Below, piece by piece: positions 1 to 64,000 of a stretch of DNA of 64,000 nt. The stretch's first letter is position 1. Every line of letters starts with the position of its first letter. This DNA comes from a virus (taxonomy: Duplodnaviria; Heunggongvirae; Uroviricota; Caudoviricetes): IMG/VR virus record IMGVR_UViG_3300022862_000263. One strand, written 5' to 3'. Both the position numbers and the translations under genes were made by a program. Below the pieces are notes generated by a model, which was given only the letters and a program-made list of their open reading frames with translations, was not told the DNA's origin and did no database searches.

Positions 1-70
1 TGAGCATGTGCAGCCGAAGCCGCACATGATACCCAAATGTTTCGCGAAGCACCTACAAAAGCTATGAAAA

Positions 71-622
71 TCAGATATCTGGAAGAAAATGTAAAGAATC
101 AGCCTGAGATAGCCCATACCCGCTCAGCACGCCGACAGTTGATGCGTCCGAAGCATGGCTTTGGAGGTACATTCGGAAGCGGTGGCCGTTCTCACGGCTC
201 TGGATGTTCAGCCAGGGGCTGCCGTCTGCTTCGACTTCAAGCATTTTCTTAAGACGCTTCTCGCCATCAGCCCTAGACTTAATGCGAATTCTAGAAAATG
301 CCTTGTAAGGCCCGGAAAAGTCTGGGGAAACGACCTTCGGGAAACCGGCTGTGAAGCTCTTTTCAAAGTGAGTTGAACGAGACACAAACTCATGCAGCTG
401 CACGTGATCATTTATGGTCTCGGCAAAGACCCGAAACGTGGAGATCCTCTTCTGTGGGCTCGAAGCATCGATAAAGGGCAGCGCCAGCGCGAATTTACCC
501 TTGAACTCAGAAAAGCCGGCATGCAGAGCTTTCATCAGACAGGAAGCGCCTTGAGACACCTCCTCCATGGAGGCTCGGCTGCCCACCTTGACGGTGTAAT
601 CAACGTAGGTGGCCGGAATCAT
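71..622 (-). CDS. cas6f: Cas6f/Csy4 CRISPR endoribonuclease (type I-F)
   Basis: 183 aa, the Csy4 size class. Last gene of a csy1-csy2-csy3-csy4 order with overlapping stop/start codons. C-terminal motifs resemble Csy4 (HRFRMYLQ.. vs HFRLFIRH; ..GYGLSQ vs CYGLSKGG). Confidence 0.65.
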   Translation of the reverse strand: MIPATYVDYTVKVGSRASMEEVSQGASCLMKALHAGFSEFKGKFALALPFIDASSPQKRISTFRVFAETINDHVQLHEFVSRSTHFEKSFTAGFPKVVSPDFSGPYKAFSRIRIKSRADGEKRLKKMLEVEADGSPWLNIQSRENGHRFRMYLQSHASDASTVGVLSGYGLSQADSLHFLPDI

Positions 623-1725
623 TACTTGTCACCGCCTTCGGAGTAAACGCCGCCTCGAATCAGTGAGGCGATCATGAACATGCCTTCATGGCTGTTGACG
701 TCGATGCTGTTGAGCTGGCGCATGTAAGCGAACGACGAGTCCTTCGCACCTCGGAACATTTTCTGAGCATCCAGGTTGGCGCCGCAGGGCTCTACCGAAA
801 TTGGCTGGCCATGGGACTCAAATCCTGGGTACCAGGTATCAATGGTGCGCAGTGCATTGGCCACCTTGGTGTCGCGGAATGCAGCTTGGCCAACCACGCG
901 ACTTGACTGCAGGGACATCAGGTCAGACTGAGGTTCCAGGAAGGATTCGCCGACCGCGTAGAGTGAGCGGGCAAATCCTTTTGGCTTGTCGCCACCCAGG
1001 TAGTTCTGGGAAGGAAAGACCTCCATGCCGCCGTTCATGCTGGCGCCGAAATCCAGAACAGCCATCACGCTGAAATTTTTCGTGGTTTGGCCTGCCAGGC
1101 AAAGCGCAATTTGCGTTCCCAGTTTCACCTCATCCGCAGAGTAATCTTTGAAGTGATTCATTGGTGTTTTCAGCGCGTTGAACGTCAGTTGCTCATCGCC
1201 AAAGTTCACGGTGATATTGACCTTGTTCGCGTACTGACGGTTTCTCCACAACCAGCGACCATTGGCAATGTTGCGGGCGTAGCGGTTCGCTACTTCCATC
1301 AGGCCTGCCGAGATCTCGGTTTTGGATGCGCTGCGGTTCAGGAAGTCGGTAAAGCTTGCCTTGAACGCGCCGAGGAGGGATTCATCGTCCGTTTTGGACA
1401 GGGCGCAGGAATTCAGGCCGTTTTCCAACGGGTAGAAGCTTACGCCCATCTTCACCGCCAGGGACTGGGCCGACATGTCGGTTTTCGCGCTGTCGGTCAG
1501 CTGAATGTTCGACACCTCTTGGCGGTCGCCGGTGGCTTTTTTGTTGATGTTCTGAGTGCCGCGAAGGCCACTGCGTGTAACCATCAATGGTTTCAGGGAT
1601 TTATCCGGCATAACGCTGTAGAACAGCGAATCGGTCACGTTGATTAGACGGGTGAAGGACAGAACGCCAGGAAGCTTGGAGAATTTTGCTGGTTGGGACA
1701 TGGTCTGGGGTCTCGAAATGATCAA
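622..1725 (-). CDS. cas7f: Cas7f/Csy3 Cascade backbone subunit (type I-F)
   Basis: 367 aa. Matches Csy3 blocks as remembered from the P. aeruginosa protein: IANGRWLWRNR, EVFPSQ, ANALRTIDTWYP, ASLIRGGVY at the C-terminus. Confidence 0.85.
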   Translation of the reverse strand: MIISRPQTMSQPAKFSKLPGVLSFTRLINVTDSLFYSVMPDKSLKPLMVTRSGLRGTQNINKKATGDRQEVSNIQLTDSAKTDMSAQSLAVKMGVSFYPLENGLNSCALSKTDDESLLGAFKASFTDFLNRSASKTEISAGLMEVANRYARNIANGRWLWRNRQYANKVNITVNFGDEQLTFNALKTPMNHFKDYSADEVKLGTQIALCLAGQTTKNFSVMAVLDFGASMNGGMEVFPSQNYLGGDKPKGFARSLYAVGESFLEPQSDLMSLQSSRVVGQAAFRDTKVANALRTIDTWYPGFESHGQPISVEPCGANLDAQKMFRGAKDSSFAYMRQLNSIDVNSHEGMFMIASLIRGGVYSEGGDK

Positions 1726-2528
1726 TAGGTTGTGATGGCGAATACGGTGTCGTCGATCCAGCGGCTGCGCCAGAACGGAATGGAGTCGCCTTCAAATTCA
1801 CGAATGGATACGTACTGAGCCAGGCCTAAAAGGGGCTCACCGTAGCTGTGTGCAGGGTAGGAACCATCAGACAGGCTTCTGACCCCGACAACACGCTCAG
1901 CTGGGGCGGTGATCAGCGCGTAGGCGGGCACCACCGGGGTCAGCCAAGAGTCACCGCTTTCGGGTGTTGGACGCTTGCTCAGCGCCGCTACCATGAGTGC
2001 TGCTGGGTCATCCCCCTCCAGCAATTCCTTGCGGTCGACGAGCCAATACCCGTTGCCAGGAATTGCGTCGAGCAGAGCATCGTCACTTGCACGGAATTCC
2101 TGGACGCTGGCGAAGCTTTCAATGACCCCGCCAGCGATGCGGCCACCGTTCAGGAATGACCGCACTTTTTCGAGATCTAGTTTTTCAGCGAACTCGATAA
2201 CCAGGCTGATTTTCAAGTGCGCCGTGGCCACCGGCTGCAGCGAGAGGGCCATCGTCCCGGTGACGTAGTCATTCTTGTCGATGTAGGTCGACGCTTTGCG
2301 CTGCTGGAACTGAGGCCGCTTGAAGCCGCTGTGGAAATCAGCTTCGGCCAGGTACTTGGCATCGTGATGAATCAGTGCCACACCAGAGGCATCGGAGCCA
2401 ATGCGTAGGCCCATTGCATGGGCAAAGAGGTGAACGGCCATAATCGGCGCCGCTGTCACTGCGTAATTGCTGGACAGCGCATTGGCATGGCGTACGTTAA
2501 GGTGCTTCAAAACCAGGAGATAGCTCAT
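1722..2528 (-). CDS. cas5f: Cas5f/Csy2 (type I-F), short variant
   Basis: 268 aa. N-terminus (LKHLNVRHANALSS) resembles the Csy2 N-terminus (LSIQNANAISS). Sits between csy1 and csy3 and is translationally coupled (4-bp overlaps). Confidence 0.6.
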   Translation of the reverse strand: MSYLLVLKHLNVRHANALSSNYAVTAAPIMAVHLFAHAMGLRIGSDASGVALIHHDAKYLAEADFHSGFKRPQFQQRKASTYIDKNDYVTGTMALSLQPVATAHLKISLVIEFAEKLDLEKVRSFLNGGRIAGGVIESFASVQEFRASDDALLDAIPGNGYWLVDRKELLEGDDPAALMVAALSKRPTPESGDSWLTPVVPAYALITAPAERVVGVRSLSDGSYPAHSYGEPLLGLAQYVSIREFEGDSIPFWRSRWIDDTVFAITTY

Positions 2529-3676
2529 TACAGGCAGCCCTTGACCAGGCCGGTAATCAGATTGATCTCGGCTTGTGAGTATTCGTGTTGGCGCTGCTCA
2601 TCGCTTTCGCATGTCGCGATGTGACGAGATAGCCACGATGAAAATTGGTATTTCCATTTTGCCGTCCGCTGCGAGGGATCGATCAGACCAACGCTCACAG
2701 CGTCCACATTGGCGCTGACAAGCGACTCACCTGGTAGTTGGTCTTTGTATGCGGTCAGCAGCTCATAGGCATCTGCACCGAGGCGCAGGAGATGGCGTAC
2801 AAAGCCGGAGATCAGCTTCGCGTGCTGTTCGCGAGCTTCCATATTGGCTTCGACGTTGCCTTGGCACTTGTTGCGCCAGGAGACGTATTGCGCCTGAAGG
2901 CCCTTAGGCAGGCGGGGATTTCGAATGCCGTTGTGATGCAGTGAAAAGACGCGGGAGCGCTCACTGCTCCGCGCTGGGAAGCATCCAACAATCGGCGCCC
3001 GCATAGAGAACACCAGGCCACCGGCATTCAGCGGCTTGGCGCCACCAATAGGGAAGTCAGCCAGGGTGATCCGCTTGAATGCCTGAGCCTTCCCGTCCTT
3101 GTTTTTGCGTAGCTCACTCAGTTGGAGGTTGTGCTCAACAATGGCCGTCTTGAGTTGGTGACTTACGCCGGCAGAGGAGAGGGGCGTCAAGCTGATGTAG
3201 CCGCCATCTGGTCGTGGCAGTAGGATCTGGCGGACACGCGGGGAGATCTTGTCAGCTTGCACGAAGCTCGATCTCTTGATGATCTCAAGGGAGCGCTTGA
3301 TGTGCCCAAACTCTAAGAGCGGCACGTCATCAACACGGCCTTTTGCGACATCAGCTATCTGGGAATAAATTCGCGAAGTGGCGGCGCCAGTGTAGCGATC
3401 CATCAGCACATCAATGCCATGGCCGATCAATGTCCGCACGCCCACGTATGGGAGCTTGATACCCTGTGAGGTGCCTACACGAACACCACCTGATTCAGCG
3501 TTGGTATTCACCGTCTTGAACGAGTGGTGAATGAGATGCTCAATGGCGGTGCTGTAGCTATCCAGGGGGTAGCTTTCCCAAGGCTTGAACTCTGAAGCTT
3601 CAGAGGTCGCTGATTCTTTGGTCATGGTGAAAGGGATCGTTGTCGAATTGGTGCGGCAATATATGGCAATCGTCAC
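2528..3676 (-). CDS. cas8f: Cas8f/Csy1 large subunit (type I-F)
   Basis: 382 aa. Block LLPRPDGGYISLTPLSSAGVSHQLK resembles Csy1 YFPLPGSGYHLLAPLFPTSLVHHVH. First gene of the csy operon. Start may be the internal ATG (MTKES.., ~3625). Confidence 0.6.
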   Translation of the reverse strand: MTIAIYCRTNSTTIPFTMTKESATSEASEFKPWESYPLDSYSTAIEHLIHHSFKTVNTNAESGGVRVGTSQGIKLPYVGVRTLIGHGIDVLMDRYTGAATSRIYSQIADVAKGRVDDVPLLEFGHIKRSLEIIKRSSFVQADKISPRVRQILLPRPDGGYISLTPLSSAGVSHQLKTAIVEHNLQLSELRKNKDGKAQAFKRITLADFPIGGAKPLNAGGLVFSMRAPIVGCFPARSSERSRVFSLHHNGIRNPRLPKGLQAQYVSWRNKCQGNVEANMEAREQHAKLISGFVRHLLRLGADAYELLTAYKDQLPGESLVSANVDAVSVGLIDPSQRTAKWKYQFSSWLSRHIATCESDEQRQHEYSQAEINLITGLVKGCL

Positions 3677-3759
3677 ATATCGTCAATTGCCTGCTAACCA
3701 TCGGAACGACAGGCCCGAGCCCTGTAAATCTACACTCATCCTCCAGGGCAGTCGGCTGG

Positions 3760-4215
3760 CTAGTCGAAAGCCTCTGAAAACCACAATTTCACGATTTCGA
3801 GCCTGGCTTGTGCCGAGTATAGGGCGAGCTTTCGCTCCGGGAGCCCTGCTGTCACGCTACGCAGCAGTTCAATGAACTCAGCCTCATCCGCGACTAACCT
3901 TCCATCAAGGTGGCGCAACAATGGTTTCAAGGGGCTGTCCACCAGTGCGATCTTTCTAGGCCAGCTCGGTGGGTAATCCAGTACCTCGCCGCTAGGCGTG
4001 ACCCAACGCCAATCATCGTCTCCGACTTGCTCTGCATCACCCTCCGGCGCAGCTTCCAGGAGTCTTAATCCTGAGGAGGGCCCTTCACCGCTTTCCCAGG
4101 CAGCAGCGCCATAGTACTTATTAGGTTTGGCTGCAGTCGAATCAAAGACGTTGACGGACGGAGGCTCTTCCTCGTTATGGAGAAACCAGCCGGCGCCGAG
4201 ATCAAGGTAGTGCAT
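3760..4215 (-). CDS. hypothetical acidic protein upstream of csy1 (no Cas1 or Cas2-3 features)
   Basis: 151-aa ORF sitting 84 bp upstream of csy1, where cas2-3 would be in a canonical I-F locus. No helicase or HD motifs. Confidence 0.3.
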   Translation of the reverse strand: MHYLDLGAGWFLHNEEEPPSVNVFDSTAAKPNKYYGAAAWESGEGPSSGLRLLEAAPEGDAEQVGDDDWRWVTPSGEVLDYPPSWPRKIALVDSPLKPLLRHLDGRLVADEAEFIELLRSVTAGLPERKLALYSAQARLEIVKLWFSEAFD

Positions 4216-4277
4216 TGGATACCCTTAAAGCGGATGGGGAGGTGACGCCCTGAAGCCTGCAGAAGGCAGAATATAGA

Positions 4278-4535
4278 CTCAAAACCACAAAAAGTGGAAA
4301 ACACATGCAAGCCAGGTTTTGTCGATGTCTCAACCACCTCACGATGGTGTACGCGTACCTACCGTCTTCATCAAAACCACCCGGAAGTGGTCGACGGTAA
4401 TCGCCCTTGTCAGCGATCTGGTTCCAAACCACGGTGAGTGGGGGACTTCGGAGTGATCGATGTCAAAACCACTGAATCAGTGGGTGACTGGGCGCTTTTA
4501 GTCTTCAAAACCGCATCGTGGCGGAGTAGCCAGCG
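4278..4535. repeat. array A: about 6 tandem units of ~40-53 bp, each with core tcaaaaccac-N5-9-gtgg(t) small hairpin
   Basis: Units start near 4278, 4331, 4371, 4424, 4463 and 4505. Conserved 10-bp core plus short inverted partner. The loop and inter-unit sequence vary. Confidence 0.6.
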
Positions 4536-4672
4536 CCAGGCGCAGGCAGAGTGGGGCGGAATGTATAGAGACCTGCACAACCTGTCAATATTTGGTAATT
4601 ATCCCTGATGCCTGAGGACGCGCCGACGAATATCTGCCAAAATCCGATCAGCCGAGAATCCCTCATGGAGCC

Positions 4673-5137
4673 ATGATGCCAACGTTAACCAATCTTGATC
4701 CCGAATACCTGTCACGAGACCTTGCGGTTGATGCGATTGATCGAGGTTGCTTGATAGCGCTGGTTGAAAAATGCTTACAATCTGAAAATCAGGCTTACAT
4801 TCAGGTCTACACAGGCGATGAAATCCTGAGCCATCGCATTGCGTTCATTAAGCCTGGAGAACCATGGATTGAGGAACCCATCACTCGCAAGGACGGTGCA
4901 GACCTTGCGTTGGCTATCGCCAGTGTTCTAGCGGCCCAGCGTGAGGAGAGCCCTTACGAGGTATGGATGGATGGCGGCGGGATTATTCAAACAAGCGATG
5001 GGCGCAGCGTTAAGCTAGTGGTGGCGTCATCTAGGGTCATCCCAGATGGGTATCATATACTGCTTAGAGCCTGGCCATTGACTGCCGCCCAATTGGGTTA
5101 TATTCGTGCAGAGTCTGCGAGCGAATCCCCCAACTGA
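4673..5137 (+). CDS. hypothetical protein between the two hairpin-repeat arrays
   Basis: 154-aa ORF with an ATG start and reasonable codon usage. No recognisable motifs. Confidence 0.4.
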   Translation: MMPTLTNLDPEYLSRDLAVDAIDRGCLIALVEKCLQSENQAYIQVYTGDEILSHRIAFIKPGEPWIEEPITRKDGADLALAIASVLAAQREESPYEVWMDGGGIIQTSDGRSVKLVVASSRVIPDGYHILLRAWPLTAAQLGYIRAESASESPN

Positions 5138-5529
5138 TCAGCTGATTCCAGATCTGAAGCTCTGGAGCCTTCAGCCCAGGCTCGGAAATCACTGGCGGCG
5201 CAGGTGTGAACTGGAATACCGGCATCGACATAGGCAAGCCGACCAATTGCTACGCCGTCATGGGCTTTGTAGTTCACAAGCGCTATTCCATGAGCCTCGA
5301 AGATGTTCTGGGTCTCGCGCTTCACTGCGCCGATGCTGTACATCTGGAAAGGCTTGAGCCCGTGGGTAGGGTTGGCAGGTCTGATCATTTCGAAACGCTA
5401 TGTAGCAGAGGAATTAGGTACCGGTGGGAGAAAATGGCTTTCGCAACAATCTGAGCCACTGATCAAAGACGCTGTCCTAATCTTGCCTGCAACCCTGACC
5501 AAGCGGTATGACTTCAATGGGCAGCAAGA

Positions 5530-5795
5530 AACAAACCACCTCGAGAGGTGGTGAACAACATCCGGATCGAGCGCTGGATGCTATTGAATTTGAAAACCAC
5601 CCTACGGGATGGCGAAGATGGTGGCTTTTGCCACTCCAAACCACCCCTTGGTGGTGAAATCTCGGAATCCAAGCTGACTTCAAAACCGCTGCTGCGGCGT
5701 ACCATGAAGAGGGTCTTGATCTCAAAACCACTGTAAGGTGGTGGCAAGGTTTTACCATCTTCGAAACCACATTTGCGGTGGTGAACCGGTTTGGG
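5530..5795. repeat. array B: about 6 tandem units of ~40-45 bp with the same tcaaaaccac..gtggtg hairpin core as array A
   Basis: Units start near 5530, 5590, 5634, 5679, 5721 and 5760. The core is the same as in 4278-4535. Confidence 0.6.
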
Positions 5796-5998
5796 GCTCT
5801 GGTTCTGCGTAGGGTCGTTTGAGGCGCCGGCGCCGATGATGCTTTTGATGGTGGCGAAATATAGTTACTATTCGGCATTCCGTCAATATATGCCATACGT
5901 TGACCTGATAAAGGCCTCTACGGTGTGAGCGGATCTTTTAGCAGCAGCCAGCAGGTCTGGCTTGCTCAGTTGTTGAGCCAGGCCTTGGCAGGCCTGCA

Positions 5999-6865
5999 GT
6001 GAGTTGCGCCGATCTTGAAATGTTTGATGATCGACTAAACGGCGTTATTAGGTTTTCTCAGCCCGCTATGCGGGAGTGGGCGACAAGGCGTTTCGCTACA
6101 ACGCCCCACCAGCCCGGCATGAGCTCGCCTACCTGCTGGCTCAGCCTTGCAGTTGGAGCCAGGCGAAATCTAACATTCGGTTTGGTGAGCGCTACTTTGC
6201 TGTGGCTTTTCGAGAAGGCAAGCCCGAGGTCAAAAGCTGGCCACCACCCTTATTCACCCACCTTGGTAGATCTTATGACAAGCTCAACCGCATCCTACAC
6301 TCAACTGCTGGTGCACGCGGCATTGGCTTGCTCGCACCACCGGATTTTGCAAGGTATCTACAACGGCAGTAGCCAGAGAGATCACACCAGTCACATTGGA
6401 AACGCTTACCGGAAGGCTGTCGATGCCTTGCAAAAGCTGGCCAGAGTCAGCAAGGCGTGTGGGAAAGATGCCAGGAGCTCACCGATGTATGAATCGTTCG
6501 GCGATCTTTCGTCGCACTATGAGCAAACCTACGAACAATGGCGCCCAGTGGTGTGCGATGATCTCACGCCGCGAGTGATCTTCGACGCCATGGAGAAGGG
6601 CAACAAGCTGATCTGGAGAAACTGGACAATCAGCGCCTCCCGCTATCAAGAAGTGACCGACGATTATGGGTTGCCGGCATGGGGGCGAGTGGTGACGATC
6701 ACCAGTCCAAACGGCGTGAGGGTAAAGCTCGAGCACCCTGGGCGACCTTGCTACAGGGCTCGTAAAATATTTGAATCTGTGCTTGGATACGCCTTCCAGG
6801 GTAATGACGGCCTACAAGATGACCCAATCCACCGGTACGACCAAAACGAGTGCTGCGAATACTGA
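5999..6865 (+). CDS. hypothetical protein (true start probably internal, about 6278)
   Basis: Long ORF. The C-terminal two-thirds look protein-like. The N-terminal third is overlapped by the alternative frame 6076..6372. Start unresolved. Confidence 0.3.
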   Translation: MSCADLEMFDDRLNGVIRFSQPAMREWATRRFATTPHQPGMSSPTCWLSLAVGARRNLTFGLVSATLLWLFEKASPRSKAGHHPYSPTLVDLMTSSTASYTQLLVHAALACSHHRILQGIYNGSSQRDHTSHIGNAYRKAVDALQKLARVSKACGKDARSSPMYESFGDLSSHYEQTYEQWRPVVCDDLTPRVIFDAMEKGNKLIWRNWTISASRYQEVTDDYGLPAWGRVVTITSPNGVRVKLEHPGRPCYRARKIFESVLGYAFQGNDGLQDDPIHRYDQNECCEY

Positions 6866-7373
6866 CTGCAAGGTTACTGCAGGCTCAGACTCTTTTGCGG
6901 TGAGCGGCCCTGACCTCAAAGCCATCTCTCAAGGGTTCATCACAGGTGAGCTATCAGCGGAGAAGGCCATTGAGCTGGCGCAGGATCACCACTTCCGTGC
7001 CAGGCACGAAGCGGGCCCTCCATTCTGAGTGCATGGCTCGCACACACCTCCAATCACCGTTAGCCCGTAGACGCCATGAATCAAGACGAGCCAGATTTCG
7101 TTCAGCATCTGATTACCTGTTCATTCCTTTGGGCTCAGGTGAGCTTTCTGTACATGACATTTAGATTTTCCATGGATGCTCTGTGGGGGTTTGGGCTGAT
7201 GATCCTCCGTGACGAAGCTCATGGAGCTAGCGTTATCGCATTCATCCTGACTGCGTTCATCTTCTGGATGATGGGCCGTGAGGTGAACAAGCATGCTAAC
7301 AAGAGAATGGATAGGCTCTACCCGAAAGATTGAGCTGCAACAAACGTTTTCTCTAAGGTACATATAGCAATTA

Positions 7374-7401
7374 TTGACTTGATATCATCATGATATACAA
7401 T
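7374..7401 (+). promoter_or_regulatory. sigma70-like promoter (TTGACT-16-TACAAT) with embedded 7-1-7 palindrome atatcatCatgatat
   Basis: TTGACT at 7374-7379, TACAAT at 7396-7401. The palindrome lies in the spacer, so a possible operator. About 250 nt upstream of the 7655 CDS. Confidence 0.35.
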
Positions 7402-7654
7402 GGATGTCATCAAGAACGGCTCGCCCGTTAACCCAATATGGCAGGCAATAGCTATGACGCCCTCGCACCATACGCACCTCAGGTGCGGCTCTGCATTGAA
7501 CCGCCGTGGACAGTCATGGACTGCTTCCAAACAGTAGGGCTTGTCTGCAGTAACTCATGACCGCTGGCGCTGTAATAGGCGGTAAACCATCGACGTGCAT
7601 TTTTCACCAGGTCTCAATTAGCCTGTGTGTAGCGCTCTAACGCAAGGAGAAAGA

Positions 7655-8650
7655 GTGAATATCATCATCGGACTGGTTGGCTTGGTTGCTGCCATCTTGG
7701 CTTATAAGCGAAAATCGGACATCGGCTTTGCATTTGTCGGTGTAATTTTCATGTTTTGGTTGGGCCATCAGCAGGGTAACGACCTTTGGGGGACGGTTGA
7801 ACTTGTTTTCAGATTTAACCTTCTGTACGTGGCGCTGTCGGCAGCTGCTGCTTTTCTTTTAGGTCGTGTGGCTATTCACCTGGGAGAAAAGGCAAAAAGC
7901 GAAAAAAAATCGGAACGAGATGGTGTTCTGAAAGGGATGAGCCTAGTCGTAGGCCGAATCTTGCAGACCAACAGTAACACTACAGTATTAACTGATGTCA
8001 ACCTGACCCGGAACGTATTTGGAGGACTCCAGGCCGATACGACCCATGACGTTCAAGTAACACACAACACGTGGTTGCGCGATCTCAATACCAATCGTGA
8101 GGTGAATTACACTGGAAGTGGGCAGCTTAGGGCCCGTGTAGGCCATATTTTTGGAACGATGAGCTGGAGAGGTGACAGCTTAATTGATCACAATTTTTCT
8201 ACAGGCAGAACCTATTCGGCGCAGGCGACTTCTACCAACATTATCCTTTCGGTAATTTTCTCGCTCGTGATGATTATTTTTGGATGGGCTCTTTTCCCAA
8301 TTTTTGCTCTTGCTTCTCCTCTTGTGTGGGCTGGTTTAATGCGGTGGAAGGGTGGTGCGATATATCTTGATCGCGCAATACCTGGGGTTAATCGTCTGGA
8401 ATCAATATTTACATACGGCGGCGGAGTTATTTACTTAGCAGTCTGGCTGTATCTATTCAACTATCAGCGAGGAAGTGTTGATGATTTCATTGCAGCTGGG
8501 TCTATTGTCTTTGTTGCTTTAGTTGCATTGCATCAATACGTTGTTCGAACGGCTAAGACTCGTCACGATGCTTTAATTACTGCGGGTAACGCTGAACTTG
8601 CTCGCCTCTATCACAAGGCTGAATATAAGTTGCCAACCGAAGTTTGCTGA
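7655..8650 (+). CDS. hypothetical integral membrane protein
   Basis: GTG start 6 nt after AAGGAG (7644-7649). Hydrophobic helices at both ends and an Asn/Thr-rich central region. Lower GC than the neighbours. Confidence 0.5.
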   Translation: MNIIIGLVGLVAAILAYKRKSDIGFAFVGVIFMFWLGHQQGNDLWGTVELVFRFNLLYVALSAAAAFLLGRVAIHLGEKAKSEKKSERDGVLKGMSLVVGRILQTNSNTTVLTDVNLTRNVFGGLQADTTHDVQVTHNTWLRDLNTNREVNYTGSGQLRARVGHIFGTMSWRGDSLIDHNFSTGRTYSAQATSTNIILSVIFSLVMIIFGWALFPIFALASPLVWAGLMRWKGGAIYLDRAIPGVNRLESIFTYGGGVIYLAVWLYLFNYQRGSVDDFIAAGSIVFVALVALHQYVVRTAKTRHDALITAGNAELARLYHKAEYKLPTEVC

Positions 8651-8765
8651 GTTAGGGGCGCCTCTCAGGCGCCTCTTATCGGATTTGGAGTTGGCAGCAA
8701 AGTCACCCAAGTGGGAGCGCGGATTGGTTCGCGAAATATGGCTAGAATGGCGGTAAATTCAGTAG

Positions 8766-9467
8766 TCACGTGTGGTTCATCCGAACGAACTTCAAAACCT
8801 CATCACTCGCCGACACGCCTATGGCGATCTTTACGTGCCTACCAGCTACAAGAGCAATGTCGCAGGCGCTAGAAGCTGTCTCGCTGATCGCGGCAATCTC
8901 GCTCATCAATGTGAGCATATAGGAAACCACGGTCTGCCTGACCTGGCTAGCAGGCAGTGATTCTAGAGCTGCCGTAACCACGTCCTGCAGCGAGGCCTGC
9001 AACGCCTGAGCTTGCTCCAAGGAGAAACCGCCAGGGAAGCATATGACCTTTCCCTCGGCTAGGACGCATAAGGATTCGGCGCTGCAGTCTTGGTGGAAGT
9101 ACACAAACCTGGTGACCAATTTATCATTCTCAGCGGTTGGATACGTGAACATCCAGGACGTTTCGGCCAAATCGGCCTGTAGGTAGGGGCTGTCAGCATT
9201 GTCCTTTGAAAACGAGGTGCGGACATTCAATATCGAATCCAGTATGTCTTCAGAACTGCTGAATCCATTGTCCCTGGCACGTGATTTCACAGGTTCTAGC
9301 ATTGTCGTCAAGCCAGTACCAGTGATTACGCCAACCTGAGTCCGAACAATTTTCTCTTCGTTGTCTCCTAAAGGTATTCTCAAGCCATCCTGGGTGATGC
9401 AGCTGACGCGCTTGTCGGCTGCAATGATGACCTCATCTCCTAGATGCGCAACCAAAATACAGGTCAT
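8766..9467 (-). CDS. putative Ntn-hydrolase/proteasome-like (HslV/Anbu-like) protein
   Basis: 233 aa. Begins MTCILVAHLGDEVIIAADKRVS, like the Thr1-nucleophile N-termini of HslV/proteasome beta homologs (TTIVSVRR..VVIAGDGQ). Confidence 0.35.
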   Translation of the reverse strand: MTCILVAHLGDEVIIAADKRVSCITQDGLRIPLGDNEEKIVRTQVGVITGTGLTTMLEPVKSRARDNGFSSSEDILDSILNVRTSFSKDNADSPYLQADLAETSWMFTYPTAENDKLVTRFVYFHQDCSAESLCVLAEGKVICFPGGFSLEQAQALQASLQDVVTAALESLPASQVRQTVVSYMLTLMSEIAAISETASSACDIALVAGRHVKIAIGVSASDEVLKFVRMNHT

Positions 9468-9684
9468 AAATTTTCTCTCGTTGACGCACGAAATCTACAC
9501 GACTGAGCTTCGGAACCGCCGTTAGGCCCAGGTGGGTGCAGTCATCATAGCAGGGCGTTAAGGCCCCTGGGTCTGGAGGTTACGGAGTAATGGGCAGCAG
9601 CCACCCTAAAAATTTCGACAAATTAGGATTTTTGCTACTGAGTTCTAGTCAAACCTTAGAAATTACACTGCCCGGTATTCAGCC

Positions 9685-10632
9685 ATGCCCCCATCCCAGC
9701 CGAGCAACAAGATTCCCGAAAGATTTCCGCCACAGCTGGCGCTGAATGTCATCCAGCCGCCCCAAGGATCTTGGCACTGGGAAATCAAATTCGATGGTTA
9801 CCGGGCCATGCTCCATATCCTTGGCGGTAGGGTGACCCTCTACACCAAAAATGGAGCTGACTGGACACGAAAATTTCCCAGAATCGTCTCAGCTATTGAG
9901 TCGCTTAGCCTGCAGAATGCCTGGCTTGATGGGGAGGTCATACTGCCTTCTAGCGACGGTAAACCAGACTTCGGCGGGCTCCAGGCGGCCATCGCTGGTG
10001 GCACAACAGACGACGTCGTACTCTACCTGTTCGACCTGATGTTCTATGCGCGGATCGATTACAGGATGAAGCCCATCGAAAAACGCCGGCGTAAGCTTGA
10101 AGGGTTACTGGAGGGCGTCGACCTTACGAATATCAGGTTTTCAGAAGCGTTTGCAGAGCCGGTGGAGTCCCTGCTGGCTTCTGCCTGTGCGATGGGGTTG
10201 GAGGGGTTGATAGGCAAGAAGGCGGGTAGCAGTTACACCTCGAGTCGTAACGGCGACTGGGTAAAGCTGAAATGCAAGCAACGCCAGGAGTTTGTGATCG
10301 CCGGCTACACGTCAGTTCAGGCTGGGGCAGGGGTTGGCTCCCTGGTTTTGGCTAGGTATGACGACGGTGGAAATCTTCTGTACGCGGGTAGGGTGGGTTC
10401 AGGTATCCGAGATAGAGATTCTGCGATTTTGTCGCGAACGCTGAAGCCCCTGAAAGCGGACTGCCCCTTAAGCTCGGCTGATGCAAAGCTCAAGGCCTCG
10501 GCCATCTGGGTGACGCCTGAGATTGTGTGTGAGGTGCAATACGCAGAACTCACGAGACGGGGCATTGTCAGGCATGGCGTATTCGTTGCGCTACGCAGTG
10601 ATACGCCAGTAAAATCTGTAAAACTTGAGTAG
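9685..10632 (+). CDS. ATP-dependent DNA ligase (LigD-ligase-domain/LigC-like)
   Basis: 315 aa. Motif I EIKFDGYR (adenylation lysine KxDGxR). Ligase motifs LEGLIGK and WVKLK are present. Confidence 0.8.
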   Translation: MPPSQPSNKIPERFPPQLALNVIQPPQGSWHWEIKFDGYRAMLHILGGRVTLYTKNGADWTRKFPRIVSAIESLSLQNAWLDGEVILPSSDGKPDFGGLQAAIAGGTTDDVVLYLFDLMFYARIDYRMKPIEKRRRKLEGLLEGVDLTNIRFSEAFAEPVESLLASACAMGLEGLIGKKAGSSYTSSRNGDWVKLKCKQRQEFVIAGYTSVQAGAGVGSLVLARYDDGGNLLYAGRVGSGIRDRDSAILSRTLKPLKADCPLSSADAKLKASAIWVTPEIVCEVQYAELTRRGIVRHGVFVALRSDTPVKSVKLE

Positions 10633-10646
10633 TACTTAAAAACGAC

Positions 10647-11348
10647 TCAGTACCTCTCAAAGACCTCTTGCGTTAGGTCTTCCTCTGTAACACCATCAAT
10701 TTTCATTAATCGTTCAGCTTGCTTGACGCCGTGGTTGTAACCCTCACCCCAAGCCGCCGCTGCAATCATGTAATCTTGGAAAAACCCGAGCTCACTGCCG
10801 AACAGGGGTATCACTAGCGAAGCGCTTTTTTGCGCAGACGTGAGCGCTTTTCTGTCATCAAACCTCTCAAGCTGATCATAAGTGCTTCTTAGGGATGACT
10901 GGGCAGAGTCAATGTACTCAGATATGTAATCGGTATCTGGCCTTCTATTTTCGCGATCTACATCGCACCATTTATCAAGCATGGCTGCAACATCTATCAA
11001 TACAGGGCACAGCTTGGCTTGATCTTTTATATTTGAGATTCCTGAAAAGCTACCCTGCAGCATGTAGATGCTGATGCTGTATGCCTCTTCTCCGCGTATG
11101 GTAATAGCGCTTGATTCTTCTGATGGAGGCTTTATGGAGCAGCGATACTTCCTGGCTATGGAATTAAGCGCATCCATCAGTTCGCCAAAGGTAAGACTCT
11201 CATCCCTGGTGAGGTTTGGCACCTCGGGTGCGAATACATCGACAAGAGTGTGATCATGACCTCGGCGCTTCCTGCTTGCGTTCATCAAGGGCACAAGTCT
11301 ATTTGCGACGTGAAAAAATTCTCGATGCGAATTTACGGCTCTAGGCAT
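10647..11348 (-). CDS. hypothetical protein
   Basis: 233-aa ORF, no recognisable motifs. Confidence 0.4.
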   Translation of the reverse strand: MPRAVNSHREFFHVANRLVPLMNASRKRRGHDHTLVDVFAPEVPNLTRDESLTFGELMDALNSIARKYRCSIKPPSEESSAITIRGEEAYSISIYMLQGSFSGISNIKDQAKLCPVLIDVAAMLDKWCDVDRENRRPDTDYISEYIDSAQSSLRSTYDQLERFDDRKALTSAQKSASLVIPLFGSELGFFQDYMIAAAAWGEGYNHGVKQAERLMKIDGVTEEDLTQEVFERY

Positions 11349-11541
11349 TAGGGCTGTCCCTTGATCTTTTTTCGATTTTATCTCGATGACTCAATTAAAA
11401 GCGAGAATTGCCAGGCCACTGCTGTAGCAGGGCTCGTCAAAAATCAGGGCAATGCTGGGCTTCGTCGCCACATGATGGCTGGACAGGAGTAGATTCTTTT
11501 GGTATTCTTTTTAAATTCTTTCGTGGTTTTTTGGTAAAAGA

Positions 11542-11937
11542 ATGGCAACGATAGCTATCGACCTTCCCGATGAGGTTCTCCTCAAGGTAATGCAGGCGGC
11601 CTCGGCAGAAGGGCGTAGCCTCAATGACCATGTCGTCATGACGCTACTCGACTCGTTGGCGACTCCGGAAAATGGAGCTCCTCCCAACGCCGGCGCCGCC
11701 CTGGTAGAGAGCATACTCGAGCGCTCGATCAACTTTGTTCTTAGCATAGATGCTGGTTCTGAGTTTTTTCTTTCAGACGTCTGCAATGCCGATGATTGGG
11801 CAGCCCTGGATGCCGGGCAGCGCAAAAGCCTTGGCAAGAAATTCCGGAACCAGGTCACTGACAGAGGTCTCGCGATATGGAAAGGGAAAAGTGGGAATAA
11901 CCACGCCCTCTATGTGCGCTGTGATGCAACCCCTTAA
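11542..11937 (+). CDS. hypothetical protein with RHH-like N-terminus
   Basis: 131 aa. The N-terminus MATIAIDLPDEVLLKV..EGRSLNDHVVMTL resembles ribbon-helix-helix antitoxins/regulators. Confidence 0.35.
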   Translation: MATIAIDLPDEVLLKVMQAASAEGRSLNDHVVMTLLDSLATPENGAPPNAGAALVESILERSINFVLSIDAGSEFFLSDVCNADDWAALDAGQRKSLGKKFRNQVTDRGLAIWKGKSGNNHALYVRCDATP

Positions 11938-11957
11938 GATTTACAGGAGTTAGAGTT

Positions 11958-12716
11958 TTGTTCCCGGCCATTCTTCAGAGTCAGCTCGACCTTTTCAAAA
12001 AGCACAACCTGGTAGCGTTGGCCGTGTGGCCAGGAAAGGCCCCTGCAGGTTGGGTGCAAAATGTCGCTCCATCGTTTGCTGGGCTGCAAAGCTTGCCATC
12101 CACCGGCCTCACACGGTCTACACTGCGGGCGCTATGGGCTAACAAAGCCATCAGCACAGAGATCTGTGTGATCTGTACCCTGGCCTGGGGTGAAATGAGC
12201 GTCAGGAATGCTCGTAAGCTGGTACCGACCATGGCGAATTGGCTTCCGCTGTGTGATGAGATCCGCCAGGGTAAGCACAATCGCAAGAGTGCATTCACCG
12301 CCTTCTCGAAGCTGAAGGCTGCCAAGAAAATGCCTGGCATGGGGCCAGCGTACTTCACCAAAATCATCTTCTTCGCCGATCCAAAGGGCGACGGGTACAT
12401 CCTCGACCAATGGACTGCCAGAAGCGCTCACATGCTGACTGGCCAATCCAAGTGGCCGGCCATCACCCTGAACCATGAAACGCGTGAAGATGCCAAGACG
12501 AGGCCAGAGGCACTGCGTCTCCGTGTGGTTGACCGAGTCACTGCCGATCACTATGAAGATTACTGTTCGATGGTGGAGCATATTGGAGCCACGCTTACCA
12601 TCCATCCCCATGTGGTGGAGGAGCGCTTGTTCAGCGCCGGAGGGCACAACCCCCATCCATGGCGCGACCATATCATGACCGCTTGGGCGGTAGGGCTTAA
12701 TCCATTGTACAAGTAA
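11958..12716 (+). CDS. hypothetical protein
   Basis: 252-aa ORF. Possible HhH-like segment (KMPGMGPAYFTKIIFF). Uncertain. Confidence 0.4.
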   Translation: MFPAILQSQLDLFKKHNLVALAVWPGKAPAGWVQNVAPSFAGLQSLPSTGLTRSTLRALWANKAISTEICVICTLAWGEMSVRNARKLVPTMANWLPLCDEIRQGKHNRKSAFTAFSKLKAAKKMPGMGPAYFTKIIFFADPKGDGYILDQWTARSAHMLTGQSKWPAITLNHETREDAKTRPEALRLRVVDRVTADHYEDYCSMVEHIGATLTIHPHVVEERLFSAGGHNPHPWRDHIMTAWAVGLNPLYK

Positions 12717-12766
12717 GGCCAGCTTTCATTTACAGAGCCCGCCTTTTCACGAGGCGGGTGCTGAGA

Positions 12767-13576
12767 TCAGAAATCTGGACAGAGCTCTTCCTCCATCAAT
12801 TTCACCTTGGTGCGAAGATCAATTTCCGTGACAACACTGTTGATGACCTCATCGAGCTCTTCGTTGTCAGAGTACAGGTGGCCTACTTGCTCACCCATGT
12901 ACCTTACCAAGATTTGAAAGGCAGGCTGCTTGGAAAGTCGCTTCATAGCCTTTGTGAATTTGTCGAGGATCTTCTCTGACTGCTGCTGATCCTCAGCGTT
13001 TTCGATCCGCTCCTCGTAGGCTTTAATCAGCTCGCGGGCCGATAGGAATGAGGCTTCGTAATCCAGTGCTCTCCAATAAGTCTCATGGGTGCCAGTAGTG
13101 AGCGCACCGATTTTTTCGTAGCCATTCTCGCCACGAACATGGGTGAGCATGTCCTCTGCGTCCTGTATGCATTCACCGTCAAATGCACCACATAGGGAGA
13201 CGCTTGTATGGCTGGCCAGATCTCGATGCCAGTCCTCAATACAGACGATTTGATCAGGATCCCCTTCATACCGGGTTGCCTGGATGAGCGTGCAGCCCTG
13301 GCCTTCGTACATATCCCTGACCTCGGCATATCCGAAGATGTGGTGCTCAAAAGGGATACCACGGGAGGTAAGGTAGTCTGTGATCGGAAGCTGAACATCA
13401 CAAGGCCCCGGCATTTCCCATGTCGTCAAAACAACGTTGTTGATCCGAGCGCCCTGTGGGGAGTGCAAGTAGTCGATGATATTGAGGGCGGCATCCTCTG
13501 GAGTCATCCCGAAGTTTGCGAGGCCATCCCTCCAGGTTTCTTCCAGGTGGTGTATGAGTAGGGTGTGCTTTTTCAT
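12767..13576 (-). CDS. hypothetical protein
   Basis: 269-aa ORF, convergent with the previous gene. No recognisable motifs. Confidence 0.4.
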   Translation of the reverse strand: MKKHTLLIHHLEETWRDGLANFGMTPEDAALNIIDYLHSPQGARINNVVLTTWEMPGPCDVQLPITDYLTSRGIPFEHHIFGYAEVRDMYEGQGCTLIQATRYEGDPDQIVCIEDWHRDLASHTSVSLCGAFDGECIQDAEDMLTHVRGENGYEKIGALTTGTHETYWRALDYEASFLSARELIKAYEERIENAEDQQQSEKILDKFTKAMKRLSKQPAFQILVRYMGEQVGHLYSDNEELDEVINSVVTEIDLRTKVKLMEEELCPDF

Positions 13577-13901
13577 TAAAACTGGCCTTGTTTCCAGATC
13601 GAGGCGAAAGGCGCCTTTCCCGGAGCTCTTTTGGTTAGCCTAGCATTGGAGGTTCTTGCAATGCAGCCTGCCCTTTGGGGCAGGAACGGCGACTTGTGCG
13701 CATCAGCAGCCAAGGCTATCTAAGCTTTAATTTCGATTTTTATGTCTTGCGCAGCTCTGCGCCGGAAAAGTAAGAAATACCTTATATTTTGCGCTGTCGC
13801 CGCGCTCGATAGCCAAAATCGAAAGGATAGCTTCGATTTCATTGACAAAAGCACCAGCGCAGGCCAAAATGTAAGGTATAAATTAGATTTTTGGCGCACC
13901 C

Positions 13902-14129
13902 ATGAACAATAACCTGAGACAAATTCGCACAGCCTCAGAGCTTGGTGACATCGTCCGCCATGCGCGGAAGAAGCAGGGCATCACCCAGGCAGACCTGGCT
14001 CTGATCACTGAGAAGAGTCATGTGCTGCTGCGCGATATTGAGACCGGAAAGGGCTCTGTTTCATTCGCTAGCGTGCTTCAGGTGCTGAATGAGCTCGGCA
14101 TTCGCATGTATGTGGAGCCTGGTCAATGA
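13902..14129 (+). CDS. hipB: HipB-like XRE-family HTH antitoxin
   Basis: 75 aa. HTH core GITQADLALITEKSHVLLRDIETGK. Its stop overlaps the hipA start (ATGA). Confidence 0.8.
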   Translation: MNNNLRQIRTASELGDIVRHARKKQGITQADLALITEKSHVLLRDIETGKGSVSFASVLQVLNELGIRMYVEPGQ

Positions 14130-15379
14130 GGTCGCTTGAGGTTGTAATCAATTCAGACCATGTCGGTTCACTCAAAGACCAAAACGGCATCTGGAGTCTC
14201 GAGTACACGCCAGCCTGGATCAAGAATCCCGATGGTTACGACTTGGCGCCCACCTTGCCAAGGACAGAGGAATCGATCCTTGACGGTTCAACGAACCGGC
14301 CTGTGCAGTGGTTCTTCGATAACCTGCTTCCCGAGGAGGATGCCCGCCGTTTGTTGGCCACTGATGCGAAGATCGAGTTTGCTGATGCATTTGGGTTGCT
14401 GGGTTACTACGGGGCGGAGTCTGCCGGCGCAATTACTCTCCTGAACTCGCTGCAGGATGAGGAGGAGGGTGGCCTCAAAGCATTGCCAGATGAGCTCCTT
14501 AGCCAACGGATTCAGAATCTTCCTCGTGTAGCGCTTGCCACTGGGGCGCCTAAACGCATGTCTCTGGCCGGCGCTCAGCACAAACTCGCGGTGGTGATGA
14601 ATCAAGAGGGGCTATTTGAGCCTGTGGGGTCTACGCCGTCGACCCACATCCTGAAGCCTGACCACGATGACCCGAATACCTATAACGCCACAGCCGCGAA
14701 TGAATGGTTCATCATGACCATCGCCAGGAAGATTTGGGGTGAGGTTCCTCCGGTCTACCTTAAGCGCGTACCCGAGTCCGTCTATCTAATTGAGCGCTTT
14801 GACCGCTCAGAGGTCGGTGGCCGGTTGGTGAGGGAGCATGTCCTTGATGCCTGCCAATTGCTGGGGCTGGACAAGACCTTCAAGTACAACCAGGCAACGG
14901 TGGAGACCCTGCAGCGCATCTTGGGCCTGGTGCGGAATGTAGCGAAGACGCGGATGCAGCTTTTCACCTGGCTGGTATTCAACACCCTGGTTTGCAATAA
15001 CGACAACCACCTGAAGAACCTGTCATTCTTCGTCAAGGGCGACTCGTATCACCTGACTCCTCACTACGACATGCTGTGCACCGGCATATACGGCGCCACG
15101 AACACCCCATGGCTCAGCGCAGATCTGGTCTGGAGGCCGGAAGGGGTGCGCACTTTTGATGAGGTGACGCTGGGGAGCTTTTTGCAGTTGGGCAAGGAAA
15201 TTGGCCTGGGCGAAAAGATCGCTCACAAGCTGATTGTGAGCCTCACCAAAAGTATCCTCGATGTGGCGCGTTCACTGATAGACGAGCATGCCGACAGTAT
15301 GATGGCTGGGGAAGCGCAGCTGATCAGACGGATCACGTTTGGCGCGATCACGGACATGGTGGCTAAGCTCAAGTCCTAG
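14126..15379 (+). CDS. hipA: HipA-family serine/threonine kinase toxin
   Basis: 417 aa. Catalytic loop NNDNHLKNLSF, ATP-binding region LAGAQHKLAV, N-terminal HipA_N-like (LEYTPAW). Confidence 0.85.
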   Translation: MRSLEVVINSDHVGSLKDQNGIWSLEYTPAWIKNPDGYDLAPTLPRTEESILDGSTNRPVQWFFDNLLPEEDARRLLATDAKIEFADAFGLLGYYGAESAGAITLLNSLQDEEEGGLKALPDELLSQRIQNLPRVALATGAPKRMSLAGAQHKLAVVMNQEGLFEPVGSTPSTHILKPDHDDPNTYNATAANEWFIMTIARKIWGEVPPVYLKRVPESVYLIERFDRSEVGGRLVREHVLDACQLLGLDKTFKYNQATVETLQRILGLVRNVAKTRMQLFTWLVFNTLVCNNDNHLKNLSFFVKGDSYHLTPHYDMLCTGIYGATNTPWLSADLVWRPEGVRTFDEVTLGSFLQLGKEIGLGEKIAHKLIVSLTKSILDVARSLIDEHADSMMAGEAQLIRRITFGAITDMVAKLKS

Positions 15380-15427
15380 CCCGCCTTAGGGAAGGTCGCC
15401 ACAACGTACTGTGGCGACCTCAATCAC

Positions 15428-17137
15428 TCAGCGATATGGCCAGCCAGGATCTTCACCAACGCGGCCTAGGTGGTAGTTCAACCTGCCTGGATTTGCGTGA
15501 ACCAACGCGTTCAGTGCGTAGTATGCTCTGTCTCTGAAGCGAGCCTCGAATTTGCGCATGAGTTCACTGCTGAACAGTGTGGGCTCAACCTGCTTTTCTT
15601 CAGGGGCATCCGGGTTGATTCGGATTAACCTCGCCCTCATCAGGCTTTTCCAAGTCGGATCAGTAACTGCAGTTTCTGACAGGCGTTTATACCTATAGCT
15701 CCCTGGAGTTCGGTAGTGATCCCGGATGATCTCCGTAAGAACCATGCGCTGCTGATTGACCAGTTTCCTGAGTGAAAACGCAACGTCAGTGATCTGTGAC
15801 GCAAGAGGAGAATTAGGGTCGATATCCAACACCTCCAGGAGCTCAGGAATTACGTCATCAACCCACTGATCCGTGAGCTGAACGGACGCCAAATCGAACT
15901 CGTGGCGGTAAGGGGCCTTTAGCCGCATGCGCTTTTTTAGCGGGTGATCATGGCCGAAGGTGTAAGGCACACCGTTGTTGAAGTCAATTTCATGCTCAGG
16001 GCATACCAAGGCCGCGTTGTAGGTGTGATTCCATCTCTTAACTTCGTCCAGCTCACCGTGGCGATTGAAAATCCTGGTCAGCTTTGCCTCGACCCGCCCG
16101 TCAACAATCAGCGGCTTTTCACAACTCGGTTTCTCGCAGCGCCCCTTCGAGCGATAGAAGGCCTTCTTGATTTCGCCGGCGTTCTTGATGACCTCAGGGT
16201 CATAAAACCAAGCTCGCCCAAGAGCAGCTGCTCGGATACCGTAAGGGTCATCCGGTGCCAGGTCAGGGCACAGATGATTGAAACCGATGGATTCTGGGCG
16301 GTGCAGGGTAGGGGCATCGATTGCTCTCGCCTTCATCGACAGGACATTTTTCTGTCGATAGTCGCCGTTTATGGTCGCCAGCATCATTGGGTACGACATG
16401 AACAGAATATCGTCATTGACGTAAAGATCATCGATGAGCTTTTGCTGCTTAATGCCATTGGGCATTTCGTTGCCAACAATGAGCAGGTAGCTCAGCTCGA
16501 TCTGGGTGAGTGGGTGCGGGTCACCTGAGGGAAGGAAAAGCTCCAAAGGGTAGTTCACGAACAACCGAGAAAGGTTAGCCAGCAGGCTCTGACGATGACA
16601 ATTAGCACGTAGGTGCTTTTGCCACTCTTTGACTTGATCGATTGCATCTGTCGTATCTTTGTGAAAGTCCGAACCCCCAAGGACGTCTTGCACGAACACG
16701 CTTTTGGCCGCCTGCTCTATCTCGACTAGCGTGATCTTGATCGTTCGCTCCTGGGTCGTGATGTAGCAGTAATCCGTAACCCTGGGAAACGGGAGGCGCA
16801 GCTGATTGATTAGGGAGTCGAGGTAAAGACCGCCAGCGTAGAGCTCCGGCGTGTGAAGCAGGAAGGGATTGGCGATAATCGCATTCTGCAAATGCTTTTC
16901 ATGATGATCATCACAACGCTCCTCAAGGCTGGCAACGTAGGAGCTTTTTGGCGCCTCTCTAGAGCGCTGGGCTTTCTCGCCCCTTACCTTGTAGGTGTTT
17001 TTCGGACTGGGAGCCTCTTTCGACTCGATCCTTTTCTTCCCAGGCTTGGGTGGGGCTGGCGTATTTATTAGCTCAATAAACGACGAGACGATGCCTTGAA
17101 TTTCAGATTCGGTGTACATCTGGATGAACCTCTGCAA
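15428..17137 (-). CDS. large hypothetical protein (569 aa), possible Cys/His nuclease-like motifs
   Basis: Long ORF beside the TA module. Contains CPEHEID..H and other Cys/His patches. No confident family assignment. Confidence 0.45.
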   Translation of the reverse strand: MQRFIQMYTESEIQGIVSSFIELINTPAPPKPGKKRIESKEAPSPKNTYKVRGEKAQRSREAPKSSYVASLEERCDDHHEKHLQNAIIANPFLLHTPELYAGGLYLDSLINQLRLPFPRVTDYCYITTQERTIKITLVEIEQAAKSVFVQDVLGGSDFHKDTTDAIDQVKEWQKHLRANCHRQSLLANLSRLFVNYPLELFLPSGDPHPLTQIELSYLLIVGNEMPNGIKQQKLIDDLYVNDDILFMSYPMMLATINGDYRQKNVLSMKARAIDAPTLHRPESIGFNHLCPDLAPDDPYGIRAAALGRAWFYDPEVIKNAGEIKKAFYRSKGRCEKPSCEKPLIVDGRVEAKLTRIFNRHGELDEVKRWNHTYNAALVCPEHEIDFNNGVPYTFGHDHPLKKRMRLKAPYRHEFDLASVQLTDQWVDDVIPELLEVLDIDPNSPLASQITDVAFSLRKLVNQQRMVLTEIIRDHYRTPGSYRYKRLSETAVTDPTWKSLMRARLIRINPDAPEEKQVEPTLFSSELMRKFEARFRDRAYYALNALVHANPGRLNYHLGRVGEDPGWPYR

Positions 17138-17282
17138 GAGATTGCGGAGCGCACTGGGTCAGACAGACACCTTCGAATTGAGGAAGGAGGCGATCATCAG
17201 CAATGACAGGGGTTGAAGCCAGAATTTATCAGGCTTTTTGCCATCAAATCAATGCCGACTTGAGGTCAATTCCCTAGGAAGA

Positions 17283-17744
17283 TTAACGGCAATCAGGCGC
17301 AGGAGCATCGGGCTCAAAGCGATCCAGGCGGAGCCAGGCTTTCTGATATTTTGCGTTGCGCTTCAGATCGGATTCTGTGACTTTAGGTAGGCGCGAGAGA
17401 TCCATGTTGTCCTTGAGATCTTCCATTTTGACCTTTCTCGCCACTTCATCTGGCGCGATTCGATCAATGAATTGCATATAGCTCTCTCCCTCGCGCCGGG
17501 ACAAGATCTCGACCCTGGAAACCACCTCTTCGGGCAGGCCCGCCTCAGCGAGATCCTGAGCTGTGATGCCGCAATCCTCAATGACATCATGCAGCACAGC
17601 GACGGCCTTGCTGATTGTGTCATTCATCCGGGCCATAACCCGAAGAGGGTGGCTGATGTAGGGTTGGCCAGCCTTGTCCACCTGGCCGGCGTGAGCTCGC
17701 ACAGCGACCGCAATCGCGACATCGAGAATGCGGGCAGGCTTCAT
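17283..17744 (-). CDS. small HD-domain (p)ppGpp hydrolase-like protein (RelA/SpoT hydrolase-domain-only, Mesh1/SAH-like)
   Basis: 153 aa. RAHAGQVDKAGQPYISHPLRV and VLHDVIEDC match the RelA/SpoT HD hydrolase signature. Confidence 0.6.
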   Translation of the reverse strand: MKPARILDVAIAVAVRAHAGQVDKAGQPYISHPLRVMARMNDTISKAVAVLHDVIEDCGITAQDLAEAGLPEEVVSRVEILSRREGESYMQFIDRIAPDEVARKVKMEDLKDNMDLSRLPKVTESDLKRNAKYQKAWLRLDRFEPDAPAPDCR

Positions 17745-18141
17745 GCGAGACTCCTTGTGAAGATGTGATGGGGTATGCCAAATATCCTAACACGGCTTTG
17801 AGGTTGGGTCTCATTTACATCATCGAATTTACCCAAAACCAATCTACATAAATGCCGGAATAGGCGTCCGCTAGGCGAGAATTTTACGTCATACCTTAAA
17901 TATAGACATCGCCTTTAAAAATGCAGGCTAAGCTCGACTTTAATGAGCCACTTTCTTTCGAGGTGTGGTATCATTCCGCGTGTGTGAAAGTCGGGTTTAG
18001 CGAGCATGTCACGCCTGCTGGATTGACTGACAATATATCGAATTGTTTTGAGCTGTTGCACCTTGCCAAGGGCGCAGCGGCGGGGCTTGTTTTGCCCGCT
18101 GTTGTGACGCAGCATCTCCCCTAAATGGAATCTGACTGCAC

Positions 18142-20937
<2,796 letters not shown>

Positions 20938-20956
20938 TCGCAAGCATTGACGGAGC

Positions 20957-20983
20957 GGGGCGCCCTTTGGGGCGCTCTTTTTT
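20957..20983 (+). terminator. rho-independent terminator after gyrA
   Basis: GC stem gcgccc-tttg-gggcgc followed by a TCTTTTTT run. Confidence 0.7.
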
Positions 20984-20992
20984 CACGTCCCA

Positions 20993-21814
20993 TTGACGAT
21001 TGGCAGGATCGCTATGCCTCACGAACTTGAAGCCTTCAATCCACATGCTGTTGGGGTTTGCCCGGCAGCTGATTGGGCGCCGACTACGTCTACTGTAAGC
21101 GCTGATGATTTTCGCAAGCTGTTGGCGCTATATGAGATGACTGTAAACCGTGCCGACTCGACTCAGCGCAAGCTGCAGCAGCTACAAGCGGAGATTGAGG
21201 ATCCATCGTTTTATCTGCGAGCGATTAACTGCCCGCATGAAATCACGACCGAAAAGATCGTCCTGCACTTTGACCACAACACAGGTAAAGGTGCCTATAA
21301 CGCTCTCGATCAGTTGGCTAAGAGGCTTACCAAGCCATTGGCGGTGGTCGAGCCTACTGAGACGCTTGGGGGGCGTTTACCGCCGACTGAGCGCCAGCAG
21401 TTGTGGACTGTGATCGACGAAGCCCTAAGCTCTACTCATGAGCCCTTCGAGCGTGGAGACATCTGTAACATACTGGCACCAGTGCTGGCACCGCTAGTCA
21501 CGGAGGAGGCTGAGAAACCCTCTCTGATAAACCTGAAAGCTTTGTTAAACAAATACCCCTGGATGGATGTGCCACTGAATTTCGACGAGATCAGGCGCAA
21601 TTCCGACCGGTACATGCAGCTGCGCGATAGAGCTACTAATAGCAAGGCGGCTGCTCCAATGGTGATCTTGGTTGAACCGAAGCCTGATTATAGATTGCTG
21701 GATGGCTGTGACGTGGGCGATTCGCTGATCTACGGACGGAGGCTTGATCATTGGGTAGATCGGTTCCTATTCCCTAACGCTGAGGTGGATCAGCTCGATC
21801 CGCCCACTAAATAA
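20993..21814 (+). CDS. hypothetical protein
   Basis: 273-aa ORF (may start at MPHELEAF, 21014). Occupies the position where serC normally follows gyrA. Confidence 0.4.
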   Translation: MTIGRIAMPHELEAFNPHAVGVCPAADWAPTTSTVSADDFRKLLALYEMTVNRADSTQRKLQQLQAEIEDPSFYLRAINCPHEITTEKIVLHFDHNTGKGAYNALDQLAKRLTKPLAVVEPTETLGGRLPPTERQQLWTVIDEALSSTHEPFERGDICNILAPVLAPLVTEEAEKPSLINLKALLNKYPWMDVPLNFDEIRRNSDRYMQLRDRATNSKAAAPMVILVEPKPDYRLLDGCDVGDSLIYGRRLDHWVDRFLFPNAEVDQLDPPTK

Positions 21815-21871
21815 TCGATCAGGCCACGTAACGTTGCGAAAAATTATTCGAGCCTCCTGAGGAAAGTCGCT

Positions 21872-22126
21872 ATGAGTGCACAATCCAAAATCAATCAAGG
21901 TTCTCAGTTCCCATACGACCGACCGGACGATGATGACACGCCAGCAGTTCCTGCTACCGACTGGGCCCACGTCGCAGCACGTGGCATCTTGGCTGATTTG
22001 ACCGGTCGTGCAGGGATTGGTAACGAGCTAGAGCAATATGACGAAGAGATTCGCAATGAGATCATTACCTCAGCTGCCGAGATCATTCGCCTGGCGCATA
22101 GCCAGGCCACCCCAGGAGGTCGCTGA
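21872..22126 (+). CDS. hypothetical small acidic protein
   Basis: 84 aa. GAGGAAAG RBS 6 nt upstream of the ATG. Confidence 0.4.
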   Translation: MSAQSKINQGSQFPYDRPDDDDTPAVPATDWAHVAARGILADLTGRAGIGNELEQYDEEIRNEIITSAAEIIRLAHSQATPGGR

Positions 22127-22210
22127 GTGATGAAGCCGCGATTTGATCTTCCGGGTGAGCTTGGTTGGGATCTTTTCTGATCGCTAATTAGGTGATCAGC
22201 AAGCGCTGCA

Positions 22211-22783
22211 GTGAGCAGCGATGATGTTTTCTTCCACGAGGGTATACCGATGTCAGGCATTATTTGCATCCAACAAATCTTCGCCCAAGAGCTCAAAATC
22301 GATCTTGGTCTAAGCCACGCAGAAGCGATCTGGGCGCTGACGTTGGCTGATCTGAAAAAGAAACAGTCCATCAAGCATTACCAGGACACCATTGATCTGA
22401 TTGAGTGTGCTGAGTCTGGTTATCTGCCCCCTTCAGAGCGTGAGATTCTCAGGGAGTCAATCGGTCATGGCACGATTGGGTGCGCTTGGCGCCCCTTTGG
22501 AGTGTCAGACGTCGAGGGGCAGGTTTTGGAGCGTCTGTATGCTTATCTTCGGCAGGCTAAGATCATTTCCGACAAGCAAGACCCATACCTTGGCCGGCAT
22601 GTGACCCTGGTCGAAACAGATGATGCAAAGGGCAAGACCATTAGGGTACGGAAGCGTATGAGCGGGCTTTACGATATCGATACGAAGAATTCCGGCCAGC
22701 CTGATTCCACCTACATAATGAGGCACCCGGACTGCACCGCCGATGACGTGATTAGGGCCCTGGGTAACTATTTACAGTTCTAA
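22211..22783 (+). CDS. hypothetical protein
   Basis: 190-aa ORF (possibly starting at MSGIIC, ~22250). Confidence 0.4.
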
Positions 22784-22865
22784 ATCTGCGGTGTCGTCCC
22801 ATTTTTTTATAATTGAATCGGGTGCCGCTGGTTTGTTGGCATGCGCAGCATTGGAGAGTTGGAAA

Positions 22866-23564
22866 GTGAGTAATGAAGCACAAGTCATCACCATTGACGG
22901 CCCGAGCGGAGCTGGCAAGGGTACGGTTGCCAGCATCCTGGCGAATAAGCTCGGCTGGAAGCTGCTTGATTCAGGAGCTCTGTATCGGCTGCTGGCCTAC
23001 GCAGCTGGTAATCATGGGATTGACTACAGCAATGAGGATGGCCTGCAGGCCCTGGCTGCTCATCTGGACGTTCAGTTTGTTGCTGCAGCTCCGGGGCAGA
23101 CGCAAAAAATCATCTTGGAAGGTGAGGATGTAACCTCGGCTATCCGCACTGAAGATATCGCCGCTGGCGCTTCAAAAGTCAGTGCTTTACCCGGCGTGCG
23201 CGAGGCATTGCTGCAGCGCCAGCGTGAATTTCTCGAGTCTCCAGGCTTGATTGCGGACGGTCGTGACATGGGTACCGTGGTATTTCCGGATGCTGCGGTG
23301 AAAATCTTTTTGACTGCCAGTGCGGAGGAGAGGGCGAAGCGGCGGTTTGAACAATTGACATCTAAAGGTCACCAGGTGGCGCTGGCGCAGGTTCTGGCAG
23401 AAATTAAGGAGCGGGATGAGCGTGACTCCAGTCGGGCCGCCGCCCCTTTAAAGGCGGCAGCCGATGCTCTGTGCATCGACTCGACAGGGCTCTCCATTGC
23501 TAAGGTTGTTGAGCTGATCATCAGTCATATGGAAATCAGAATGCACAGCCTGCGGGCGGCATGA
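22866..23564 (+). CDS. cmk: cytidylate kinase
   Basis: GTG start 7 nt after GGAGAG. N-terminus [15 protein letters not shown] and [11 protein letters not shown] match Cmk. About 232 aa. Confidence 0.85.
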
Positions 23565-23618
23565 GGCATTTCAATAGGTGCGGTTAGCTAGGCCCAGGAA
23601 TTTCTCCTCAGGGCATAA

Positions 23619-23737
23619 TTAGATCGTTGTCTACCAAGGCCATTGGTGCATGGATCCGGCGTGAGTCATGGGGGAGGGTTGAAATGATCGCCGGCCTATC
23701 AAAAGTAGGTCTAATTTTGAGTTTAGATCGTTGTCTA
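23619..23737. repeat. two copies of 15-16-mer ttagatcgttgtctac 102 bp apart (third copy at 27486)
   Basis: Exact repeats at 23619-23634 and 23722-23737, in the cmk-downstream intergenic region upstream of the 23857 ORF. Confidence 0.5.
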
Positions 23738-23856
23738 CTGATAGTCCTGGATTTCCCTACTGCATGCGCTTCTCCGGTAATCAGTGGGTGGGGGTTTTAA
23801 ATAAATATGGTATATTGACATTACAGCGGGTTCCCACGGGGATATGATGCTAGGGG

Positions 23857-24366
23857 ATGCCTCGAACCGAAAATCCATGGATGCGAGCAATGCACTTTCT
23901 TTCGACTGTAAAATTGATCAAGCGCCTTGATAAGGGCCTCATCACTGTGAAAGACCTGCCTTTCGACAAGCTCTCCGAGGACGAGGTGGCTCGCATCATG
24001 AGGTACCATGGTTGGCAATATCGATTTCTACCAAAACCCTTCAAGACCAAGGCGGTGCTTGAGGCCTCCGTATTGAGTCGATACAACGCAGTGAGATCGG
24101 TGGGGCGCGGAAACGTGACCGACGAGCTTGCCTGTATGGCCATCGACAAGTACGGTCTGAAGACCTTCCTGGCGCTGGATGACCGCTGTAAGACTGAGGT
24201 TGTGTGCCTTCACGCTCTCCGCAACGACTCGAGGGCCTACCTGGCGATCAAGCCGACGCAGCTCACGGATGCAATCTCGAAGTTCCTGAGGGTTAAGCTG
24301 AGGATCAATGCGACAATTGATCAATCTCCTGGAGCGGTGCCCGAAAGATTTTCAGCTGCAGCTTAA
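23857..24366 (+). CDS. hypothetical protein
   Basis: 169-aa ORF. Confidence 0.4.
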   Translation: MPRTENPWMRAMHFLSTVKLIKRLDKGLITVKDLPFDKLSEDEVARIMRYHGWQYRFLPKPFKTKAVLEASVLSRYNAVRSVGRGNVTDELACMAIDKYGLKTFLALDDRCKTEVVCLHALRNDSRAYLAIKPTQLTDAISKFLRVKLRINATIDQSPGAVPERFSAAA

Positions 24367-24421
24367 GTTTTCGCCGCTACCACCGTTACGACTTATGTGC
24401 AGATGACCAGAAGGGGTTGTA

Positions 24422-25372
24422 ATGACCGCGCCAGTGACCGTCGAGTACCGTTGCATCAAGTGCAAGCAGAAAACGCCACCACCGTTGGCATCAGCGAGAT
24501 TCGTCTTGTGCCCGTGCGGTTACATGACATCAGCATCGGCTGCGGAGCAGGTTGCCAGCACTGAGGTGGTAGCTGAAGGTGCTGTAGATGCTCGCTACGC
24601 ACAAAACCAAACCTCATATTCAATGACAAGGATGGATTCCATGAGCCACAGCCTCGACAATTCCCATGCACTGCGAAGCGCTTTTGAAGCTCAAGTGCAA
24701 GACCTTGGGTTGTATACCCACAGCTTTCAGCGTCACACCGAAGATAGTGCTGGCGCAGAGAATGCAACCAGTGGCCGTGATCAGCCTGTCGTTGCAGGCG
24801 ACTATGTCAGTCTATTCATGCAAGATGCCTGGAAGATCTACAGGGCATTCCACATCAGTTTGGTTACAAAACCTGAGCCCGTGAAGCACGTTACCCGATA
24901 CGACGGTGGCATGAGCCTGGGAGGGCAATCTGTTGTTAAGGGCACCGACTTCGACCAAGAGCGTACCTTGCGCTTGGCTGCAGAGGCAGAGTTGGAATCG
25001 CTGAAGGCCTCGTATCAGACAGTGCATGAGTCGTTGACATCTGTGCGCAATGAGCGTGACCGGGCAGCAATGGAGGTGGGCAATCTCCAATCCGATTTGG
25101 AGCATGAAAAACGCCAATCAAATATCCTGGAGATCGGGCTTGAAAACTTTGACAGGCTGATAAATCTGCAGAAAAAGCAGGCCTCGATGGCTGAGAAGGC
25201 TCTTGTTGCTGCTCAAGAGGCTGTTCGGATATGTATCGAGACTTCTTCAGTCGGCCCGCGATACATCGAAAGGCTGGAGCTGATTCTCGCCGGTTGCCAT
25301 GAGGCGGCAACATTGCTAGCTATGGCAAACCGACTGCCGGAACGCCCGCAAAATGGCACGCCTGTTGGTTAA
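24422..25372 (+). CDS. hypothetical zinc-ribbon plus coiled-coil protein
   Basis: 316 aa. N-terminal C-x2-C...C-x-C (CIKCKQ...CPCGY) and a C-terminal coiled-coil (LESLKASYQTVHESL...). Confidence 0.45.
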   Translation: MTAPVTVEYRCIKCKQKTPPPLASARFVLCPCGYMTSASAAEQVASTEVVAEGAVDARYAQNQTSYSMTRMDSMSHSLDNSHALRSAFEAQVQDLGLYTHSFQRHTEDSAGAENATSGRDQPVVAGDYVSLFMQDAWKIYRAFHISLVTKPEPVKHVTRYDGGMSLGGQSVVKGTDFDQERTLRLAAEAELESLKASYQTVHESLTSVRNERDRAAMEVGNLQSDLEHEKRQSNILEIGLENFDRLINLQKKQASMAEKALVAAQEAVRICIETSSVGPRYIERLELILAGCHEAATLLAMANRLPERPQNGTPVG

Positions 25373-25427
25373 AAAACGAGGTATCTGACGGGAGGGTGTC
25401 GAGGTGTCAGCAGAGGTTAGCTGATGT

Positions 25428-25461
25428 GAATGCAGGGAGAGAAATCAATCTTCCTGCATTC
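25428..25461. terminator. hairpin between convergent genes (9-bp stem gaatgcagg/cctgcattc, 16-nt loop)
   Basis: Perfect inverted repeat followed by tcaaaaagc. Could serve both convergent genes. The loop is long. Confidence 0.35.
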
Positions 25462-25483
25462 TCAAAAAGCTTCGATGGTTACG

Positions 25484-26035
25484 CTATTTAATTGAGTGAT
25501 TCCCTGGCACTGCGCGATCAGCTTCGGTGTGGGGCGTGCCACCAAAATTATGGTGGTTATAGGCCGCAATGGCATCTTCCTCAGAATCGTATTCGCTTTC
25601 GACCCATGGGAATACCATGCGCTCGAAATGAGCACGTTCTTCTGAGGTCAGATCAGTCCACAGGTATATCTCGCCATCCTCGCCAGGCACGCCGAATTCA
25701 CCTTGCCAGTACTGCTGAATGGCAGTGAGCCGCTGAAGCCCGTCGAGAAGAATCTGATCTAGATCCGGGTTGTTCAGTGTGCTGTTGACCATGAACGTAC
25801 CGAGCGAAACCCCCAAGAAAACACTCTCAATGAAAGCAATCTGCTGAGCCTCAGACCACTTATCATCACCACGCTGCCAGTATGGGATTTTGTAGCCAAG
25901 CACGCTTTTGCCGGCATATCCGGCCTGCCTGAGCTCTTCTTCCCTCCTAAGCCACTGCAGTCGAATGGACGACATCATGGATTGCATGGCTTGGCCGTAA
26001 TAGCGACGCTTTGGAATTCTGCTAGAGGCTGTCAT
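25484..26035 (-). CDS. hypothetical protein
   Basis: 183-aa ORF. Confidence 0.4.
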   Translation of the reverse strand: MTASSRIPKRRYYGQAMQSMMSSIRLQWLRREEELRQAGYAGKSVLGYKIPYWQRGDDKWSEAQQIAFIESVFLGVSLGTFMVNSTLNNPDLDQILLDGLQRLTAIQQYWQGEFGVPGEDGEIYLWTDLTSEERAHFERMVFPWVESEYDSEEDAIAAYNHHNFGGTPHTEADRAVPGNHSIK

Positions 26036-26073
26036 GTGGTGCTCACTCTAATTCTTTGTCGGAGGCGGCCTGA

Positions 26074-26529
26074 TTAGTCATCAGCCTTTCCACGGCTTGC
26101 CAAGCGCTCCAGGGCGCTTTTGAGTTTTGGGTCACTGATCCCGTTTGCCGCGCACAGTATCTGCTCTGATGACGCTTCGGAAATCTTAATTTTCCTGCTT
26201 TGAGGTTTGGTAACGACGATTGGCGGCTCGACTTTGAAAATGATCCGCTGAATCCCTGCGAACTCCCCATGCGCTGCGAGCTGCCGCATGATTCGCCGTT
26301 GCTGATACCTCAGCTTGGTAGCCCAGTTTGCGTCAGTGACCACCAGGAGTAGGGTATAATCCTTCCAGGAAGCGACCTTGCAGAATGGTCTGACAGCAGG
26401 TTGCAGCTGAGCCTCGAGCAGCTGCTGAAGGCGAACAATCCTGCCGGCCTTCTCGTAGAGGCCTTTCAGGTCTTCCGCTTCGCTTAGCCACAAGCCAGGA
26501 GGCTTCATGGTCACTGGTTTGTCAGACAT
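26074..26529 (-). CDS. DciA-like (DUF721) protein
   Basis: 151 aa. Segment CKVASWKDYTLLLVVTDANWATKLRYQQRRIMRQL fits the DUF721/DciA pattern (hydrophobic-LxV core, conserved W, basic tail). Confidence 0.45.
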   Translation of the reverse strand: MSDKPVTMKPPGLWLSEAEDLKGLYEKAGRIVRLQQLLEAQLQPAVRPFCKVASWKDYTLLLVVTDANWATKLRYQQRRIMRQLAAHGEFAGIQRIIFKVEPPIVVTKPQSRKIKISEASSEQILCAANGISDPKLKSALERLASRGKADD

Positions 26530-26656
26530 CCGGGGGATTCAGGGCTGTTGGTGGCTAAAGGTTAGCGCATGGTAACAAAATTTGGACAATGGACGAACGA
26601 TCTGAAGATCGACACCAGTGATTTGGAAGACAGCGGCGGCCCCAGCCCCTTAGCGA

Positions 26657-27166
26657 TTGGGTGCAATGCGATCCAGTGTGTATGATACGGGCCTACACCC
26701 ATATCCTCGATGGCAGACGATGACGAATCAACCTACCCCTGATGCAGCTCTAATCCTCCATGAGGTGCGCGGGCTGATCACAAAAAATCGGGAGATCATC
26801 GAGACGATACTCCGACAGTCACTCTTAAGCAGCAACACAGCTGGAGCCTGCCTCTACGCCTCACTTATCTGCGCGCAGACCATCAACAAATTCACGGCTG
26901 CAAAAGCCATCATTCGTGGCGGAGATGGGGAGGGGGATGGAGGTCTCCTGGTTGACGGTGTTAGAAATGGGCACTACTGGCTTGAGGTAGACGTATGCGG
27001 TGACCGTTTTATCGTGGACATCACTGCCGATCAATTTGGTTTGCCACCCGTTATCATTGAACGCGTTGAGGTGATGCAGCAGCTCTACGTTCCTGGTGAT
27101 CAGATGGTGGTAGACGGGCACGTGGCCGACATGAAAAACCAGATAGGGATGGTGGTTGATCAATGA
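26657..27166 (+). CDS. hypothetical protein (likely starts at ~26720, MTNQPTP)
   Basis: 169-aa ORF. Gly/Asp-rich loop. Confidence 0.35.
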   Translation: MGAMRSSVYDTGLHPYPRWQTMTNQPTPDAALILHEVRGLITKNREIIETILRQSLLSSNTAGACLYASLICAQTINKFTAAKAIIRGGDGEGDGGLLVDGVRNGHYWLEVDVCGDRFIVDITADQFGLPPVIIERVEVMQQLYVPGDQMVVDGHVADMKNQIGMVVDQ

Positions 27167-27387
27167 ACGTAAAAGCGCAGAGCTATGATTTCGACCGAGA
27201 AGATCTTGAGCGAAGAATAAGCGAGTGGTTCACCAGCGAGGAGGCGCAGATAAGCCTGCGCCAGGCCGCTGAAGAGGCTAATCTCAGGATCGCCCAGGTG
27301 AGGCGGGAGCAGCGTGTAACCTGGCAACAAATGAATACTCCAATTGGCCCGCTGCATGGTAGCTGGCGTGTGCAAAACAGCTTTTAA
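27163..27387 (+). CDS. hypothetical small protein
   Basis: 74 aa, start overlaps the previous stop. Confidence 0.3.
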   Translation: MNVKAQSYDFDREDLERRISEWFTSEEAQISLRQAAEEANLRIAQVRREQRVTWQQMNTPIGPLHGSWRVQNSF

Positions 27388-27965
27388 AGGCCGGGGCCAG
27401 GCTCTGTATCACGAGGTTTACGCTCGTTCATCAGATGCGAGAACTCCACGCAGTCAGGGTCTAGCACTGCATAAGCTTTAACTTTTAGATCGTTGTCTTC
27501 TGGCAGAAGTGCCGCTTGATACCCCTCCGACCGCAAAAGGGTCATCACGGCGGGGGAGTCCAAAATTCTGTAAGCGCTTTCGCCAATTTCTCCCTCGACT
27601 TCGACATCCCATGGGCCGTCAACTGCCAGAATCTCCGGATCTGCGTTGTAGACGCCCAGGAGCCTTTTCAACACTTCATCCTGGTGAAGATCAACAACCT
27701 TATCGGCCTGTAGGCTGACAGCTGATACGGTACCTCCACGAGCAAAGTATGTCGCGTAGGGGAGGTCTTCGGTCAGGTAGAACGGGCGGCCAGCACTCAC
27801 TATCGGCTTGCGATTGCCGGGGACTCCGAAAGCCTTGTTGCCTGTTCTGTGAGGACTACCGTGGAACAGAACCTTTGCCACTGCCGGACTGTTTTCATGA
27901 GATCTCATAAGGGAACCTTGATGTTGGATGCTTTTAGTGTATGTCCTGCGAAAATACCGATTCAA
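27384..27965 (-). CDS. putative ART-fold protein (H-Y-E class, diphtheria-toxin/Tpt1-like)
   Basis: 193 aa. LFHGSP...(24 aa)...RPFYLTED..PYATYF mirrors the ExoA/DT pattern YHGT...GFYIAG. Related in pattern to the 55790 ORF. Confidence 0.35.
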   Translation of the reverse strand: MNRYFRRTYTKSIQHQGSLMRSHENSPAVAKVLFHGSPHRTGNKAFGVPGNRKPIVSAGRPFYLTEDLPYATYFARGGTVSAVSLQADKVVDLHQDEVLKRLLGVYNADPEILAVDGPWDVEVEGEIGESAYRILDSPAVMTLLRSEGYQAALLPEDNDLKVKAYAVLDPDCVEFSHLMNERKPRDTEPGPGL

Positions 27966-28365
27966 CTCAGGCCTAAATCCCTCTCCATGGTATTAATCTA
28001 GAGTAGAAAACGCATGATTTCCTGGCAATATTGGCTATATAATCACACCGCAGTAAAGGTATAGCTCGCCGGTGAGCTAATGAGAACTAATCGGATGTAG
28101 AGGCATTAATGTCCAACGTCAAATGCTCAAAATCGCCTACCTTCAAAGAGAAATGGGGGTGGGTCGCCGACAGCCCGCCCGGCATCGCTTTGATTTTCTC
28201 CATGACTTTGTTGATCATTGGCTGCTCAACGTTGTACTTTACTTAGTACAGCCCAATCTCAGCGATCTCCGTTGTCGCACGGCGCCAATATGTGGAGACG
28301 TTGACGAGAATTGATCGAGATGAGGGTCACCAAGCCCTCAGCTCTACTTCAATATATGCTTATAT

Positions 28366-28926
28366 ATGCTTCAGCTTACCTTGGAATTTGGGATCAAAGC
28401 CCTGGCCCAGGCTGGGCCATTGACGAAATGCCTTGGAAAACGACTCGCATCGATCTGGATCTCCTATCGCCGATCACACTCCCCTAGAAATGTGACACAA
28501 TGGCCATCAACTTTTCGTTTACCTGATGGGCAAACCATGCAGTGGAGCCTAATTCATTCAGTGACCCTGGAGAAGCCCAGCTTCGGCAAGGCGTGCAATG
28601 GTTGCGGCATCTGCTGCATTTCCGTGGTCTGTGACCTCGGGGTTACCCTCGGGGATGACATGAACTGTAAAGCCCTGACGCGCAAGCCGGATGGGAGCTT
28701 CCAGTGTGGAATGGTAGTTGACCCTTACCGGTACATGTCTGATGAAGACTTAAGCACCTGGCGGGCACTGGATCGGCTTGGGGGAGGAGCACAAGGTGAA
28801 GACGCCCTGAAGGCTTGCCATGCTGAAGCTCTGGGGGCTGGCCTCGGCTGTGACGCCGATGATGAGGCGCTTCAGGAGTACCTGCAGGAAGCGAGGGAAA
28901 ATGAGCAGATGACCCTAGAGCTGTAG
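28366..28926 (+). CDS. hypothetical Cys-rich protein (start uncertain)
   Basis: ORF with CNGCGICCISVVC and further Cys. Possible internal start at MQWSLIHS (~28537). Confidence 0.3.
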   Translation: MLQLTLEFGIKALAQAGPLTKCLGKRLASIWISYRRSHSPRNVTQWPSTFRLPDGQTMQWSLIHSVTLEKPSFGKACNGCGICCISVVCDLGVTLGDDMNCKALTRKPDGSFQCGMVVDPYRYMSDEDLSTWRALDRLGGGAQGEDALKACHAEALGAGLGCDADDEALQEYLQEARENEQMTLEL

Positions 28927-29506
28927 GTATCACTCGGTCATTAGTCTTAGCCATTCAGTCGCGATTTCGAGGCCTGTTTTCTCCGCGTGCTCGAGGCACT
29001 GCGCTTGAATCTTATTCGTCATTGGCATGGACAGCATCACTTGCGTCCTGCATGAGCTTGCGGCCATTTTGGGGAAGTTGTCCCAACTGAAGGCTGCACC
29101 TCTATAGTTGGGGTTACTAAGTTCCGCCAACATCCGTCCAGTCGTCGCGTGGCAGATCAGGCTAACTCTGTCTTTGTACTTGTCGGCGAGCATTGAAGTT
29201 CCTTGGACGGAGGTGTGGAGCCCCGACAAGAGTAGAGGATTGGGAGGGGTGTGGCAGTGCTCGCCCGGATACTTGAAACTACCCGGCGCACCAGCGCAAC
29301 CACATCATCAAGGCTACTCGTCCGAAAATCCAGGGTCAAGCACAAGACCAGAAGCGAGGTCGTAGAGGTCGAGAGAGAGCAAATCGATATCTTCACGGCA
29401 AAGCCGTGCCTCTGGCTTTTACGAGCAGTTCGAGCAGAGCAGAAACCGACCAAAGGTGCAAAAACTAGTGTAAATTGACAGGATGTCAGCATGGGTTGAT
29501 GGATGA

Positions 29507-30142
29507 ATGGAGTGTAAGAAAGGCGGTGAGGAACATGGCGTGGTGTTCGATGCGTTCGGCACCCTGGTCAAGATCGACCGAGCAAGCCATCCATACCGTC
29601 AGCTCCTTAAGCTTGGCATCATGCGTGGAAGAAAGCCGAGGCATGACGACGTGAGCGCAATCATGAGCAATCACTGGAGCCTAGAGGTTGCTGCCTGTGA
29701 GCTGGGTATTGCAATCAAATGTCATGAGCTCGAGGCGCTTCAGTCGTGTCTTGATGACGAGCTTTCAAGCATTACGGCGTACCCAGATGGGCTCGATGCG
29801 GTGGCCATGCTTAAGTGCGCCGGATTTAGGGTTGGGGTATGCAGCAACCTGGCGCTACCGTATGCGCCAGCCCTGATGGGCTTATACCCATCGCTTGATG
29901 CAATGAGCTTCAGCTTTGAGGTCGGCGCCCTCAAGCCAGACGTGAGGATCTACCAAGACGTCTGCGCAAAACTGGGCGTCGATCCAGGGAGCGTCACAAT
30001 GATCGGTGACTCGCAAAAATGCGACTCCATAGGGCCTAGAGAATTTGGCATGGGCGGCTGGCATCTCGATAGATCACCGGGAGCGCCGTTATCGGAGCTA
30101 ACGAGCTTCGCAGGCATAATGATCAAGAAATTTAAGATTTGA
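29507..30142 (+). CDS. HAD-superfamily hydrolase (2-haloacid dehalogenase-like motif I)
   Basis: 211 aa. Motif I FDAFGTL (DxYGTL type). Motif IV GDS. Stop overlaps the next start. Confidence 0.6.
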   Translation: MECKKGGEEHGVVFDAFGTLVKIDRASHPYRQLLKLGIMRGRKPRHDDVSAIMSNHWSLEVAACELGIAIKCHELEALQSCLDDELSSITAYPDGLDAVAMLKCAGFRVGVCSNLALPYAPALMGLYPSLDAMSFSFEVGALKPDVRIYQDVCAKLGVDPGSVTMIGDSQKCDSIGPREFGMGGWHLDRSPGAPLSELTSFAGIMIKKFKI

Positions 30143-30924
30143 GGGTGATGATGCAGAACTGGATTCAACGATTTCCAATCAATACCAAAGGTAGAAGCTT
30201 CGCGATCAGTGATATTCACGGGTGCATCAAGCTGATGAAGAAACGCCTGGCGGCGGTCGGGTTCGACGAATCGTGCGATCTCGCTTTCCCTGTGGGCGAC
30301 CTGGTCGACAGAGGGCCTGAGAGCGAGTGGATCCTGGATGTATTAGGTGAGAGTTGGTTCAAGCCAATCATCGGAAACCATGAGGCCTTCATCCTCAAGC
30401 TCTATAAGGATGGCAACCCATCTGCATCCACCCTTAAAGAGGCGCTGGAGTTCAAGACCTCTGGCTTTGACTGGTGGGGTAAGACGTCGCCGGCGTTCCG
30501 CCGTGAATTTCTGGAAAAGGTCAGGCAGCTTCCAATCGCCACCGAGCTGGAAACCTCCATCGGTAAGGTCGGGATGGTGCATGCTGACGTGCCAAGCGGC
30601 CTGCACTGGGATCGCATTGTCGATCTGATCAATCACCCGGATGTGGAGCAGCGCCGTCTGCTGCTGAGCAACCGTAATCGAGTCAAGACTAAGGATTGCA
30701 CCCCAGTGCCTGGCATTGAGCGGGTATACGTTGGACACAACATCGTCAAACGACCACTTACGCTTGGCAACGTGATCGCTATCGACACCGGGGCCTACAA
30801 AGGCCGATCCAAGAAGTGGAGAGGGAAGGGGCAGCTCAGCGTGGTGCGTGTGGATGTCTCTATGAGGGAGCTCAATGAGCATATCCAGAAGCTCCATCCT
30901 GGCCAAGGCTTGCTTATTCCTTGA
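30139..30924 (+). CDS. PPP-family metallophosphoesterase (Ser/Thr phosphatase / ApaH-like)
   Basis: 261 aa. GDLVDRGP and GNHE signatures. DIHG at the N-terminus. Confidence 0.75.
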   Translation: MRVMMQNWIQRFPINTKGRSFAISDIHGCIKLMKKRLAAVGFDESCDLAFPVGDLVDRGPESEWILDVLGESWFKPIIGNHEAFILKLYKDGNPSASTLKEALEFKTSGFDWWGKTSPAFRREFLEKVRQLPIATELETSIGKVGMVHADVPSGLHWDRIVDLINHPDVEQRRLLLSNRNRVKTKDCTPVPGIERVYVGHNIVKRPLTLGNVIAIDTGAYKGRSKKWRGKGQLSVVRVDVSMRELNEHIQKLHPGQGLLIP

Positions 30925-31023
30925 TTCTATCAATCCATTGATGCGTAAAATCCGCCAGTTAGTTGGCGGCTTTCCAATTCTATAGTTTTCGCTGAGATCA
31001 TTTGTTTGTAAAAATTTATTCTG

Positions 31024-31890
31024 GTGAATACAATTCCTTCAATGGTGCTAATAAAAACAACAACAGGTGCCCATATGATTAGCATGAAGCCGCTAGAGAA
31101 AATCCATCCACGAACCAAAATATCATCTTGGGAATCTATAGATCAAAAGCTTGGAGACAATTTTTACTCACTAGATGGAGTTAAAATCAATAGAGGTGAT
31201 AGGATTTCTGACAAGGGAAGGTTGCCCGTACTCCTTAATAATGATGGCACTGCTGTAGGAGATTTGATCCCTTACTCGTCATGGGGGTCAAGCCTTTCGA
31301 ATCTTCTAACTAAAAGATCCTGGGACATGCTCAGACATCCAAGGATTGAGAAAAACAACAATGTCTGTGAGCTTTGCGGTGGTAAGTTTAAGGTTTTGGA
31401 TGTGCATGAGGTTTGGAGTTACTGGGTAAAAGAGTCTAATGAAGCTCAGATAAGATCAAATGTGCTCCCTGGCCGCATAGGTGTGCAGAGGCTGGATGGT
31501 TTGTTAACTGTCTGTCATGAGTGTCACAAATGCTTTCACCTTGGCTTTGCACACGCTACAGGAGATCTGGATAATGTTTTAAAAAGACTGTCTATGATTA
31601 ACGGCTGGAAGGGGGCTCAATCAAAAGACTACTTCAAGACTGTTGGTGATAGATGGAAGAGTTTATCTAGGTTAAGCTGGATTCTCGATTTTAGTGGGGT
31701 TGAGCATCCTGACGGCTATTTTACGATTAAGTCACCGTGGGTGCGTGAAAAATTAGACCAAAGATATCTTCATTCTGTATCAAGGGAAGGTGGTGAAAGA
31801 TTGACTGCCATAGTAGGTCATAGCTGGAAATTCTCAAAAGAGGATCAGGCTACATACGAAACCTTGGAATCTTTAACCATGAACGTATGA
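31024..31890 (+). CDS. hypothetical Cys/His-motif protein in a low-GC segment
   Basis: 288 aa, AT-rich codons. CELCGGK...CHECHKCFH could be a zinc finger or HNH-like. Confidence 0.45.
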   Translation: MNTIPSMVLIKTTTGAHMISMKPLEKIHPRTKISSWESIDQKLGDNFYSLDGVKINRGDRISDKGRLPVLLNNDGTAVGDLIPYSSWGSSLSNLLTKRSWDMLRHPRIEKNNNVCELCGGKFKVLDVHEVWSYWVKESNEAQIRSNVLPGRIGVQRLDGLLTVCHECHKCFHLGFAHATGDLDNVLKRLSMINGWKGAQSKDYFKTVGDRWKSLSRLSWILDFSGVEHPDGYFTIKSPWVREKLDQRYLHSVSREGGERLTAIVGHSWKFSKEDQATYETLESLTMNV

Positions 31891-31965
31891 CAAATAATTT
31901 CTGGGTTTCTAGCTATAATATCGGCAGCTGGTAAAAAACTGCCGATTTTAATTTTGAGTAGCTTG

Positions 31966-32712
31966 TCAACCAGGATGCGATCCCGGTACCGGTATGTTGC
32001 TTCTCACCTTGCGGTTGCTATTGGAGAGGGCTATGCCAGCAGTCACCATGCCGGAGGTCGCTGGGACATCCTTGAGAGATATAGTTCCGTCGTCAACAAG
32101 ACCTTTGATGAACCTTTCCAGGTCTTTGTTATGTCGATCAAGGCCGTGAATAGTGATCCGTTGTTGTTCGGTCTCTGTTTGCAGGCTCGAGAGTCGCATG
32201 GTCAGCCGCCCGTTACCTTCGCGTAGTTCTTCGTGAAGGCCTCGAATGCGATCATTATCCGAGGTTAGGCTCTTGATCTGCTTCGCTTCGGGAGACAAGC
32301 CGCGAGGCTTTTTCTTGAGCTCCCTGATTTGATCCTGAGCTTTCTCCAGCTCACGCTGAACAGCTCCGAGTTCTGCCTCAAATTCATCAGCCCGCTCTTC
32401 TGCTGCCTCTGCTGCGGCAACAGCGTTACGGAGTCTGACCTTGAGTTGAGTAATTTTTGCTTCCAGCTTTCTGGTTGTTACCTTGAGTCTGGCTTTGCCG
32501 GCAGACACCTTGACGGCTGCAGCGTGCTGGAGCTTATCAATCAAAGCCGCGAATTGGCTTGGGCGGAATTCAAAGAGCGTGGTTCTGTTTTCCTTGCCAG
32601 GGAATCTTGTCTTCGATACTGCAAAAAACTCATGACCTTCGAGAAGCTTTGGAAGCTTGTCTGGGCTGGATTTGTAGAATTTCGGATCAAAACGTCTGTC
32701 AGGCTTAGCCAT
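31966..32712 (-). CDS. hypothetical coiled-coil protein
   Basis: 248 aa with a long heptad-like Ala/Glu/Lys-rich central region. Confidence 0.45.
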   Translation of the reverse strand: MAKPDRRFDPKFYKSSPDKLPKLLEGHEFFAVSKTRFPGKENRTTLFEFRPSQFAALIDKLQHAAAVKVSAGKARLKVTTRKLEAKITQLKVRLRNAVAAAEAAEERADEFEAELGAVQRELEKAQDQIRELKKKPRGLSPEAKQIKSLTSDNDRIRGLHEELREGNGRLTMRLSSLQTETEQQRITIHGLDRHNKDLERFIKGLVDDGTISLKDVPATSGMVTAGIALSNSNRKVRSNIPVPGSHPG

Positions 32713-32892
32713 ACTCTGCTCCCCAAAGAATTCAATCGACAGCGCTAGGCCTCAGATAGAGGTGCAGAGCGAGATGGGTCGTTTGATCCTAGATCTCGGA
32801 TTCCGCACCACCGACTCTGATAGACCATTGACTAGATGTGCACTGATGACGGATTATGTGTCCACAGTGTGGTCACAGTCAAGGAGCTCATG

Positions 32893-33204
32893 ATGGCCAA
32901 AGACGATTTTGTTAAAGCTCGGGTTGAGAAAGAGCTGAAAGAGCAGGCCGATGCTATTTTCGCCCAAATGGGGCTGACGATGTCAGGAGCTATTCTACTG
33001 ATGCTGCGACAGACAGTGATTCAAAATAAGCTGCCGTTCGCCATCGACGGAGCCCCCACCCCAAACGCAAGAGTCAGGGCAAGTATGGAAGCTCATGATC
33101 GCGAAGGTACTGCGGGAATTACGACTTACGACAGCTCTCAAGAATTCTTTGACGCCCTGGGTATTGGGAAAGAAGGCCGTCAAAGTAATCGCCGAGAGCC
33201 CTGA
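32893..33204 (+). CDS. RelB/DinJ-family antitoxin (orphan)
   Basis: AAGGAG RBS, then ATG at 32893. MAKDDFVKARVEKELKEQADAIFAQMGLTMSGAILLMLRQ is a typical DinJ N-terminal RHH. No RelE/YafQ partner directly downstream. Confidence 0.6.
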   Translation: MAKDDFVKARVEKELKEQADAIFAQMGLTMSGAILLMLRQTVIQNKLPFAIDGAPTPNARVRASMEAHDREGTAGITTYDSSQEFFDALGIGKEGRQSNRREP

Positions 33205-33770
33205 TAGCTCATTGACTCTTCACTTCGGCCAGCGATAGGGTCTTGGTAAGGTAGTCGACCAGGTAGATGTGCAGGATTGCCAAGGATGGCTCATCAAATT
33301 CAACCGGAGTGTTGGGCTCATCAAAGAGATCATGCCAATCCGGAATCATGATTTGTTTATCCAAATCGCGGCCCACAGCTTGAGAGAGACTGCTAAGCGC
33401 CAGCATCCCACCCGAAAGACCAAATTCAGCTCGCACATCGGAGCGGACGGTCATAATGCTTATCGCTCGACTTTCTGGGTGTCGCTTGACGCTAATACTT
33501 GATAGTCCTTTGAGTGACGGGATGATTTCTTATGGCCTGGGCGTGCTGAAGCGCAGCACTGATCAGAGAAAGGTTTCGATCCGCGCCCGCAGACCGATTT
33601 GTCTCATAGGAATGACGAACGGACTCACCAAGCAGTTCGCCTGCATCGCTGAAGCTCGCTAGTAACTGCGCCGCAGGGTCACGTTTGGCATCCAGAAACG
33701 CCTGCGCTCTTAGGCCGACTCAGTGGACAACACCAGGCAGCAAGCTGGCTCGTTTACGGTGAGGTAGCGG

Positions 33771-34511
33771 TCATTCTTCACATTCATCACGCTCGATAGG
33801 CTCTTCTACAGACTCGGCAGGTTCGACTACGCCGACGACAAACTCCGGGCGAAGCGACCAGAAAACGCCTTGAATAGTTTTTGCCTCAAAGTCGTACGTG
33901 AAGTCATTTTTCAGGTCAAGGCTGAAGATTTGATTCCAACCAGCCTGCACCCGGCTATGGAACGGCTCTGGAACAGGGACGTCATCGTATAAGCTCAAGT
34001 CTGCAGCTGCTAGCTCGGCCTCAAACTGGGTTGATTCAGGCTCATCAAGCATGCACCAGTAATTGAGCGGAGCGTGCCACATGTAGAAGTCGGAAAGCAG
34101 AAGTTGATCCTTTGGCAGGCTGAGCTCAAGCAGTACGTCACCTGGCTGGCTACCTTCTGCCGAAGGCTTTACCCTTTCTCCCCAAAGTGAAATCCAACAC
34201 CACCATGGCGTGATGCCTGGCTTACGCCCAGGGAGGCCCGCACTATCCATGGACTCCTTCATCCAATCATATGCGATCTTGAAGTAAGTGGAGTCCTCCG
34301 CCAGATCAGCAGGGCACTCCTGGATTTGACCATCGAGGATTTCCGATACGATACCGGGAGGAACAAACATCCATGCTGTGATTCGGCCATCCTCGTTCGC
34401 GTAATGATCGCACCATTTTTTCCGTGTTTTAATCAAGTTTTGGCCCAAGGAAACCTCCACAAAGGCAGCCCTGCATTCGCAGGGAGTGTCCGACGGGGCA
34501 GGGTCGCTCAC
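33771..34511 (-). CDS. hypothetical protein
   Basis: 246-aa Trp-rich ORF. Confidence 0.4.
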   Translation of the reverse strand: MSDPAPSDTPCECRAAFVEVSLGQNLIKTRKKWCDHYANEDGRITAWMFVPPGIVSEILDGQIQECPADLAEDSTYFKIAYDWMKESMDSAGLPGRKPGITPWWCWISLWGERVKPSAEGSQPGDVLLELSLPKDQLLLSDFYMWHAPLNYWCMLDEPESTQFEAELAAADLSLYDDVPVPEPFHSRVQAGWNQIFSLDLKNDFTYDFEAKTIQGVFWSLRPEFVVGVVEPAESVEEPIERDECEE

Positions 34512-34790
34512 CGGAGCACTCCCTATTTGGCAGGCATAAAAAAACCACCTTTGCGGGGCGGTTTTTAGATTGTTACTTTCACAGGAGACGGTATTAGCCG
34601 TATCGCCGAGGTGGAGTCCTGCACTCTTAGCTCGACTGCGTGATTCAAGTATATTGCCATACTCGGATAGTTGTCAACACGTTGGCAAGGCCGTGCGGCA
34701 AAATGCCTGAATTGCTCTGGCCACATATTCGGCCCCATCTCAGTTTCTGATTAATCGAGCTACCAAGCATTGAAGCTCTGCTCTGCATCA

Positions 34791-36110
34791 TCACAGGCCC
34801 AATTCATCCACAAACAACCTAGCGCGATCTTTTCCACTTAACGCACTGAGTAAATCACGTCGGTGCTCTGCCAGGTAGCTCGTCAGAAGCGATTTACTCA
34901 GGCCCTTGGCTGCCTTGTACTGCACCTCCAGATCGACATGGGGCTCCAGCAGGTCGACCAGCCTCATTTTTTGCGAAAGGGCACAGTCTTGCTCTTTAAT
35001 TTTGGCAACCCACGAGACTAGGGTCTCAAACAATCGGTCAAAGACCTTTTCCTGCAGCGGCAGCTCATTCTCAAAGCGCAGAGAATCCAGCTCCATCAGG
35101 AAGGCCTGCAGGTTGCTCGTGATTTTCGACACGGTGGAGGCAGCCGACAGACCTTTGGTGGGTCGCTTCAACTGCTCGCGCCAAACTTCCGGGCTTGCCA
35201 TCAAGGTTCTAAGCGCCAGCTGTCGAGCATATTCATCGTTGAAAAGGTACACATCACGAGGCTTATTGCCTCTAGTATTTCTAAGCAGTGACGTCAACTC
35301 GCCTAAAATAAGCCATGCCTTTGTATTAAACAGCTGAATTTTGTGGGCTGAATTTGCATAGAGAATGGACAGCGGGTTGACGATATCTTCCAGACGCGAG
35401 CGCCTCGCATCTTCACTCAACTCCGGAATGTCACCTGCACTGCCAGTCGTTTCGTGAGTCAAGAACCTATACGATAGATTCATCAAGGTCTGATAACCAC
35501 CAGGCTGGTTAAGCTTGAGGAACATATCGTCCAGCAGGCCAAGTGTCTCCTCCTGGGTTTTTTCTGGAGGGAGCACCCCGCGCTTAACCGCTGAATGCGC
35601 GAGCGCCAGCAGGATCATGTACTGATTGCGGTTACCGGTTGTCAGATAGTCAAAAAGTTGGCTATCCGGATCTAGCTTAAGACTTGTTCTTAAAGATTCG
35701 AAAAAACTTGTTATTGCCTCAACCTGATAGCTCTCGGTAACACCTGTCTTCATGAAACCATTTGCCAGGTTCTCAAGCCAGCGCTGCGGTGCCAACGTCG
35801 CCATCTTGGGCAGATGGTAGGCGGCAAGCATCGCTGCGGTTGCCGGTATTTTTTTGGAGGCTTTCAGCATGAAGCTCAAGAACAAGTGGTTGTTGCCTCG
35901 GTCGTATACCCCTGTATCAGTAGACTTCAGCCTATCCATTACATCGGCTACTCCTTCCAGGTCAGCGGTCTCTGACTGATTTTGATAGGCGAAGCCAAGT
36001 GTATAGGCGACCCAGGAGTGAGCTGCGGTCAGTTGATGTTCGCCCAGATCTGCGACTGTCTGTTCGGTGAATTCAGCGAGATCTACCGCTACGATTCTTT
36101 CTTGTTGCAT
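34791..36110 (-). CDS. hypothetical protein (439 aa), downstream of helicase
   Basis: Long ORF. No P-loop detected. Confidence 0.4.
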   Translation of the reverse strand: MQQERIVAVDLAEFTEQTVADLGEHQLTAAHSWVAYTLGFAYQNQSETADLEGVADVMDRLKSTDTGVYDRGNNHLFLSFMLKASKKIPATAAMLAAYHLPKMATLAPQRWLENLANGFMKTGVTESYQVEAITSFFESLRTSLKLDPDSQLFDYLTTGNRNQYMILLALAHSAVKRGVLPPEKTQEETLGLLDDMFLKLNQPGGYQTLMNLSYRFLTHETTGSAGDIPELSEDARRSRLEDIVNPLSILYANSAHKIQLFNTKAWLILGELTSLLRNTRGNKPRDVYLFNDEYARQLALRTLMASPEVWREQLKRPTKGLSAASTVSKITSNLQAFLMELDSLRFENELPLQEKVFDRLFETLVSWVAKIKEQDCALSQKMRLVDLLEPHVDLEVQYKAAKGLSKSLLTSYLAEHRRDLLSALSGKDRARLFVDELGL

Positions 36111-36372
36111 GGCAGATATCCCGCCTCCTGTAATTTAATGGAAAAGGCCGATTTAAGCACGTGACTGTGTACTTCTCCGCACTCTTTTTCAGGAAGACCT
36201 TTTTGAGATCGGCATCATTCAGATTACTGATGCGCTCTGCCTTTTTCAACGCGTAGCGTGGTGTTTGAAAAAATCAGCTTGCGGATAGTGAATGGTGAAA
36301 CAATTGGAAAGAACTAATGGCTTTGATTCCGCCCGTAAGAGCTTAACTAAAGCGCCATAAGATTAGTCAGTT

Positions 36373-38175
36373 TTATTTCGCCTGAACTGCGGGCGGCCCA
36401 ACCCAATTCAGTGCAACGTGAGCTGCCCGGCACTGAGTGACGTCCAATTCATACTGGGCACGGGTCAAAGCAACGTAGAAGATCCTTGCCTCTTCAGGGG
36501 TGAAAGGAATTTTAGATTTTTCGGCGTCGTTTTGTGGGAAGGCGAAGTCATCAGCAAGCCGAACAGAAGGGAATTGCAGACCCTTTGCCTTGTGAACCGT
36601 TGAGATAGTGACATCCGCCTCGGCCTGGCTGACTTTGTGAACCGCATTCAGCGCTACTAGCAGCTCTTGGGGCGGCCAGGTTTCGATAAGCTTCACCAGG
36701 GTGGCCAACTCAGCCCCAACCTCTGTCTCAGAATAATCGATAAGCTCATTCCAGTTGTCGAACATCTGGAAGTCGGGAGAGCGTGGGCGTCTATGTTGCA
36801 TCAGGCTAATGCAAGACTCTACCTCGGTGATGAGTGTGGAGACATCCCCGGCCATGTGCACCTTCTTGCCGAGCTTCAGGGCATCCATAAGCTCGCTGAG
36901 CGCACCCTTGTTGCCACGGCATAGAATCGCCTTGGGATTCGGGACTTCACATAGTCTTGATTCAACCATGGGAGACCCAACGATTTTGAAAGACGTTTCT
37001 CCTAGAAAATTCTGCAGAACCCGGTTGGCAATTTCTGCTACAGGTTGCCCATAACGGAATGACCTGGTGAGATCGCAAGTCTGATCAGTAGTGATTGCGT
37101 CCATGGCGTTCACAGCTCCGCGCCAGCCATAGATCTGCTGCCGGCGATCACCTACCCAAATGACCTGACAGGGCTGTTCCATTATAACTTTCAGGACTAC
37201 CTTCGAAGTGTCCTGAGCTTCATCGAGTAGGATGAAGTCACAGCCGAGCACTGGTCTGCTGAGTGCCCAGATCTTCAGGTAGACATCCGGCCAGATAGGA
37301 AGGGTGCCATTCACATCACTGAGCATACGCCAAAGCATAGCCGCTAGTGGGCCTAGCTTGGACGCTATGGGTTGGGCTGCAAGATAGGCTTCTTTGCGAT
37401 CACCTTTTTTGGTCATCTTGTAGAGGATGGGCCATGGTGCTGAATCAAGGTCGAGCTGCTGGGAGGCGCCATGAGTAAAATTGGCGACCCACTGTCGAAT
37501 AACGTTGGCCTGTTCGTATTTTGAGATCCCGTCGAAGTCGCTGAGGTGCAACGCATCAATGATGATTTTGCTAGCCAGGTTCTTTTTCTGAATCCGATGA
37601 CTGAAGGGATGCCCGGCGCCCTCATAGGCCACAGAGTGGGTTGTCCGGCAGTGGGTGTTCTGGCTGAAGCGTGAAGAAGCCTCTTTGATGATGTCTTTGT
37701 TGAAGGCCAGGTAGAGTCCCTTCCTTTTGCCCATGTTCAGACTGATCGCTGATAGCCCGCTGGTTTTTCCTGAACCGGCGCCAGCCTCCACCTTCAGGCT
37801 ACATCCCGAGACGGCGTGCTCGACAGCCTGCTGTTGCTCATCGGTAAGCGGGTGGTCGCCCAGTTTGAAATTCCTGGGGTTTGACTGCAAAGGTGGAGCT
37901 TTCAGTCGGTTTAGTGCCGCCATGGCTGGGGACGGCGGTAATAGGATGGGTGCTTGAGCCGCTGTCAATTCCGGCATCGGGGCTTGATCCAGCTTACCAT
38001 CAGCGGTCGTCTGGTAAAGGTCTGACATCCCGATTTGAGCAATCAATGACTTGCTGGTTGCTTGAGCATATAGCTGATCGGCCTTTTTCAGCGCGTCGCG
38101 CAGCCTGGCGTTTTCAAGCGCCAGCTTCCGGATGGTGTCGGTGTGATTTGCTGCCATGCGACGGCACCTGAACAT
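36373..38175 (-). CDS. SF1 UvrD/Rep-like DNA helicase
   Basis: 600 aa. Walker A AGAGSGKT. Motif II ILLDEAQD. UvrD-type motifs throughout. Confidence 0.7.
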   Translation of the reverse strand: MFRCRRMAANHTDTIRKLALENARLRDALKKADQLYAQATSKSLIAQIGMSDLYQTTADGKLDQAPMPELTAAQAPILLPPSPAMAALNRLKAPPLQSNPRNFKLGDHPLTDEQQQAVEHAVSGCSLKVEAGAGSGKTSGLSAISLNMGKRKGLYLAFNKDIIKEASSRFSQNTHCRTTHSVAYEGAGHPFSHRIQKKNLASKIIIDALHLSDFDGISKYEQANVIRQWVANFTHGASQQLDLDSAPWPILYKMTKKGDRKEAYLAAQPIASKLGPLAAMLWRMLSDVNGTLPIWPDVYLKIWALSRPVLGCDFILLDEAQDTSKVVLKVIMEQPCQVIWVGDRRQQIYGWRGAVNAMDAITTDQTCDLTRSFRYGQPVAEIANRVLQNFLGETSFKIVGSPMVESRLCEVPNPKAILCRGNKGALSELMDALKLGKKVHMAGDVSTLITEVESCISLMQHRRPRSPDFQMFDNWNELIDYSETEVGAELATLVKLIETWPPQELLVALNAVHKVSQAEADVTISTVHKAKGLQFPSVRLADDFAFPQNDAEKSKIPFTPEEARIFYVALTRAQYELDVTQCRAAHVALNWVGPPAVQAK

Positions 38176-38369
38176 AAAGCTTTGATTATAGCTTTTGGCG
38201 GGAGATTTTGCCTTGATTGGGTTATTCTGCTTGGTAGCGGCAAGGAGATCTCATCATCAGCAAGTCGCATCGTATAGCAGTTGCCGGCTGTCATCACATG
38301 GTTGGCATCTATTGACTATTGCTCATGGTTGATGTGATAGTTACGGTAATATTTTTAGGAGTGACTTAA

Positions 38370-38717
38370 GTGAACACTCATAAGTTGCATGACGAATACA
38401 GTAGGCAAGCTCATAGCTTGGTAGCCTCAAAGCTTCGTGCAAATCCAAGCTTAATAAATATTGCGAAAAGAAATCTCCTAGAGATATCTAAAGAGTTGCC
38501 GAAGAACTCGGTAACTGTCATGGAGTGGGAGATTATTCTTAAGTGTAATATTGACAGTATTTGTGACTTCATTGTTCAGAATAATGACCACCTTCAAGAA
38601 CTTCGGCAATCATCTCCGTTTTCTGGGATGATTACCACAGAGGAACGGAGAAACCTGCGTGAAAAGATCTTCTCTAGAACATCTGATTCGAGTAGCGAGC
38701 CAAATTACAGGCGATAA
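38370..38717 (+). CDS. hypothetical protein, low-GC cassette gene 1
   Basis: 115 aa, AT-rich. Overlaps the next ORF by 59 nt in another frame. Confidence 0.35.
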   Translation: MNTHKLHDEYSRQAHSLVASKLRANPSLINIAKRNLLEISKELPKNSVTVMEWEIILKCNIDSICDFIVQNNDHLQELRQSSPFSGMITTEERRNLREKIFSRTSDSSSEPNYRR

Positions 38718-39585
38718 TGAAATTCTCATAATAGGGAGTCAAGCGTTTCACGGAGCCTCTAGGTCTTTGCCAGACGCTGTCGAAAGATCAATTGAGGCTG
38801 ATTTAGCGTTAGTAAACCTTCCTGAGAAGTGGGAAGATATCGATGGGGCTATTGGGGAAGACTCAAATTTTTTCACCCTTCATCGTTATTATGCCCAAGG
38901 GGTGAGCGCGGATACGGCAATTTTACCACTAGGATGGAAAGATAGACTAAATTATATAAATAATGAGAATACTGGCGGCGCCACCGGGTGCTGTATTGGT
39001 ATATATGACCTTGTACTGTCTAAGTATTGCGCGGAACGAGAAAAAGATTTTGAGTTTATTTCCGAAATAATTAGCATGGATATGCTGGATCAGAGTACCT
39101 TGAGTGATCTTGCGGGCGATCTTCCAGTCGACGAATATAGGATTGATAGGATACGAGGATTTATTGAAAGGGATTTTAGACTGCAGAAGGCTAACGAAAA
39201 AGGACGTCAGATAGAAAGGATGGAGTTGTCGCTGATCGCAAAAATAGCAAATGTTGATGATCAATTGCCAATTAGATTAATTGGTGCAAGGAAGTCTCAG
39301 TACGGAATTGCTGGAATGCTTAACGAGATATGCCTAGACGATGAAGCTTTGTCGGCATCTATTAGAAAATATAACGACATTTTGGTTGATGATTTGTCAG
39401 CAATATCAAAAGCCTGGGCTGAACTGAAGAGTCTTAATCCGAATATTCAACTTCAAATAGACTCAATTGCCCAGAAAGCAGAAAATATAGCCAGGATGGT
39501 TTCAACCCAGTCATTAGAGAAGTCGATGCCAGAAGATTTGTTTGTTAAGCCTGAAAATGATGGCGATAACTTAACTCCAAATTAG
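38659..39585 (+). CDS. hypothetical protein, low-GC cassette gene 2
   Basis: 308 aa. N-terminus HLIRVASQITGDNEILIIGSQA is reminiscent of nucleotidyltransferase-fold or DUF proteins. Uncertain. Confidence 0.4.
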   Translation: MKRSSLEHLIRVASQITGDNEILIIGSQAFHGASRSLPDAVERSIEADLALVNLPEKWEDIDGAIGEDSNFFTLHRYYAQGVSADTAILPLGWKDRLNYINNENTGGATGCCIGIYDLVLSKYCAEREKDFEFISEIISMDMLDQSTLSDLAGDLPVDEYRIDRIRGFIERDFRLQKANEKGRQIERMELSLIAKIANVDDQLPIRLIGARKSQYGIAGMLNEICLDDEALSASIRKYNDILVDDLSAISKAWAELKSLNPNIQLQIDSIAQKAENIARMVSTQSLEKSMPEDLFVKPENDGDNLTPN

Positions 39586-39634
39586 CAATGTTTCAATAAT
39601 TTTTATTCTGGTAGTATTTTTATTTGTTCATATT

Positions 39635-39668
39635 TATTTTTTGGGGCGCGTGTAGCGCCCAAGATAAA
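39635..39668. terminator. bidirectional rho-independent terminator between convergent genes
   Basis: Stem gggcgc-gtgta-gcgccc, preceded by a T-run and followed by an A/T-rich run. Confidence 0.65.
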
Positions 39669-39687
39669 TTTATTTACGTTGATTGGG

Positions 39688-40134
39688 TTAACCATTCTTA
39701 GAATCATTTATAAAATTTTCAAGCTGTAATTTTCTGATATTCATGCTTTCGATCATGACTTGCAGACCAGGCTGATTGGGTTTGTTTTCCAGTAGACTGG
39801 TATACGAAGAAATAACACCGTTTACTTTATGTAGTATCCCTGGGGCTCGATCTATTCCTGTCGAGTTATCCCACGGCATCGAAGGCAATTTGCGATTAGG
39901 GTCGGCCATGAATGTGTGGGCCCAGTCCTGGGTGTATGAGCATGCCGGGCAAACCCAGCCGTCCTTGGTAGCGATCAGCGTGCCTCGATCACCACCCTCA
40001 TCACCATGCCCAGGATCACTGCGGTTCTTGCAGGTGAATGGGTGGAAGGGCATCCCATTGCAGGTGGCCGTTTGGTACTCGTTAAGCGCCTGAACAGACT
40101 CTGGAGAGAACGGAGCTGTGATCTTGTTGGACAT
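39688..40134 (-). CDS. hypothetical Cys-rich protein, last gene of the radical-SAM operon
   Basis: 148 aa. CNG..C...CPAC patches. Confidence 0.4.
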   Translation of the reverse strand: MSNKITAPFSPESVQALNEYQTATCNGMPFHPFTCKNRSDPGHGDEGGDRGTLIATKDGWVCPACSYTQDWAHTFMADPNRKLPSMPWDNSTGIDRAPGILHKVNGVISSYTSLLENKPNQPGLQVMIESMNIRKLQLENFINDSKNG

Positions 40135-40164
40135 TTTGAAAGCCTCTAAAATTTTGTTGGTGAT

Positions 40165-41088
40165 TCAATTCGGTGGGTTGATCAACGATGCCCATTGCGG
40201 CCCGACAGCTTCGCCAGCTGATCTCATTGATCGAGAGACCATGAGTTTTCCAAGGCCAGACCTTTCCAGATCGTTGTGCAGGTTCGTTAGCTGGCCATGA
40301 TCGAGCGTATCACCAGCCCTCTGCAAAAGTTTGACGACTCTTTTGCACCCGCCCGCAATGGAGAGGAGGGCAGTCTGCACAGCAGCTGTAAGCTCGCCAT
40401 GTGTCCACAGGTACTCGGACAATACCGCAAGGGATTCTGGCTGCTTCATCTCATGAGCGTTGATGAGGCGCTCAACGCAGAGCCTGCCTTCATCACCTGG
40501 CTTGCCGGCCATCAGTACGCCAAGAAGGTATTCTGAATAGACATGCCCCTCGGTAGCAAGGGCCTTGAGCGCCTGGATGGTCTCACTGCCAGCTTCCATT
40601 TGCGGACTGAATGCCGACACTGGCTCCAGCTTGGAGCACCCGGTAAAAGCAGCCTTGAATCGCACTGCGAGCTTGGCTTTGTGGTTGACCAACAGCTTGG
40701 AGTACGAAAGCCCAAAATTACGCATGGCGTAAATGTGATACGAATGATACTGGCCTAAGTCTGGGTCAGTTTCTTCTGCCAGCGCATTCGCCTGCAGGTC
40801 AGAAACCAGCATGGTTTCAGTAGAGCCTGGCAGCTCAATCATCAGCCGAGAGTTGTCGAAGGTCATCGCCAACTCCTCAAAAGCCTTGACCGAGCAGACC
40901 ACCCCCACATCCTCGGGGGACAAAGGGAAGACGAGCATATGATCAGCCCGATCTCGACCTGAGATTCTGTATTTTTCGGATGGCTCAAGGAACTCCCGGC
41001 AGTTGAATTTTTTAAATCCGATTTCCCAGTCACGCCCGAAAATTTTGATCGTAAAGCGCTTGGAGCTAGCTAAATTTGTGGCTTTCAT
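40165..41088 (-). CDS. hypothetical protein, operon gene 5
   Basis: 307-aa ORF, 31 bp from the next gene. Confidence 0.4.
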   Translation of the reverse strand: MKATNLASSKRFTIKIFGRDWEIGFKKFNCREFLEPSEKYRISGRDRADHMLVFPLSPEDVGVVCSVKAFEELAMTFDNSRLMIELPGSTETMLVSDLQANALAEETDPDLGQYHSYHIYAMRNFGLSYSKLLVNHKAKLAVRFKAAFTGCSKLEPVSAFSPQMEAGSETIQALKALATEGHVYSEYLLGVLMAGKPGDEGRLCVERLINAHEMKQPESLAVLSEYLWTHGELTAAVQTALLSIAGGCKRVVKLLQRAGDTLDHGQLTNLHNDLERSGLGKLMVSRSMRSAGEAVGPQWASLINPPN

Positions 41089-41111
41089 CTATGGGTTTTC
41101 CAAGCGGATCT

Positions 41112-41915
41112 TTAATCGCAGCTGATGGTGCATACGGAGGCGTAAGCTATGTCGACACGGGGTATGGCTGTGTCTTGGTAAATAGCACGCTTTTCTTCGC
41201 GGAACCACGAAGAGTAAAAGTGCGCATTCTTGATGAACCTCAGCTCATTGAGGCAAAACTCTTTGAAGCTCAGGCTTGGATTGCCGTCCAGAAATTCCTT
41301 GTACATGTTGACGTACAAATCATCAAACCAGGTGGGCTCGAGAATCTGAAGCAGGTCAGCGTCGCGCAGGATGGCCTGGTATTCGTTCAGGGGTTCGCGT
41401 TTGAACGGGAATTGGGTGCTCTGCAAGGTCTCCAGTAGAAATGGGATATCTAAGAGTATCGGCTCATTGCTTTTGCGTAGGATGCCGGCATCCGCCAGGA
41501 AGATGTTAGCGATCATGATCGAGCGCGACACGTTCACAATGTCTGGCTCTTTAACGCCAGTGTGTGCGATGTCGTGAAACGCAGCGGCAAGGATCGTTGA
41601 GTTGATTTCCTTCTGCTGGGCCTCAGACAGATTCGCCAGGTCGCTCTTCAGATAGTGGCGCAGTCCCTGAATGGTGCCATCGACCACGCAGCACGTGTGA
41701 TACCAGTCATGATAAGGGCGCTTATGGCTGTAGTCCTCAAAGCGCTGATGAATGAGGTCAAATAGCTCCTGTGGATCAACACCATTGAGCTTGACCATCT
41801 CTGAGAACGCTTGCCGGGTGGCAACATGCTTCAAGATGCGGCTGGCTTCAGGATCAGGGCAGAGCAGCTTGTAGCCGAGCCGCTCTTTGACTCGTGCAAT
41901 GAGTTGCATGTCCAT
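41112..41915 (-). CDS. HD-domain phosphohydrolase
   Basis: 267 aa. H..HD (HDWYH) and a second FHDIAH motif typical of HD metal-dependent phosphohydrolases. Confidence 0.6.
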   Translation of the reverse strand: MDMQLIARVKERLGYKLLCPDPEASRILKHVATRQAFSEMVKLNGVDPQELFDLIHQRFEDYSHKRPYHDWYHTCCVVDGTIQGLRHYLKSDLANLSEAQQKEINSTILAAAFHDIAHTGVKEPDIVNVSRSIMIANIFLADAGILRKSNEPILLDIPFLLETLQSTQFPFKREPLNEYQAILRDADLLQILEPTWFDDLYVNMYKEFLDGNPSLSFKEFCLNELRFIKNAHFYSSWFREEKRAIYQDTAIPRVDIAYASVCTISCD

Positions 41916-41950
41916 ATCATGTTCCTTTAGGGATGAGCGCTTGGCGATAG

Positions 41951-42451
41951 CTATTCCAGATGAGGGCTGAGCTTGATCGATACGATTTCATAGCGAATCG
42001 GCTTGCCCCGCATAGGAAGTTCAACCTCGTCACCCACCGTCTTGTGGAGCAGCCGCTCACCAACGGGAGAGAGGTAAGAAACGATCCCTTTATCAGGATT
42101 GCCTTCCTCATAACCCAAGATCGAGTGCGTGCGCATCTCGCCATCTTCAGACTCAAGCTCCACTTCAACGCCTGGAAGAACCTCGTGAAAATCTTGATTC
42201 TGGATGTGCTCGCAATCATTGATCAGGCGGGCAAAACGGATGACGTTTTCCAGCTCCGCGATTTTGTTCGGCAGCTCGTAGGTCACCTTTGTGCGCAGCT
42301 GCATGAACTCGGGGTTCTCCCTAAGGTCGTTATCCAGGCTGGCTGAATGACCCATGGCACGGGTGGACTTTTCCAAGTCCTCGACGAGATCCTTCTGCCT
42401 GTTGGCCAAGTTCACCAATCCCTTGCGGGTGACGTAGTAAGCGGTAGACAT
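41951..42451 (-). CDS. GreA/GreB-family transcript cleavage factor homolog (Rnk/Gfh-like)
   Basis: 166 aa. N-terminal coiled-coil with acidic tip DLRENPEF (cf. GreA DLSENAEY). C-terminal FKBP-like domain GIVSYLSPVGERLLHKTVGDEV. Confidence 0.7.
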   Translation of the reverse strand: MSTAYYVTRKGLVNLANRQKDLVEDLEKSTRAMGHSASLDNDLRENPEFMQLRTKVTYELPNKIAELENVIRFARLINDCEHIQNQDFHEVLPGVEVELESEDGEMRTHSILGYEEGNPDKGIVSYLSPVGERLLHKTVGDEVELPMRGKPIRYEIVSIKLSPHLE

Positions 42452-42454
42452 GTC

Positions 42455-43030
42455 TTAATTCAACCAGGGTAGACGGGAGGCAGCGATTTTCAGCGCATCT
42501 TGCAGATCGTTGGTGCTGTTGTCGACAATGCAGAGATGCTCCCCCAGGCGCTGGAACTCGGCGAGGAAGCGATTGCGGATGCTGTTGTCATCCAGAACCT
42601 TGTCCAGATCGCTTTTGCCACGGACAGTGATTCGATCCTGGCGAACAGACTCGTCGATGTTGATGAATATGGTGGCGTCGGGTTCATGGATGTCATAACC
42701 CATGCCTTTGTACACCAGATCAACGTCCATGCCGGCAACGCGGTGAGATACTACGGTGTCGATCAGGTAACGAACGCAGTAAACGTTGTGGGTCTTGAGC
42801 TTCTCTTTGATTCGCTCAGAGGCGTAGGCAACTGCCGCCAAGTAGAATAGGAAGTGGGCAGACTGCGACCGGTCTCTTACCTCACTGTCGAACATCTCTC
42901 GGGTTTCGCCGAAGGGGCCATCCGGAGTCTTGAAAAGAAAGCCGTTGGGATCGAGCTTGCAAAGCTGTTCCGCCAGGCTCGAAGTCCCAGAGCCATCAAG
43001 CCCGGTGATGACAACCAGTTTTCCAACCAT
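42455..43030 (-). CDS. P-loop nucleotide kinase, thymidylate-kinase-like
   Basis: 191 aa. Walker A ITGLDGSGTSS. Tmk-like LID/NMP-binding layout. 4-bp spacing to the flanking genes. Confidence 0.6.
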   Translation of the reverse strand: MVGKLVVITGLDGSGTSSLAEQLCKLDPNGFLFKTPDGPFGETREMFDSEVRDRSQSAHFLFYLAAVAYASERIKEKLKTHNVYCVRYLIDTVVSHRVAGMDVDLVYKGMGYDIHEPDATIFINIDESVRQDRITVRGKSDLDKVLDDNSIRNRFLAEFQRLGEHLCIVDNSTNDLQDALKIAASRLPWLN

Positions 43031-43033
43031 TGT

Positions 43034-44920
43034 TTAAACTCCTGTGGTGTGACCAGGGATCACGGGGAAGCTGAGTGCATCCCGGATGGTGATCCGCTCG
43101 ATAGTTTCAGTTTTCAGGAAGAAGCGTTCCTTGGATTGCCCTTCTTCGGTGGCCGTCATGGCCAGATCCAGCCGTTCGACCAAGATCGAAGGGCTGTCCT
43201 TGTATGTGTTGCGTTCGCCACGTGCGCTGCTTGTCGAAGAAGCTCCAAGCACTGGTGCAACAGCAAGACGCCATGCCTCGCCTTCTTCGGCAAGCTCGCC
43301 GGTGAGGCCGAAGGCGCGCTCATGATTTGGAGTCAATGGCAAGTCAGGTCGTGAGGCGATGGCTTTGTATTCGTGATAAGCGCGGCCAAGGTTACAGATG
43401 TGCCCGGTGTCAACGCTGAGGTCTTTGTCAAAGAAGGCCGTAGACGGGTAGTTGGCGAGCTGCAGGACGCGCACGTAGCTTTTGAGCACCTCGACAACCT
43501 GCTCGCGGATGTATTCCGCAGCGCGTGGGTCGTTGCTGGTTACCGCGTCAGCCTGCTCATAGAGTGCTGTGATGATGCGTTCTACATCAGTCCATGTCAC
43601 ATTTTGCCCAGTGGACTTCGCCTGGATAAGCAGGTTCAGCAGGTACCGCTCGCCGTCGATGTAGCCTGACCCTGGGCGCTCATCGGTTTTAGGATAGAAG
43701 TACTTGGCAGTGATCCCGTCAGTCCGGCGCTCCGCATCAACGGCAAAATACTCGCCGTCTTCGTTCTGCAACCGGTGAAGCAGGGCATCGCGACATTGCA
43801 GTGATGGAGGCAGCGCGTTAGCCAAAGACAGGTCGGCGATCAGCGCCAGCATGTCATCCTGAATAACCTGCTCATGGCCGTAGATCAACCAGCAAGGATC
43901 ACCTGGTTGCGAGAGCTCGGTACCGTGGCTTTTCGCATCAGTAATGGTGGCGAACTCGAGGGTATGATGGGACGCTTTCTGCACTACCAGATAGGGGCCT
44001 GCGCGAAGCACACGATGCCCCTGAATTTCAGATACTTCGACTTCGGTTCGTACCACCAGCGGACGGAAACGCAATTCCACGCACGCGCCCTTGCGACCCT
44101 TACGCTCGGAGAGGAACGTACTGCGGTAGGTGTCGAGCATAACCGCGATGTCTTTCTCGAAGTTGTCACGGGACGCCGCTCCCACACGCTCGGCAGCCTG
44201 TGTCCAACCGTAGGTGTACGGAGAGAAAGACAAGCGCAGACCGGCAATTCCTGACATGAGGCTGCCACTGATTCGTTCGTGCATCGCCTGGATACCGGGA
44301 TTGAGCCGACTGTAGCCTACCGTTGCGATACGTACCTGTACGCCCAGATCTTCATGGAGCCACTGCACCAGATCGTCCAAGTGCGGGTAGGCGGCGGGAT
44401 CGTTGTCCAGGTAGCAGTAGATAACGCCAGGGCGATCATTGCGCTTGTTTCCGATCAGCCCGTGTTTCGGCATGACGAATCCCTGCTTGAACAAGCCGGA
44501 GCCGTCGAGTGGTTCTGCGCAAACATCGCCCTCTTCACGAGCCCAGGCGAGGGCTACCGTTTTCATCGCCGCCACCAGGTTGGCAAGATCACGGCGACTC
44601 ATGTTCCACAGCGTCGTGCCGGCGCTTTGACTGCAAAAGCTGCAACGATTGAGACAACCAACCTGCGTCTGGAAATGTCGCATCTTCTGTAGCGATTCAC
44701 GTGGCAGCGCCAGCAGCTGATCCACAAGCTCCTGTCGACGACGCTGGTCTTCATCCAGCACGTTTAGCCAGGTACCTTCGCTTTGCAGAGTAGCCAGGGG
44801 AGGTACAATGCCATCCAGACCGGTTTCCAAAGGGTCGAAAGGCCTACAAACGGCGGATTCGGTGGTAACACAAACATCGCCCATGGCTTCTAAATTCCGT
44901 TGAAGAGGTTGAATGCTCAT
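43034..44920 (-). CDS. radical SAM enzyme with ~280-aa C-terminal extension
   Basis: 628 aa. CLNRCSFC (C89-x3-C93-x2-C96) is the canonical 4Fe-4S/SAM motif. First gene of a tightly spaced six-gene operon. Start may be ATG 44920 or ATG 44884. Confidence 0.75.
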   Translation of the reverse strand: MSIQPLQRNLEAMGDVCVTTESAVCRPFDPLETGLDGIVPPLATLQSEGTWLNVLDEDQRRRQELVDQLLALPRESLQKMRHFQTQVGCLNRCSFCSQSAGTTLWNMSRRDLANLVAAMKTVALAWAREEGDVCAEPLDGSGLFKQGFVMPKHGLIGNKRNDRPGVIYCYLDNDPAAYPHLDDLVQWLHEDLGVQVRIATVGYSRLNPGIQAMHERISGSLMSGIAGLRLSFSPYTYGWTQAAERVGAASRDNFEKDIAVMLDTYRSTFLSERKGRKGACVELRFRPLVVRTEVEVSEIQGHRVLRAGPYLVVQKASHHTLEFATITDAKSHGTELSQPGDPCWLIYGHEQVIQDDMLALIADLSLANALPPSLQCRDALLHRLQNEDGEYFAVDAERRTDGITAKYFYPKTDERPGSGYIDGERYLLNLLIQAKSTGQNVTWTDVERIITALYEQADAVTSNDPRAAEYIREQVVEVLKSYVRVLQLANYPSTAFFDKDLSVDTGHICNLGRAYHEYKAIASRPDLPLTPNHERAFGLTGELAEEGEAWRLAVAPVLGASSTSSARGERNTYKDSPSILVERLDLAMTATEEGQSKERFFLKTETIERITIRDALSFPVIPGHTTGV

Positions 44921-44938
44921 AATGACTATTAGTATCCT

Positions 44939-45829
44939 ATGGCCATGAGTGAAGCCATGTCAAACAACCCTCTCGAAATTTTTGACTCCATTCGCAACGG
45001 CGCCGTGGTGCGCCGGCGCCTGCAATGGATCGAGGATCGCCTGTGGTGGGTTGGTGAGCTAAACCGCTCTGACCTCGTGCTGAGATTCGGAATCTCTCCA
45101 CCTCAAGCGACGAACGATTTTTCGCTCTATCAGAAGCTGGCACCGGACAACCTCAGGTATGACCCGAGGAAAAAGCTGTACGTGGCTGGTGAAGGGTTCG
45201 TGCCTCTTTTCCCTAAGGATCACGAGCTTTGGCTGAAGGACAATGCCACAGAGGACTCAAGCCTCAAGAGCGTCGACATGGTGGGTGTATCCTCGCTCAA
45301 GCGTGGGATCGATCCGGCATTGGTACGAAGCATCTCCATGGCTGCGAGGCACCGCATCCCACTTCGGATCGTGTATCAGTCAATGAAGGCGTCAAATCCA
45401 GAAGATCGTGTGATCAGTCCGCATGCCATCGTTGAGACTGAAGTGCGTTGGCATGTCCGGGCCTGGGATGAAAAGCGTCAGGCCTTTTTAGATTTGGTAC
45501 CCTCGCGGATTATCAAGGTCACTCCAGAGCCGGCTGCGACCTGGGTACCGCAGGAGCTCGATGAAGAGTGGAACCGAATGGTCGAGATCATCCTCGTCCC
45601 TTCAGCAAAGCTTTCTGAGAGCCAACGTCGCATTGCGGAAGGCGACTACCACATGATTGATGGCAGAAGGGTGCTGCAGGTGCGTGCCTGTATGGCGTAC
45701 TACCAACTCTCAGCGATGTATCTGGTTGACGCAGTGCGTTACCACGAAGGGCAGCCTGAAGAGCGTAACTTTGGAATCGCGGTGGAAAACTGGAAAGCTT
45801 TGCAGCCGCTGGTAATGGAGATGAACTGA
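44939..45829 (+). CDS. wHTH-WYL-domain transcriptional regulator (BrxR/CapW-like)
   Basis: 296 aa. N-terminal wHTH (LNRSDLVLRFGISPPQATNDF). WYL-domain signature ISPHAIVETEVRWHVRAWDEKRQAFLDLVPSRI. Divergent from the radical SAM gene. Confidence 0.6.
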   Translation: MAMSEAMSNNPLEIFDSIRNGAVVRRRLQWIEDRLWWVGELNRSDLVLRFGISPPQATNDFSLYQKLAPDNLRYDPRKKLYVAGEGFVPLFPKDHELWLKDNATEDSSLKSVDMVGVSSLKRGIDPALVRSISMAARHRIPLRIVYQSMKASNPEDRVISPHAIVETEVRWHVRAWDEKRQAFLDLVPSRIIKVTPEPAATWVPQELDEEWNRMVEIILVPSAKLSESQRRIAEGDYHMIDGRRVLQVRACMAYYQLSAMYLVDAVRYHEGQPEERNFGIAVENWKALQPLVMEMN

Positions 45830-46833
45830 TGGCGTTGACTTGGTCGGACTTGGCGATGATTCAAGAGCGCATGACGGAGTCGGCGGAGATTCGGTCAGCA
45901 GCCATTTTAGGAGCAGCGCCAGCCTCGGTATGGATTGCCTCCGGACTCGCGAAGATCTCCGCAGCCTATGGTGCGTCCTTGATCGAGCAATCCGTTGGGG
46001 CTCCCAGCCACCTGATTTCTGCCATGGACTACTGCGGAAAGCCGCTCTTGCGATCCCTCCCGGTACTGATCTCCATGAAGGGTCGTCATCAGGATGCCAT
46101 AAGTGTGGCCAAATCCATCGTCCATCGAAACTCGCCGGCGTCCGTCTTGATCACGGGGGATACCGATGGGCCTGCCGCACAGGTTCTCAACACGGGTGTC
46201 CAGGCATCGTGTGTGGTCTCAGCAGGATATCCGGCTCGAGATAGCAGGTTCGTGAATTGCGGCTCGATATTCATGCTTTCTGCGTTGGCCTATCAGCTGA
46301 ATAGGCAGGCCTTTGGCGATGATGTGATTGGCACAGTCGATAAGGGTAGCTTGGCGCAAGCGTTCTCACGAGCAGCGGAGGGTGCACATGCAATTGCTCA
46401 GGGTATCTCCACTACAGAATGCTGGGAACAAAAACAGCTCATCATCCTTGGTCAGGGGCTTGGATCAGAGCTGACATTGCCATGGCAATCGATCTTCGCA
46501 GAGGCGGGGATTCTGACTGCAACGTGCCTGGATCTGAAGGACTACACACACGGCGATCACCTTGCTGCCGTACGTTCAAATAATGCTATCTACCTGGTGA
46601 TTCAACAGCCAGGCACTGAAGACATGGTTCAGATTTTTAAATCTAGATTTACCGCGAGATTCCCAGTATTGGTGGCGCCGCTGGAGTCATCAGGGCCGAC
46701 GAGGTTCTGGGAGAATTTGTTCTACAGCTGCAACGTCGCTCATGCGCTGACTGACCTGCTTGGTTACGGTGGCCAGCGCCCACCAAAGGATCCAACTGTC
46801 CATAGCTGGCGAGGGTGGGGTAGTTTGTGTTGA
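45829..46833 (+). CDS. hypothetical protein, possibly double-SIS-domain-like. Translationally coupled to the WYL gene
   Basis: 334 aa. ATG overlaps the WYL stop (ATGA). Gly/Ala-rich Rossmann-like segments weakly reminiscent of SIS/AgaS-like proteins. Confidence 0.35.
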   Translation: MALTWSDLAMIQERMTESAEIRSAAILGAAPASVWIASGLAKISAAYGASLIEQSVGAPSHLISAMDYCGKPLLRSLPVLISMKGRHQDAISVAKSIVHRNSPASVLITGDTDGPAAQVLNTGVQASCVVSAGYPARDSRFVNCGSIFMLSALAYQLNRQAFGDDVIGTVDKGSLAQAFSRAAEGAHAIAQGISTTECWEQKQLIILGQGLGSELTLPWQSIFAEAGILTATCLDLKDYTHGDHLAAVRSNNAIYLVIQQPGTEDMVQIFKSRFTARFPVLVAPLESSGPTRFWENLFYSCNVAHALTDLLGYGGQRPPKDPTVHSWRGWGSLC

Positions 46834-47231
46834 ACATTGCGCTACAGGAACGCTTTCATCGTGCTTTCCATGGGCTGCGCAATCTAGTTTAGCCTGCCGG
46901 GCGCTTGCCCGCCTGAAAGGTTCAAGCTTGAAAATTTAGGCTATCTTGGCCGGGCCTGCCTTCGCATGTTGAATGACCTCTGCAGGAGCCACGCCCTAGT
47001 AATCTGCCACATGCTCAGAAAATACCTACGTCACTAGCCCACGACGTCCATCCACAAGGTGCTGATTGCTGGTTTACCTAGCTCAGCAGCATTCTTTTGA
47101 GAAAGTCGACTTGAATGGCCATGGCCGTACGATGCTTGGTGTCATTGACGTTAATCAGGCGGGTAGGTCTTGGTGAATTTGCTAAAGGTTTTGTAACCCT
47201 CTTGCTTCATCCCGCTGCCAAGGCGGCTCCT

Positions 47232-47271
47232 GATTCACAGATTCACAGATTCACAGATTCGCAGATTCGCA
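47232..47271. repeat. 5 x 8-bp tandem repeat (gattcaca x3, gattcgca x2)
   Basis: Perfect head-to-tail octamer repeats in the intergenic region upstream of nfeD. Confidence 0.8.
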
Positions 47272-47359
47272 GCCCTAACACGGGAGGCGGCAAAGCGAAA
47301 TATCTGAGTAAGGTTGGCTAGACAAAGCCGCTCGTATGGCTCCTAACAATAGGCGTATA

Positions 47360-47387
47360 TTGACAGAGCCGTAGAGTCCTGTAGATT
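47360..47387 (+). promoter_or_regulatory. sigma70-like promoter TTGACA-16-TAGATT upstream of nfeD-flotillin
   Basis: TTGACA at 47360-47365, TAGATT at 47382-47387. About 160 nt upstream of the 47546 start. Confidence 0.35.
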
Positions 47388-47545
47388 TCCCAGGGTGTAG
47401 GGGGCCTGGTGAGTCGTCGCAGAAGGGACGTCAGCCCAGCTCCATAGCTGCTTCTGAGCGGGGGTTAGCCCTGCGCAGCACTATTGGCGACTGTGGACGG
47501 TCTTGCCAACGCAGGTCGCTTGCCAACAAATCAAAGGGGCCTCAT

Positions 47546-48091
47546 TTGGAAAATCCTGCATTCATTGTTGCCATGGTCTCAACCATTGGCTTTGGCTTGT
47601 ACACGCTCGTGGCCAGTGTGCTCGGCGACCATCACAGCGGTAATGGCAGTCATCATGGCGGGCATGGCAGCGCAGAAGGTTGGGCCATGCTTGAGTACAT
47701 CTCAGTTCAAGCCATTTTGCTCGCCATGATGAGCTACAGCTGGAGCTGGCTGTACTGGGCAACAGTCACTAATGGGGTGCTCTTGCAAAGCGTCGCAACG
47801 CTGCTATCGGGCTCCGCAATGGTGGCTCTCTATGTTGGCGGCATGCGCCTGATCAAGAAGCTAAATACCCCTGAATCACATCCAGAATTTGAACCTGCGG
47901 TCGGTATGCAGGGCGTCGTTTACTTGACGATTCCGCCTGCCGGCGAAGGCTTTGGTCAGGTCACTCTCCGCGACCCACAGTTGGGTGACTTCCAGGTCAA
48001 TGCAACCTCCCATGAGGAGGAAATCGAATCAGGCAGTCTTGTCGTCGTCTCCGAGACAGGTCAGCTGAGTGTAAAAGTCCGTCGAGTTTGA
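47546..48091 (+). CDS. NfeD-family membrane protein (short form)
   Basis: 181 aa. N-terminal transmembrane helices plus a C-terminal OB-fold-like region. Immediately upstream of the flotillin gene. Confidence 0.6.
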   Translation: MENPAFIVAMVSTIGFGLYTLVASVLGDHHSGNGSHHGGHGSAEGWAMLEYISVQAILLAMMSYSWSWLYWATVTNGVLLQSVATLLSGSAMVALYVGGMRLIKKLNTPESHPEFEPAVGMQGVVYLTIPPAGEGFGQVTLRDPQLGDFQVNATSHEEEIESGSLVVVSETGQLSVKVRRV

Positions 48092-48149
48092 TCCTTCCCG
48101 CCTGCCGGGAAGCTGGCAGGCATTACTCTGCTATGTAGGTGGAACGCGA

Positions 48150-49637
48150 ATGTTAGATAACGCTGCAACGATCATGTTCTGGCTCCTCCCGGTGATCATT
48201 GTGATCGCCCTGGTGATGACGTATCTGAAGAACTACATCATCTGCCCGAACGACAAAGTTATGGTGGTTTATGGTGCCGGTTCCAGCTCGGCGCAAGGCG
48301 CGAAGATCATTCATGGTGGTGGGCAGCTCGTAGTGCCTTGGTTGCAGCGTTCTGCCTTCCTGAGCCTGAAACCCATGTCGATCCCTGTCGACTTGAAGGG
48401 GGCTTTGAGCGCCAACAACATCCGCGTGAACGTGCCGAGCCAATTCACGATCTCCATTGCGTACAAAGACCAGGCGCTGATGCAGAACGCGGTGCGTTAC
48501 CTGCTTGAGCAGACTGAGGCGCAAATTAAAACAACCGCTGGGGAAATCATTTTCGGCTCACTTCGATCCGTTGTTGCGACGCTCACAATCGAGGAGCTGA
48601 CGCGGAATCGCGATAAGTTCATCAATGCGATCAATGTCAACATTGACGCAGAGCTTAAAAAAATCGGCTTGACGCTGATCAACAGCAACTTGATGGACAT
48701 CACCGACGAATCCGGCTTTATCACTGCTATGGGGCAAAAGTCTGCGTCGGAAGCTGTGAATAAAGCCAACATCGAGGTTGCCGAACAAGAGCGTCTTGGT
48801 GCTATCGGTGTAGAGGAGAACAACAGTAAACGCAACATTAGTGTGGCTGAGCAGGAAACATTATCCAAAGTTGGTGTCAGTGCCGCTGAGCGCGACCGTG
48901 AAGTTCGTATTGCTGCGCTCAAAGCAGAAACACAAAAAGGTACCAACGACTCTCAGGCTGACATCGCCGACTCCAACGCTGCCCTCGCGATTCGAGAAGC
49001 TGATGCTCATGAAAAAGGCGAGGTGGCCAAGGCAAAGGCAGCGACTACTATCGCCAATGAGCAGCGCCTGGCAGAGCAGGCAGAGTTGTCCAAGCAACAG
49101 TTGCCTGCAGCTAACGTTGCAAAAGAGCAAAAGGTGATCGAGGCCGAGGCGGAAGCTGAGAAATCTCGCATCATCGCCAAAGGTGAGGCGGACGCTATTC
49201 TTGCCAAGTTTACTGCTGAAGCTAACGGCCTGAGATTGAAGTTAGAAGCCCAGGCGGAAGGCTACAGAAAGATCGTTGAGTCGGTTGGCGGCGATACTAA
49301 CGCGGCAGCTAAGCTCATGATGATTGAGCAGGCGACTGACATCGTCAGGATTCAGAGTGAGGCCCTGTCAAATCTGGTTATCGATCATGTAACTGTGTGG
49401 GACTCCGGATCAGGTAACGATGGTCTGCAAGGCTTCATTCGAAACTTCGCGTCTTCGCTTCCACCGCTACATGAGATCTGTAAACAAGCCGGTATTGAGC
49501 TTCCAGCCGGATTTATGGGGTCGCAGTTGAAAGATCCTAAACATGCAATTACCAGGGAGCCAGCGCAGGCAGCTACAGAACCAGAGTCAGCTGCTGCGTC
49601 GGAAGCGATTGATGAACTGCCTTTAAGTAAAGGTTGA
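48150..49637 (+). CDS. SPFH/band-7 flotillin-like protein (YqiK/FloT-like)
   Basis: 495 aa. N-terminal TM, SPFH domain, long Ala/Glu/Lys-rich coiled-coil (EA-repeat-like). Confidence 0.8.
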   Translation: MLDNAATIMFWLLPVIIVIALVMTYLKNYIICPNDKVMVVYGAGSSSAQGAKIIHGGGQLVVPWLQRSAFLSLKPMSIPVDLKGALSANNIRVNVPSQFTISIAYKDQALMQNAVRYLLEQTEAQIKTTAGEIIFGSLRSVVATLTIEELTRNRDKFINAINVNIDAELKKIGLTLINSNLMDITDESGFITAMGQKSASEAVNKANIEVAEQERLGAIGVEENNSKRNISVAEQETLSKVGVSAAERDREVRIAALKAETQKGTNDSQADIADSNAALAIREADAHEKGEVAKAKAATTIANEQRLAEQAELSKQQLPAANVAKEQKVIEAEAEAEKSRIIAKGEADAILAKFTAEANGLRLKLEAQAEGYRKIVESVGGDTNAAAKLMMIEQATDIVRIQSEALSNLVIDHVTVWDSGSGNDGLQGFIRNFASSLPPLHEICKQAGIELPAGFMGSQLKDPKHAITREPAQAATEPESAAASEAIDELPLSKG

Positions 49638-49655
49638 TTTCACTTACTTTGTATT

Positions 49656-49678
49656 AGCCGGCGAAAGCCGGCTTTTTA
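49656..49678 (+). terminator. rho-independent terminator after the flotillin gene
   Basis: agccggc-gaaa-gccggct followed by TTTTTAT. Confidence 0.7.
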
Positions 49679-49681
49679 TGT

Positions 49682-50395
49682 TTGCATGGTGATAAAATGA
49701 TTGAAAAGATTAAGATAACAGACTCACTGGACTTCTTTATGCGCAAATGGGTTGTTCATGAAATGTACTGCAACTTAAGTAATGCTTGGTCTTTTACTAT
49801 AAATAATGACGTAAAAAGCAGGATGACAAGGCAGATCTCGATTCAGATCGTTAAAATATATCGAGATCTTGAAAGTTTGATAAGTTCAGTAAATGATCTT
49901 CAAAAGTCGATAGAGCTTATTGGTGGTGATGCAGTAGAGGGTGTGATTAATGTTGAGCGGCATTATGATGTTTGTATAATTAGGTTTCGCAGGTATGATG
50001 AAATTATAAACTCATGCAAGCGTGAGCTTGTCGGGCCGAGTGATGCCCTATTGATCTTCCCTGAATTAAAATCAATGATAAGTAGGCTTACCTCTCAAGG
50101 TTCTAAATTATCTAGGATGTATGGGTTAAAGAGAAATATTATAATGCACGAGAGAAGTCATTCAATCCAGCTTGGAAGCGTCGCTATGATTCTTGACCTG
50201 ATTGATGAGTCAAGATCATCCGAGGTCTCGATGCATTTTGGGTTTGATAGCAAGCAGGATCTTATTCGTCAGGTAGTGAATAAGGCTATATCTGAATACA
50301 ATTTAATTCGAGAGCATGTTAACATAATTGTCGGCGAATTTAATTCGCTGTGTGATCATATGATGTTTGAGATCAACCATATTGAAGGTGGTTGA
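49682..50395 (+). CDS. hypothetical protein in low-GC segment
   Basis: 237 aa, AT-rich codon usage unlike the neighbours. Confidence 0.4.
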   Translation: MHGDKMIEKIKITDSLDFFMRKWVVHEMYCNLSNAWSFTINNDVKSRMTRQISIQIVKIYRDLESLISSVNDLQKSIELIGGDAVEGVINVERHYDVCIIRFRRYDEIINSCKRELVGPSDALLIFPELKSMISRLTSQGSKLSRMYGLKRNIIMHERSHSIQLGSVAMILDLIDESRSSEVSMHFGFDSKQDLIRQVVNKAISEYNLIREHVNIIVGEFNSLCDHMMFEINHIEGG

Positions 50396-50839
50396 TCTTA
50401 CGTTTATATTACTTTTGAATAATTTTGCGCCAGTAGGTAGCAGCATCAATCATCGATGGCTCGCATACTTGATAGACCTTCCTTGAATAGCTCTACCTCA
50501 AGGTAAGCAAGCGAAATAGTTCATCTGGCGAGGCATATACCGGCTACGTAAATCTTACGAGGTCTGACAAGGTATTCCTCACTCGGCAGAAAAAATACGA
50601 GAACGATGGCGAAGGAAATATTTGGGGGGATTTCCCAGGCGGGATCCACATCGCGCATCATCGTAATCCAAGAGAGCCTAAGGTCTTCTTCGATAGCGCA
50701 CCATCCCTAGGGGTAGAGGCCTCTAAACGCCAGGGAGTTGCGCTAAAAGGTCTTGATACTACTGTCCATAGCCTATAGCCTACGTGGCCATCCATCATGA
50801 TGGCCATCAGCCGCTAGATAAGATAAAGGCGAACCGCCC

Positions 50840-51538
50840 ATGGACGAGCAATCCGCTGCGCCGAAGAGACCCTTCAAGCCAAAACCCTACGATTCGCTGC
50901 TTGGCACCATGTCTGACCAAGATCTTGCGAATGCCACCGGTGTATGCAACCGAACCATTGGCGCTAGACGAAAACTCCTTGGGGTCGAGGCCTGGAGCGT
51001 GGAGGTTGCACTTACCCCGCATATGCACCTGCTAGGCATTCTTAGTGACAAAGAAATTTCAAATATCAGTGGGGTAGGAATTTCCAGCGTCACCAAGTAC
51101 AGGAAGGAAAACGACATCCATCCACATCCGTTGGCTGAATTCGTACCGCTGCTTGGGCATGTAACCGATGAGGACGTTGCCAGGGTTTCTGAAATGCCTT
51201 TGGCATTAGTGGAAAAGACTCGTTGCATACTTGGTATCGAGGAGCTGGTGGTTGAGCTCAGCGATCCGATCCATATCGACAATTACGAAGGCCCTCTTCT
51301 TGGCTTTGAATCGCTCCTCACGACACAAACTATCGTGGAGATTCACCGTGAAACTGGCATTCACTGCTCGATTATCGAGCGCCGACGTGACTTCTTGGAA
51401 CTGCCAGTATTTCAGCGCAAATCTAAGCTGGAACCTTACAAGCACCTTGTTGGCATTGTCCCAGTACCGCTGCTTGCAAAGCTCGTTGGTCTGTCAGGGT
51501 CAAGAGTGCGACAGTTGAGTAAGCCTACAGAAGATTGA
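50840..51538 (+). CDS. multi-HTH-repeat protein, paralog 1 (flanks the Abi gene)
   Basis: 232 aa. 3-4 tandem ~35-aa repeats of LLG.LSD.EI...GV....V..YRK (HTH-like). Paralogous to 53258..54073. Palindrome tggccatc-catcat-gatggcca lies just upstream (50793-50814). Confidence 0.45.
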   Translation: MDEQSAAPKRPFKPKPYDSLLGTMSDQDLANATGVCNRTIGARRKLLGVEAWSVEVALTPHMHLLGILSDKEISNISGVGISSVTKYRKENDIHPHPLAEFVPLLGHVTDEDVARVSEMPLALVEKTRCILGIEELVVELSDPIHIDNYEGPLLGFESLLTTQTIVEIHRETGIHCSIIERRRDFLELPVFQRKSKLEPYKHLVGIVPVPLLAKLVGLSGSRVRQLSKPTED

Positions 51539-52072
51539 GCCCTGGTCACTCGGCAATCAGAGCTGCTGCAGCTCGTCGCGCTTTCAGGAAATCGATCATC
51601 ATTCCCGGCGCTTGAACTTAGGTAGAAAACGCGTTTTGAGTTTCTCCGGTTGATTTGGGCAGGCTGACGATCTCGATTTCCTCCTAGAGATGCTCACGAC
51701 AAACTGGTGGTTCTAACAGATTGCCCCGAATCGCCACCCGCGAAGCGGCTACATGCTGAAAGGTGAAGCAGTCGCGCATCTGTTTCTGCAGCATCCCTAT
51801 CAGCGATACCCTATGGCCTGATTCAGGATGCGAATGCGCAGTGTCCATCTATCACCTCTTGACCTTGGCGAATTTACAGGTTGGAACTGCAGCTTGAAAG
51901 CGGGGATCGCCGCGTGAGGCGGCTTGGATGCGTGGGTAACGAGTCTTGTGTGTATTTCAGAAACGAAAACCCCGGCTCAAGGCCGGGGCGGGTGTTTCGT
52001 GGTCTTTGCAGGGAGTCGTAAGCTTTCGCTCATTGGAGCTCAGTGCCAACCGATTCTCAATCCTACGAGCGG

Positions 52073-52101
52073 TTGACACCGATGTCAACCCCCTTTATAC
52101 A
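52073..52101 (+). promoter_or_regulatory. sigma70-like promoter TTGACA-17-TATACA with overlapping palindrome gttgacACCGATgtcaac
   Basis: TTGACA at 52073-52078, TATACA at 52096-52101. Perfect 6-bp inverted repeat at 52072-52089 overlaps the -35. AGGAAG RBS, then ATG 52128. Confidence 0.5.
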
Positions 52102-52127
52102 GGCACCTTGCCAGTAGGAAGTCGAGC

Positions 52128-53039
52128 ATGCCGCACACAGTCCAGTATAGACCTCAGCTGATTGAACAGATTATCAGTTCCCACCGTATCGCGAGCTATA
52201 GCAAGGTATTTTCGACCAGCAATGATGCTGAGCTGGTGGGGGCCTACCTGTGGAACTCGCACGTTTGTGGTGTTCTCTACCCCCTGATCAGCGCGGCGGA
52301 GGTCACGTTGCGGAACTCGATTGACACCGTCCTGACGTCTGATCTTGGGAAATTTTGGTGGAAGGCAAAGACGCTTAAGTACAAGAGCTTCACCCCCGGA
52401 GGCCAGGTGCCCGACGCGGTCGCGAAACTGACCAAAAATTTCGGATCAGCCTTCAACACTGCCTGGTACGAGCGAAAAAGCCGGCAGGTCAGTGGGCAGC
52501 CAGACCACCAAGAGGTTGTATCCAAAACGGACTTCTCCACGTGGGAATTCGTTCTGGACAACGAATACATGGGTAACAACCTTATCTGGCCAAAGAACTT
52601 GGGGAGGGTTTTCAAAGGCCAATGGCCAACGAGTCAGGCGAGCGCCATGCTGGTCGGGTGCAAAGATCAGGTTGCGTTGGTAAGGAAGTTCCGAAATCGG
52701 GTCTTCCATCATGAGCCTGCTTGGAAGCGCTTCAACGTCAATGATGAGCATCAAGCGGTGGCCCACCTGCACGAAAAAATTGGCAAAATCACTGAGCTGA
52801 TCTCCTGGATTTCGCCAGAGAAGATCAATCTGCTTGAGAAGTCCGGGGCGATCAGAACTGCATACCGTGCCTGCACCGTAGCCGAAATTGCACGGTTCAA
52901 GTACCAGTCCAAGACGAGCACGGTTAACAGCATGGCTAAGCTCATCAAGGTCGCAGAGGCTGCAAGCGCTGGTAATGAGGTTATGAAAATCGCGGTATAT
53001 GGAAAGCGGAAGGCGGTCTATACCCTCCAGGCTGACTGA
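52128..53039 (+). CDS. Abi_2 family (AbiD/AbiF-like) abortive-infection protein
   Basis: 303 aa. FRNRVFHHEPAW matches the Abi_2 RNxxAHHxxxW signature. Size and layout are typical. Confidence 0.6.
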   Translation: MPHTVQYRPQLIEQIISSHRIASYSKVFSTSNDAELVGAYLWNSHVCGVLYPLISAAEVTLRNSIDTVLTSDLGKFWWKAKTLKYKSFTPGGQVPDAVAKLTKNFGSAFNTAWYERKSRQVSGQPDHQEVVSKTDFSTWEFVLDNEYMGNNLIWPKNLGRVFKGQWPTSQASAMLVGCKDQVALVRKFRNRVFHHEPAWKRFNVNDEHQAVAHLHEKIGKITELISWISPEKINLLEKSGAIRTAYRACTVAEIARFKYQSKTSTVNSMAKLIKVAEAASAGNEVMKIAVYGKRKAVYTLQAD

Positions 53040-53257
53040 TAGGTGCTCTGGCGGCCGCCACGAAGTTCTGCCTGCATCCAGGTATCAACCAGGCAAGTGG
53101 GCAAGCGGGCATCATCATTCAGCTCTCTTTAGGCTACGACGACTGCGCTGGCACAGGCTTCAGGCACTAGTAGCGAGGATGCGTCGCTATGGGATAATGA
53201 TCATGTTATATTGCCACCCCAAAAAGCCACTCCTGGTGCAAGGCTTCGCGACTAAAG

Positions 53258-54073
53258 ATGAGTCATACGGCTTTATCTGTAGATCAGTTCCCCGGCCTGG
53301 TTACCCATACCAACAGAGAAGAAGATTTACCCATGGGCGATAGAGCCTCTGATGTTCAAGACCTCAACGGCTACAACCCGCAAAGTTATCAACTTGGCGC
53401 TATGCCAGACCGTGTCGAAGCGGGGGCGATGAGGGAACCGCATCACGACAGGCAATTGCGGCTTGGCACCGCTGTGTGGGGAGCTCGGAGTAAGCTCAGT
53501 CCATATGAGTGGTTGGCTGGAATTTTAGGAGACAATCGCCTCTCGCGGATCAGTGGGTGGAGCAGCTCCAGCATCGCCAAATTTCGCAAGAAACATGGCA
53601 TTCAGTTTCACCCACTGCGAGACTTCGTGCCACTGCTTGGCTTGGTAGCAGACCAGGATGTTTCACGAGCCTCCTCCGTGCCCTTAGAGGTCGTGACCGC
53701 TCTCCGTCAGTATTTACGCGTGTACGAGTATGTGGCGGAGTCCGTCGATGAAGTCAAAATCGAGGATTTCCAGGGGCCGCTTCTCGGATTCGAATCGATG
53801 CTCACGACGAAGAACTCGGCGGAAATTTACCGTGAGTGTGGCATAAACCCCAACATCGTGGATCGCCGTCGAAAGCATCTTGGGCTGCCGTCTGTAGGGC
53901 TAAAAAGTAAGCTTGATCCATACAGGCACCTAGTAAACGTCATCTCGATCCCACTCTTGGCTAAGCTTTGCGGCATCACCGATCCCAGGGTGCGGCAGTT
54001 GATTAATGCTCAGGAGCGGTTGCATGCCCGCAAAAGTCCACTTGGAGATGGGCAGTTCGCAGACAGCTTGTAG
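53258..54073 (+). CDS. multi-HTH-repeat protein, paralog 2 (start possibly 53333)
   Basis: 271 aa. Shares FVPLLG.V.D.DV.R.S..PL, EDFQGPLLGFESMLTT, IVDRRRKHLGLP, KLDPYRHLV..I.IPLLAKL.G..D.RVRQL with paralog 1. Confidence 0.45.
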   Translation: MSHTALSVDQFPGLVTHTNREEDLPMGDRASDVQDLNGYNPQSYQLGAMPDRVEAGAMREPHHDRQLRLGTAVWGARSKLSPYEWLAGILGDNRLSRISGWSSSSIAKFRKKHGIQFHPLRDFVPLLGLVADQDVSRASSVPLEVVTALRQYLRVYEYVAESVDEVKIEDFQGPLLGFESMLTTKNSAEIYRECGINPNIVDRRRKHLGLPSVGLKSKLDPYRHLVNVISIPLLAKLCGITDPRVRQLINAQERLHARKSPLGDGQFADSL

Positions 54074-54178
54074 CCAGTGGCATCTGCGTTAAGCCATCCT
54101 TCGGCTAAGGTTGTCGATAGTGGTATGAGCACATGCTCCGGCCTCAGCCATCCAGGCGTGACACACAGAGAATTTAAA

Positions 54179-55258
54179 ATGCAGCAAACACTGATCCCGT
54201 TCGGTCTTCACCATGGGCGCTTAGTCCGCGCCATCGAGGTTGCGAACGGATTGGCTTGTGGGTGCCTGTGCCCTGGGTGTAACACGCCGCTGATCGCAGC
54301 CAATCGAGGTACCAAGAACGTCCACCATTTCCGACATGCTCAGTCGGTCGACTGCCGTTCTACGTACGAAGCCTCGTTGCACAAATTTGCTGTAGACCTG
54401 CTGATTGAGAGCAAACGCATCGTGCTGCCTGATTTTAGCCAGGTCATCAGCAACCGGACTCGGTACGGCGCAGAGGTAAAGAAAAGGGTAGCTTTCCCCG
54501 GTGCCCAGGCGGAGGCGACTCAGGCCAGCGCCGGCGTGATGATAAATGGCGTAACGCCGGATGTGGTCTTCGATGTGGGTGGGCACCAGCTCATCATCGA
54601 GGTGCGAGCATCCGCCAAAGTTGATGACCTCAAGCGGCACAAACTGAAGGCCTCCGAGCTGTCAGTGCTGGAGGTTGACCTTTCGACATTGGACATGAAG
54701 ACCATTTGTGAGCCGGAGCTCTTTGAGCGAGCTCTACTGGATGATCCTGGCAACAAGCGGTGGATACACTCGAGACGCGGTGAGCAGATGCTTAAAGCTG
54801 CGAGGTGTCAGTTGGCTGAAGACGTAAAGGCGATGGACGACGCTCATCGACAGAAGGCGCAGGCAATCGGCTTATCCTCAGTAGATGGTGGTACCAGGCC
54901 GACCATAGCAGCTTCGGTTCAGGGCAAGCCTCTGCGTGTGAGCCTGCCAGTTGATACCTCAAGGTCTGATAAGCAGGCTTGGCGAGAGGCAATTCAGGAG
55001 AGAGCCGGCGTCATCGCTGCGTCGATTCAACGTTCGGTAAATGAATGGGGCGGCAAGGCCATGCAATGTGAGAATTGCTTGATGGCTAGCCACCCAGACG
55101 CCGTCAGCTGCAGCTATTGCGGGGTGGCAAAAACCTTGAAGGCTGAGACCTTTACCAGGGACTACTCCAACACGGCTCTGGCCAGGCTGAGTTGCTCACC
55201 TCGTGTTGATCAATCTTATGAAAGAGCTCCAGTTTTACATGGTGTCCATGGAAAGTGA
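54179..55258 (+). CDS. CoiA-like competence-family protein (putative nuclease)
   Basis: N-terminus LIPFGLHHGRLVRAIEVANGLACGCLCPGCNTPLIAANRGTKNVHHFRHAQ matches the CoiA N-terminal C-x2-C...HF.H layout. The track ORF starts at 54077. 54179 is the more likely ATG. Confidence 0.5.
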   Translation: MQQTLIPFGLHHGRLVRAIEVANGLACGCLCPGCNTPLIAANRGTKNVHHFRHAQSVDCRSTYEASLHKFAVDLLIESKRIVLPDFSQVISNRTRYGAEVKKRVAFPGAQAEATQASAGVMINGVTPDVVFDVGGHQLIIEVRASAKVDDLKRHKLKASELSVLEVDLSTLDMKTICEPELFERALLDDPGNKRWIHSRRGEQMLKAARCQLAEDVKAMDDAHRQKAQAIGLSSVDGGTRPTIAASVQGKPLRVSLPVDTSRSDKQAWREAIQERAGVIAASIQRSVNEWGGKAMQCENCLMASHPDAVSCSYCGVAKTLKAETFTRDYSNTALARLSCSPRVDQSYERAPVLHGVHGK

Positions 55259-55789
55259 GTCGTATGTCGGCCAGAGCTTATGAAGCGACTACCGAGTAAT
55301 CGCCGCCACTCATGCGATATTTAGTCAACATCTTGGAATATCTGACCCTTCAGATAGGTGCTGTATTGTGAGATGCCACTGAATTTGCACATACCAACCC
55401 TGGCAATTGCGGCCAGAGCCTCATTCTTGATTACCTCAACCATCTCATCAGGGGCAGTGTATGAGATTAGACATCGTCGAGCGCTAGTACACGTTCAGAA
55501 AAGGACTGTAGCCACCTGCCGGTGTTGCTATCTTCATTAAAATTCTTGAGCTCTGATGAGATAGAAAAGTCCGGGCTGGTCTGTGCGGTTCGGAGCCTTG
55601 AGGACGCCATCTGTGGATTTTTATCTTTGCTCATGGAGCTTAACGCGACCTGACCTTACCGTTATCTAAATGCGCTTATAACCATTTGCCATCAAATTAG
55701 CAATCGATTGAAAATCACCGATTGGTGTGTTTGACCTACATCACTTTGGATATATAGAATTGACGTATAGGAAAAGTTAGTAGAGAAAA

Positions 55790-56401
55790 ATGAATAAAAG
55801 TAACGAATTTTACTACCACGGCTCCCCATGCTCTATTGATCAGTTTGATTACGCGTTTACAGGGCGTGGTCTGGATCAGCACGGCCCAGGATTTTACTTC
55901 TCAAGTAGTAAATCAGGCGCTTGTGCGCACACTGATGTAAATGATGTCGTGAAGGAGGCCGAATCTGAGATTTCGCCGACGCTCCACACAGTTCGACTTA
56001 ATCTCAAAAAACCTTTGCATGCCGACCATGTTCAGAAAATGACTGCCTCTCAGGTTGCACGCATTATGCGCTGCAGTCCCGTGCTTGTGGATAAGCTTTG
56101 GGACAGAGTGGATGTTGGTAGTTACGGTCTTGAATACTGCTTATCAAAGGTATCCAAGGAGTACGTATGGGAAGACGCCAGACTTCTCGACATACTTTGC
56201 CGGCTGTATGGCGATATCTTTGATGAAGACTGCGTTAAGGAGTTCGCCACCGCAGTGCGAGACGTTCTTGGATACGATGGTGCCACCTATCTGCACGAGA
56301 AGCAGAACATCATGGTTGCTTGGTTCCCTGACCAGATCGAGATCGTCAAGAGAACTCCCATGAGGCAACCGGATGAAGACCTTGAGCCCTGCGTAAGGTG
56401 A
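55790..56401 (+). CDS. putative ART-fold protein (H-Y-E class, DT/ExoA/Tpt1-like)
   Basis: 203 aa. YYHGSP...(22 aa)...GPGFYFSSS parallels ExoA YHGT...GFYIAG. Same pattern as the 27384..27965 protein. Confidence 0.4.
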   Translation: MNKSNEFYYHGSPCSIDQFDYAFTGRGLDQHGPGFYFSSSKSGACAHTDVNDVVKEAESEISPTLHTVRLNLKKPLHADHVQKMTASQVARIMRCSPVLVDKLWDRVDVGSYGLEYCLSKVSKEYVWEDARLLDILCRLYGDIFDEDCVKEFATAVRDVLGYDGATYLHEKQNIMVAWFPDQIEIVKRTPMRQPDEDLEPCVR

Positions 56402-56413
56402 TACCCTAGAAGG

Positions 56414-57439
56414 GTGCAGTGGTGGAGTCCAGAAATGCCTATTGAAAACGCAACCATCGACGAAATCCGTGACTACGTTCGTGGGGATCCGGACAGCAGG
56501 CCTCTCAAGTTTTTTGATGAGTCATTGCTTGAGCTAGTCAGTCGGTTTTCTTCTGGTCAGATAGACAGGTTGGAGCAGCTGTCGGGTAGCCCTGTGAAGC
56601 TGAGCCTGCAGCACCTGCACAAATTCATGATCGACCTGTCTTGGGCGTCATCGCGCCTGGAAGGCAATACATACGACTACCTCGACACCAAGCTGCTGCT
56701 GGAGGAGGGCATCAGGTCATCAATGCACAGCCTGGCTGAAGCCAAGATGATCATCAACCACAAGCACGCGATCACAGCAATGTCTGAAGGTGACCCCCTC
56801 ACCAGGGAGATGGTCTGCAGGATCCATAGCCTGTTGGCAGACGATGCTGGTGTTGAGGGGGAGGATCACTTCTTGCCGCCAGATAGGTGCGGACTCGTCA
56901 GAACCTATGAACCTTTATGGATCAGTGGTACCGCCTACAGCCCGGTGGTAGACCAGCCTGGTAAACCACCAGTCGTCAGTCCAGCTCTGGACAAGATCGT
57001 TCAAGTGGCAAATCTACTGCATCCATTCGATGCGTCGGTTTACTTACTGACCAGGTTGCCCTATCTGCAGCCGTTTAACGATTGCAATAAGCGAACCTCC
57101 AGGGTTATTACCAACGCTCCGTTGCTTGCGCGTGGATACCTGCCTATCAGTCTGAAGAACATCGAGAGACGTGACTACCTGTCTGGGGTGGTTGCCTTCT
57201 ACGAGCTTGGTGATAGCCGTCTGATGCAGCATGAGTTCCTGCGAGCGTTCATTGATTCACTGATGATCAATCGTTCTGTTCCGTTAGACGTCTCTATTGC
57301 CTATAGCAAAGATAAGACCTCGATCACCCAGGAGCTGATCTCCTACGTAAACGATGGAACTGAATCTGAAATTTTAGATAGGGTTTTTGCCCCCAAAGGC
57401 AGGTCGATAGGCACCAGCTCTGAGGGGCCAGAGCTGTGA
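56414..57439 (+). CDS. Fic/DOC-family protein with degenerate active-site motif
   Basis: 341 aa. QPFNDCNKRTSR sits in place of HPFxDGNGRxxR. A further partial HPFDAS lies upstream. Overall Fic-like length and helical layout. Confidence 0.5.
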   Translation: MQWWSPEMPIENATIDEIRDYVRGDPDSRPLKFFDESLLELVSRFSSGQIDRLEQLSGSPVKLSLQHLHKFMIDLSWASSRLEGNTYDYLDTKLLLEEGIRSSMHSLAEAKMIINHKHAITAMSEGDPLTREMVCRIHSLLADDAGVEGEDHFLPPDRCGLVRTYEPLWISGTAYSPVVDQPGKPPVVSPALDKIVQVANLLHPFDASVYLLTRLPYLQPFNDCNKRTSRVITNAPLLARGYLPISLKNIERRDYLSGVVAFYELGDSRLMQHEFLRAFIDSLMINRSVPLDVSIAYSKDKTSITQELISYVNDGTESEILDRVFAPKGRSIGTSSEGPEL

Positions 57440-58029
57440 CTCCATTTAGTGGAAGGTCGGTGGGAATTAGATTCGAGTTTACCGAAGAGCTTCCGTCGAG
57501 TGAATGTCCTCCAGGGCATGCTGGTGGAGCCCTGAGGATGTGGTTAGGGGGTACGCCAGTCTGGTGTGGGGCGGATGGACAACCAGTCTTGTGGACATGG
57601 CTGAGTTTCCTTGACGGCCTGGGTCGGACATGGAGGTGGCTTACCTGTGAGACCGCTTATCCAATCCCCATAACCCCTGAGCATATTGGGCTTCTTGACG
57701 AGGTTCTAGCCAATCGTTGGGATGGGATGGATGATGAGCAGCGCGACGGAGAGATGGATTTAATGTTCGATTTCAACCATCGACATAACCTTGCCCACCT
57801 TGTGCGTGGTATCAGTCTTCCACGGGTTATGGCTTTACGGTCAGGTGATGAAGTTGAGCTATGGTCACCATGCCTAAGTCGGCCAATCAGGATCGCGTTT
57901 GTTGAGTTCGAAGAGGAACTTACCAAGTTAGGCGATATACTCAGTCAGCTGACGATGCAGAGCTCCGCCGAAGCACCTGCGGCTGCCAGGCTGAGCTGGC
58001 AGAAAAGGGGCGGGTGTATCATTATTTGA
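57436..58029 (+). CDS. hypothetical Trp-rich protein, coupled to the Fic gene
   Basis: 197 aa. Start overlaps the Fic stop. Confidence 0.35.
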   Translation: MTPFSGRSVGIRFEFTEELPSSECPPGHAGGALRMWLGGTPVWCGADGQPVLWTWLSFLDGLGRTWRWLTCETAYPIPITPEHIGLLDEVLANRWDGMDDEQRDGEMDLMFDFNHRHNLAHLVRGISLPRVMALRSGDEVELWSPCLSRPIRIAFVEFEEELTKLGDILSQLTMQSSAEAPAAARLSWQKRGGCIII

Positions 58030-59038
58030 TAGCAATAGAGCGGTTGACGACGAAAAACCTTAGGCAGCCTTCGGCTGAATGGGCCGACCTGCCTGCATAG
58101 AGCCCCTATCCACAGATCAAGACGCAGTGTATCCGGGCGCAAGCAAAGCATTGCTTACACCTTCCAGAACTTCTACATTACGTAGCCACAGTCTGAATTC
58201 ATGGCCCCTTAAGCTGTGATCAGCTGAGCAATCGACACTCCACTGTCTGAGCGTATAGCCGGCGATCAGCCTGGGTACCGTAATTGAGATCAGGTCATCG
58301 ACCATTCCATAGTCGAGCCTTGTAACCTCAGGCCTTGGCTGATCGGGGTGAGGTACAAGCTCAAGCACTACCTTGGCGGAGCACTCTGTGTCCTTGGCGC
58401 CAGCCTCATGAGCTTCAACGCTCCCGCCATGATCAATCGCTGGATTTAAGATTCGGGTTATGACGAAGTCCCGAAACTCTTCAGATTTCCGGTCAAATGC
58501 CAGCGCAGACCGTTATCGACCAATGTGTGTGGAACGATGACGCACTCGCTCGACCCGTTCAGTGATTCGTACCTGATTTTAAGGGGGAGGCCCTGGAAGA
58601 TCGCTCGGGTGACGATGCCTGGGTACCGAGGTGTCCAATGCGGGCGCGGGGAATTGCCGGCACCCCGGCGCCAGGCGAAATCGTTGGCACACCGTCAGCA
58701 AACCCGTGGCTCAACCAGGTCAGCACGCGGTCTGGGTTGAAGGTGTAGAGTGGGGGAAATTCGTCTGAGATGAAGTGGTCTTAGCCCCGGCGTCGTATGC
58801 CATGTTCGTAGGCGCCAGCGAGGCATACAGTGCGAGATCTCGGTCAGCCTTGAATTTTATGGTGTTTTGACATACATTTGCGGGAGGAATGGCGCTCCTT
58901 CCCGCTCACGTAGGTTAAGGGGACTCCCCAGCGCTGCAGGACAACTGTGTACTCAACTAAGCCCTTGCCCTCAAGTGCCTGGATACATACGCGTGAGCCG
59001 TAGTTAGCTTTCATAAGCTTCCAGGACAAGGAGATGGT

Positions 59039-60727
59039 ATGAGCGCTGCTGATGATTTCCGTAATGGAAATGCCCTTTTCCAAGCCTTTATGAATGAAAC
59101 CAGGGATCCAAATGACCCTGGCACACAACTAAAGAATAGCTTGAGTCTTGCAAATATTGCGTTCCCATCGACACAAGAAAGTGCTCAAGGGATTGCGAAA
59201 AAATCAATATCCCACATGAAGCAAAAAGCTGAGTTGCTTTCAAAGGCCTTGGGTGAAAAGCTAAAGAGAACTGAATGTTTGAACCTTGTTGCAAACATGT
59301 GCTTCTTTTCAAGCTGGAAATCTTACTTGAGTTTTGCTGAAAGCTTCCATCTGCTTTCTGACAGTCAGCGTAAAAGCTCTGGTGATACCGTAAAGCTGAT
59401 ATCAAGCCTGTGGAACATTACTGAAAATCGCCAAAACGATTTTTTCAAAAAGTTCGTGGCTGCTTCTGCCGTGATCCTATCAATCAACACGGGATACGGA
59501 ATGGGGCCTTCCGCTGTAGCTGCAATGAAGGTATTCACTGATTCTAAGGCAAAATCTACTGGAGACTATCTTGATGAGCGTGAGATCTTGCAGATTATTC
59601 ATAACCTTCATCAAGATCCAGGGAAATACTACGTTATGTATTGCTTATCCAAAGCCCCATCCAGGAAGGGAGTGAAAACTAAATGGAGTAATTTGGATAA
59701 CGTTGACGTTGGGTTTTTTCTTCAAAAAACCATTTTTATGGATGTCAGTGACACTACTGTTGAGATGTCGGTAGTGGAGTCCATTGTCGGCACTATAATG
59801 GCAGATATTCATTCTTATGCTGAGGCTAATATTCCATTTTTCATTAACGTAATGCCGTCTCCCGACATCATTGATAGTGAGAAAAACAGGATAATTAACG
59901 CTCTTGCAAGGGATAAAACCCGCGAAGAAGTTTACAAGGTAATTGCCAAGATCTTTTCAGGGAGATTAACTGATAGCGTTAATGAATATATAACTCGTGA
60001 TATTGGCGCATCTGGATTCATTGATGATGAGATTTTCAGTCTGTATAGAGAGGGTCGGCCACCTTCAGGCTTAATTCCAGGTTCAGAGAAAAGTCTTGAT
60101 AACGGTCATTTGGTTAAGTTGTATAAAACTGCCAGTTACAATTCACAGAGTTATTCCGGGGTTCGTTTCTACCAAATTACCGCTTTGGCGTTCGACCATA
60201 GCGGATTTGTATCAGGCTATTTGGTTACAAATCACATAAAAAACCCGTCATGCTCTCTCAATATTATTGGGCTTTTTTGTGATGAGCTTGAAAACCCCGC
60301 ATGTATTGAAGCTGCTCTTTCCTTAGGTCTGGTAGAGGGCTTCAAAAGCAGGGTTAAAATATCCCACCCTGTTATTATAACTGACTGGGAAGTGTCTAGG
60401 CACTATCAAGGATTAGGCATCGGGAAAGCATTGATGAACCATGCCTTTGACTTCAAGCATATTGATTTGCAGGAAATAGATTACGTGCTCGCTAAAGTAG
60501 AGCCACTTGAATATTCAATTCCTCCACTAGAAGACACAGAAGAAGCAATTATCCCAAATTATTACTCTTCAAAGTCAAGGTGTGTTGGGGTTTGGGATAA
60601 TGTAACAGATAGTGGGCGTGTATTTGGGAGTAGAGCTATACCATTCCATAGCGTTAAATATCAAAAAAACTGCCATGGTCACCCAAATCTCCTTATGACT
60701 GCAATGTTTCTTTTTCAGGCTGGGTGA
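59039..60727 (+). CDS. hypothetical protein with C-terminal GNAT acetyltransferase-like domain (low GC)
   Basis: 562 aa. C-terminal RHYQGLGIGKALMNHAF matches GNAT motif A (Q/RxxGxG/A). AT-rich codons. Confidence 0.5.
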   Translation: MSAADDFRNGNALFQAFMNETRDPNDPGTQLKNSLSLANIAFPSTQESAQGIAKKSISHMKQKAELLSKALGEKLKRTECLNLVANMCFFSSWKSYLSFAESFHLLSDSQRKSSGDTVKLISSLWNITENRQNDFFKKFVAASAVILSINTGYGMGPSAVAAMKVFTDSKAKSTGDYLDEREILQIIHNLHQDPGKYYVMYCLSKAPSRKGVKTKWSNLDNVDVGFFLQKTIFMDVSDTTVEMSVVESIVGTIMADIHSYAEANIPFFINVMPSPDIIDSEKNRIINALARDKTREEVYKVIAKIFSGRLTDSVNEYITRDIGASGFIDDEIFSLYREGRPPSGLIPGSEKSLDNGHLVKLYKTASYNSQSYSGVRFYQITALAFDHSGFVSGYLVTNHIKNPSCSLNIIGLFCDELENPACIEAALSLGLVEGFKSRVKISHPVIITDWEVSRHYQGLGIGKALMNHAFDFKHIDLQEIDYVLAKVEPLEYSIPPLEDTEEAIIPNYYSSKSRCVGVWDNVTDSGRVFGSRAIPFHSVKYQKNCHGHPNLLMTAMFLFQAG

Positions 60728-60764
60728 TTAGGATTTTAAATGTTGGCTGTTATTTGACTTTTAG

Positions 60765-62171
60765 TTGAATATTGGGGTGTTGAAGATGGCTGTTGGTTTT
60801 GGAACATACTCAGTTTCTATTGATGTTTCATCGATCTATTTTATTGGTGCTGACAATAGGTTGAAATACTATCAGAGCGGAATAGATCTCGTATCTAATT
60901 TAGACTCGGAAGTTGAGCCAGTTGGGATTGCATGTGTAGAGTGCGTTGAAACTGGTTCGTTTCTAATAAATGCTTTCAGAGTAAAATCCGGATTAGATTT
61001 ATCAAAACTAATCATGATTGCAAAAAGCCCTGGCGTCATGGATCTGCCACCAAGCAGGTTGATTTTTAGTAAGCAATCAATGCGATCATTATCAATACTG
61101 GCTAAAAATGGTATTAAAAAGGATGCGAATGTTGATTCAATTGCTTTTTCGTCCATAGAGTCTGACTTAGCAAAAAGTCTTCCTGGATACTCATTTGGTA
61201 GCGTCCGTAACTTTCCGGTGGATATTAATGACCTGGAAAAATTTATCTCCTACGTAAATGAGAAGGAGTATGAATTATCCATAAGGCGTAAGTTGCTTAA
61301 GTCCGTACGCCGCGATGTCATATCAGAAATAAAAGATCTGAGCATGGTTAACGCTGTCAGGCTATACCACCCAAGAAGTGATTGGAGGCCGGCACCGGAT
61401 GCACAAAAACCGTTAGATAGTGAAGTCTGCGCAATCACTGATAGAGTTGGAATTATAGATATTTGCTCAGTTGTGGACAGGCCGGCAAACCCGTTCGGAA
61501 GAAATGGGTTTGATCCTTTTGGTTCAAGTCATGATTGGATGCAAGACGATGACGATGAAGATGACGATGGGGATGGCGATGATGTATATTATGATGAGTG
61601 TGGCAATCGACTGAACCTCCGATATGAGAACCATATTTGGCTTATACTCGTTTTCCATATGCTCGTTTGCGATAATGAGCTATGGGATGATATTGATGTA
61701 GATGATATTTATCAAATTGAGGAGTTTGAGGAGGATCTTCCGCTTAATGTCTATGAAAGTCTTGTAAGTGTAATTAACGGTAATTGCATATTCAAAGATA
61801 TAGATAGCGGGAATTTCTTATGGTCAGTAAATGAATTGTCTGAGATTGTTGACGAATATTGTTTTGTCGAGCTTGTGGTTTCCAGGCACTCGAAGTCCAG
61901 AAATAAATTTTTCGTAACCATTTTTGATGGTGGGGCTCATATCAGTATAATGCGGCAGCAGTATTATTGCGCCAATGATATAGATGATAACCTTGATGCA
62001 TATGGTATTAGTTCCTATAAAGTTATTGTCAAGGCGAGTGTTATTAATTCAATTCAAAGGGTGGTTGATTTAGTTAAAAGTCCAGAGTCCATGTTTGCGG
62101 CAGTAGCTCTTATAAAAGAAATGCTGATTGTTAGCTCTGAAGATTTCAAAGACCTTGTTAGTGATTTTTGA
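60765..62171 (+). CDS. hypothetical protein with poly-acidic tract (low GC)
   Basis: 468 aa. DDDDEDDDGDGDD run. AT-rich. Confidence 0.4.
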   Translation: MNIGVLKMAVGFGTYSVSIDVSSIYFIGADNRLKYYQSGIDLVSNLDSEVEPVGIACVECVETGSFLINAFRVKSGLDLSKLIMIAKSPGVMDLPPSRLIFSKQSMRSLSILAKNGIKKDANVDSIAFSSIESDLAKSLPGYSFGSVRNFPVDINDLEKFISYVNEKEYELSIRRKLLKSVRRDVISEIKDLSMVNAVRLYHPRSDWRPAPDAQKPLDSEVCAITDRVGIIDICSVVDRPANPFGRNGFDPFGSSHDWMQDDDDEDDDGDGDDVYYDECGNRLNLRYENHIWLILVFHMLVCDNELWDDIDVDDIYQIEEFEEDLPLNVYESLVSVINGNCIFKDIDSGNFLWSVNELSEIVDEYCFVELVVSRHSKSRNKFFVTIFDGGAHISIMRQQYYCANDIDDNLDAYGISSYKVIVKASVINSIQRVVDLVKSPESMFAAVALIKEMLIVSSEDFKDLVSDF

Positions 62172-62701
62172 GTTGATTTATTTATGGTGTTTTACCGGAG
62201 ACGTCATTTTTAGTTATTATCGCGATATCCAGGCTGTCGTGTCTTATATTTGTCAGGAGACCGTTGCTCAATTAAAGATTAACTAAATATTTTAACCTGG
62301 TATCTCTAGCTGGGCTACCGTGATTAGCCCAGCATGCTGATCAGCAGAAGAATCCATAGAAAGTCCAACCTGGACGCTGGTTCATCAGGGGAGGGCTTAG
62401 GCGTCATCGACTAATCTTTAAGTCTATCCAGGATCCAGATTGCGACAGTTAACAAATTGACTTGAGCTAAGCTAGGCTTTGGCCGTAGTTTGGATGGGGC
62501 TTACATTTTCTGAAACTGCCTTTAGGGTGTCAGAGTAACTGAATAAAAACTTGTCGACACCCATACCTTCCGGCCTAAGCCCTCCGTTTATTTTGTTTGC
62601 CAAAAGCCTGAAGAATTGAAAGGCCTGCAAAGCTCAAATTAATATGAACAGTTTAAGTTTACCATGCGCTCAATTCTTCTGGGTTGGTTTATGTAATTTA
62701 G

Positions 62702-64000
62702 CTATCCACGATCCTTCAACCCAAGGCGCTTAACTGACCTCGCCCGCTCTTCATCTTGCGTATTGTAGTAGGTGTCTTGGGTAGTTTTCATACTCTCGTG
62801 ACGAAGATCGGCCTGCAAATCCTTGGTCTGCCGATGGGGGGCATCGAAGGTCGCTGAGGTATGTCGCAGCCAGTGTAAGGATGCTGAGCGAAGGCTATCC
62901 ATCTCATCCTCTGTACGGCCTTCGCTCTGCATGCGCTCCAGGGCCTTATCGAACACCTCCTGCAGCAGCAGGCGGATATGGCGGTCGGACAGGCCAGAGC
63001 GGCCAGACAGCGTCTTCAGTAGCGGCGTGTTGTCATCAGGGGAGGGCAGTGGCGTCAGATTCAGGTGCGCCCGATACCGCTTGAGGTAGTCCAGGTAGTC
63101 GTCACGTACGCTGATCTTGGCCTTCTTGTTACCCTTACCAACGACGTGGTACCACCAGTTCCCCTGACTGTCTTTGCGAAAATCTTTCATTCGCGGCGTC
63201 CAGTTATCGCGACCGACCATGTCAGATACCCGCAGGTACATGGAGAATGCTGTAGCCAGGATGAACAAGGTGCGCTCGTGCGTCGACGACTCGTTGGCCA
63301 TGGCCTCAGCGGTTTCCAGAACGTAATCCCACTGGAAGGGGGTTAGTGCCTTGGTTGAACTGATGTCTGTGTTGCGCTGCTTATACTTAGATTTTTGCTT
63401 GATGGCCTGCACTGGATTGGCTCTATCAGTCAGGCCTTCGTCCGTGGCGTACTTGAAAAAGCTGCCACAAACGGCAAAAACCTGGCCAACCGAGCCCTGC
63501 GACATCTCATAAGGTTTGTCCTCAACCTCCCGATTTTGCTCTTTGGCGAGCTTTAGCGAGCTTTTCGAGTGAGTGATGTTGAAGGGCCGCCAGGCATCAT
63601 TGACCTCGTAGGGGTCAGATTCTGAGGCTTTTCGACCACCAATTCGGCGAAATCGAGCTTTTACGATAGGGCCGATCCATTCCGGCAAGGGATTGAGGCA
63701 GAACTCCATGAAGCGCTCGGCGTCGCTGCGGCTCAGCTCGAGGAGCGGCTTCTTGGCCACGATCAGCGACCAGAGGAGCATACGCTCAACATGGGTGCGG
63801 TACGAATTGAAGGTAGCTTCGTTGCCGGCGTAAGACCTGAGAAAACCTCTGACAGCCTTGTAGCCATCGACCGCCTGGAGGTTTTCCGGGAAGGAAGCCA
63901 GGTATTCTTTGACAACGGGAAGCTCAACGATTAGGTTGTTGAAATTCAGATCGTGAAACTTCTTGTAGGTGTCGAACATCGGTAAGGGTTTGGCAGCCAC
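62702..64000 (-). CDS. tyrosine recombinase/phage-type integrase (N-terminus at or beyond window edge)
   Basis: C-terminal catalytic region HWLRHTSATF...LRHESMKTTQDTYYN (R..H.xR..Y). Large N-terminal domain as in island and phage integrases. The ORF runs to the window end. Confidence 0.7.
   Translation of the reverse strand: MAAKPLPMFDTYKKFHDLNFNNLIVELPVVKEYLASFPENLQAVDGYKAVRGFLRSYAGNEATFNSYRTHVERMLLWSLIVAKKPLLELSRSDAERFMEFCLNPLPEWIGPIVKARFRRIGGRKASESDPYEVNDAWRPFNITHSKSSLKLAKEQNREVEDKPYEMSQGSVGQVFAVCGSFFKYATDEGLTDRANPVQAIKQKSKYKQRNTDISSTKALTPFQWDYVLETAEAMANESSTHERTLFILATAFSMYLRVSDMVGRDNWTPRMKDFRKDSQGNWWYHVVGKGNKKAKISVRDDYLDYLKRYRAHLNLTPLPSPDDNTPLLKTLSGRSGLSDRHIRLLLQEVFDKALERMQSEGRTEDEMDSLRSASLHWLRHTSATFDAPHRQTKDLQADLRHESMKTTQDTYYNTQDEERARSVKRLGLKDRG

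What the first reader, a model, noticed from the sequence alone, without database searches (positions are those of the whole stretch)
50784..54073. Abi_2 (AbiD/F-like) abortive-infection gene sandwiched between two paralogous multi-HTH-repeat genes, each with palindromic promoter elements
The 303-aa protein carries the Abi_2 RNxxFHHxxxW signature. Its promoter (TTGACA-17-TATACA) is overlapped by a perfect palindrome gttgacACCGATgtcaac, a likely operator. On both sides lie paralogs (232 and 271 aa) built from three or four ~35-aa HTH-like repeats. They share long identical blocks with each other (EDFQGPLLGFES.LTT, KLDPYRHLV...PLLAKL.G....RVRQL). An 8-bp palindrome tggccatc/gatggcca precedes paralog 1. 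This could be a three-gene Abi system with dedicated DNA-binding partners, or an Abi gene inserted into a duplicated regulator locus. A ~590-bp non-coding stretch (51539-52127), with a hairpin at ~51973-52000, precedes the Abi promoter.
Basis: partly seen in the sequence, partly recalled or inferred. Interest (0 to 1): 0.6.

Follow-up and report, generated by a model that had tools for sequence, protein, structure and literature searches.

The report
AbiF-like toxin with hidden RNA partner
The middle gene is a known kind of single-gene anti-phage "suicide" nuclease (PD-T4-5/AbiF-like) dropped between two unrelated plasmid-type DNA-binding genes, and its real partner seems to be an unannotated 94-nt structured RNA on the opposite strand, probably its antidote.

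Summary
All the described features are in the sequence, but the three genes are not one system.

**The two flanking paralogs.** They are a lineage-specific duplicate of a five-HTH-unit family. Elsewhere that family is single-copy, mostly on Pseudomonas plasmids, and never next to an Abi gene. In one syntenic relative the slot between the paralogs holds a different gene on the other strand.

**The new result.**
- It has its own TTGACA-17-TAnnnT promoter, a 53-nt irregular hairpin and an intrinsic terminator.
- It accompanies the Abi gene down to about 40% protein identity, across Pseudomonas, Shewanella, Nitrosospira, E. coli, Achromobacter and Marinomonas.
- It is better conserved than the coding sequence.
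- It shows compensatory base changes: 9 of 25 pairs, 95.7% of cells paired, 0 of 500 shuffles.
- It is absent from Rfam.

By analogy with AbiF–AbiFr/RCd22, it is most likely an RNA antitoxin. This is a new variant of a known kind.

The parts
50785..50806 (.). Palindrome TGGCCATC-N6-GATGGCCA (it contains the perfect 12-mer CCATCATGATGG) inside the conserved upstream block of paralog 1. It is a candidate promoter or operator region of paralog 1 and not part of the Abi module.
   Evidence: Unique in the window; 4 of 100 shuffles contain it. The core block AGCCTATAGCCTACGTrGCCATCCATyATGATGG is conserved in L001 and L002, but the outer arm positions vary without compensation.
50840..51538 (+). Paralog 1 (232 aa): a protein of five three-helix (HTH-like) units. 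It belongs to a family otherwise found single-copy, mostly on Pseudomonas plasmids. It is a framework gene of the island.
51539..51957 (.). Context-specific non-coding filler between paralog 1 and the Abi module.
   Evidence: Shared only with L001, and interrupted there by 177-nt and smaller indels. Not shared with any other Abi locus. No Rfam match of note.
51958..52051 (-). Candidate 94-nt structured small RNA: the putative antitoxin of the Abi protein. 5'-GGUUGG... forms a 53-nt irregular hairpin with a conserved CAA bulge and an apical tetraloop. An ~11-nt linker follows, then an intrinsic terminator (stem 51989-51969, U-tail to 51958).
   Evidence: Nearly invariant upstream of Abi genes in unrelated contexts. 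RNAalifold gives 25 pairs, 9 compensatory. 95.7% of cells paired, 0 of 500 shuffles, slid controls <=46%. 43 G.U cells against 2 on the other strand. MFE z -3.49 against -1.06 for the other strand. Terminator on the minus strand. Covariance-model hit of 108.9 bits, the only one in the window.
52060..52088 (-). Sigma-70-type promoter of the RNA: -35 TTGACA (52088-52083), 17-nt spacer, -10 TAGGAT (52065-52060), 8 nt before GGUUGG.
   Evidence: Listed by the scan with 10 of 12 matches. The same TTGAC[AG]-17/18-TAnnnT sits at the same distance from GGTTGG in all 12 representative loci.
52072..52089 (.). Inverted repeat GTTGACA-CCGA-TGTCAAC. It equals the two -35 hexamers of the divergent RNA and Abi promoters placed back to back.
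   Evidence: Arms invariant and the 4-nt spacer variable in 7 Pseudomonas-type loci. The same form, TTGACG-N4-CGTCAA, occurs in L074 and L077, and CTGACG-N4-CGTCAA in L071. Unique in the window.
52073..52101 (+). Promoter-like element of the Abi gene, TTGACA-17-TATACA. Its -10 is weak, lacking the T at position 6.
   Evidence: Read from the sequence. Not listed by the scan because of the -10. The -10 is conserved as TATACA or TATATA in 6 of 7 close loci.
52128..53039 (+). PD-T4-5-like / AbiF-like HEPN protein (303 aa): the putative RNase toxin and abortive-infection effector.
53199..53222 (.). Conserved block TGATCATGTTATATTGCCACCCCA upstream of paralog 2. It is probably that gene's own promoter region and marks the right edge of the variable slot.
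   Evidence: Identical in the window, L001 and L002, while the sequence to its left is unrelated in L002.
53333..54073 (+). Paralog 2 (246 aa from the conserved ATG; the maximal ORF starts at 53258). It is a faster-evolving duplicate of paralog 1 and is always followed by a 359-aa gene with a weak CoiA_N-like match (54179-55258).
   Evidence: The conserved RBS and start AGAGAAGAAGATTTACCCATGG occur in three genomes. 85% and 70% identical to the L001 and L002 orthologs. Paralogs 1 and 2 form one clade in 100 of 100 bootstraps.

Best explanation
Window 51958-53039 is a compact, horizontally mobile, two-component abortive-infection/toxin-antitoxin module.

**Component 1.** A 303-aa PD-T4-5-like, AbiF-fold HEPN protein, the presumed RNase toxin. 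It is transcribed rightward from a weak promoter.

**Component 2.** A 94-nt structured RNA, transcribed leftward from a near-consensus promoter and ending at an intrinsic terminator. It most likely binds the protein and keeps it inactive until phage infection, as the ncRNAs AbiFr and RCd22 do for AbiF.

**Promoter layout.** The two -35 hexamers lie back to back, 4 bp apart. This produces the palindrome. It may also make occupancy of the two promoters by RNA polymerase mutually exclusive, favouring the RNA.

**The flanking genes.** The module landed in a variable slot between two paralogous five-HTH genes. These are framework genes of a mosaic defence island, come from a Pseudomonas-plasmid family of unknown function, and are not part of the system.

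**Shown:**
- family and fold of the protein;
- independence of the Abi gene from the paralogs;
- existence, strand, promoter, terminator and covarying structure of the RNA element, and its strict linkage to the gene.

**Inferred:**
- that the RNA is expressed;
- that it binds and neutralises the protein;
- promoter competition;
- the anti-phage phenotype of this particular copy.
For: **Protein**
- PADLOC PD-T4-5, 9.2e-87.
- HEPN Rx4H motif invariant.
- Pfam Abi_2 in 15 of 26 homologs, and precomputed PF07751 on homologs.
- PD-T4-5 is a validated single-gene Abi system and a distant AbiF/D relative (PMC9519451).

**Independence from the paralogs**
- L002 carries different cargo in the slot.
- Close Abi genes sit alone in six other contexts.
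- No Abi gene lies near 50 homologs of the paralog family.
- The Abi protein is 98% identical between the window and L001. The paralogs are 90% and 85% identical.
- The 90% cluster of the Abi protein includes the P. putida group. GyrA of this contig has no relative at >=90%.

**RNA**
- Homology among contexts starts at the terminator tail and ends at the Abi stop codon.
- RNA nucleotide identity is 91-98% where coding-sequence identity is 65-85%.
- 9 compensatory pairs; 95.7% of cells paired; 0 of 500 shuffles.
- Strand asymmetry: 43 G.U cells against 2.
- Independent single-sequence folds of divergent copies give the same architecture, z -3 to -4 in 4 of 5.
- A conserved promoter at a fixed distance in 12 of 12 loci.
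- Covariance-model hits of 65-111 bits only beside Abi genes. Nothing above 19 bits in about 300 kb of paralog-family loci or 417 kb of viral DNA.

**Precedent**
- AbiF is neutralised by an adjacent ncRNA through direct binding (PMC12373285; PMC12737573).
- In lactococcal AbiD/F genes the upstream sequence is more conserved than the gene and is needed to tolerate it (PMC13064643).
Against: - There are no expression data for the RNA.
- The element does not match the Rfam abiF motif RF03085 even at E<=10.
- It is on the opposite strand from the gene. Known AbiF ncRNAs are upstream on the same strand and co-transcribed.
- It contains one long hairpin, not two abiF motifs and not a tandem array.
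- The alignment has only 13 distinct sequences, seven of them close relatives, and the covariance model was trained on them.
- The plasmid clade that scores highest with the PADLOC PD-T4-5 model (L080-L082, 379-440 bits) is not clearly hit by the RNA model: at best 16 bits, in L082; L080 and L081 gave no hit. The link to the experimentally validated ECOR34 gene is therefore indirect.
- The window protein itself fails the Pfam Abi_2 HMM.
Confidence: 0.6

Rival explanations
1. One reading: the two HTH-repeat paralogs are dedicated partners (regulators or sensors) of the Abi gene. They bind the palindromes and form a three-gene defence system.
For: The trio is kept in a second genome, L001. The paralogs are plausibly DNA-binding. 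Palindromes exist upstream of paralog 1 and of the Abi gene.
Against: L001 is a close relative, so the shared trio is just synteny. L002 keeps both paralogs with a different, oppositely oriented 137-aa gene between them. The Abi gene with its palindrome occurs without any paralog in six other contexts. Fifty family loci are single-copy without an Abi gene. The two palindromes are unrelated in sequence. The Abi palindrome travels with the Abi module, not with the paralogs.
Confidence: 0.04
2. The conserved ~170-nt upstream block is DNA-level or cis regulatory only. In this reading it is a bidirectional terminator insulating the module, plus an operator and promoter region or a 5' leader of the Abi mRNA. 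No separate functional RNA is involved.
For: The hairpin could terminate transcription coming from either side. Mobile toxin genes benefit from insulation. The palindrome could bind a host or self-encoded regulator.
Against: Insulation does not explain near-invariance of the 60 nt between the hairpin and the promoter. It also does not explain the compensatory changes in a 53-nt hairpin. G.U pairs and GNRA/UNCG-type apical loops fit only the strand opposite to the gene. No conserved promoter lies upstream of the block on the Abi strand, because conservation starts 11 nt before the hairpin. A conserved promoter does point into the block from the other side.
Confidence: 0.1
3. The RNA is real but acts by base pairing. 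It could be a type I-like antisense regulator, as with divergently encoded IstR-1/TisB-type pairs (own knowledge). Its target would be Abi translation or mRNA stability, or host or phage transcripts. It would not act by binding the protein.
For: Divergent, non-overlapping sRNA-toxin gene pairs exist in type I systems (own knowledge). The RNA has an ~11-nt single-stranded linker and conserved bulges that could seed pairing.
Against: Predicted duplexes with the Abi translation-initiation region (-40..+60) are no better than those of shuffled RNAs in 8 loci. The toxin is a 303-aa HEPN protein, not a small membrane peptide. The solved homolog binds its RNA directly (8vz6).
Confidence: 0.12
4. The paralogs mark or create a cargo-exchange hotspot, for example as recombination or att-site proteins. 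In this reading the Abi module is there because of them.
For: The slot between them differs between L002 and the window/L001. In plasmid pNY5709-IMP a family member lies directly beside the tnsA end of a Tn7-like element.
Against: Cargo also varies in the other intergenic slots of the same island, between SPFH and paralog 1 and after the Fic operon. The variation is therefore general island mosaicism. The paralogs have no recombinase or transposase domain. The Tn7-like element faces the 5' end of the gene in a single record. The Abi module inserts into many unrelated sites.
Confidence: 0.08

Closest known systems
AbiF-ncRNA type III-like toxin-antitoxin systems (PbAbiF-AbiFr, PDB 8VZ6; C. difficile AbiFCd-RCd22)
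   Different: Here the RNA is on the opposite strand with its own promoter, so it is not an upstream co-transcribed leader. There is no match to the abiF motif RF03085. It has one 53-nt irregular hairpin instead of two 33-37-nt abiF motifs. Protein sequence similarity is undetectable by HMMER against PDB. Binding and neutralisation are untested.
PD-T4-5 (Vassallo et al. 2022, E. coli ECOR34 plasmid)
   Same: Full-length match to the PADLOC PD-T4-5 model. It is a single protein-coding gene, plasmid- or island-borne, and was described as Abi, TA-like and a distant AbiF/D relative.
   Different: The window protein belongs to a sister clade: 289 bits against 379-440 bits for the clade nearest the model. 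PD-T4-5 was described as a single component, and none of the passages I read in papers mentioning it reports an RNA partner. The validated clone carried 184 nt beyond the ORF on one side. That would be enough for such an RNA, but I could not inspect that sequence.
ToxIN / AbiQ-antiQ / CptIN / TenpIN (classical type III TA)
   Same: An endoribonuclease toxin used in abortive infection and held inactive by a cis-encoded RNA.
   Different: Those antitoxins are tandem repeat arrays upstream on the same strand, processed by the toxin. Here there are no tandem repeats and the RNA is transcribed divergently. The toxin fold also differs: HEPN here, ToxN/Kid-like there (own knowledge).
Uncharacterised HTH-repeat gene of Pseudomonas plasmids (e.g. 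NAH7 WP_151140438.1, downstream of the traC relaxase)
   Same: Paralogs 1 and 2 align full length at 32-42% identity. They share the same five-unit architecture.
   Different: The plasmid genes are single copy and lie among transfer, replication or establishment genes. Here there are two diverged tandem copies in a chromosomal defence island. The function is unknown in both settings. A mini-NAH7 carrying only traF-traC and mpfK-mpfR was used for conjugation assays, which suggests the gene is not needed for transfer.

Membership tests
PD-T4-5 (PADLOC PDLC04038) | Full-length match to the family HMM | tested here: met
   9.2e-87, 289 bits, residues 1-290 on profile positions 1-298 of 309. Sister loci score 227-309 bits. 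The clade nearest the model scores 379-440 bits.
PD-T4-5 (PADLOC PDLC04038) | A single gene is sufficient for abortive-infection defence against T4-like phage | not testable with these tools
   Known only for the ECOR34 gene, cloned with 184 nt of flank.
Pfam Abi_2 (PF07751) / AbiD-AbiF group | Match to the Abi_2 HMM | tested here: inconclusive
   The window protein has no hit at E<=1. 15 of 26 homologs, 46-89% identical, do hit, with a best E of 5.7e-7. Precomputed PF07751 is present on many homologs.
HEPN superfamily | Rx4-6H catalytic motif in a four-helix core | tested here: met
AbiF (structure 8VZ6) | Same overall fold as the RNA-bound AbiF dimer subunit | tested here: met
AbiF-type (type III-like) TA | A conserved structured ncRNA encoded next to the toxin gene | tested here: met
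   A 94-nt element with covarying structure lies beside every Abi gene >=40% identical that was examined.
AbiF-type (type III-like) TA | The ncRNA carries the abiF motif (Rfam RF03085) | tested here: not met
   No RF03085 match at E<=1 over 6.5 kb, nor at E<=10 over 201 nt.
AbiF-type (type III-like) TA | The ncRNA lies upstream on the same strand and is co-transcribed with the toxin | tested here: not met
   The strand is opposite: 95.7% paired against 83.0%, and 43 G.U cells against 2. It has its own promoter and a minus-strand terminator.
AbiF-type (type III-like) TA | The RNA binds and neutralises the toxin, and the toxin alone is toxic | not testable with these tools
   Inferred only from homology to 8VZ6 and RCd22.
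Classical type III TA (ToxIN-like) | The antitoxin is a tandem array of repeats | tested here: not met
   No tandem repeat lies in 51400-53400 apart from a trivial 8-mer x2.5 downstream of the gene.
HTH DNA-binding proteins (the paralogs) | Match to a curated HTH family, or a clear HTH fold | tested here: inconclusive
   There are no transposase families. The paralogs align end to end with the 230-250-aa plasmid homologs. No long flanking inverted repeats were found.

The most novel reading that the evidence does not exclude
PD-T4-5-like Abi_2 toxins of Proteobacteria are not single-gene systems. In this reading they are RNA-protein toxin-antitoxin modules built on a previously undescribed antitoxin RNA family. 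The RNA has one long bulged hairpin, is unrelated to the abiF motif at the sequence or covariance-model level, and is transcribed divergently from its own strong promoter. The back-to-back -35 boxes of the two promoters would set the antitoxin:toxin ratio by mutually exclusive polymerase binding. That would be a second, independently organised RNA solution for controlling the AbiF/Cas13-ancestor fold.
Probability: 0.45. Interest if true: 0.65.

Novelty: new variant of a known kind. Interest (0 to 1): 0.5.

Why it matters
PD-T4-5 is listed in defence-system catalogues (PADLOC, DefenseFinder-type tools) as a one-gene system of unknown mechanism. A conserved RNA partner would change several things:
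- It would change how the system is annotated, cloned and interpreted. Constructs lacking the RNA may be toxic or inactive.
- It would extend the AbiF-ncRNA paradigm, and with it the proposed Cas13 ancestry, to Gamma- and Betaproteobacteria with a different RNA and gene layout.
- It would add an uncatalogued structured RNA family found on clinical Enterobacterales plasmids and in Pseudomonas chromosomes.

The negative result also matters. Adjacency to paralogous HTH genes in a defence island was not evidence of a multi-gene system.

Tried and rejected
- **Rfam.** Scans over 6.5 kb at E<=1 and over 201 nt at E<=10 gave only chance or terminator-like matches, and no abiF motif.
- **blastn of the 181-nt upstream block against 72,556 plasmids.** The only hit was a 31-nt terminator-like match. 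Homologous elements on plasmids were found only by going through the protein.
- **Pattern scans of IMG/VR.** The strict pattern gave 0 hits. The loose pattern gave 52 chance hits, none confirmed by the covariance model.
- **Antisense model.** Duplex energies with the Abi translation start are no better than shuffled controls. A first script timed out.
- **Small-ORF reading of the RNA.** The conserved AUG opens frames of 2 to more than 25 codons in different loci, with non-triplet indels and no Shine-Dalgarno sequence (read from alignment A8). Rejected.
- **HMMER profile of the Abi family against PDB sequences.** Nothing found. Only fold comparison found 8VZ6.
- **The L002 137-aa gene and other variable island genes.** No PADLOC or Pfam hit, so I cannot say that the slot always holds defence genes.
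- **Genome and metagenome scans for the paralog family.** They returned only distant single-copy plasmid-type homologs. No further paired loci were found.
- **Tn7 attachment-site idea for the family.** It rests on one record with atypical orientation. Not pursued.
- **Organism.** It could not be named. GyrA has no relative at >=90% identity, and the contig is absent from the species-representative genomes.

Full report
**1. What is in the sequence.**

The three ORFs exist as described: 50840-51538 (232 aa), 52128-53039 (303 aa) and 53258-54073 (271 aa). The outer two are paralogs, 45% identical with E 4e-58.

The promoter-like TTGACA-17-TATACA is present, as are the inverted repeat at 52072-52089, the palindrome at 50785-50806 and a G+C-rich hairpin near 51969-51989. 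Both palindromes are unique in the 64-kb window; they occur in 0 of 100 and 4 of 100 shuffles.

Corrections:
- The inverted repeat has 7-bp arms around a non-palindromic 4-nt spacer.
- The -10 TATACA lacks the T at position 6 and was not listed by the scan. The scan instead listed a mirror-image promoter on the minus strand, TTGACA-17-TAGGAT, and a minus-strand terminator.
- The conserved start of paralog 2 is ATG 53333.
- The paralog model has five three-helix units.

**2. The middle gene.**

Pfam Abi_2 does not hit this protein. The PADLOC PD-T4-5 model matches it end to end at 9.2e-87.

PD-T4-5 is an experimentally validated, plasmid-borne, single-gene abortive-infection system. It has been described as TA-like and as a distant relative of AbiF/D (PMC9519451).

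- The HEPN motif R189-x4-H194 is invariant in 26 homologs.
- Fifteen of those homologs hit Abi_2 and thirteen weakly hit HEPN_Swt1.

**3. The flanking paralogs.**

The word-indexed protein search found only nine relatives. tblastn found the family in 114 plasmids, 107 of them Pseudomonas and 86 conjugative. It is always single copy and annotated as hypothetical. Examples:
- NAH7, downstream of the traC relaxase;
- MPF_I plasmids near the primase, coupling protein or SSB genes;
- after repA in a P. syringae plasmid;
- after virB11.

A profile search of 1.84 billion representatives gave 2324 hits. Only 33 are below 1e-30. The distant hits are long proteins made of many weak HTH matches.

Paralogs 1 and 2 from three genomes form one clade against the plasmid homologs in 100 of 100 bootstraps. 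This is a lineage-specific duplication, and paralog 2 evolves faster.

**4. Are the three genes a system? No.**

- The trio recurs only in L001, a close relative with the whole island in synteny.
- In L002 the same island keeps paralog 1 (84% identical) and paralog 2 (70%). Between them lies a 137-aa gene of unknown function on the other strand.
- The sequences of L002 and the window become alignable again only at a conserved block 110 nt upstream of paralog 2.
- Other intergenic slots of the island also differ among the three genomes.
- Fifty family loci from plasmids, genomes and metagenomes have one copy and no Abi gene within 8 kb.
- Abi genes 62-89% identical to the window's lie alone in six other contexts. 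Some are next to integrases. Others sit between housekeeping genes such as hrpB, oprD or ubiD.
- The Abi protein is the best-conserved gene between the window and L001, at 98% against 85-97% for the other shared island genes.
- The Abi protein falls in a 90%-identity cluster with P. putida-group proteins. The contig's GyrA has no relative at >=90%.

The Abi gene is therefore a recently transferred cassette.

**5. The unexpected part: a conserved divergent RNA gene.**

I aligned the upstream regions of Abi genes from these unrelated contexts. Homology begins abruptly at window 51958 and runs to the start codon. It ends at the stop codon on the other side.

Within this block, 51958-52051 is almost invariant. 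Its nucleotide identity to the window is 91-98% where the coding sequences are 65-85% identical and the proteins 61-89%.

Recognisable homologs lie in the same position next to proteins only 41-53% identical. These come from a Shewanella ANA-3 plasmid, a Nitrosospira plasmid, E. coli and Edwardsiella plasmids, Achromobacter, Marinomonas and a metagenomic element.

Read on the strand opposite to the gene, each copy has the following parts:
- It starts with GGUUGG, 8-9 nt downstream of a TTGAC[AG]-17/18-TAnnnT promoter. This holds in 12 of 12 representatives.
- It forms a 53-nt irregular hairpin. The apical loops are GAAA, GGUA, GCAA or UCCG in different species, and a CAA bulge is conserved.
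- It ends in a G+C hairpin followed by a U-tract.

Evidence for the structure and the strand:
- RNAalifold predicts 25 pairs, 9 with compensatory double changes.
- 95.7% of cells are paired, with 26 double-change cells. None of 500 shuffles reaches this, and slid controls give at most 46%.
- The strand is fixed by 43 G.U cells against 2, and by 95.7% paired against 83.0%.
- Folding energy agrees: z -3.49 against -1.06.
- Five divergent copies fold on their own into the same shape.
- A covariance model scores 65-111 bits beside every such Abi gene. It scores nothing above 19 bits in about 300 kb of paralog-family loci or 417 kb of viral contigs.

The element is not in Rfam, is not a tandem array, and does not encode a conserved peptide.

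The 'hairpin' is the RNA's terminator. The 'operator palindrome' is the pair of -35 hexamers of the RNA promoter and the Abi promoter placed back to back. The arms are invariant and the 4-nt spacer is free.

**6. Mechanism.**

In 2025 AbiF was shown to be a type III-like toxin. It is neutralised by an adjacent ~100-nt ncRNA that binds the HEPN active site. The examples are RCd22 in C. difficile and AbiFr with PbAbiF, PDB 8VZ6.

For lactococcal AbiD/F genes, the upstream sequence is more conserved than the gene and is needed to tolerate it.

The window protein shares the fold and the same conservation signature. I therefore propose that the 94-nt RNA is its antitoxin.

An antisense mechanism is not supported. 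Duplexes with the Abi translation start are no better than shuffled controls.

The near-consensus RNA promoter, the weak Abi promoter and the 4-bp spacing of their -35 boxes suggest constitutive RNA excess and possibly promoter competition. This last point is inference only.

**7. Comparison and novelty.**

The protein is a new member of a known family. The paralogs belong to an uncharacterised plasmid family and are bystanders.

The RNA is the novel element. The principle matches AbiF-ncRNA, but three things differ:
- it is on the opposite strand with its own promoter;
- it has one long hairpin rather than two abiF motifs;
- it has no RF03085 match.

None of the passages I read in the papers that mention PD-T4-5 describes an RNA partner. 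The primary AbiF/Cas13 paper (Zilberzwige-Tal et al. 2025) is not in the library, so prior description cannot be excluded.

**8. Caveats.**

- There are no expression or binding data.
- The alignment has 13 distinct sequences, seven of them close relatives, and the covariance model was trained on them.
- The plasmid clade closest to the PADLOC PD-T4-5 model (L080-L082) is not clearly hit by the RNA model. Generality across all PD-T4-5 genes, including the validated ECOR34 gene, is open. The ECOR34 clone did include 184 nt of flank.

Noticed in passing
window 44939-58029; L001 and L002 whole loci: The surrounding island is a mosaic. Conserved framework genes are interleaved with slots whose cargo differs among three related genomes. 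The framework genes are BrxR/WYL plus a 334-aa gene, an NfeD-like 181-aa gene plus SPFH/flotillin, paralog 1, paralog 2 plus a 359-aa gene with a weak CoiA_N match, and ART-PolyVal plus Fic plus a 197-aa gene. L002 adds MNT/HepT and a Wadjet-like JetB cluster.
   Followed up: partly
window 54179-55258: A 359-aa gene always follows paralog 2 (89-95% identical in L001 and L002). It has only a sub-threshold CoiA_N zinc-finger-like match. It may form an operon with paralog 2. Its function is unknown.
   Followed up: partly
window 71-3676: Type I-F CRISPR-associated genes (Csy3 at 7.9e-59, Csy1-like) lie at the left end of the window.
   Followed up: no
window 14126-17137: A HipA-family kinase toxin gene (14126-15379) lies next to a 569-aa protein with a Shedu SduA_C domain (15428-17137). 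Both lie just upstream of gyrA (18142-20937). The defence genes are therefore chromosomal.
   Followed up: no
window 41112-44920: A minus-strand cluster holds three genes: a 628-aa protein with a faint radical-SAM match, a thymidylate-kinase-like protein hitting PADLOC PDC-M51B and VakA, and a PDEase-like protein. It lies divergent from the BrxR/WYL regulator and is a possible candidate defence system.
   Followed up: no
window 59000-62200: A low-GC patch (about 0.40 against 0.52-0.56 around it) holds a 562-aa protein with a weak GNAT match and a 468-aa protein with a weak dUTPase-like match. It looks like a separate recent acquisition.
   Followed up: no
L007 (pNY5709-IMP) 1-8705: A homolog of the paralog family lies directly beside the tnsA end of a Tn7-like element (TnsA, TnsB, TnsC and two TniQ genes) on a 637-kb Pseudomonas megaplasmid.
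   Followed up: no
L082 1315-1381; L078 1234-1328; L081 upstream of 326: More distant PD-T4-5-clade genes also have terminator-like hairpins about 100-180 nt upstream of the start codon, and L078 and L082 give weak covariance-model hits (19 and 16 bits). This hints at other, diverged RNA partners. In L081 the RNA may be on the same strand as the gene.
   Followed up: partly
window 18142-20937 versus 52128-53039: GyrA of this contig has no relative at >=90% identity among about 15 billion proteins, so the host is an unsampled lineage. The Abi protein, by contrast, clusters at >=90% with P. putida-group proteins, and many sources mislabel it 'CAAX protease'.
   Followed up: partly
window 51577-51840: The filler between paralog 1 and the Abi module carries a 177-nt insertion and smaller indels relative to L001. 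A non-conserved 54-codon minus-strand ORF (51684-51848) lies there. It is probably decaying sequence from an earlier occupant of the slot.
   Followed up: no
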